Of a stretch of DNA of 24,248 bases, positions 1 to 24,248 are shown in pieces; within the stretch, counting starts at the first letter, position 1, and the number at the start of each line of letters is the position of its first letter. The stretch lies in NCBI GenBank assembly GCA_023254095.1, contig JALNLM010000008.1, forward strand, positions 42,067 through 66,314. Direction: 5' to 3'. The notes beneath the pieces are model-generated. The model was not told where the DNA came from and did no database searches. It worked only from the letters and a program-made list of their open reading frames with translations. This stretch comes from Candidatus Geocrenenecus huangii. GTDB taxonomy: Archaea; Thermoproteota; Nitrososphaeria_A; Caldarchaeales; Wolframiiraptoraceae. Position numbers and translations under genes: made by a program.

Positions 1-190
1 TCATGCTTTCACGTCAAACATTATTCTACATATACAAAAACTTTTTATAAAGACTCATATAAAATATACACATTCAGATCAATTTATGTGCTTATAATCT
101 GGAATAATATCTTAACTATTATAAGGGTGGAAATGTTAGTCTTCTAGAAATACGTATATAACGATCATCAATCTATGTATAGAGTATTAT

Positions 191-2092
191 ATGAGGAGAA
201 ATAGTCGTAATCCTATACTTTATCCTGTAAGAGAGCATTCATGGGAAGCATACGCAGTCTTTAATCCATCTGTAGTTAAGAAGGGTAGATATTACTACAT
301 GATCTATCGTGCTGTTTCCTCCTCTGATTTATTGAAGAGGCAGGGGTCAAGCTACAGCTCAATAGGTATAGCTAAAAGTAGAGATGGAGTACACTTTTAT
401 GAACGTAGAAGATTCATCGTCCCTGAGAAAGATTGGGAATTATTCGGATGCGAAGACCCTAGAGCAACATATCTAGAAGGTAGATTTTACATCTTCTATA
501 CAGCTATATCTACTCTCCCACCAACAGCTGAAGGAATTAGAGTCGGAGTAGCAATAACCAGAGACTTAAAACAAATCGAAGAAAAATATCTAGTAACTTC
601 CTTTAACGCTAAAGCCATGGCCCTCTTCCCAAAAAGAATTAATAAGAAACTCACAACAGTACTCACGGTCCACACAGATAAGCCTCCAGCATACATCGCT
701 GTAGCTCAGTTAAGCGATAATCCATCTAACTGGGTCTACGAAATGGATGAATGGTATCGTGAACTCACCGATCACATACTTACACCTGATCCTAGAAGAT
801 CACAGTTAGACCATATAGAAGTTGGAGCACCGCCCATAAAACTAGATGATGGTTGGCTCTTAATATACTCCTACATACAGAACTATTTCTCACCTAAGAT
901 AGAAGATAGAGTCTTCGGAGTAGAAGCGCTCCTCCTAGATCTAGATGACCCGAGAAAAGTAATCAGGAAAACTAGCTATCCATTTATTGTTCCAGAAGAA
1001 TTATATGAAAAATATGGAAATGTGCCTAACGTAGTCTTCCCAACATCCGCTATTCTGAGGAAAAATACCATAAGAATATATTATGGTGCTGCAGATACCA
1101 CGTGTTGCCTATTGACATCCAAGGTCAATGAAATTACTAAAATCATGGATGGAGGAGCAAATGAGATTTTTGAAAGATGTCCCTGGAACCCTATCATAAC
1201 CCCTGATCCTGAACATGATTGGGAGAGTTTATGTACGTTCAACCCGGCAGCAATAGAACTTGAAGGAAGAATCTACATTTTATATCGAGCTCTATCAAGT
1301 GACAAAACATCATCGATAGGTTTAGCAATATCAAGAGATGGATTCAACATAGATGAAAGACTCGATAAACCAGTATACGTTCCACGCGAGAAGTTCGAGA
1401 TGAAGCTCACTCCAGGGCATTCAGGCTGTGAAGACCCTAGAGTAATAAGATTAGACGATAAACTATATATGTTTTATACAGCCTACAATAATGTTCATCC
1501 ACCCAAGGTTGCATTAACATGGATATATGTAGACGACTTCCTAGAGATGGATTGGAGGTGGGCCACACCAAGGATAATTTCGCCACCAGACACAGACGAT
1601 AAGAATGCATGTATAATCCCAGAAAAGATCAACGATGCATACTTCTTTATTCATAGAGCAGGAGGTATACACATGGGATACGACTATATCAGAGACTTTG
1701 AATCGATCAATATAAACGAGTTGTTAAGCATAACTCTTTTATCACCGAGGGTTGGAATGTGGGATGGAAAGAAGGTTGGCCTAGCAGCTCCCCCTATAAA
1801 GACTGAGATGGGATGGCTAGTATTCTATCATGGCGTCTCACATGATAATGTCTATAGAGTCGGAGCATTCTTACTAGACTTGGAGACACCTGAAAAAATT
1901 ATAGGCAGAGCACTTAACCCACTTCTAGAACCAGTAGAATACTACGAGAAAGAAGGATACGTGAAAAACGTAGTATTCCCATGTGGTGCAGTAGTAAGAA
2001 ACGGCATGGTCTATCTCTATTATGGTGGAGCAGACACGTATGTATGCGTAGCGAGAGCAGAATTAAAAGAAATACTCTCAAGAATCATTTAA
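191..2092 (+). CDS. Tandem two-domain glycoside hydrolase family 130 protein (beta-mannoside phosphorylase/glycosidase-like)
   Basis: Two ~310-aa repeats, each with NPI..P, (V/T)FNP, Y..YRA, SIG.A.SRDG, GCEDPR, G.(A)PPIK...GWL..Y, NVVFP and YYG(A/G)ADT motifs typical of GH130 five-bladed beta-propellers. Confidence 0.88.
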   Translation: MRRNSRNPILYPVREHSWEAYAVFNPSVVKKGRYYYMIYRAVSSSDLLKRQGSSYSSIGIAKSRDGVHFYERRRFIVPEKDWELFGCEDPRATYLEGRFYIFYTAISTLPPTAEGIRVGVAITRDLKQIEEKYLVTSFNAKAMALFPKRINKKLTTVLTVHTDKPPAYIAVAQLSDNPSNWVYEMDEWYRELTDHILTPDPRRSQLDHIEVGAPPIKLDDGWLLIYSYIQNYFSPKIEDRVFGVEALLLDLDDPRKVIRKTSYPFIVPEELYEKYGNVPNVVFPTSAILRKNTIRIYYGAADTTCCLLTSKVNEITKIMDGGANEIFERCPWNPIITPDPEHDWESLCTFNPAAIELEGRIYILYRALSSDKTSSIGLAISRDGFNIDERLDKPVYVPREKFEMKLTPGHSGCEDPRVIRLDDKLYMFYTAYNNVHPPKVALTWIYVDDFLEMDWRWATPRIISPPDTDDKNACIIPEKINDAYFFIHRAGGIHMGYDYIRDFESININELLSITLLSPRVGMWDGKKVGLAAPPIKTEMGWLVFYHGVSHDNVYRVGAFLLDLETPEKIIGRALNPLLEPVEYYEKEGYVKNVVFPCGAVVRNGMVYLYYGGADTYVCVARAELKEILSRII

Positions 2093-2247
2093 TATAAAAA
2101 TTAGGGTTAAATGATTCGAGAATAGAAAATCAAGATAAGAATCTCAGATTGTTAAATGATGGGCAATATCTTCAAATTCTCCTAACCATTATCAAAGACT
2201 ATAGTGTAATGCTTATATAAGAATAACCTGGATTTTTTTTGACATCG

Positions 2248-2856
2248 ATGCAGACTGTACAGGTTAGAGTTAGTAAATGGATTGCTGGAACTTCTCTTCT
2301 AGCTTCAACAGCAATACTCATGTCCCTCCTCCGTCTCAGATTTCCATATCCTCTTCTCCCCTTCCTTAGCTTCGATCTTGCAGAAATACCCGCAGTCCTC
2401 GCATTGTTGGCCTTTGACTTCAAGTCGGGTTTTACTGTAGCTGTAATTCACTGGATAACATTAAATTTTGGTAGGCCGTTTCACGCAATCATAGGTCCAT
2501 TAATGAAGTTGATTGCAGTAATCTCGATGCTGATAGGTTTCAAGATAATCTTCAGCAAGCCTAACCTAACCCTAAATAAGAGAATCCTTGGATACATGAT
2601 TATTTCTGGAAGCCTCATAAGAATAGGATTAATGTCTCTAGCGACTTTTCTCTTATATTACGTGATCTTCCCCGAAATCTATCTTCCCACCTCTACACAA
2701 GTATTGAAAAATATTTTAGGAATAGAACTTGAATCGACTCTTCTAGTTGGAGTGGTAACAGTAGTCTTTACAGCTTTATTCAATCTACTCCACGTTCCAC
2801 TATCGCTCCTCCCGGCAACATCTATATACACTCTCTACAAAAAGATAAAAAGGTAA
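2248..2856 (+). CDS. ECF transporter S-component (RibU-like vitamin-binding membrane protein)
   Basis: Multiple hydrophobic helices and a P..PFLSFDLAEIP motif resembling RibU-type S-components. ATG 2248 preferred over TTG 2239 because the TATA-like TTATATAA (2213-2220) lies ~28 nt upstream. Confidence 0.75.
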   Translation: MQTVQVRVSKWIAGTSLLASTAILMSLLRLRFPYPLLPFLSFDLAEIPAVLALLAFDFKSGFTVAVIHWITLNFGRPFHAIIGPLMKLIAVISMLIGFKIIFSKPNLTLNKRILGYMIISGSLIRIGLMSLATFLLYYVIFPEIYLPTSTQVLKNILGIELESTLLVGVVTVVFTALFNLLHVPLSLLPATSIYTLYKKIKR

Positions 2857-2931
2857 CAACCAGATGATTTTGTGACTGACTAAGAGATAAGGTGAAATCT
2901 ATAAAAAAAGAGTTGAATTTATTATTCTTCG

Positions 2932-4155
2932 TTATTTCTTCTTTAGTATTTCTACTCCTGGGAGGGTTTTCTTCGAGATGTATGTGATGAGGGCTCCTCC
3001 TCCAAGGCTTACGTAGGAAAAGTTTGCTGGGCTTAAACCGACTAGTTCTATGGCTGTTGATGAATCTCCTCCGCCAATCAATGTAAACGCTTTACATTTT
3101 GCTAACGCTTGATATATCTTTTCTGTTCCTTTTCTGAATTCTTCTTTCTCATATGCTCCAGCTGGACCTTTAACTATTATTGCATCCTCTCGGGATGTAT
3201 TCAAGATAATTTCAGCATATTTCTTAGCTGTTTTTTCACCTATATCATATATTGTTCCAGATGCGGGAAGCTTCTCCACATCTATCTCCACTCTTCTACC
3301 ATCTTGTTCATATGCTACATCTATCGGCTTCTTCAACTTATCTCCAAGTCTTTCATGTATCTTGGTTAAACGTTCTATATATGTATCGAATTTCTTCTTC
3401 TTAATATAAGATTCAGATGTTTCTCCTAGGTTCACTCCCTCAGTCATCAAGAACAATTGTCCAAGTATTCCTGCAGACAAGACGTGGCTTATCTTCTCAA
3501 TGTTTTTAGACATTACTGCATCAATGACTTCAATACATTCTTCGGGTTTGTTCCCGCCCATAACCAGCATTATCTTCCTATCTTCTTCTAGAACAGTAGT
3601 TATAGCTCTAAGTTCTTTCTCCATTACTCTCCCAGCTACCGTTGGTAGTAGATGGGAGAAACCTACAACTGATGCGTGGGCTCTATGAGCTACGGAGAAA
3701 GCATCTAGAACAAATAAGTCAGCTAGAGGTGCAAGAGTAGATACTAGCTTTCCTCTAGAATGTTCCTCAGGAGAAGCTTCTTTGGTTTCTTCATCCAGGA
3801 TCCTAACATTCTCGAGAAGTAGTATCTCCCCATTCTTCAATGATTTTACCGATTTTACTGCTTCTTCACCTACAAGGTCTGACACATATTTAACATGTCT
3901 GCCCACATGTTTCGATAATATTTCTGCGTGGTCTTTGAGTGGGAGAAAGTCTGGGTCCCCTTTTCTTCCTTGGTGTGCGAGGAGGACGACTTTCCCATTT
4001 TTTTCAGATAGCTCCTTGATCGTCTCAGCGTGAGCTCTAAGTCTTTCATTATCTCTAATTTTTCCAGTTTCTGGATCTATGGGCGAGTTTAGGTCAACTC
4101 TTACTATTACAGTCTTTCCCGACACGACTACATCGTCCAACGTTCTAAACCACAT
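2932..4155 (-). CDS. pgk: Phosphoglycerate kinase (archaeal type)
   Basis: VRVDLNSP, LAHQGR, LLENVR, DAFSVAHRAHAS, GRVMEKEL, IGGGDS and YVSLGGGA motifs. Confidence 0.97.
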   Translation of the reverse strand: MWFRTLDDVVVSGKTVIVRVDLNSPIDPETGKIRDNERLRAHAETIKELSEKNGKVVLLAHQGRKGDPDFLPLKDHAEILSKHVGRHVKYVSDLVGEEAVKSVKSLKNGEILLLENVRILDEETKEASPEEHSRGKLVSTLAPLADLFVLDAFSVAHRAHASVVGFSHLLPTVAGRVMEKELRAITTVLEEDRKIMLVMGGNKPEECIEVIDAVMSKNIEKISHVLSAGILGQLFLMTEGVNLGETSESYIKKKKFDTYIERLTKIHERLGDKLKKPIDVAYEQDGRRVEIDVEKLPASGTIYDIGEKTAKKYAEIILNTSREDAIIVKGPAGAYEKEEFRKGTEKIYQALAKCKAFTLIGGGDSSTAIELVGLSPANFSYVSLGGGALITYISKKTLPGVEILKKK

Positions 4156-4205
4156 ATTCTCACAACCTCGAATGTAGAAGATTTAATTGTGGATACATCG
4201 AATAT

Positions 4206-5228
4206 TCAAAGCTTCTCCGCAATCATGTTCACTATATCGACGAGTCTGCAGCTGTATCCCCACTCATTGTCGTACCAGCCGAGAACCTTTACTATGTCAC
4301 TCCTCTCTCCGATAGTCATTATACTTAATCCGTCAATAATGCATGAGTGCGGGTTACCTATTATGTCGGCTGAAACGATCGGGTCTTCTGTATACTCCAT
4401 TATCTTCTTCATCTTACCCTCGGCCGCTGTCTTGTATGCCTTTCTAACTTCATCTACTGTTGTCTCTCTTTCGAGGACGGCTGTTAAGTCTGTAACTGAA
4501 CCATCCGGTACAGGTACTCTAAGAGCTATTCCATCCATTTTTCCTTTTACTTCAGGGATTACTAAGTGGAGTGCAGAAGCTGCTCCAGTAGTCGTAGGTA
4601 TTATGGATAAAGCTGCGGCTCTAGCTCTTCTCAGGTCTTTATGCACTAGGTCTAGAACTCTCTGGTCGTTCGTATAAGCGTGTACTGTTATCATGAATCC
4701 TTTCTTTATGCCGAAATTGTCTAAGAGTACTTTAACCATGGGTGCGAGACAGTTAGTTGTACATGATGCTGCAGAGATAACATTATGTTTAGACAAGTCT
4801 AGTACGTGGTCATTAACTCCAGGCACTATTGTTACATCCGCATCTTTGCATGGTGCTGTAACCAAGACTTTCTTAACAGTATCTCTAATATGTTTTGAAG
4901 CATCACTCTTCGAAGTGAATTGTCCAGTTGCCTCAACAACCACTTCTACTCCGACTTCATTCCAGGGTATCTGAGAAGGATCCTTAACACTGTACGCTAT
5001 CATCTCTTTCCCATCTACTGTTATGCTTTTATTGGTATATGAGATATCTTTATTGAGTCTGCGGTGTATTGAGTCGTACTTAAGAAGTAGAGCTGTAGTC
5101 TTCGTATCTGCTAATTCGTTGAAAGCTACGACTTCAAACATCTTTCCATATCTTGGATCTTCTAATGCAGCTCGTAGGAACAATCTACCAATTCTACCCA
5201 TTCCGTTAACTCCAACTCTCAGAACCAT
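4206..5228 (-). CDS. gap: Glyceraldehyde-3-phosphate dehydrogenase, class I (bacterial/eukaryotic type)
   Basis: VNGMGRIGR, catalytic SAASCTTNCLAP, HAYTNDQ, RRARAAA, IIPTTTGAA, RVPVPDGS and WYDNEWGYS are class I signatures. Confidence 0.97.
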   Translation of the reverse strand: MVLRVGVNGMGRIGRLFLRAALEDPRYGKMFEVVAFNELADTKTTALLLKYDSIHRRLNKDISYTNKSITVDGKEMIAYSVKDPSQIPWNEVGVEVVVEATGQFTSKSDASKHIRDTVKKVLVTAPCKDADVTIVPGVNDHVLDLSKHNVISAASCTTNCLAPMVKVLLDNFGIKKGFMITVHAYTNDQRVLDLVHKDLRRARAAALSIIPTTTGAASALHLVIPEVKGKMDGIALRVPVPDGSVTDLTAVLERETTVDEVRKAYKTAAEGKMKKIMEYTEDPIVSADIIGNPHSCIIDGLSIMTIGERSDIVKVLGWYDNEWGYSCRLVDIVNMIAEKL

Positions 5229-5316
5229 CTCAATTTAATTATCGTGAAGCTATATTTTTAGTTTTATGCATAAACAAGTTTTATATATTATGTTGTATCT
5301 CTATTTAAGTTTCTTA

Positions 5317-5339
5317 GTACATAAATTTATAATGTACAT
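5317..5339 (+). promoter_or_regulatory. TATA box (TTTATAA, 5326-5332) enclosed by inverted repeat GTACAT-N9-ATGTAC; candidate operator
   Basis: GTACAT at 5317-5322 and ATGTAC at 5332-5337; the ATG at 5358 is ~26 nt downstream of the TATA, consistent with a leaderless transcript. Confidence 0.5.
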
Positions 5340-5357
5340 CTTCATTCTCCAATATGT

Positions 5358-6194
5358 ATGAGTAAGCACCGTACTAGCATAGAGTTTCCAGTAGAGTTAT
5401 GGGATGCGTTAAAGAGATATGTGCCTGCCAGAAAGAGGAGTTCATTCATTATTGAAGCAGTACGAGAAAGGTTGATGAGAGAATCATTAAAATGTTTAAT
5501 TCTGTGTGGGGGTAGAGGAACAGGTTTAACCCCCCTCACTTATAGTATACCTAAATCAATGATACCTATAGGATACAAGCCTTTACTTGAACATATTATA
5601 ATGTACATGAAGAAGCAAGGGATCTACAACTTCATTTTAGCAATAGGATATCTCGGCGAGCATTTAATAAAATATTTTGGAGATGGTAGACATATGGGTT
5701 TGTCGATCGATTATTCTATAGAGAAGTTTCCTCTCGGAACAGCAGGAGCAGTGAAGAACGCTGAAAAGAAATTGAATACTACCTTTCTAACAGTTAATGG
5801 AGACGTAATATTTACTGGATTAGACATACCGAGTTTAATTAAATATCATAGAGAAAAGAATAGTATTGCGACAATTGTTTTAACGAGGGTTGAAGATGCA
5901 AGAAGATTCGGCTTGGTTTCAATAGATGAAGAAGGGAGAGTTATAGCATTTAGAGAGAAACCTAGACAACCTGTTCCAGGATTCGTTAATGCAGGCATCT
6001 ATGTATTTGAACCTGCTATATTTGATTATATACCATCTGACAGACCCTCCTCACTTGAAGAAGATGTATTCCCAGAACTTGCAGACCAGAATAAACTATA
6101 TGCATATCTCCATAATGGCTACTGGATAGATGTTGGAGATCAATCAGACTACGAGAAAGCTGTGAAAGATTTTTTTAACGGCATCCTACCGTAA
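5358..6194 (+). CDS. Fusion of N-terminal ribbon-helix-helix (CopG/Arc-like) domain and NTP-transferase (sugar-1-phosphate nucleotidyltransferase, M1P-guanylyltransferase-like) domain
   Basis: Residues 1-40 (HRTSIEFPVELWDALKRYV...RSSFIIEAVRERL) fit the RHH pattern; then ILCGGRGTGLTPLT..PK, E..PLGTAGA, NGD, FREKP, NAGIY and GYWIDVG. Confidence 0.82.
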   Translation: MSKHRTSIEFPVELWDALKRYVPARKRSSFIIEAVRERLMRESLKCLILCGGRGTGLTPLTYSIPKSMIPIGYKPLLEHIIMYMKKQGIYNFILAIGYLGEHLIKYFGDGRHMGLSIDYSIEKFPLGTAGAVKNAEKKLNTTFLTVNGDVIFTGLDIPSLIKYHREKNSIATIVLTRVEDARRFGLVSIDEEGRVIAFREKPRQPVPGFVNAGIYVFEPAIFDYIPSDRPSSLEEDVFPELADQNKLYAYLHNGYWIDVGDQSDYEKAVKDFFNGILP

Positions 6195-6267
6195 ATATAA
6201 ACTTTATAATCTACTTATTTTTTTGTATTTACTTAGGGTTAAGTATTCCAGAAAACCGGTTATATAT

Positions 6268-6921
6268 ATGCCAAGACACCTCGAGTCGAGAATTTCTCTA
6301 CTAGTTGCTATATCAACAGTCTTTGGAGCATTGTCAGCCGTTCTTGCAATGATGCCTTTAAGTTTCTCTTTCCCATTAATACCTTACCTAAAATTCGATA
6401 TAGCTGAGATACCTGTGGTAACAGCTTTCTTAGGTTTTGGACCTTTTCCAGGATTTATCTCTGCATTAACTTATTGGCTGATCCTCAATATATTTGGAGA
6501 ATGGGCTCCCATAGGCCCAGCTATGAAATTTATTGCAGTAGCTTCTATGCTGGCTGGTTTATGGATATGCTGTAAGCTAAAATCAAGATTTATAGCATCA
6601 TGGCTTACGGTATTCTTATTCAGTAGCTTAATGAGGATTATAGCAACATCCATCTCTAACTACGTGCTTCTAGCAGTAACAATGCCCTTCTTTCTAGAAT
6701 ATGCTGTAAAATTCCTATCTCTAGCTCTAGGCGTGGAGGTAGAAACTGGAATAGGAGGTTTACTAATAATCCTATTCTTCACCGCTATCTACAATACATT
6801 ACACGTAGCGTTAAGCCTGTTTCCATCAATAATACTTGTAAAGAACTTCAGTAAACAAGGCTTGTTCCTAAGTCTTAGAGAACCATGGATAATAGCATTA
6901 GTGAAGCAGAAGAAAGATTAA
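6268..6921 (+). CDS. ECF transporter S-component (RibU-like), second paralogue
   Basis: FPLIPYLKFDIAEIP motif, IGP.MK motif shared with the 2248 protein, multiple TM helices. ATG 6268 preferred over TTG 6223 (TATA-like TTAAGTA at ~6239-6245). Confidence 0.75.
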   Translation: MPRHLESRISLLVAISTVFGALSAVLAMMPLSFSFPLIPYLKFDIAEIPVVTAFLGFGPFPGFISALTYWLILNIFGEWAPIGPAMKFIAVASMLAGLWICCKLKSRFIASWLTVFLFSSLMRIIATSISNYVLLAVTMPFFLEYAVKFLSLALGVEVETGIGGLLIILFFTAIYNTLHVALSLFPSIILVKNFSKQGLFLSLREPWIIALVKQKKD

Positions 6922-7868
6922 GGTTTTTCACAACATATCCTATCGGCTGTTTTTAACGCTTTCTCGAAGAGCTTGCCGCTTATTATTTCTTGGTTAAGTG
7001 CTTGCTCAAGAAGTTCTGTATCGATTATTTTAACTTCAAGATTGGGGAGGTAAACTACGTCTACATCGAGGTCGAAGTAATGTATATGGTCAGGATAGAA
7101 TGCGATGGGTGTAGAGATGTTATAGTAGGCGCCTTTAAAATTTCCAGATAAACTATAATAGCTTGTCTTGGTCCACACATCTAGCTTCCTGGCCTCTGTA
7201 ACAGCATAATCTCCAACTTGCTTCTGTATACCTAAACCATCGTATACTCCCGGGCTCATGATTCTCCTAAGGATTTTAATAGTCTCATCACTTCTCCAGA
7301 TAACTTTACCAGGTCCAAGTAGTATTCTTTTACCATTAAGTTTTACGTGGACTATTCTTATTCTAGACTTAAGTCTTGGAGTAAACTGGTTGACTTGTTC
7401 TTCAAACATCCTGCTCATTTCTTCAGGAGGTACAAGTCCCTTCTCAACTAAGTCTTCAGCAAAACTAACCATATTTGAGATCGCTTCTCCCCCTGCTCTA
7501 CAGTAGTGATGCCATGGAACGGTATAAGCTATCATAGATCTCAGCTCATCAAGCTTCTTCTTAGCATCAACTGGAAAACCTACTCTAACCCATGAATTAT
7601 TTGCATCCTTCATTCTCCAAATGACGATCAAGTCTTCGAAGAAGTTTTTCAATTCGACTACTAGAGGGTTGACAACCTCCAAGACCCCTCTTATCTCTAT
7701 AAAGTGTCTATCAGATGAATCTGAAATAACTGCCTCGGGTTCTACAGCCAGGTTTGTTAACCCGAACCTCTCTATCTGAGATCTCGTAGGTTTCACAATC
7801 TTAAATCCCTTGTCTATCAATAGCTTGATTAAAGCTGTAGAATATATGCCTCTAACCGAGAGCTTCAA
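6918..7868 (-). CDS. FAU-1-like RNA-binding protein/ribonuclease (C-terminal DUF402), compact form
   Basis: N-terminal VRGIYSTAL..LL...GF.IV.P, and C-terminal G.YDGLG, YYNISTP, YFDLDVDVV motifs; TTG start. Confidence 0.8.
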   Translation of the reverse strand: MKLSVRGIYSTALIKLLIDKGFKIVKPTRSQIERFGLTNLAVEPEAVISDSSDRHFIEIRGVLEVVNPLVVELKNFFEDLIVIWRMKDANNSWVRVGFPVDAKKKLDELRSMIAYTVPWHHYCRAGGEAISNMVSFAEDLVEKGLVPPEEMSRMFEEQVNQFTPRLKSRIRIVHVKLNGKRILLGPGKVIWRSDETIKILRRIMSPGVYDGLGIQKQVGDYAVTEARKLDVWTKTSYYSLSGNFKGAYYNISTPIAFYPDHIHYFDLDVDVVYLPNLEVKIIDTELLEQALNQEIISGKLFEKALKTADRICCEKP

Positions 7869-8057
7869 CCCTTGGTAGATTTATGTATGCTTTCCTATAA
7901 CTTTAACGAAAATCAATACTTTTACCAGTTTTCTAGTATTTATCAGATCTAGAAGAAGCTTAGTATGCTCAAGTAAAATAGTTATGCTTCTACAACCTCT
8001 ATTGATCTGCATTCATGAAGGAATTAGACGATGTAAATAATCAATTTATTCTAGAAG

Positions 8058-9611
8058 CTAGGTAACTGTTCTAGGTGGTTGCGGGAGCTCTTTTATTCTA
8101 CTCTTTACTTCTTTAGGCCAAGAATCAAAATTGAAGCCATGTCTAGCTAGGAATCCCGCAGCCCACCTTGTTAATCCATGGCCTACGCATCCAGTCCATA
8201 TCTCCCTATTCTTAGCTTCTTTAATCTTGAATGCTTTAACGTAATAATCTCTATGGACGGTTGCAGCTGTTATCTCAAGCCACTCGGCTTTATCTCTCGC
8301 TCCTCTATAAGGTAGGTAAACTTCTATGTCGAGTGTGGGTATCTTGTCGAGGCTTGATACATCTATGAGACGTTTAGAAGCTTCTTCAGGGGATAAGAAG
8401 AAAGGTGCTCCAGCCACCAACCTCCACTCCATGTCTAGAATCTTATCGATTAACTCTATCGATAACTCTGTTACTTTATTTCTTATCTCAATTATTTCCT
8501 CGGGGCTTGCCAAGAAGACCATCTCCATCCTCCAGAACTCGTTTGTTCTGACAATACCCTCGACTCCTCCAGCCTCGTTTCTCCAAGTCCATCCTCCTAA
8601 GACATCGAAGACCTTGATAGGCAAGTCTTCTAGTCTAACAATCTCTTCTGAGAAATATTGGTAGAATGGTGGACACTGTACAGCTTCTAGAACATATCCA
8701 GGCTCTTCTAAAATATTCTTAAGTAAATCTTTCCTCAGCTCCCTCCTCAACATATATTCTCTCTTAAATTCTTCAAAAGCTGATGGATCTCTAGGCGGAG
8801 CGCAAACATAGAATAATCCTTCTGGCAAATGCTCTACGTAGGTTGAAAGTCTCCGGAATACATCGAAAGGCATTAGTCTCGGGAACATCCATTCCTGGAA
8901 GCCGAGCGGTTTCGCAACGTAGTCAATTATCAATTCTGACAACGTTCTAAGTAGAGCGGTCATGGGGCCTGTGAAGATCCATTGACCTCTACCCGGATAA
9001 CGTTTAGCCCATCCGAGTCTTTCCGCTTCAGCAGAGATCTCTCCATCGAATAGAAATGTTTTCTCTACACCTTTCCTCAAAAGTGTACCGAATGGTGCAA
9101 GCTTCTCAGCTTCTTCTACAACTTTTTCTTTCTCCCTAACTAATCTTATCGCTCTATCCACTATTCTATCACGTATATCGTGGTCGGATAGGTTTCTAAA
9201 GATCAAGACTAATGTATTGTCTTCTACTGATATTTCAGCAACACCTTTAAGCTTTTCTTCAGCAGATTGCCTATTTACATGCTCCCCCGAGATCTTGACT
9301 ACGAGCTTATCTACGAAGACCTCTCTCACACCGACCTTCATAGATTGTCCAAGCTTTTCCACCAACAGGTTCTTCAATCTGAGAAATGCATCATGAGCTC
9401 TAAGCCTTCCCCCAGATATTATCTTTACTCTAAGCCTTCTTCCTTCTCCACCATACTCTACTATGATTGCAGCCTCAGCAGCTTCCTTTATTTGGATACT
9501 TTCTCTAAATCTTTCATTTACTTCTCTAATTAACTCAGATACCTGAGACGCTATACTATTTACCTCTGTGGTTAACTCAAGGTATCCTTCTAGCTCGATT
9601 CTGAGCTCCAT
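8058..9611 (-). CDS. serS: Seryl-tRNA synthetase, type 2 (methanogen-type, Zn-dependent)
   Basis: RAHDA.LR N-terminal domain, YPGRGQW, QCPPFY, GWTWRNEAGG, R.NEF.R.E and IWTGC.GHGLTRW match methanogen-type SerRS, including Cys/Glu/Cys zinc ligands. ATG 9611 (MELRIELEGY) preferred over GTG 9644. Confidence 0.9.
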   Translation of the reverse strand: MELRIELEGYLELTTEVNSIASQVSELIREVNERFRESIQIKEAAEAAIIVEYGGEGRRLRVKIISGGRLRAHDAFLRLKNLLVEKLGQSMKVGVREVFVDKLVVKISGEHVNRQSAEEKLKGVAEISVEDNTLVLIFRNLSDHDIRDRIVDRAIRLVREKEKVVEEAEKLAPFGTLLRKGVEKTFLFDGEISAEAERLGWAKRYPGRGQWIFTGPMTALLRTLSELIIDYVAKPLGFQEWMFPRLMPFDVFRRLSTYVEHLPEGLFYVCAPPRDPSAFEEFKREYMLRRELRKDLLKNILEEPGYVLEAVQCPPFYQYFSEEIVRLEDLPIKVFDVLGGWTWRNEAGGVEGIVRTNEFWRMEMVFLASPEEIIEIRNKVTELSIELIDKILDMEWRLVAGAPFFLSPEEASKRLIDVSSLDKIPTLDIEVYLPYRGARDKAEWLEITAATVHRDYYVKAFKIKEAKNREIWTGCVGHGLTRWAAGFLARHGFNFDSWPKEVKSRIKELPQPPRTVT

Positions 9612-9854
9612 ACTACGCCGCGCCGTTCGAATAATCTCTATCACTCTTAAAATAAATATTTTTATAACTCGACATGCACAGGCTAGATAACTTCTCTTAA
9701 TGCTTTGAATATCTAAATTGTATTATAGTGGTTAGCCCGAATTTTTATCTAAAGTTTGACCCCCTCCTGCTCTAAGTAAGACAAAGAAAATCTCCATCTC
9801 TTCTGGTAGAGTCAACCTTTTAAACTCCCGTTACATCATCGAATTCGAGAGAAG

Positions 9855-10619
9855 ATGTCTTTTAGGATTAGGTTACCGAGCGCGGATTACTTCTCGGACT
9901 TGATGAAGGCAGTACAAGCCGTTGTAGATGAGGGGACATTCAAGATTACCGATGAAGGCATTAGGTTGATAGCTATGGATCCAGCCCACATATCTCTAGT
10001 TGACTTCGAGCTAAGTAACTCGGCGGCTGAAGAATATGAATGTAGTGGAGAGCTCCAGATGACTTTAAGCATATCTGAGATGATGAAGTTTCTTAGAAGG
10101 GTTAAGAAGGGAGAATCCTTAACGATAGTATATGATGACCAGGCCAGAAAGCTTAGCATAGTGCTGCTGGATGCAACGAGCTCTCGGGAGAGAACCTTCA
10201 CCTTAAATACTTTGGAGACTGTTGAGGCAAGGAGCACGACCCCCAAGCTATCCTTCGATGCGAAAGCTAGATTAAACGTAGACGCTGTGAAAGACGCTAT
10301 AAAGGATAGCGATGTTGTAAGCGACTACGTGAAGATAACGATAAACCCGGAGGAAGTGATATTCCTGGCGAAAGGAGAGCTTGGGACGGTTCAGACAAAG
10401 CTTAGTAAAACAGGCGCAGCAGTCTACGAGATAGAAGCGGATAAAGAAGTATGGGCAAACTTCAGCATAACATATCTAGACAAGATCGTGAAAGCAGGAG
10501 GCGACCTATCAGAAGAAGTAATCATGAACCTATCAACAAACAAACCCATAAAACTCAGCTTCCCCATCCCTTCAGGAAAACTAGACTACCTAATAGCACC
10601 AAGAATAGAGGGAACGTAA
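9855..10619 (+). CDS. pcn: DNA polymerase sliding clamp (PCNA)
   Basis: AMDPAHISL motif, C-terminal YLIAPRIE, 254 aa; TATA-like TTTTAAA at 9818-9824. Confidence 0.96.
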   Translation: MSFRIRLPSADYFSDLMKAVQAVVDEGTFKITDEGIRLIAMDPAHISLVDFELSNSAAEEYECSGELQMTLSISEMMKFLRRVKKGESLTIVYDDQARKLSIVLLDATSSRERTFTLNTLETVEARSTTPKLSFDAKARLNVDAVKDAIKDSDVVSDYVKITINPEEVIFLAKGELGTVQTKLSKTGAAVYEIEADKEVWANFSITYLDKIVKAGGDLSEEVIMNLSTNKPIKLSFPIPSGKLDYLIAPRIEGT

Positions 10620-10876
10620 CATTCTAGCCATCTATGAGCTCATAGACTACATAGAATCGAGAAATATTTATTAAAGTAATATCTCGGTAAATCTTAATCT
10701 TATAAACTTGTGGTTACCCTGACTTGGAAAGATAAATAAGTCTCCGTAGGCAGTAATAGAGATAGCTAATGGAAACTGGTTTGGTGAAGATTAATGGATT
10801 GTTGTCGGCCTACTCTTTTCTACAGTCTTTTATATGAGTCGTTATTCTTTCGGGCAGTCTTTCGAGAGGTGAAACT

Positions 10877-12049
10877 CTGAAAGCAGTTATTGTTGGAGTA
10901 GGAGCGGTAGGGTCAGTTATAGCTAAACATCTTGCGAAAAGCGAAGAAATTGAAGAATTAATACTTGCAGATAAATACTATGATAGAGCTAAGAAGGTAG
11001 CGTTAGAAACAGGTAGAAAGAAGGTAATTCCAAAGAGAGTAAATGCGATGAATATTGAGCAGGTAGTTAGAATCGCTAAGAATTCGGATGTATTGATCAA
11101 TGCGACTCTCCCGAGATTCAATATTCAGTTGATGAAAGCTTCTCTTAAATCTGGAGCACACTACATAGACCTAGCAAGTGACGATCCAGACCAGCAGCTG
11201 AAATTCCATGAAGCATTTAAAGAAGGAGGATTAACAGGAATAATCTGCATGGGTGAAGACCCAGGATTATCTAATCTTTTCGCTAGATATGCTGCAGACC
11301 AATTAACAAAAGTAGAATCTATAAAGATTAGAGACTGTGAAAGCAGTATAGTTAAAGGCATGAGAAGCCATCTAACACCGCTCTTCTCTAAAGAAGTATA
11401 CTTTGCAGAACTTTTTGAATCCGCATACATTTATCAGAATGGTAGATTTAAGAAGCTTCCACCTCTGAGCGGATATGAAGAATACGAGTTTCCATCACCT
11501 ATTAACAGGTTACCCGTATACGCTGTCTCACATGAAGAAGTCTTCACGCTTCCCAAATACATTAAAGGCATAAAATATGTAGACTTTAAGCTCTCCATAC
11601 CTAAAGATGTAGTCCAAATACTAAAAGTACTAAAAGTAATTGGTCTACTCAGTAAGAAGAAAGTTAAGGTCGACGGTCAGGAGGTTTCGCCTGCCAGGGT
11701 TCTCTACGCTGTTTTACCGAATCCTGAAGAGCTTGCTGGTAAAGTATCGGGATATGCTGGAATAGCCGTAGAAGTTAAAGGAAAGAAAGGTAGAAAACAT
11801 ATGAAGTACACTATCTATACGATGATGAGCCATGAAGAAGCATACGAGGAATTTGATACGACCGCTACAGCATACTTAACCGGGACACCTCCAGCCGCAC
11901 TCGCAATAATGCTAGGAGAAGAAGAGATCAAGGCTAGAGGAGTCTATCCACCTGAATATTTATCCCCAACACCCATACTTCAAAACCTAGCAGAATACGA
12001 TATTAGAATACATTCAATAGTAACAGAAGAAGCACCAATACATCTCTAA
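10877..12049 (+). CDS. Saccharopine dehydrogenase / carboxy(nor)spermidine dehydrogenase-fold NAD(P)-dependent oxidoreductase, paralogue 1 (CTG start)
   Basis: The frame is open upstream of ATG 11048 and encodes the Rossmann motif KAVIVGVGAVG starting right after CTG 10877; downstream HYIDLA, GEDPGLSNLFARY, HEEV and AYLTG.P motifs. Confidence 0.85.
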   Translation: MKAVIVGVGAVGSVIAKHLAKSEEIEELILADKYYDRAKKVALETGRKKVIPKRVNAMNIEQVVRIAKNSDVLINATLPRFNIQLMKASLKSGAHYIDLASDDPDQQLKFHEAFKEGGLTGIICMGEDPGLSNLFARYAADQLTKVESIKIRDCESSIVKGMRSHLTPLFSKEVYFAELFESAYIYQNGRFKKLPPLSGYEEYEFPSPINRLPVYAVSHEEVFTLPKYIKGIKYVDFKLSIPKDVVQILKVLKVIGLLSKKKVKVDGQEVSPARVLYAVLPNPEELAGKVSGYAGIAVEVKGKKGRKHMKYTIYTMMSHEEAYEEFDTTATAYLTGTPPAALAIMLGEEEIKARGVYPPEYLSPTPILQNLAEYDIRIHSIVTEEAPIHL

Positions 12050-12156
12050 ACAATAAAAATCAATCAACTAGGTAGTGATGCATGATCAAAGTTAAGCGGA
12101 CAAGCCTAAAATCTAATTAGATACTTTTAACCAAATCCTGTTTCGAGTGAGCTGGA

Positions 12157-12816
12157 ATGGAGTTAATAATCGACGAAAAGGTTAGGGAACGTTTTCCAGA
12201 CTTGTTAGTCTTGTTAGCGAGGTTAGACTCCGTGGAGGTTAGAAAGGTCTCAGAGGAGTTAGAGAAGTTTAAGCTGGAGGTTTACGAGCGTGTTAGGTCA
12301 AGGTACACGTTGGAAAGCTTGAAAGATGACCCGGTAGTCAAGTTATATAGGAACTTCTTTTGGAGGATAGGGATTGACCCCACAAAGATAAGACCTGCGT
12401 CCGAAGCCTTAATCCGGAGAATTCTCAGCGGTGAAGAACTTCCAACTATAAACACGCTTGTCGACTCTTACAATCTTGCCTCTGCTGAATCCGGTGTAGC
12501 TCTGGCGGCCTTTGACGCTGACAAGATCGAAGACAGTATGTTGATGAGGTTTGCAGAGCAGGGTGAATCTTTTCATGGAATAGGCATGAAAGAGCCTAGA
12601 ATCTTAAAAGGCGGAGAGCTAGTAATATCAGATTCTAAGAGGCTCATAGCGATCTACCCCTATCGTGACGCCGATTACAGCAAGGTGACTCTACAAACTA
12701 GAAATATCTATCTAATGACTTGCGGTATCCCCGGGTTATCCCCTCCGAAGCTAAGGGAAGCTGAAGAATTAGCAGTGAAATACATCATTAGGTTTTGCGG
12801 TGGTAGACGTGTCTGA
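12157..12816 (+). CDS. Stand-alone B3/4 domain protein (PheRS-beta editing-domain family)
   Basis: YR.FFWRIGIDPTKIRPASEALIRR, LP.IN.LVD.YNLAS, FDAD and YPYRD motifs; TATA-like TTTTAA at 12125-12130. Confidence 0.9.
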   Translation: MELIIDEKVRERFPDLLVLLARLDSVEVRKVSEELEKFKLEVYERVRSRYTLESLKDDPVVKLYRNFFWRIGIDPTKIRPASEALIRRILSGEELPTINTLVDSYNLASAESGVALAAFDADKIEDSMLMRFAEQGESFHGIGMKEPRILKGGELVISDSKRLIAIYPYRDADYSKVTLQTRNIYLMTCGIPGLSPPKLREAEELAVKYIIRFCGGRRV

Positions 12817-13112
12817 ACCTTAAATATCTCAACGAATTAAATTGCTCAGCATTAGCCTAGAGTCATCATCGACTTGGAAAGCAGGAAGGATTATCCACGC
12901 AAATATTTTTCACACTCGAAGAATTCGATTTTTATGATTGTGCCTACGACTTCGTAATAATTGTTGAGGAGAAGATAACAGTCGATCTATTAAACTCGAC
13001 GAATCTGACGAAAATCAATGAAAAATAGAGTGTTAACTTAATCAATCTACGGATAATACGTCACATAGATACGCAAAGCTAAAAAATAACATAGTAAAAC
13101 TCGTATAATGTA

Positions 13113-13187
13113 GGGGCCGTGGTCTAGCATGGCTATGATACGCGGCTTGGGCCCGCGTGGTCCTGGGTTCAAATCCCAGCGGCCCCA
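13113..13187 (+). tRNA. tRNA-Pro (anticodon TGG), intron-less, CCA not encoded
   Basis: Acceptor stem GGGGCCG/CGGCCCC with discriminator A; anticodon arm CGCGG-CTTGGGC-CCGCG; T arm CTGGG-TTCAAAT-CCCAG. Confidence 0.96.
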
Positions 13188-13427
13188 TTATATGGTGAGC
13201 TATGTTGGTAGTAGCATATGCTTCTTGAGATGGTTTTTCGAGCTGCCTATGCTTCCGCTATATCGTGAACCCAGCGAGTTCATAGAACCTCAACAAATCC
13301 CATACTCTAACGCATAGAATGGAAGAAGACTTAGACATATATGAAGATGTTGTAGAGGTAGAATATCTGAGTTGCTTCTTTACGTCACCCGATCTAGAAG
13401 ATATAGTAGAAGTAAGGGATGGTGGAG

Positions 13428-13583
13428 ATGGCTAGAGTCTTCAGGCAGGGAGACCTGATTCTGAGAGAATCTAAACTGCTCCCAAACATCTATAGGGGGA
13501 GGAGATATATTAATCGTGGATAGTGAGATAGGCATAACCTCAGACTCAGTGATAATTTTCCTAGCATATTACCCTCATCCTTA
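13428..13583 (+). pseudogene. Probable decayed fragment of a small RQGD-motif hypothetical protein
   Basis: SD-like GGTGG then ATG 13428 encoding MARVFRQGDLILRE...; stop at 13523, with a plausible continuation GDILIVDSEIG in a shifted frame from ~13501. Confidence 0.3.
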
Positions 13584-13709
13584 AGGAGTGGATGACATCA
13601 TATACAAAGCTTAGGAAGAGTGTTGACAGCTGCTTCGGCTTTATTCATGGGGGTCTTTATAGTATGTTGGTAAATGAAGTAAAACATATATTATTAATAT
13701 GTGTTTTAT

Positions 13710-13940
13710 ATGAAAACCATAACAGTCTCTGACGAAGTATATGAGGAGTTAGAGAGCATAAAAGGTAAACGATCTTTCTCCGAGGTCATAAACTTTCTCA
13801 TTAAGTCTAATGTGTCGCTAAGGATTGAGAAGATTTTATCATTATCGAATTACTTAACGGGTAGTGAGGATGAAATGCTAGAAGTAGTAAAGAGAATAAA
13901 GGCGGAGTTCAGAGTGAGAACGTATGAGGCTTCTCATTGA
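13710..13940 (+). CDS. vapB: VapB-type antitoxin (archaeal MKTITVS-DEVY family)
   Basis: MKTITVSDEVYEELESIKGKRSFSEVI pattern; overlaps the downstream PIN gene by 17 nt. Confidence 0.85.
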   Translation: MKTITVSDEVYEELESIKGKRSFSEVINFLIKSNVSLRIEKILSLSNYLTGSEDEMLEVVKRIKAEFRVRTYEASH

Positions 13941-14270
13941 CACGAGCTTCTTAATAGCTCTTAAGAAGGGAGATCTGAAAGCACGTAAAACTCTGGAATC
14001 TCTGAAAGATAAAGTGGAAGACATAGGAATAAGTAGATTAACAGAGTATTATCTTATGGTTGGAGCGCTTTATCTGTGGAGAAAATACGGATATGCAAGA
14101 GAACTTGCATGGCTTGACGAAGCTCTAAAATGGTAACGATATACGACGTTGATGATGAAGTCATTAGACTTGCATCCAAGATTAAGGTTGAAGCATTACT
14201 GAAAGGTGAGGAGATTTATGACGTCGACTTGATGATAGCGGTTTCCGGAACCCGGTCTCTAACAATATAG
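13924..14270 (+). pseudogene. vapC: VapC PIN-domain toxin, frameshifted and C-terminally truncated
   Basis: LLIDTSFLI and IS.LT..E-like motifs up to TAA 14134-14136. The PIN continuation VTIYDVDDEVIRLASKI...G..I.DVDLMIA is in the -1 frame (14133-14270) and ends without the usual L.T.D motif. Confidence 0.8.
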
Positions 14271-14399
14271 ACAGCAAATAAGTAGTCGTAACTATTGTTG
14301 ATTGTAATTTTAGAAAACTGTGTAGAAATTATATGTTGATTATAGATCTTAGGTTATGTTTTTGTAGAAGATGTTCTTGAATATTTTTAGGTGTTTGTA

Positions 14400-14612
14400 A
14401 TGTCTCAGAGGATATGTAGAATTGATTCAAATCTTAAGAGTTGTAATTGTACTTACGAGCCATGCCCTAGGAAAGGTATATGCTGTGAATGTCTACGCTA
14501 TCATTGGAGTCATCGTGAGCTTCCAGCATGTTTCTTTCCCCCTGAGATAGAGAGAACATACGATAGATCTTTGAAAACATTCATAAATTATTGGGGCAAG
14601 AAGATAAGGTAA
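14400..14612 (+). CDS. Small Cys-rich conserved protein (DUF6485-like, probable metal-binding)
   Basis: CNCTYEPCPRKGICCECLRYH...ELPACFF...E.TYDRS pattern with 8 Cys; SD-like AGGTG before ATG 14400. Confidence 0.75.
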   Translation: MSQRICRIDSNLKSCNCTYEPCPRKGICCECLRYHWSHRELPACFFPPEIERTYDRSLKTFINYWGKKIR

Positions 14613-14732
14613 CGGATATCCAGTGACCAAGTCTTCTAAGCGGATCGAGTAGATTTTAACCCGTGTAGCCGGCCAACCTGTCGTTATGAACCTATCTTCC
14701 TAAGCCATTATTTCAGGATACAAATTTTATTT

Positions 14733-15785
14733 TTAGATGTTCGGCATACTAGACTCTTTATTTGAGGTTAGATGTTGATAATATTCTCTTGGAGAGAGTT
14801 CAGGATAATCTCTTGATCGTGTTGCGATGCATCTCCTCATATCTAAGCATAGATGGCATTTAGATATGTAGCCGCCAACTTTTTCTTTATAGTTAAATTC
14901 TTTTACGACAAATTTGTAGAGTTCCCCTAGGTTCTTGTTTATCAACATTTCTAGTATCGGTTTATCATCCAATTCTATTCCTTCTTCTACTAGTTGGTCT
15001 AGTTTTCTTGCATCTCCAAGCGATATTCCTCCACAATATCCTGTCATATAGTTTCCATAGTTATCGATATGCGCATGCCATTCTCTGAGAAGACTTGACC
15101 TACAGTTTTCTCTGAAGAAGACGTGGGCAGGATATTTATTGAATAGGTGTCTAAGCTGGTAACATGCTCGACCCATAGGTATGAGCTCGACCATTTCTAA
15201 ACCCTCAACTCCATACATCCTTATGTAGTCTTCAAACTTGAGTAATCCTCTTAGATTCGCTTCTTTAAACTGTTTATAGAACTCGTATTGATATATCATT
15301 GTATTTATTCCGAAGACTTTGAAGCTTGATATGATGTTGTTTTCTATTCTCTCGAAGGGTATGTACTCGGTTATGAATGGGTTAACACTTACCAGTATCC
15401 CGTCGAGTCCGGCTTCTTTAAGTTCCCTCAACCTCTCAATAGTCTTCTCGGGATCCATGCACCAGAAAGAGTTTGTTTCAACAAAGGTCGAGGGTATACC
15501 ATGTTCTTTTGCGATTTCTACCGCTTCCAGAAGAAGAGAGTAGTTTAGGAATGGCTCGCCTCCTGTAAAATGTAACCCATAGTTAATTCCCACCCTAGAG
15601 ACTCCATATGGTGAAGGCATGATCTTGTCTGAGAGCTGGGAGAGTATCGTTTTTAAATCATTTATCGTTATCCAATCGTTACTCCATCTAGGCGAGCATG
15701 CATACATACAATGCCTGCATTCAGAGTTACATCTATATGAGAAGAGTATACCGCATGAGGTAGGCGTAGGTGGAATAATCTTCAT
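14733..15785 (-). CDS. Radical SAM protein of unknown function
   Basis: CxxxCxxC (RCNSECRHCMY), FTGGEPF, ETN and C-terminal Cys motifs (GYCGG, KCHLC). Confidence 0.9.
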   Translation of the reverse strand: MKIIPPTPTSCGILFSYRCNSECRHCMYACSPRWSNDWITINDLKTILSQLSDKIMPSPYGVSRVGINYGLHFTGGEPFLNYSLLLEAVEIAKEHGIPSTFVETNSFWCMDPEKTIERLRELKEAGLDGILVSVNPFITEYIPFERIENNIISSFKVFGINTMIYQYEFYKQFKEANLRGLLKFEDYIRMYGVEGLEMVELIPMGRACYQLRHLFNKYPAHVFFRENCRSSLLREWHAHIDNYGNYMTGYCGGISLGDARKLDQLVEEGIELDDKPILEMLINKNLGELYKFVVKEFNYKEKVGGYISKCHLCLDMRRCIATRSRDYPELSPREYYQHLTSNKESSMPNI

Positions 15786-15891
15786 GATACAGTGCCCAAT
15801 CTTGTATGGTCGAAGCGTCGTTATGAGTTTTATTAAGGTCTAAGGTGGCCAGAAGATTCTAGTTAATGAAAGTGTTATAAGAATATTGCAT

Positions 15892-17109
15892 CTATAAGGG
15901 TTCCCTGAGCTCCGATATTCTTCTTTCTTCAAATATCAATGGTAAGTTATGTTTCGTCAATTCTTTAATGAATGGCTGGGGGTTAAGCTGCTCGGGGAAG
16001 AGTAACCCTTTCCCTCTTAATTCCCCTCTAAGTAGTAGGCTGACTCCTATGGCTGCAGGTAAACCCACGAGGTATGAAGTACCGTTAACTCCTACTCTGT
16101 CATACGCTTCTTTATGCGAGATATATGTGAAAATCTTCTGCGATAGAAAGGCATCATTTTTTCTTCCTTTGACTTCTACTTCAATGCCGGCGTATCCCTG
16201 AATGTCTACTAAATCTATTGGTTGGGGTAAAACCTCGACGACCACGTCAAAAGGTGATACCTGCACTCCCTTGACGTTAACTTTCTCTCTAGATAGTAGC
16301 TTCATCTTCCACAGAGCTCTAATGATCTCTGCAGATAATCCATCATAATTATACCAGAATGATATTCTTCTTGCTTTCTTTGGAAGGAATACCGAGAGAG
16401 TCCAGACTTCCGGATGTTCTTTTAGATAGATTTTCTTAACTTTTACTGGATCAGGGAAAACGTGTTCTTGGCAGATGCTTAGAGGCTCAGCCTTCTTGAA
16501 TACTCCGTCTTCATAGTATATAGCTGGAGCGATACTTGACAATAATAATTCTTCTCTACTCCATAATGGTACAATGATAAACCTATTATCTTCAACCGTG
16601 TCCGCGTCTCTTATCACCACCTCATCTAATTCATCGAAATTCTCTACTAAGTATCTTGCAAAGATATTTGAGAGGCCAGGGTCTTCTCCTAACCCCAGTA
16701 TCCCAGTCAACTCATTCTTTCTCCATTCAGAATCTCTCTGTAGATGTAGCTCAACCATTTCCTTAAATCTGGAGCCTTCTTCTATCCATAATTCTTCTCC
16801 ACCGGTTAGACTTATAAAGTTGCATTTATTCCTCAAGCAGTTTTCTATAAGGTTTAGATTCAAGGAATAATGTGCTGCGTTAACTAGGATGCTCGCATTC
16901 TTCATTAATTTACTTAGTTGGTCTGAATTTCTCGCATCAACTTTATGTATAGATATCTTTTCCCTCCCGTATTTTTCTTCGAGATGTTTAAGATTCTTTT
17001 CAGATATATCTACTGCTATGATCTGGTCTACTAACGGGTCTGGGATGAGGGTGGAGACGATAACGTGGCCGACCCCACCCACACCAATAACCATGACGTT
17101 TCCAGACAA
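15892..17109 (-). CDS. Saccharopine/carboxyspermidine dehydrogenase-fold oxidoreductase, paralogue 2
   Basis: VIGVGGVG Rossmann motif, GEDPGLSNIFARY, HPEV and SYLVG.P motifs. TTG 17109 preferred as start because GGGAGAGGGTG lies just upstream (ORF track extends to 17139). Confidence 0.85.
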   Translation of the reverse strand: MSGNVMVIGVGGVGHVIVSTLIPDPLVDQIIAVDISEKNLKHLEEKYGREKISIHKVDARNSDQLSKLMKNASILVNAAHYSLNLNLIENCLRNKCNFISLTGGEELWIEEGSRFKEMVELHLQRDSEWRKNELTGILGLGEDPGLSNIFARYLVENFDELDEVVIRDADTVEDNRFIIVPLWSREELLLSSIAPAIYYEDGVFKKAEPLSICQEHVFPDPVKVKKIYLKEHPEVWTLSVFLPKKARRISFWYNYDGLSAEIIRALWKMKLLSREKVNVKGVQVSPFDVVVEVLPQPIDLVDIQGYAGIEVEVKGRKNDAFLSQKIFTYISHKEAYDRVGVNGTSYLVGLPAAIGVSLLLRGELRGKGLLFPEQLNPQPFIKELTKHNLPLIFEERRISELREPL

Positions 17110-17236
17110 AGAACACCCTCTCCCACTCAAGCCTAACAATTAGTAATACATGCATAAATTCTTTAATTATGAATAAAAATAAAGAATAGATGAAATATGC
17201 AAAAATTAGGCTTAACTAGAATGAATAATATAAGAT

Positions 17237-18394
17237 CTACCATTTTTTCTCGATTCTTTCTCCAATCACTATATTTTTGCGGCTTAGGTTTTCTAGAAAC
17301 TTTTCTGCAGGTATACATACTTCAGGAGGCTTGACCCCCTTAAATCTTATCTCTTCTTTAACCATCATTTGAGCAGCGATTGATGCGGGGACTCCTGTAA
17401 GATAGCTGGAGGCCGATGTATTCCACTCCTTCTTTGAAGTCGACAATGCATACATTGAGTAGATGATATCTCTACCATCTTTCTTACCTATAATCTTAGT
17501 AAAGATGCATGCAGCATCATCTATCGTGTCTCTAGTTGGATCAAACATGCATCTCCTTAGGATATGAGTTGTGAAATCTTTTATGGAGAGCTCTAAATTA
17601 TCTATAGTTATATGCTGGTCAGAGAAGAATCCGAGCTTCTTGAGAATATCAATCATGTCAAAATCGTAATTTATCTTAAAGTCTACATATCTTAATCCTT
17701 TACCAATGTATTTAGGGATGGTTGCAAGCTCTGAGTGAAGACTGAAACAAACTTTCACTCTCCCAACAGGTTCTGGAAACTCGAACTCTTCTACTCCACT
17801 AAGTGGCGGCACCTCTTCACACTTTCCATCCTTAAAGATTACAGCGTTCCTCGTCCATTCATCCATCATGGTTTTTACAGAAAATTTGAATATGGCTCTC
17901 TGCGGAGGCCTTAAATCTCTATCTCCATCTCTAATCAAGATAGAGTCTACTTCATCGAGTCTATCTGAAACATATCTTGCCAAGATGTTGCTTATGCCAG
18001 GATCTTCTCCGCAACCGATTAGTATAGATGCTTCGGCTCTCCTAGCATCATCGTCCAAGTCCAGCTGCTTCAAAGTCATATAGTATAATCCACCTAGATC
18101 GATGAGTCTAGCTTTCGCGTTTATAGCCGCCCTCGTCGCCTCCAAGTTATACTCGAACCATGTTGAATTGATTGTTACATCATATTTCTTCATCTCTTCT
18201 GCGAGGAGATCCACTCTTCTAACATCTATATACCTAAATGATAATCTACCATCGTTGATCGATTTAATGAATCTGAGAGCTCGGTCTCTATCTATCTCTC
18301 CTATGACGACTTCTTCTACACTGTCGCTTGATAGTAGGTCTCTAACTATTACTGAGCCTATCGCCCCAGCCCCTCCCAATACTAGAAACTTCAT
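17237..18394 (-). CDS. Saccharopine/carboxyspermidine dehydrogenase-fold oxidoreductase, paralogue 3
   Basis: VLGGAGAIG, IDLGGLY, GCGEDPGISNILARY, HSEL and SYLTG.P motifs; SD GGTGAGGT upstream of the ATG. Confidence 0.88.
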   Translation of the reverse strand: MKFLVLGGAGAIGSVIVRDLLSSDSVEEVVIGEIDRDRALRFIKSINDGRLSFRYIDVRRVDLLAEEMKKYDVTINSTWFEYNLEATRAAINAKARLIDLGGLYYMTLKQLDLDDDARRAEASILIGCGEDPGISNILARYVSDRLDEVDSILIRDGDRDLRPPQRAIFKFSVKTMMDEWTRNAVIFKDGKCEEVPPLSGVEEFEFPEPVGRVKVCFSLHSELATIPKYIGKGLRYVDFKINYDFDMIDILKKLGFFSDQHITIDNLELSIKDFTTHILRRCMFDPTRDTIDDAACIFTKIIGKKDGRDIIYSMYALSTSKKEWNTSASSYLTGVPASIAAQMMVKEEIRFKGVKPPEVCIPAEKFLENLSRKNIVIGERIEKKW

Positions 18395-18424
18395 ATGTTC
18401 TACCTCACCGCTACATGTTTTCTT

Positions 18425-19486
18425 CTAGATGGGTACTATGAGGCTTGAGTTCTTTCTCCATCCTATCTCGACAAAGTCTCCGGGATGGTGCATCCTCTCT
18501 AGTTCTGCTGATCCATGTTTATGGACTATGAATGTATTGCCTTGTACGTCCACTCGATACTCTATATATGAGCCCTTGAATATTATTGATTGTACTGTAC
18601 CCTTAAACAGGTTATCTACATCGTGTAGCTTATCGCTTATCTCAACCATCTCCGGTCTAACCATCACCGCCACCCTGCCTTTTGTTAAAGACTCAGTACA
18701 GTAGATTGTTCCAAGGCTTGTATCTACTAGACCGTTTTCTCGAACTTCACCCTCAATGAGGTTTACGGCTTCGCCTATGAAGGATGCGACGAACGTATTG
18801 GATGGCCTATAGTAGATCTCTAAAGGCGTACCCACTTGCTGTACTTTTCCATCTTTCATTATAGCTATCCTATCAGACATAGTCATCGCCTCGGTCTGGT
18901 CATGTGTAACATATATGAATGTTGTCTTGACTCTTCTCTGAATATTCTTCAACTCGACCATCATATGCTGTCTTATCTTTAAGTCTAGTGCTCCTAGCGG
19001 TTCATCTAGGAGGAGGACTTCAGGCTCAATGACGAGTGCACGAGCTAGGGCGACACGCTGCTGCTGACCGCCGCTAAGCTGGTTTACCCTCCTATTTTCT
19101 AATCCTTCAAGCTTTACGATTTCTAGAATCTTCTTTACTTGCCTCCTTATTTCCTCTTTTTGAACCTTTCTCATTTTTAATCCGAAAGCTATGTTTTCGA
19201 ATACATTCATGTGTGGGAATAATGCAAGATGCTGGAAGACCATTCCTATGTTTCTCTTATGTGTGGGCACGTCCGTGACGTCTTCACCATATATTTTGAC
19301 TATTCCTTCATCGGGTTCTTCCAGTCCAGCGATTATCCTCAAGGTTGTTGTTTTACCACATCCTGAAGGTCCTAAGAGAGAGAAGAACTCATTTTCCCTA
19401 ATCTTCAAGTTAACATGGTCTACTGCCACTACGTTCCCAAATCTTTTAACTATGTTCTCCAACTCTACAGAGAATACGTCATTCAT
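18425..19486 (-). CDS. potA: Polyamine-type ABC transporter ATP-binding subunit
   Basis: Walker A GPSGCGKT, LSGGQQQRVALARAL, LLLDEPLGALD, YVTHDQ.EA and C-terminal TOBE domain; ATGA overlap with potC. Confidence 0.9.
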   Translation of the reverse strand: MNDVFSVELENIVKRFGNVVAVDHVNLKIRENEFFSLLGPSGCGKTTTLRIIAGLEEPDEGIVKIYGEDVTDVPTHKRNIGMVFQHLALFPHMNVFENIAFGLKMRKVQKEEIRRQVKKILEIVKLEGLENRRVNQLSGGQQQRVALARALVIEPEVLLLDEPLGALDLKIRQHMMVELKNIQRRVKTTFIYVTHDQTEAMTMSDRIAIMKDGKVQQVGTPLEIYYRPSNTFVASFIGEAVNLIEGEVRENGLVDTSLGTIYCTESLTKGRVAVMVRPEMVEISDKLHDVDNLFKGTVQSIIFKGSYIEYRVDVQGNTFIVHKHGSAELERMHHPGDFVEIGWRKNSSLIVPI

Positions 19487-20262
19487 CTCTCCAACCTCCT
19501 CTCAGCCCTCAATCTGAAAACTGCGAATAGGAAGGAGATAGATAAAGCAAAGGATGATAGGGAGTTCAGTTCTGGTGAGACCCCTCCCCTAGCGGCTGAA
19601 GACCATACTATCAATGGGAGTGTCTTGAATCCTGGACCCGTGGTAAAGAGCGTTTTTATCAAGTCGTCGAAGCTCAACGTGAATGCTAGGAGACCCGCTG
19701 CGAGTATTGCAGGATAGAGTGTCGGTAGCGTTATCCTGAAGAAGGTCTGGAACTCGTTGGCTCCCAATGTTCTCGCTGCTTCTTCAATTGATTTATCGTA
19801 TCCCGCCATCCTCGCTCGCATCACTATTGTAACGAATGAAACATCGAATGCTATGTGACCTATTATGACGGTTACCGGGCCGAGAGGTATATTTAAGAAA
19901 ATATACATTATTAGTAGTGAGAGAGCTTCCGCAATCTCTGGTATAATCACAGGTATAAGTATTAAGCTTTCGAGAATGCTTTTTCCACTAAAACTATATC
20001 TTGTAACAGCCATGGCCATCATTAATCCTAGGACCAATGAGACGATCGTTACCACGGCTCCAACCCAGAAGGAATTGAATAAGGCTTTCCAGACTTCAGG
20101 ATTATTGATAACCTTCTCATACCATCTAAATGAGAAATTCGTGAAAACCCCTATAGACTTAGATTCATTGAATGAGAAAACCACCATTACAATTATTGGA
20201 GAGTAGAGGAATAGGAAAACCAAGATAGTGAAGATCTTAAGAAATGGAGTTGTCCCCTTCAT
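19483..20262 (-). CDS. potC: Polyamine-type ABC transporter permease
   Basis: FLYSPI...FSFN, FS.RWY, EEAARTLGA (EAA loop), FTLSFDD and TLP motifs; TAATG overlap with potB. Confidence 0.88.
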   Translation of the reverse strand: MKGTTPFLKIFTILVFLFLYSPIIVMVVFSFNESKSIGVFTNFSFRWYEKVINNPEVWKALFNSFWVGAVVTIVSLVLGLMMAMAVTRYSFSGKSILESLILIPVIIPEIAEALSLLIMYIFLNIPLGPVTVIIGHIAFDVSFVTIVMRARMAGYDKSIEEAARTLGANEFQTFFRITLPTLYPAILAAGLLAFTLSFDDLIKTLFTTGPGFKTLPLIVWSSAARGGVSPELNSLSSFALSISFLFAVFRLRAERRLER

Positions 20263-21104
20263 TAAAATGCTAGCCCCCTCTCCCCTATCTTCCTAACGTA
20301 AGCTATAACTAATGATAAGATAAAAGCGATAAACAGCATTGAGAGCGCTGAGCCTATCCACCAATGTCTTGCACCCATAAAGAATTCGTAGATCAAGTTG
20401 CCGACCATGTAGTTGTTAGGTCCTCCGACCAACTCGGGTATAACGAACTCGCCTACAGTCGGTATAAAGACTAGTAGGAACCCAGCCAATATCCCAGGCA
20501 TGCTTAGAGGAAGAGTTACTTTTAAGAATGTTCTAACAGGTCCTGCGCCAAGAGTAGATGCAGCTTCTAGTAAGGTCTTATCGAGTTTCTCGAGATTCGC
20601 GTATAGCGGTAGAACCATCATTACTAAGTAGTCATAAACCATTACCAAGATGACGGCAGCGTCTGTATACATTATCTTGATCGGTGAATCGATTAATCCA
20701 AGCGAAGTTAGCAATGTGTTCAAGAAGCTTCTTTCATCGAGTATGCTCATCATCGCATACGTTCTTAGAAGGAAGCTAACCCAGAAAGGTATTATGAACA
20801 ATATTATGAAGAGGTCCTTATATTTTTTGATTTTAAAAGAAATATAGTAGGCTACAGGGTATCCTATGAGGAGACACAATAGTACAGTAACCCCTGCAAA
20901 ATAGAGTGAGCGAAGGAATATTCCCATGGCCCCGGTCCAGCTTAATACCCTAGAGTAATGTACTAGAGAAGGTGTAAAAACTATCTGACGATTAATATTA
21001 ATCATGTCGAAACTGTATAACCCAACTATAAAGAATGGAGCGTAAAACCAGATTGCCAAGAATAGCAGTGGCGGAGTGAGAAGAAATGATATCTTCACAA
21101 CCAC
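20262..21104 (-). CDS. potB: Polyamine-type ABC transporter permease (true start may be further upstream, at ACG 21146)
   Basis: IGYPVAY, PFWVSFLLRTYA, LLEAASTLGA, TLPLSMPG and P..GEFVIP.LVGG motifs. Confidence 0.88.
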   Translation of the reverse strand: MVVKISFLLTPPLLFLAIWFYAPFFIVGLYSFDMININRQIVFTPSLVHYSRVLSWTGAMGIFLRSLYFAGVTVLLCLLIGYPVAYYISFKIKKYKDLFIILFIIPFWVSFLLRTYAMMSILDERSFLNTLLTSLGLIDSPIKIMYTDAAVILVMVYDYLVMMVLPLYANLEKLDKTLLEAASTLGAGPVRTFLKVTLPLSMPGILAGFLLVFIPTVGEFVIPELVGGPNNYMVGNLIYEFFMGARHWWIGSALSMLFIAFILSLVIAYVRKIGERGLAF

Positions 21105-21179
21105 GTTTCTTCTTATATGTTTTAGTAAAGTATCGCTGAAGCCCGTCTACTCCCCCCTCCTAGAGAGCATATGGAGGCT

Positions 21180-22352
21180 TTACGCAGCCATTAGCTCAAG
21201 CCAGTATTCCGCCCTCTTCGCTCTTTCTTCTGGTGTGAAGGGTCTCGTCCAGTAAAGCTTATCCAATAACTCATCAGGAGTAAATATCACAGGATCGTTA
21301 CGTAATTCTTCAGGCACGTAATCTTTACCAGTAGGGAATGGATACTTAACAGTAATAGTGCAGATAGCCGATATCACGGGGTCGAGTATGAAGTTTATGA
21401 ATGCGTGGGCCGCCTCAATGTTTTTCGCCCCCTTCGGGATCACGAAATTATCAGCCCAGGCCAGAGCCCCCTCCTCTGGAACAGTGTAAGAAATGTATTC
21501 GAGATTTTTGGTTATCGTTATCTCCCTCTCATCTGAAGCATATATTATCCCAGCTATATCTCCATTGTATGCGTGACTGATCAAGAATCTCCCAGCTTCT
21601 AGGCCCGCCATGTATTCTTCTGTTGACGCATAACCTGCAAGATAAGGCTTCTGCTTCTTCAATAATTCTACAGCCTCTCTAAGATCTTCATCTTTAGTAC
21701 TCGTCGGGTCTCTTCCAAGATATATCAGTGCTGCTCCAAATGTCTCGATAGTATCTGTATGCATTGTTATCTTTCCTTTGTATTTTTCGAGGTGGCGGTC
21801 GACCTCGAAGACGTCCGCCCACGCTGTAACCTCTGGTGAAACCTCTTGACTATTCCATCCAAGACCTGTCGTCCCATAACTGTATATTACACTGTATTTG
21901 TTTCCAGGGTCGTAATATGGATTCTTAAACCTCTCAGGTACATACTTAAAGTTAGGTATCTTCTTCAAGTCTATCGGTTCTAAGACTCCTAGATTAGCTA
22001 ATTCTTGAAGAGGTGAATCTGATACTACTGCCAGGTCATATCCGCTGGTTCCCGTTTGAAGTTTAGCGACCACCTCATCTAAAGATTCAAATGTATCGTA
22101 AACTATGCTTACACCATTTTCCCTAGCCCACCAGTCAACGATGTTTCTATTGATGTAATATGTCCAGTTGTAGATGTATAGGTTTGGCTCAAGCTCAACT
22201 TTTTCTAACTTTATCTCCTTAGAGAGGGCTTCTACTTCTTTTTTAAGAGATTCAACTTCACTCTGACGTGAAATATATCCTCCGACTCCTCCAATCGCCA
22301 ATCCTAAAACTCCGCTTACCATTATCTTTAATACGTCTCTTCTGTCAACCAT
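21180..22352 (-). CDS. potD: Polyamine-type ABC substrate-binding protein (PotD/PotF family) with twin-arginine signal/anchor
   Basis: MVDRRDVLK Tat-like motif plus hydrophobic helix; LYIYNW..YI, GYDL, DPGNKYSV.Y..GTTG, YNGD, PEEG...WADN and AHAFINF motifs. Confidence 0.88.
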   Translation of the reverse strand: MVDRRDVLKIMVSGVLGLAIGGVGGYISRQSEVESLKKEVEALSKEIKLEKVELEPNLYIYNWTYYINRNIVDWWARENGVSIVYDTFESLDEVVAKLQTGTSGYDLAVVSDSPLQELANLGVLEPIDLKKIPNFKYVPERFKNPYYDPGNKYSVIYSYGTTGLGWNSQEVSPEVTAWADVFEVDRHLEKYKGKITMHTDTIETFGAALIYLGRDPTSTKDEDLREAVELLKKQKPYLAGYASTEEYMAGLEAGRFLISHAYNGDIAGIIYASDEREITITKNLEYISYTVPEEGALAWADNFVIPKGAKNIEAAHAFINFILDPVISAICTITVKYPFPTGKDYVPEELRNDPVIFTPDELLDKLYWTRPFTPEERAKRAEYWLELMAA

Positions 22353-22735
22353 GCCAGATATTTCTCATAGAAAATGATATATAAAATTTTAAAATATGGA
22401 AACGAATATAGTAACTCAAGAACTGTTTTTCTCCCGATTTAATATATGTGGTTTCGAGAGCAGGAAGACGCGCTTAGAATTGGCTACTCCTATTTTTTGT
22501 AACAGTAATGGAGACTCTGAGTTTTGGAGGGTAACGTTTATGGGTTTAATAGATTAATAGATTTTGTCATCAGTTGACTTACCAATTATTTCTTAAGGTT
22601 GAGAAACAGTAACGAATTAATAATGTCCTGCCTACCCAATAGCATTTAATACGTGTTTTCAAAGCTTGTCTCCGAACAGCTAATACATGAAGCAATATTA
22701 AAAAAGATTAAGTAAAGGCTATCAGAGATAGGTTT

Positions 22736-24226
22736 ATGATGAGTCTTAAGTGCCTTTCAGAAAATTATGGTAAACTTCTAAACTATATAGATGGGGAATA
22801 TGTTGAAGCTGATTATGTTGGGTTATTGAAATCGTATGATCCTGGGATAGGTAGAGTTATCGCTGAGGTACCCGTCTCATCTAGCAGAGATGTTGAGGTA
22901 GCTGTTTCATCTGCATTGGAGGCTTTCAAGAAGTGGGCTCAGATACCCATAATCGAGAGGATGAGATATCTTATCAGGTTGAGGAGCCTGATCGAAGAGA
23001 AAAGTGAAGAACTAGCTTTAATGATTGCCCAGAATGTTGGTAAGACTATTAGAGAAGGTCGCGGAGAAGTTCAGAGAACTATTGAAGCAGTAGATTCTGC
23101 ACTAGGTTTGCCTCACTTATTCATGTCGGTGAGAAAGCTCATGAACGTTGCTGGAGGAGATCCTGAAATAGATATGGAGATGGTTAGAGAGCCTCTAGGA
23201 GTATTCGCAATAATATCCCCATTCAATTTCCCAGTAATGATCCCTATGTGGTTTATACCGATGGCGATTACACTTGGAAACACTGTAATAGTTAAGCCAA
23301 GCGAGCTAGACCCTGTACCCATAACGTATTTTATGAAACTGTTTAAAGATGCAGGATACCCTAACGGAGTAGTAAACCTAGTCAATGGAGATGCGTCTAC
23401 AAGCCAGCATCTAATAGAGCATAAAGATATAGTTGGAGTAGCATTCGTGGGATCCAGCTCCGTAGCTGAGAAAATATACTCGGCAGCATCTTCTAGAGGA
23501 AAGAGAGTATTGTGCCAGGCTGGAGCAAAGAACCCCGTTGTATTAATGCCTGACGCAACACCAGACCAATCAGTGGAAAACATAGTTACGGGATTCTTTG
23601 ATATGGCTGGTCAGAGATGTCTTGCACCAGGTCTACTAATCACTGTAGGGGAAGCATATGATAAATTCGTAGAAATGATTGTTAATAGAGTTAGAAGGAT
23701 TAAAGTTGGATACCAGCTTCTAAAAGATACGGACGTCGGTCCTCTAGCGTCTCAAAAAGGCAGACATAGAGTTGTGGGGATGATTGAGAAAGCATTAGAG
23801 GAGGGTGCAGAAACTCTTATCGATGGGAGAGAATATAAAATCGATGAAAAATACCAGTCAGGATTCTATCTTGGACCCACAATATTAGACAATGTATCTC
23901 CAGACATGGAGATAGCTAGAGAGGAAGTCTTCGGTCCAGTCATGCCTATAGTTAGAGCCTCAAGCTTCGAGGAAGCACTCGAGATAGCGAATAGCAGAAT
24001 GTATGGAAATACTGGGACGATATATACCTCGAGCGGTAAGTATGCTAGAGAGTTTGCTAGGAGGATGAATGCTGGAAACATAGCGGTAAACATGGCTGTA
24101 GCCCAGCCGAACCAATTCTTCCCATTCCCGGGAAGAAAGAAAAGCTTCTACGGAGTACTACATGGACAGACTGATGCATTAGACTTCTTCACAGACAGGA
24201 AAGTAATAATGCAGAGATGGTGGTAG
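22736..24226 (+). CDS. mmsA: CoA-acylating (methyl)malonate-semialdehyde dehydrogenase (ALDH family 6)
   Basis: PFNFP.MIP.W..P.A...GN, KPSE, FVGS, GAKN, GQRC (catalytic Cys), EE.FGPV, YGN and SFYG.LHGQ motifs diagnostic of the MMSDH/IolA subfamily. Confidence 0.85.
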   Translation: MMSLKCLSENYGKLLNYIDGEYVEADYVGLLKSYDPGIGRVIAEVPVSSSRDVEVAVSSALEAFKKWAQIPIIERMRYLIRLRSLIEEKSEELALMIAQNVGKTIREGRGEVQRTIEAVDSALGLPHLFMSVRKLMNVAGGDPEIDMEMVREPLGVFAIISPFNFPVMIPMWFIPMAITLGNTVIVKPSELDPVPITYFMKLFKDAGYPNGVVNLVNGDASTSQHLIEHKDIVGVAFVGSSSVAEKIYSAASSRGKRVLCQAGAKNPVVLMPDATPDQSVENIVTGFFDMAGQRCLAPGLLITVGEAYDKFVEMIVNRVRRIKVGYQLLKDTDVGPLASQKGRHRVVGMIEKALEEGAETLIDGREYKIDEKYQSGFYLGPTILDNVSPDMEIAREEVFGPVMPIVRASSFEEALEIANSRMYGNTGTIYTSSGKYAREFARRMNAGNIAVNMAVAQPNQFFPFPGRKKSFYGVLHGQTDALDFFTDRKVIMQRWW

Positions 24227-24248
24227 GAGTCGCAGCCAACATCATAAA

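Follow-up and report, generated by a model that had tools for sequence, protein, structure and literature searches.

Why should an archaeal gene that is read away from gap and pgk encode a small, DNA-binding-like module continuous with a sugar-1-phosphate nucleotidyltransferase (NTase) whose pyrophosphorylase signature lacks its arginine? The gene lies in a window of 24,248 nt from Candidatus Geocrenenecus huangii, which is the whole stretch of DNA analysed here. Its coding sequence (5358..6194, plus strand) begins with ATG and specifies 278 amino acids plus a stop codon. The ribbon-helix-helix (RHH)-like, putative DNA-binding module occupies residues 1-42 (5358..5483, plus strand), as delimited by secondary structure, fold matches, profile matches and invariant residues, and a GMPP/RmlA-type sugar-1-phosphate NTase fold, which we take to be the sensor domain, occupies residues 46-271 (5493..6170, plus strand). 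The divergent neighbour and presumed target is gap, a type I glyceraldehyde-3-phosphate dehydrogenase gene (4206..5228, minus strand) separated by 129 nt from the start codon of the fusion gene; pgk, for phosphoglycerate kinase (2932..4155, minus strand), lies 3' of gap and is read in the same direction. The answer that we prefer, and to which we give slightly better than an even chance, is that the protein is a one-component regulator that acts on gluconeogenic genes and on its own gene, and senses an NDP-sugar or a sugar-1-phosphate through a domain derived from an enzyme; DNA binding, the direction of regulation, the ligand and the catalytic impairment are the parts of this answer that we infer.

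The C-terminal domain is readily recognized. Residues 46-271 match the Pfam NTP_transferase model PF00483 with E = 1.5e-47 (162.6 bits against a cut-off of 21.2), and at E<=1 the protein matches only this model and NTP_transf_3, without the TrmB winged-helix (PF01978) and with no hexapeptide or other C-terminal domain in Pfam before the chain ends at residue 278. Its scores stay under the cut-offs of more specific models, both for mannose-1-phosphate guanylyltransferase (NF052502; 219.3 bits, cut-off 440) and for archaeal GlmU-type bifunctional enzymes (TIGR03992; 163.2 bits, cut-off 292.1). Foldseek relates the domain to 8x7s, VTC1 and GMPPB at E values of 1e-22 to 1e-24, and GMPPA/GMPPB (7d72) is among both its fold and its sequence matches. 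The degenerate pyrophosphorylase signature GGRGTGLTPLT (residues 51-61; 5508..5540, plus strand) is recognizable from the motif definition given in PMC9424295. The initial annotation had described a fusion with the signature GGRGTGL, lacking a hexapeptide domain and divergent from gap-pgk; each of these points holds in the 278-residue reading frame and its surroundings, and the fusion itself is borne out by the same architecture in 59 protein clusters (47-100% identity) and 35 genome loci.

Could the N-terminal module be an artefact of a start codon called too early, with translation beginning at Met40? Among Caldarchaeales, Aenigmatarchaeota, Geothermarchaeota and unclassified archaea, the sequence KHRTSIEFP..LW hardly varies, even where identity has dropped to about 50%. 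The N-terminus has eleven invariant positions, among them K3, H4, R5, T6, S7, E9, W15, R25, F30 and L39, and the DNA beneath them varies synonymously, which excludes translation from the internal methionine. Judged by this pattern of substitution, the RHH-NTase fusion is a conserved family and not the product of a miscalled start. A word-indexed protein search with residues 1-45 returned 12 candidates, all close relatives, and so does not bear on other architectures. As far as our searches reach, in a body of literature from which most subscription journals are absent, we found no account of this architecture.

The assignment of the N-terminus to the RHH fold, which the initial annotation had proposed, stands on structure more than on sequence profiles. 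In structure models, the N-terminal 42 residues form a strand (5-10) followed by two helices (12-21 and 24-42), which is the beta-alpha-alpha topology of the RHH superfamily (CopG/Arc/MetJ). In a wide VIA-align search against representative structures, ranks 1 to 9 are all RHH proteins (Z 4.5-3.9, 41-45 residues aligned, with every Z-score of the module below 5). CopA_SO (6iya, Z 4.5) is followed by the RHH-DNA complex of PutA (2rbf, Z 4.4), and the other top matches are TacA, Omega, ParB-pCXC100, NikR, YiiF and Rv0298; Arc, AmrZ, ParR, TraM and SvtR appear further among the matches listed, the RHH matches spanning Z 4.5-3.3. A profile of the N-terminus retrieved 72 proteins at E<=1e-3 among 1.84 billion, of which 71 are short (39-184 residues) and the remaining one is the family's own representative; among the best 40 matches, 17 match Pfam RHH_1, RHH_5, RHH_3 or HicB-RHH at E<=0.01, weakly, with three above the RHH_1 cut-off. 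For the family itself, no curated RHH model matched above threshold, the best being RHH_4 (E 0.067; 13.7 bits against a cut-off of 25; 2 of 18 members). A search of PDB sequences with the profile returned no RHH protein and one chance match (E = 1), hhalign gave 7% probability for alignment to a CopG-type fused group, and Foldseek of the isolated N-terminal model against the PDB gave no match at E<=0.001. Two-copy homodimer predictions scored 0.06 and 0.01 against a mark of 0.42 and speak neither for nor against dimerization. Thus the predicted strand-helix-helix and the fold ranking uphold the earlier assignment, the Pfam match stays below threshold, and an RHH-like fold is supported by comparative evidence drawn from models.

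The promoter of the fusion gene holds a candidate operator. The 22-nt element TACATAAATTTATAATGTACAT (5318..5339, plus strand) contains the inverted repeat GTACAT (5317-5322)/ATGTAC (5332-5337), and between its arms lies a TATA-like TTTATA (5326-5331), 27-32 nt before the ATG. Of 36 loci, 32 carry this element (consensus TGCATAAAnnTTATATGTAnAT) over the TATA box of the fusion gene, at about -37 to -50, within flanking sequence that is not conserved across loci; it is missing at L019, L020 and L027. When the 1.6-Mb genome of the window was scanned with a position weight matrix (PWM), the site scored 23.1 bits, and of 3.2 million positions no other exceeded 14.5. Across 291,693 nt of related loci, all matches of at least 18 bits lie at the fusion gene's promoter, except at L031, where the element stands 34-55 nt before the start of gap-pgk. 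Four of five distant genomes have matches with 0-1 mismatches only beside the fusion gene, save one extra 1-mismatch match before an H+-PPase gene; the fifth (G002) has just a 2-mismatch match, elsewhere. Comparative evidence therefore supports an operator-like element that is conserved, unique in the genome and placed on the fusion gene's own promoter, and its conservation together with the module lends indirect support to sequence-specific DNA binding, which we infer for the RHH-like fold. The 2-mismatch matches in the five distant genomes have mostly the appearance of AT-rich noise. At L055 and L061, the sites lack a persuasive target gene.

The same element bears on a different view of the module, namely that it is an oligomerization or regulatory extension that replaces the hexapeptide domain and does not bind DNA, the element being read by another factor. 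Unfused NTase relatives assemble by a C-terminal left-handed beta-helix; this assembly domain is absent from the fusion protein, and the RHH sequence evidence is weak, as such a substitution would have it. It would nevertheless leave a module whose best fold matches are DNA-binding RHH proteins, whose would-be DNA-reading strand K3-H4-R5-T6-S7-I8-E9 is the best-conserved stretch of the whole protein, and which is found together with a DNA element just as conserved in those 32 of 36 loci. We consider this view very improbable and continue with a regulator that would bind its own promoter.

What, then, has become of the enzyme? G56 (5523-5525) aligns with the Arg of GxGTR in solved GMPP/UGPase chains, and T58 aligns where most of these chains have a second Arg. 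The motif of the window protein, GGRGTGLTPLTYSIPK, retains Gly51, Gly52, Gly54, Pro59 and Lys66 and departs from the signature that includes the phosphate-anchoring Arg. In PMC9424295, the signature is given as GGXGXR(L)XPLX5PK, an 'absolutely conserved' R21 anchors the phosphates, and an R23A variant has lost about 77% of its activity. All 37 clusters of the window's clade (clade A) have Gly at position 56, which is Arg in 15 of 22 clusters of the sister clade (clade B) and in 54 of 54 unfused homologues; the three NTase paralogues of the same genome keep G-x-G-x-R-L. A second group of fused proteins, RHH(CopG)-NTase, follows a similar course: its 28 members have Arg in 19 cases, Lys in 6, Asn in 1 and a degenerate motif in 2, and Arg is present in 51 of 52 of their unfused counterparts. 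Loss of the Arg confined to RHH-fused proteins is thus supported by comparative evidence at the level of sequence. The remainder of the site is intact. K66, D149, E200, K201, P202, N211, D258 and others are invariant in clade A, clade B and the unfused set, as are F198 and W256 in fused and unfused proteins alike, so that the motifs F-x-EKP, NGD and W-x-D-x-G are present; their residues, as known from work on RmlA and GMPP, bind sugar-phosphate and metal.

From these alignments we would expect catalysis by the window protein to be impaired. Eukaryotic UDP-glucose pyrophosphorylases of the UDPGP family are active without an Arg at the corresponding place, and Gly56 is therefore no proof of inactivity. 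Two expectations of the initial annotation did not survive the comparison: strict co-occurrence of Arg loss with fusion fails, since the clade-B clusters and second-group proteins counted above keep the Arg, and the Arg three residues earlier, R53, which had been put forward as a possible substitute, occurs in just 8 of 37 clade-A clusters and is no conserved replacement. Arg-keeping fused proteins have the same operator or a related sugar-phosphate context, from which the regulatory role seems to predate the loss. Arg loss would then not be required for that role, and an active enzyme-regulator is possible.

This leads to the proposal that the window protein itself is bifunctional, an active enzyme and autorepressor after the model of PutA or BirA: NDP-sugar would still be made, the RHH module would tune its own gene only, perhaps with the product-bound form as repressor, and Gly56 would be compensated by R53, another residue or another subunit. 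The invariance of all other catalytic and substrate residues, the shared operator of Arg-keeping sister-clade proteins and the position of the genome's only strong site at the gene's own promoter fit this proposal, as does the occurrence of a phosphoglucomutase/phosphomannomutase (PGM/PMM) gene directly 3' of six Arg-keeping genes of the second group, which a working NDP-sugar pathway predicts. It must contend with the fixation of Gly throughout clade A against an Arg in every unfused relative, with the scarcity of R53 in a clade whose alignment reveals no clade-specific gain of any other basic residue, with the loss of the second Arg in the window protein, and with three canonical paralogues in the genome for NDP-sugar synthesis; it also leaves unexplained the recurrent linkage to PGK and to two unrelated types of GAPDH, described below. 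On balance we regard it as unlikely, and retain the reading of a regulator in which the NTase fold serves as the sensor.

Which genes would such a regulator control? In 28 of 34 informative loci, a gene directly next to the fusion gene codes for GAPDH or PGK. The linkage takes several forms: an archaeal-type GAPDH, unrelated in sequence to the type I gap of the window, adjoins at L029, L032 and L040, other contexts, operons among them, comprise PGK-GAPDH-TIM (L033, L035) and a fusion of PEP synthase (PpsA) to PGK with GAPDH (L034), and FBPase_3 and GlpX lie beside the fusion gene at L029 and L032, respectively. Neighbours in the second group include gap-pgk, gap with iPGM, GlpX, PFK with GAPDH, PFK with FBA, and PGM/PMM. 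Some close relatives break the linkage: at L020 and L023 gap is 2-4 kb away, and no gap was found within 5 kb at L019, L022 and L027. Comparative evidence from gene order thus supports a linkage to gap/pgk-type genes that recurs across phyla, even with non-orthologous GAPDH. In some lineages, where the divergent intergenic regions measure 70-110 nt, the element sits between both promoters, and in one lineage it precedes gap-pgk, suggesting that the protein also controls the neighbouring GAPDH and PGK genes.

The arrangement in the window and other Caldarchaeales is less direct: the element is set about 70-100 nt past the likely gap TATA, and around gap the PWM scan revealed no second site that scored above 12 bits. 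That gap-pgk is controlled in this genome is accordingly suggested by adjacency and by the pattern in other lineages. The genome-wide scan returned no further target in the same genome, hence no regulon can be defined; the upstream regions of FBPase (FBPase_3) and TIM contain no site, with half-site words at chance level. A perfect palindrome, TTTATGCATAAA (5263..5274), 35-46 nt before the gap ATG, has TGCATAAA in common with the left arm of the operator and was considered as a second one. In alignments with the gap promoters of other Caldarchaeales it coincides with their TATA-like GTTAAAAG; it also persists at L020, where gap is unlinked from the regulator, and is more likely the BRE/TATA of gap. 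A second genomic copy of TTTATGCATAAA lies within a coding region. Two raw-read hot-spring metatranscriptomes yielded 0 reads on the locus, and two sediment metatranscriptome contig sets cover the 5' part of gap and only 5989-6190 of the fusion gene, at depth 4.

A third possibility is an autoregulated regulator with a target other than gap-pgk, that is, itself and perhaps the downstream gene for an ECF-S-like membrane protein (6223-6921), with the adjacency to gap in Caldarchaeales an inherited synteny. In Caldarchaeales the operator occupies the promoter of the regulator itself and stands well away from the gap TATA, the ECF-S-like gene is kept in 28 of 29 Caldarchaeales-type loci (L006-L028, L036-L038), though not detected in the neighbour set of L036-L038 for the distant loci, and the gap linkage is broken at the five loci L019, L020, L022, L023 and L027. 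Against this possibility, the linkage returns in distant lineages, in other gene orders and with a non-orthologous GAPDH; at L031 the element precedes gap-pgk instead of the regulator, and the distant loci do not share the membrane-protein gene. We judge this possibility improbable and return to control of both the fusion gene and gap-pgk.

In the mechanism that we favor, the RHH module would dimerize and the dimer would read the partly palindromic element over its own TATA box; the bound protein would block access of TBP/TFB, repressing its own gene. The neighbouring GAPDH and PGK, and where present TIM, FBPase and PEP synthase, would also be controlled, and together these constitute the gluconeogenic lower Embden-Meyerhof segment. 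The NTase domain, in which both Arg residues are lost in the window's clade and the other checked sugar-phosphate, nucleotide and metal-binding residues are kept, would take an NDP-hexose or hexose-1-phosphate as ligand and turn it over little, if at all. The pool of hexose-phosphate and NDP-sugar, the end product of gluconeogenesis, would thereby be reported to the promoter. The suggestion of a metabolite-sensing regulator thus gains from the RHH-like fold, the operator-like element, the recurring linkage to gap/pgk and the confinement of Arg loss to fused proteins, and has shed strict co-occurrence and compensation by R53.

A broader proposal, for which our confidence falls somewhat short of even, is that RHH-NTase fusions are widespread, undescribed one-component regulators of central sugar-phosphate metabolism in archaea and some bacteria, which trace an evolutionary path leading from active 'enzyme-repressors' to pure pseudoenzyme sensors. 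On this path, the proteins that keep the Arg in operons with phosphomannomutase/phosphoglucomutase would be the active forms, and the sensor forms those with Gly, Lys, Asn, Gln or Met in its place at gap/pgk promoters. In Caldarchaeales, Aenigmatarchaeota and their relatives, the sensor would set expression of the gluconeogenic GAPDH and PGK against the NDP-sugar or hexose-1-phosphate pool, a switch filling the role of TrmB/Tgr in Euryarchaeota.

To our knowledge, regulators of the archaeal switch between glycolysis and gluconeogenesis are largely unknown beyond the TrmB-type factors, GlpR and GfcR of Euryarchaeota, and, as far as our searches reach, none has been proposed earlier for Caldarchaeales (Aigarchaeota) or DPANN lineages. 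The RHH-NTase family is a concrete candidate, with a defined 22-nt predicted operator and few plausible ligands, and is tractable in vitro although its hosts are uncultured or hard to grow. If the proposal is right, it would offer a clear example of a transcription factor that has recruited a pseudoenzyme or near-dead enzyme as its ligand sensor, with natural 'before' (Arg kept) and 'after' (Arg lost) forms for comparison. Members of the Wolframiiraptoraceae possess genes for GAPDH/PGK as well as for a GAPOR-like enzyme, and in PMC9246946 it could not be decided which of these two routes the flux takes; a regulator at gap-pgk bears on this question.

Several known systems resemble parts of this design. 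PutA of E. coli and Salmonella likewise carries an RHH at the N-terminus of an enzyme and acts as the repressor of a divergent promoter region, and its RHH-DNA complex is the second-best fold match noted above. The enzyme in PutA is a fully active dehydrogenase, and the protein alternates between DNA and the membrane, whereas here an NTase fold without its key Arg is found, in archaea, beside genes whose products are not linked to the enzyme fold as substrates. NikR, chains of which are among the fold matches (1q5v, Z 4.1; 2bj1, Z 3.7), combines RHH with a ligand-binding domain in a one-component repressor with an operator of two separated half-sites; its sensor, an ACT-like nickel-binding tetramerization domain, differs in not being enzyme-derived. 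BirA and NadR have DNA-binding domains on adenylyl- or nucleotidyl-transferring enzymes and their ligand or product state controls repression, but these are active bacterial enzymes of different folds with helix-turn-helix (HTH) domains instead of RHH. GMPPA and the large subunit of plant ADP-glucose pyrophosphorylase (AGPase), for which an Arg-to-Lys detail is reportedly found in work by Ballicora and co-workers (2005), are NTase paralogues without catalysis that are kept as sensor or regulatory subunits of NDP-sugar pathways; they act by allosteric control of a catalytic partner and have no DNA-binding domain. The human alpha subunit of GDP-mannose pyrophosphorylase, GMPPA, is described as inactive in PMC9424295. 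Counterparts in function are the TrmB-family regulators (Tgr/TrmBL1 of Thermococcales, TrmB of haloarchaea) and GfcR of Haloferax, archaeal proteins that exert sugar-sensing control over genes of gluconeogenesis and glycolysis, gap and pgk among them (PMC10817205, PMC2710871, PMC10838023). A separate TrmB-like gene is present in the genome of the window. TrmB-family proteins and GfcR are functional analogues of the regulator proposed here, built from unrelated folds: a winged HTH with a sugar-binding or PRT-like domain.

The putative regulator gene (5358-6194, plus strand) has an ATG start and a product of 278 residues, in which the sole Pfam domain is NTP_transferase (residues 46-271, E 1.5e-47). 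Its top NCBIfam model is a mycobacterial-type mannose-1-phosphate guanylyltransferase (219 bits against a cut-off of 440), and the archaeal GlmU-type subfamily scores 163 bits, below its cut-off of 292; judged by these sub-cut-off scores, the protein belongs to the GMPP/RmlA/GlmU branch as an equivalog of none of its members. The protein stops directly after the nucleotidyltransferase fold, and its unfused relatives (340-395 residues) carry hexapeptide-repeat domains. Divergent from it lies gap (4206-5228, minus strand), 129 nt from the regulator start codon, with pgk (2932-4155) on the same strand as gap. The initial annotation, which had described the ORF, its signature GGRGTGL, the missing hexapeptide domain and the divergent gap/pgk genes, was accurate throughout.

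Among the protein matches listed, the fused family forms 59 clusters of approximately 275-305 residues with full query coverage and 47-100% identity, named in databases only "nucleotidyltransferase family protein" or "mannose-1-phosphate guanylyltransferase". A scan of the genome collection found 35 loci encoding the fused protein, in Caldarchaeales/Aigarchaeota (Geocrenenecus, Wolframiiraptor, Benthortus), Aenigmatarchaeota, Geothermarchaeota and unclassified archaea; the nearest relatives of the window are Geocrenenecus records (89-90%). The N-termini align without gaps, residues K3, H4, R5, T6, S7, E9, W15, R25, F30 and L39 are invariant in the 18 loci sampled, and the DNA differences beneath this conserved stretch are synonymous. 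Translation from the internal Met40 is ruled out because the N-terminus is conserved and a promoter-like element is positioned for M1. Another cluster, represented by the 373-aa protein P0059, has C-terminal hexapeptide-repeat domains and begins MGMSPLS..., which is the motif without Arg found in the window's clade, truncated at an internal Met; it may represent either an Arg-less relative in which the beta-helix was retained or a miscalled gene.

Within the signature (residues 51-61, GGRGTGLTPLT), G56 aligns with the Arg of GxGTR in solved GMPP and UGPase chains, and T58 with a second Arg present in most of them. In a census of the 120 homologues listed, Gly occupies position 56 in every one of the 37 clusters that make up the window's clade (61-100% identity). 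The sister fused clade has Arg there in 15 of its 22 clusters, the remaining seven having Gln, Met, Lys, Thr or Asp, and every unfused homologue longer than 330 residues has Arg (54/54). Position 58 is Arg in 21/22 sister-clade clusters and 38/54 unfused homologues, and mostly Gly, Thr or Ser in the window's clade. Three further NTP_transferase genes in the same genome all have G-x-G-x-R-L intact. Arginine loss is thus coupled to fusion in one direction only: position 56 varies solely in fused forms, but many fused proteins keep the Arg. The suggestion that R53 compensates is not supported, as only 8 of the 37 Arg-less clusters have it (the others have Pro or Leu), and the census revealed no gain of any other basic residue in this clade. 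Elsewhere, G51, G52, G54, P59, K66, E122, G127, T128, D149, F198, E200, K201, P202, N211, G213, E234, W256 and D258 show little or no variation across the window's clade, the sister clade and the unfused set. The window protein has thus lost exactly the two phosphate-side arginines and retained the rest of the pocket, a pattern that suggests, and does not prove, either a pseudoenzyme that still binds ligand or an enzyme of very low turnover. Eukaryotic enzymes of the UDPGP family are active without Arg at this place. Passages of a structural paper on leishmanial GDP-mannose pyrophosphorylase give the signature as GGXGXR(L)XPLX5PK, describe the phosphates as anchored "especially" by the "absolutely conserved" R21, report activity down 77% in R23A, and term the human alpha subunits inactive (PMC9424295).

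The evidence is mixed for the N-terminal module, read in the initial annotation as ribbon-helix-helix (RHH). At the sequence level it is weak. The best Pfam match, RHH_4, is sub-threshold (E 0.067) and appears for 2 of the 18 members; searching PDB sequences with an N-terminal profile found nothing; and when the CopG-type N-termini of another fused group were compared by hhalign, the probability was 7%, with the strand and first helix in register. The predicted fold and the profile matches to short RHH proteins are more favorable. AlphaFold (pLDDT 86.6 for the whole protein, 82.7 for residues 1-45) places an extended segment before helices 12-21 and 24-42/44, and a fold search covering 48,161 representative chains gave exclusively RHH proteins at ranks 1-9, comprising CopA_SO, PutA RHH on DNA, TacA, Omega, ParB of pCXC100, NikR, YiiF and Rv0298, with Arc, AmrZ, ParR, TraM and SvtR after rank 9; all Z-scores are at most 4.5, as expected for 45 residues. 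Against 1.84 billion representatives, the N-terminal profile matched 72 proteins at E<=1e-3, which, the family's own representative aside, are 39-184 residues long. Seventeen of the best 40 match RHH_1, RHH_5, RHH_3 or the RHH part of HicB-like antitoxins, and no other DNA-binding fold is consistent among those 40. Taken together, the predicted structure and profile matches make an RHH N-terminus likely, if not proven. If F10-P11 corresponds to Arc W14-P15, then K3, R5, S7 and E9, all four invariant, would face outward on the strand.

The 140 nt upstream of the start codon cannot be aligned across lineages save for one block (consensus TGCATAAAnnTTATATGTAnAT). A refined position-weight matrix detects it in 32 of 36 upstream regions (the window plus 35 loci), beginning 37-50 nt before the start codon; it is missing upstream of the regulator in L019, L020, L027 and L031. 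The match in the window, a candidate operator at 5318-5339 (TACATAAATTTATAATGTACAT), has arms GTACAT/ATGTAC that form inverted repeats flanking TTTATA at -32 to -27, where the TATA box of a nearly leaderless archaeal transcript would be expected. Across both strands of the 1.6-Mb genome, the window site scores 23.1 bits, slightly biased upward by being one of the 32 sites in the matrix, and the runner-up among 3.2 million positions 14.5; the element is therefore no generic promoter. In 291,693 nt of related loci, matches of at least 18 bits occur only at the regulator promoter and in one other place, the Geothermarchaeota locus L031, where the element (2805-2826) lies 34-55 nt before the gap-pgk start. 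The Aenigmatarchaeota-like loci L033-L035 have two overlapping copies, 17 nt apart. Lineages that share the invariant strand and the conserved element have proteins just 52-57% identical. Equal conservation of the reading strand and the DNA element across this distance is the picture expected of an autoregulated repressor and its operator.

The operator's right arm recurs as an exact 13-nt match (TTATAATGTACAT) within the regulator CDS (5596-5608, plus strand), 268 nt downstream of the operator, in the codons for residues 80-84, a peptide not conserved in relatives. The first 11 nt of this match are present four times in the genome, this instance included; the match may have arisen by chance or serve as an auxiliary site. 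In the genome of locus L040 (G005), an operator-like site (TACATAAAAGTTATATATATCC; L056, 1499-1520; 17.1 bits, a single mismatch to the core pattern) is positioned 42-63 nt ahead of a membrane H+-pyrophosphatase gene, counted to its start; this gene may be a second, PPi-linked target.

Twenty-six loci are of the Caldarchaeales type (L006-L028, L036-L038); 21 of them have a divergent type I gap at a distance of 111-343 nt, L020 and L023 have gap 2-4 kb off, and at L019, L022 and L027 none was seen. The nine distant loci are more telling. Divergent from the regulator are archaeal-type GAPDH and a class V FBP aldolase/phosphatase (L029); archaeal-type GAPDH, DUF2090, GlpX FBPase and PGK (L032); PGK, GAPDH and TIM (L033, L035); a PEP-synthase-PGK fusion and GAPDH (L034); and archaeal-type GAPDH (L040). 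L031 has the order GAPDH, regulator, type I gap, pgk on a single strand, L030 a HAD sugar-phosphatase-like gene, and in L039 the upstream sequence is too short to judge. Of the 34 informative loci, 28 thus have a gene for GAPDH or PGK immediately next to the regulator. Because tblastn detects no similarity between the archaeal-type GAPDH and the window's type I enzyme, the linkage is to GAPDH/PGK function rather than to a single gene pair passed down by descent. Where the locus is compact, with start codons 70-110 nt apart, the element falls between the two divergent promoters; in the window and its relatives it lies 70-100 nt past the likely gap TATA, with no second site at gap, and control of gap there could be exerted from an upstream position or be weak.

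The L034 fusion (1359-4928, minus strand) is one 1189-residue frame containing a complete PEP synthase (PPDK_N, mobile domain, PEP-binding domain) and a complete phosphoglycerate kinase; unless it reflects an assembly or frame artefact, such a joining of two enzymes of gluconeogenesis would be unusual. Downstream of the regulator, nearly all Caldarchaeales-type loci encode a membrane protein (6223-6921, plus strand, in the window; true start probably the ATG at 6268), which has no Pfam match and weakly resembles the product of an ECF-transporter S-component-like gene at 2239-2856.

A different, CopG-type N-terminus occurs in five of the first 120 matches listed, one of them with a precomputed RHH_1 match. 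A metagenome scan with these proteins found 28 fused loci, in which the signature position is Arg in 19, Lys in six and Asn in one, with two degenerate motifs, and 52 unfused loci (Arg in 51, one unreadable). Among 24 loci with neighbors examined, a PGM/PMM gene lies directly downstream in six, all Arg-keeping; Arg-keeping genes in this arrangement (L071-L076, L091) are likely, from gene order, to be autoregulated two-step NDP-sugar operons on archaeal and bacterial contigs, part of the contigs being bacterial judging from neighbors such as trigger factor and FtsH. Other contexts are gap-pgk directly upstream (L090, Lys), gap and iPGM downstream (L096, Lys), divergent GlpX (L083), PFK with archaeal GAPDH (L086) or class II aldolase (L091), PGK, aldolase and PfkB kinase (L082), and a ROK kinase (L092, Lys). 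By these neighbors and the Arg counts, fusions of RHH and nucleotidyltransferase are associated again and again with sugar-phosphate metabolism, and the Arg varies only in fused forms. Since Arg-keeping members share operator and context, the regulatory role seems to predate Arg loss, and the ancestral state may have been working enzyme-repressors.

In the mechanism we propose, RHH dimers would bind the operator and occlude the TATA box of the regulator's own gene and, where geometry permits, that of the neighboring gluconeogenic operon. An NDP-hexose or hexose-1-phosphate bound by the nucleotidyltransferase fold would alter DNA affinity; because the phosphate-side arginines are lost, NTP binding and PPi release would be impaired, with sugar-phosphate and nucleoside binding preserved. 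Three kilobases from the regulator, and also in L006 and L007, is a GH130 beta-mannoside phosphorylase gene (191-2092, plus strand), in the window encoding a 633-aa two-domain protein with a GH43-like N-terminal part and a GH130 domain (beta-1,4-mannooligosaccharide phosphorylase), whose product would presumably be mannose-1-phosphate. This gene and the best family match, mannose-1-phosphate guanylyltransferase, lead to mannose-1-phosphate or GDP-mannose as a speculative first guess at the ligand. In Thermococcales, GAPOR carries glycolysis; if it does so here, a gluconeogenic role would fall to gap-pgk, for which feedback by the NDP-sugar pool would be physiologically sensible. The genome encodes seven AFOR-family tungstoenzymes, and the published account of Wolframiiraptoraceae places a GAPOR-like enzyme beside GAPDH/PGK, leaving their division of labor open (PMC9246946).

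Elsewhere in the window, a tRNA gene (13113-13187, plus strand; Rfam, 57.9 bits) is followed by about 1.5 kb (13190-14730) with no ORF of at least 80 aa, which could be non-coding DNA or an integrated-element remnant. A radical-SAM gene (14733-15785) and an ABC transporter operon (18425-22352) lie beside three saccharopine-dehydrogenase-like paralogues (11048-12049, 15892-17139, 17237-18394).

Precedents exist for RHH domains joined to an enzyme or a sensor (PutA, NikR) and for inactive nucleotidyltransferase paralogues acting as sensors (GMPPA, the AGPase large subunit). The RHH-nucleotidyltransferase fusion is a new architecture; no description of such a transcription factor emerged from the literature searched. 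Sugar-sensing regulators of archaeal gluconeogenesis include the TrmB family and GfcR (PMC10817205, PMC2710871, PMC10838023); beside these, the fused proteins probably constitute a new family of regulators that acts on a central pathway in little-studied archaea.

Follow-up and report, generated by a model that had tools for sequence, protein, structure and literature searches.

Candidatus Geocrenenecus huangii, a hot-spring archaeon of the Caldarchaeales, carries a polyamine-type importer operon that runs directly into a gene for a saccharopine dehydrogenase (SDH)-fold enzyme, SDH1. Because this linkage is conserved, and in view of the residues of the encoded proteins and of the aminotransferases and aldehyde enzymes found as gene partners, we consider a catabolic amine module well supported. 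More specifically, we see about an even chance that the window is part of a supercluster for polyamine or amine uptake and catabolism in which SDH1 works in the oxidative direction. What we infer is in which direction the reaction runs, on which substrate and bond it acts, and that its products flow to (methyl)malonate-semialdehyde dehydrogenase (MMSDH); for the direction, the basis is gene context and the predicted cofactor site. Taken as a whole, the original prediction, in which imported amines are cleaved oxidatively by SDH-fold paralogues that feed MMSDH, is partly supported.

Gene order in the window

The window is a stretch of 24,248 nt of contig JALNLM010000008.1, and all coordinates refer to it. 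On the minus strand it encodes PotD (21180-22352; PF13416/PF13343), the permeases PotB (20262-21104; PF00528; NF007044 PotB, 4.3e-61, under cut-off) and PotC (19483-20262; PF00528; NF007047 PotC, 2.5e-63, also under cut-off), and the ATPase PotA (18425-19486; PF00005 and TOBE_2; TIGR01187 at 372.4 bits, over the cut-off of 355.6). SDH1 (17237-18394) follows potA on the same strand after 30 bp, SDH2 (15892-17139) follows after a further 97 bp, and a radical SAM gene (14733-15785; PF04055) lies 106 bp beyond SDH2. On the plus strand, the gene of an MMSDH-type, CoA-acylating aldehyde dehydrogenase (ALDH; 22736-24226; TIGR01722) is divergent from potD across a 383-bp spacer, and a third paralogue, SDH3 (10877-12049), is located 3.8 kb from SDH2. 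PF03435 and PF16653 were detected on all three paralogues over the Pfam cut-offs, and these are the only PF16653 genes in the genome (1.61 Mb, 96% complete). Every one of these genes was found where the original prediction had placed it. This includes the start of SDH3 at 10877, a CTG codon preceded by the Shine-Dalgarno sequence GAGGTGA; the automatic open reading frame call opens at 11048. The CTG start is common to all five same-genus copies shown, the window's included, and three sister-genus copies have TTG at this site.

The contig and the window end together, 22 bp past the MMSDH stop codon. Up to this end, the window contains no gene for a decarboxylase, a flavin amine oxidase, or an aminotransferase, as had been noted originally. 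A separate metagenome contig of 8305 nt matches positions 15955-24248 apart from 17 differences and a single 6-nt gap; the potD-MMSDH junction is bridged by another metagenome contig. Since an independent contig has the same arrangement, an assembly artefact is ruled out.

Residues of the importer and the enzymes

The best PDB matches of PotD were SpuD (7.9e-51) and then PotF variants (7.6e-49), with SpuD/SpuE at the top; the NCBIfam models PotF (170 bits) and PotD (145 bits) both scored under their cut-offs. The pocket was scored in PotF numbering with the residue list from PMC8666671, which describes for PotD/PotF an aromatic box (W37, W244, and F(W)276), the acidic residues D247, E185, and D278, and a proximal D39. 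W37, D247, E185, D278, S85, S87, and R254 are retained, and S38T, F276W, A182D, and L348T are changes to, or towards, the residues of PotD. The pocket also has W244Y, and it deviates with a Tyr at D39, where conservation across PotF homologues is 96% or higher (PMC8666671). With W, D, and T, the specificity positions 276, 182, and 348 are PotD-like and predicted to be spermidine-like. This residue comparison supports a polyamine-type pocket.

The ALDH scored 444.2 bits with TIGR01722, just under the cut-off of 448.5, and every one of its ten PDB matches with E≤1e-80 was an MMSDH (top match 1T90, 2.8e-108). CoA-acylating MMSDHs are marked by an Arg before the catalytic Cys and by the lack of the general-base Glu motif. 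In the ALDH, the catalytic Cys is part of R-C, and AGAKN replaces ELGGK; its QRC aligned to ERC and its AGAKN to TGAKN of 1T90. Matches and motifs agree with its original assignment to this type.

For the Bacteroides fragilis carboxyspermidine dehydrogenase BfCASDH (8DEB), catalysis is ascribed to His228 with the relay Glu230 and Ser144 (PMC10413350). In the alignment, H228, E230, S144, and D140 are retained in all three paralogues, as is Asp166. At positions 188/229 (BfCASDH numbering), where Glu188 and Glu/Asp229 of the known enzymes serve to position the substrates, SDH3 has E/E, SDH1 has E/Ser, and SDH2 has Ser/Pro. SDH3 (8DEB, 3.8e-50) has the full set of E188, H-E-E, S144, D140, and D166, SDH1 has D140, S144, D166, E188, and H-S-E, and SDH2 (8DEB, 3.4e-39) is CASDH-like with H-P-E and without E188; 2AXQ and AASS chains matched SDH2 weakly. 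The amine-recognition loop is absent in SDH1, expanded by an acidic insertion in SDH2, and 8 residues shorter in SDH3, where N105 is missing. None of the paralogues has the NADPH-selectivity set Ser34/Thr36/Lys39 of CASDH: the position of Ser34 is occupied by Asp in SDH2 and SDH3 and by Glu in SDH1, and position 36 by Tyr in SDH3 and Asp in SDH1. The acidic residue at the NADPH 2'-phosphate site of the biosynthetic CASDH points to an NAD-type cofactor site in all three paralogues, in line with the oxidative cleavage originally predicted, and SDH1 is predicted to be NAD-dependent. The scores of the paralogues with the NCBIfam equivalog model NF043000 were 154.2, 136.9, and 72.8 bits, with a cut-off of 800.

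Conservation of the gene partnership

The expectation that importer, SDH-fold, and aldehyde dehydrogenase genes recur as clusters was borne out in the genus, in the sister family, and in distant lineages. In five of five same-genus genomes, potDBCA is directly followed by SDH1, and the 30-bp potA-SDH1 spacing is kept in each. Of eight sister-family genomes, seven have an SDH1-type gene no more than 10 kb from a pot-like importer; in the eighth, a 7.7-kb contig carries the importer ATPase only. On the tree, these two groups of pot-linked SDH1 genes do not form sister clades. Furthermore, all 16 Thermoproteota loci with E188 and H-S-E (window excluded) have at least one class-III aminotransferase gene within 10 kb, and same-clade loci with other motifs have none (0/11).

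A distant sample comprised 70 loci outside Caldarchaeales under 22 taxon labels. A class-III aminotransferase gene was present within 10 kb in 53 loci and missing from 17, an ALDH or aldehyde:ferredoxin oxidoreductase (AOR)-type enzyme was encoded in 46, both together in 43, and a pot-like importer in 20, counts that overstate independence because many of these loci are kin (18 are from Acidobacteriota). An aminotransferase or aldehyde-oxidizing enzyme was encoded within 400 bp in 46/70, and 19 of the 22 labels had at least one locus with an aminotransferase. ALDH matches near 30% identity are to be read as generic ALDHs, not as MMSDHs. Among the 34 loci with full flanks, seven lacked both kinds of partner, aminotransferase and aldehyde enzyme, and six of these are from Bathyarchaeia. 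One distant Thermoproteota locus (L066) combines ALDH, GABA-AT-like, SpeE, HemL-like AT, arginase-family, permease, DAO, SDH1-type, AOR, permease, omega-AT, and MMSDH genes.

In the genome under study, contigs C14 and C26 encode class-III aminotransferases, an AOR, an M20 deacylase, OTCase, an ADI-like gene, and a second pot-like importer. The aminotransferases and AOR are part of the system and are encoded on other contigs in this assembly. A pathway free of aminotransferases is contradicted by the 16/16 Thermoproteota loci: no partner accompanies SDH1-type genes more constantly than class-III aminotransferases. In several congeners, OTCase and the ADI-like gene flank the cluster, which makes arginine, agmatine, or ornithine possible substrates.

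Other genes of the window are less firmly attached. The MMSDH linkage, predicted to be conserved, holds within 6 kb of the cluster in three of six genus genomes, the window's counted, and was not seen in the other three, among them the closest relative, where MMSDH lies away from the cluster; an 87%-identical copy is found within the L075 cluster. The radical SAM gene (a weak YydG-family match, 61.6 bits with a cut-off of 300) does follow SDH2 co-directionally, but its membership in the system did not hold up: in the closest relative, whose cluster borders variable regions with toxin-antitoxin genes, the 8 kb around SDH2 contained no copy, and a 71% homologue is located beside SDH3/tRNA-Pro in another congener, L058. 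This gene is probably outside the system. The SDH2 clade (n=5) consists of same-genus rows only; SDH2 adjoins SDH1 in the window and L031, is separated from it by AOR in L032 and L076, and is located away from it in L054 and L055.

SDH3 was correctly predicted to lie about 4 kb off, but among congeners it is mostly located in a synteny of its own. The order PCNA-SDH3-tRNA-Pro was found in six of seven relatives examined, and in three sister genera SDH3 is next to PCNA without a pot cluster. It occurs with a pot-like importer only in one congener (L056, after M20-AT-pot2) and in the sister family, where it lies inside the pot/AT cluster; one sister-family genome has an AdoMetDC gene between its two SDH genes. 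SDH3 is tied to the pot-SDH1 system only loosely.

Proposed pathway and alternatives

According to the model that we favor, PotDBCA would import a spermidine-like polyamine. SDH1, presumably cotranscribed with the importer and a predicted NAD-dependent relative of carboxyspermidine/carboxyaminopropylagmatine dehydrogenase, would dehydrogenate the imported amine at a C-N bond, and the resulting imine would hydrolyze to an amino-aldehyde and an amine. SDH2 might perform the same reaction on another amine. The aldehydes would be oxidized by the adjoining MMSDH-type ALDH or, in relatives, by the cluster-encoded AOR, class-III aminotransferases would take off terminal amino groups, and C3 units would reach acetyl-CoA through malonate semialdehyde and MMSDH. 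Successive C-N bond cleavages feeding C3 aldehydes to MMSDH may be envisaged. The Tyr at D39 of PotD, the partial MMSDH linkage, the OTCase/ADI-like flanks, and the 17/70 loci without an aminotransferase count against this explanation.

Bacterial polyamine catabolism proceeds via PatA/PatD and Puu in Escherichia coli, via Spu/Pau in Pseudomonas, and via the FAD/heme spermidine dehydrogenase SpdH, and beta-alanine is converted by an omega-aminotransferase and MMSDH to malonate semialdehyde and acetyl-CoA. These routes share with the proposed one a PotD/F-type importer, class-III aminotransferases, aminoaldehyde dehydrogenases, and MMSDH as the C3 exit, but they cleave the C-N bond with a flavin or heme dehydrogenase or oxidase, or bypass this step by gamma-glutamylation. 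We know of no SDH-fold enzyme in them, and in the literature we found no paper tying this fold to polyamine breakdown. The glutamate-forming saccharopine dehydrogenase of lysine catabolism acts oxidatively on a secondary amine, and aminoadipate-semialdehyde dehydrogenase pulls the reaction; it differs from the paralogues in its active-site residues, its amino acid substrate, and its lack of importer linkage. Bacterial homospermidine synthase, of the same superfamily, uses NAD+ to oxidize a C-N bond of putrescine or spermidine (PMC4725965). None of its chains in the PDB matched any paralogue at E≤0.001. In this synthase, NAD is a prosthetic group, and the enzyme transfers the aldehyde equivalent, whereas release is proposed here.

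The closest solved structure of SDH1 is the NAD-dependent L-lysine 6-dehydrogenase PH1688 of Pyrococcus horikoshii (3ABI; 5.1e-22, 81.6 bits; next 8DEB, 1.5e-15), a match that fits deamination of a primary amine as well as cleavage of a secondary one. PH1688 has the same fold, and its beta-2 strand likewise ends in an acidic residue. SDH1 would then be an omega-amine dehydrogenase that converts the terminal amine of putrescine, cadaverine, agmatine-derived putrescine, lysine, or ornithine to an aldehyde and ammonia, leaving secondary amines uncut, in a system that would still be catabolic and still require aldehyde dehydrogenases and aminotransferases. Several SDH1 homologues carry the automatic name lysine 6-dehydrogenase, the two aminotransferases and two ALDHs of Acidobacteriota and DPANN loci form a classical diamine-to-dicarboxylate set, and OTCase with the ADI-like gene by congener clusters would fit an arginine/agmatine-to-putrescine feed. 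We nevertheless regard such a deaminase as fairly unlikely. The match to PH1688 is weak and of low identity, and PH1688 carries R-S-M at the site of H-S-E, the motif that supplies base and relay for catalysis in the CASDH group and that is invariant in SDH1 and the 79 homologues aligned; 3ABI is described as lacking this triad (PMC10413350). Moreover, a deaminase would duplicate the aminotransferase, the most constant neighbor of SDH1, and at its specificity positions PotD resembles a spermidine binder more than a putrescine binder.

The paralogues, chiefly SDH3, could also be reductive and biosynthetic, condensing an endogenous or pot-supplied amine with an aldehyde, for instance aspartate semialdehyde, to form a carboxy-polyamine, an opine-like compound, or some unusual polyamine. 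They share with the carboxyspermidine, carboxynorspermidine, and carboxyaminopropylagmatine dehydrogenases (CASDH, CANSDH, and CAPADH; EC 1.5.1.43 and relatives, for example B. fragilis 8DEB and Synechocystis Slr0049) both Pfam domains, the catalytic His, the relay Glu, Ser144, Asp140, and Asp166. SDH3, with E188 and E229 in addition, has every named substrate and catalysis residue of CAPADH/CASDH and, in three sister genera, is conserved next to PCNA with no pot cluster alongside. In Vibrio, a class-III aminotransferase adjoins CANSDH in a biosynthetic setting, and the AdoMetDC gene between two SDH genes of a sister-family genome points the same way. We nevertheless judge this reading unlikely. 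The known enzymes are NADPH specific and reductive and come with a decarboxylase gene, whereas the paralogues have Asp or Glu at the 2'-phosphate site, and no carboxyspermidine decarboxylase (nspC/CAPADC orthologue) was found in the 96%-complete genome. The best TIGR01047 match there (37.3 bits; cut-off, 409) is its only AR-fold decarboxylase, which is LysA/DokD-like (LysA, 283.1; cut-off, 297.9). With SpeE and AdoMetDC also encoded, so that a SpeE route is already available, the canonical biosynthetic reading fails, as had been anticipated. The shorter loop of SDH3 without N105 and the NCBIfam scores (154, 137, and 73 versus 800) also argue against it. The partners here are importers, aminotransferases, and aldehyde-oxidizing enzymes, and biosynthesis would leave ALDH and AOR without a role.

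Chance neighborhood, with an importer for polyamine salvage and with dehydrogenases and MMSDH serving other pathways such as valine/beta-alanine metabolism, seems very improbable. MMSDH, the radical SAM gene, and SDH3 are indeed placed differently in the closest relative, where toxin-antitoxin regions border the cluster, but the 30-bp potA-SDH1 spacing is constant in the five congeners, and the linkage recurs in many lineages.

We found no paper describing this cluster. The partnership of genes recurs across many archaea and bacteria and has had no described function; a catabolic amine module, probably not confined to the genes of the window, is well supported.

Gene content and assembly of the cluster

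Every gene listed in the original prediction was found in the window at its predicted place. The polyamine-type ABC importer genes potD (positions 21180 to 22352), potB (20262 to 21104), potC (19483 to 20262), and potA (18425 to 19486) are located on the minus strand. They are followed on this strand by two genes for saccharopine-dehydrogenase-fold paralogues, SDH1 (17237 to 18394; 30 bp past potA) and SDH2 (15892 to 17139; 97 bp past SDH1), and by a radical SAM gene (14733 to 15785; 106 bp past SDH2). An aldehyde dehydrogenase (ALDH) gene (22736 to 24226, plus strand) is divergent from potD, with 383 bp between them, and the third paralogue, SDH3 (10877 to 12049, plus strand), lies 3.8 kb away from SDH2. 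The three paralogues share 28 to 34% identity, and the 1.61-Mb genome (96% complete) has no further PF16653 gene.

The presence of genes for PCNA, archaeal-type SerRS, PGK, and GAPDH identified the window as archaeal DNA, and the closest public SDH1 relatives belong to Candidatus Geocrenenecus (Caldarchaeales; 91% and 79% identity). The SerRS (8058 to 9644) has a tRNA_bind_4 N-terminal domain, the mark of a SerRS type originally described in methanogens; the gene for GAPDH (4206 to 5228) is of the Gp_dh_N/Gp_dh_C type and adjoins the PGK gene.

The contig ends with the window, 22 bp beyond the ALDH gene. An independent metagenome contig of 8,305 nt spans positions 15955 to 24248 with 17 differences, and a second one bridges the potD-ALDH junction. 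Since independent contigs reproduce the arrangement, we conclude that the gene order is real. In one metagenome contig (run X9), 6 nt are missing from the SDH1-SDH2 spacer at position 17172, and a second variant of SDH1 and potA, approximately 90% identical, is present in other runs, showing that the cluster is diverse at the population level. In a metatranscriptome (run X17), some contigs matched stretches of potD and potA exactly, and none lay over SDH1, SDH2, and most of the ALDH gene; such contigs cannot show transcription or cotranscription.

An Rfam scan of the window detected a tRNA-Pro only. Downstream of it, approximately 1.5 kb (13190 to 14730) is devoid of ORFs of at least 80 aa, and no notable repeats were found there. 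Its sole homologous part is a 254-bp piece (14346 to 14597; 83% nucleotide identity) shared with locus L058 of a related genome, where it lies beside the radical SAM gene; this piece covers a small ORF (14391 to 14612, plus strand). The region may be a remnant of a tRNA-integrated element.

Active sites, predicted cofactor, and proposed direction of the reaction

Comparison with solved structures related SDH3 and SDH2 to the carboxyspermidine dehydrogenase (CASDH) of B. fragilis (8DEB; E values of 3.8e-50 and 3.4e-39, respectively), while the best match of SDH1 was the lysine 6-dehydrogenase PH1688 (3ABI; 5.1e-22), with 8DEB at 1.5e-15. An ESM Atlas search yielded only generic "saccharopine dehydrogenase family" clusters without a structure. 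Active-site residues, in the numbering of the B. fragilis enzyme, were taken from the available parts of PMC10413350, PMC10599626, and PMC13683441. By these lists, the catalytic His228, the relay residue Glu230, Ser144, Asp140, and Asp166 are kept in all three paralogues. Position 188 is Glu in SDH3 and SDH1 and Ser in SDH2, and positions 228 to 230 read H-E-E in SDH3, H-S-E in SDH1, and H-P-E in SDH2. Relative to the amine-recognition loop as proposed in the accessible part of a 2026 paper (PMC13683441), SDH3 is 8 residues shorter, SDH1 lacks the loop, and SDH2 has a loop that is 13 residues longer and acidic.

According to the available text of PMC10413350, Ser34, Thr36, and Lys39 bind the 2'-phosphate in the B. 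fragilis enzyme, which is NADPH specific. In SDH1, SDH2, and SDH3, position 34 is Asp or Glu. It is well established for Rossmann folds that an acidic residue at the 2'-phosphate site selects NAD, and therefore NAD is the predicted cofactor of all three. Dehydrogenases that work oxidatively in catabolism usually depend on NAD.

The similarity to PH1688 raises the alternative that SDH1 deaminates primary amines in the manner of lysine 6-dehydrogenase. However, PH1688, whose active site we read from the sequence alignment, bears R-S-M at the H-S-E position, which sets SDH1 apart from a plain lysine dehydrogenase. Alternatively, the paralogues, and SDH3 in particular, could act reductively in biosynthesis, as the similarity of SDH3 to CASDH would allow. 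In line with the prediction, which had been limited to the window, no carboxy(nor)spermidine decarboxylase was found in the entire genome: the best nspC match reached 37 bits, in a gene that scores as a LysA or DokD ornithine/lysine decarboxylase. Canonical synthesis by CASDH and carboxyspermidine decarboxylase was thus rejected. Furthermore, SpeE and AdoMetDC are encoded by adjacent genes on contig C20, so the SDH-fold enzymes are not needed for spermidine synthesis. The CASDH catalytic residues kept by the paralogues point to unchanged imine chemistry, run in the oxidative direction.

The importer is consistent with a substrate containing an internal nitrogen. The nearest solved structures of PotD are Pseudomonas SpuD/SpuE and E. 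coli PotF. With pocket positions from the available part of PMC8666671 (PotF numbering), PotD retains W37, D247, E185, D278, S85, S87, and R254 and has Tyr at 244. In the same source, positions 276, 182, and 348 encode the preference for putrescine versus spermidine; here they are Trp, Asp, and Thr, of which the first two resemble PotD and the third is polar, and this fits a spermidine-like pocket. Position 39 is Tyr, deviating from the D39 that is described there as conserved to at least 96%.

Judged from its sequence, the window ALDH is of the CoA-acylating (methyl)malonate-semialdehyde dehydrogenase (MMSDH) type. All 10 solved chains matched at E values of ≤1e-80 are MMSDHs, and the TIGR01722 score is 444.2 bits (cutoff, 448.5). 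In the alignment with 1T90, it has Arg-Cys at the catalytic cysteine and AGAKN at the general-base Glu site of hydrolytic ALDHs, both of which we regard as marks of the CoA-acylating type. In known pathways, C3 units exit through beta-alanine via MMSDH and an omega-aminotransferase. Genome-wide, we counted nine class-III aminotransferases, three ALDHs, and seven genes similar to aldehyde:ferredoxin oxidoreductase (AOR). The best-scoring ALDH gene of the genome (contig C2, 44521 to 45912; 552 bits) has one in-frame TGA, which could reflect a sequencing error, recoding, or a broken gene.

Conservation of the neighborhood

The potDBCA-SDH1 arrangement was retained in all five same-genus genomes, each with a class-III aminotransferase within 10 kb, and an AOR gene is at the cluster in two of them. 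The position of SDH2 varies: it lies beside SDH1 in the window and in one relative; in L032, the AOR gene stands between the two (order SDH2-AOR-SDH1); and in L054 and L055, it is elsewhere. In the closest relative, synteny with the window is lost 93 bp upstream of potD, and beyond the break there are genes for AOR, a HemL-like aminotransferase, and OTCase. In the window's genome, these three are on contig C14 together with a second pot-like importer, while contig C26 carries an ADI-like gene, an M20 deacylase gene, and another aminotransferase gene, so the cluster is divided by the assembly. The OTCase and ADI-like neighbors hint at arginine- or agmatine-derived amines as the true feed. The predicted linkage of MMSDH to pot held only in part: an MMSDH-type gene was found near the cluster in three of the six genus genomes, including that of the window. 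The L075 cluster has an 87% copy, and L035 has a true MMSDH gene (493.9 bits versus the cutoff of 448.5) 3 kb from potD.

In three congeners and three sister-genus genomes, SDH3 lies between the PCNA gene and tRNA-Pro; in one congener (L056), it comes after genes for M20, an aminotransferase, and a second pot-like importer. Six of eight sister-family genomes have an SDH3-like gene (45 to 50% identity) within 10 kb of a pot/SDH1-like pair, and these loci also hold an M20 deacylase gene, up to four class-III aminotransferase genes, and a gene for a molybdenum aldehyde oxidoreductase or ALDH. SDH3 starts with CTG, 4 nt past a GAGGTGA Shine-Dalgarno sequence (region 10868 to 10879). The CTG is kept in all five same-genus copies compared (the window and four relatives, L056 to L059), while three sister-genus copies (L047 to L049) have TTG; it looks like a conserved noncanonical start codon. 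Between SDH3 and tRNA-Pro, the window encodes a stand-alone 219-aa B3/4-domain protein (12157 to 12816), a relative of the PheRS beta editing domain with a 40% paralogue on contig C5; in six relatives, SDH3 is followed directly by tRNA-Pro. No radical SAM homologue was found near the closest relative's cluster, and in L058 the homologue adjoins SDH3/tRNA-Pro. We therefore rejected the radical SAM gene as a member of the system and treat it as unrelated.

In a rapid, preliminary maximum-likelihood tree built from 54 Thermoproteota proteins (SH-aLRT support only), SDH2, SDH3, and the sister-family SDH3-like proteins formed a CASDH-like clade. The SDH1 types fell into a PH1688-like clade, in which the genus SDH1 group was not sister to the sister-family SDH1-like group. 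Outside the window, all 16 Thermoproteota loci with E188 and H-S-E had at least one class-III aminotransferase gene within 10 kb. Among the 11 loci of the PH1688-like clade with other motifs (Y-S-G in three, H-P-E in two, no His in six), none did. An example from a distant member of the phylum is L066, with the order ALDH, GABA-aminotransferase-like, SpeE, HemL-like aminotransferase, arginase-family, permease, DAO, SDH1-type, AOR, permease, omega-aminotransferase, and MMSDH. SDH-fold homologues in other Thermoproteota families (L036, L037, and L043; 36 to 38% identity) have Y-S-G instead of H-S-E and Tyr for D166, lie in conserved housekeeping synteny, and adjoin an AP_endonuc_2 TIM-barrel gene; they probably have a different, nondehydrogenase or altered function. 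At L050, an H-P-E-type gene has an ABC importer with AOR on one side and a nonpyrrolysine MtmB-family methyltransferase gene with a second importer on the other, possibly a further cluster for the handling of amines.

Of the 120 top-scoring SDH1 homologues in the database, 82 have E…H-S-E and 38 have Y-S-G or Y-S-S. A wider scan of one genome per species, with a five-sequence alignment as the query, returned 80 loci; the central gene was readable in 79, all with E…H-S-E. These loci overlap those of the genus and Thermoproteota sample, and the two sets are not additive. Removal of nine Caldarchaeales loci left 70 with 22 taxon labels, including Acidobacteriota, Bathyarchaeia, several DPANN groups, Methanoperedens, and Thermoplasmata. 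Within 10 kb, a class-III aminotransferase was encoded at 53 of the 70 loci, which include nonindependent kin (18 from Acidobacteriota); we estimate the random chance for a 21-kb span at approximately 11% (nine genes per 1.6 Mb). An ALDH/AOR-type enzyme was encoded at 46 loci, ALDH matches near 30% identity being generic ALDHs; both enzymes were encoded at 43, and a pot-like importer at 20. An aminotransferase or aldehyde enzyme gene was within 400 bp at 46 loci. When at least 8 kb was available on both sides (34 loci), the counts were 27 for the aminotransferase, 26 for the aldehyde enzyme, and 15 for the importer; neither enzyme was present at seven, six of them from Bathyarchaeia. Thus, the anticipated recurrence of pot, SDH-fold, and aldehyde-enzyme genes was borne out both in the genus and at distant loci. 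In DPANN archaea (Woesearchaeota, Aenigmatarchaeota, Micrarchaeota, Nanoarchaeota, and Iainarchaeum; L100 to L152), aminotransferase and ALDH genes adjoin the SDH1-type gene.

A possible anaerobic route for polyamine breakdown

What recurs is an importer with an SDH1-type dehydrogenase, at least one class-III aminotransferase, and aldehyde-oxidizing enzymes. Combined with the NAD-type site, the lack of a decarboxylase, and the SpeE route encoded elsewhere, this set is far easier to reconcile with catabolism than with synthesis. In such a pathway, a secondary amine would be dehydrogenated and then hydrolyzed to an aldehyde and an amine, and C3 units would leave via beta-alanine through the omega-aminotransferase and MMSDH.

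Polyamines are abundant, nitrogen-rich compounds. To our knowledge, every described route for cleaving their internal C-N bonds relies on oxygen-dependent oxidases or on a flavin/heme dehydrogenase, and we know of no polyamine breakdown route in strict anaerobes and archaea. We tentatively propose, with more doubt than confidence, that the branch with E188 and H-S-E is the missing O2-independent, NAD-dependent polyamine dehydrogenase. It would reverse CASDH/homospermidine synthase chemistry, converting spermidine-like secondary amines to a diamine and an amino-aldehyde, and would constitute, with class-III aminotransferases and ALDH/AOR, an anaerobic pathway by which polyamines yield acetyl-CoA or succinate and which is widespread, from DPANN and Caldarchaeales to Acidobacteriota.

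Our literature search found no paper on an SDH-fold enzyme in polyamine breakdown or on this cluster; the PF16653 similarity network (PMC10599626 supplement) may already separate the group. The available part of the description of a cultivated Caldarchaeales relative (PMC9246946) does not mention polyamines, and that of PMC10547907 lists spermidine/putrescine transporters solely in proviral regions.

If true, the proposal would bring a new class of reaction to a fold tied so far to polyamine and lysine synthesis and would assign a role to the many proteins of a large family automatically named "saccharopine dehydrogenase" or "lysine 6-dehydrogenase." It would also account for a module kept in soil Acidobacteriota and in the very small genomes of DPANN archaea, where its occurrence is remarkable given their genome reduction.
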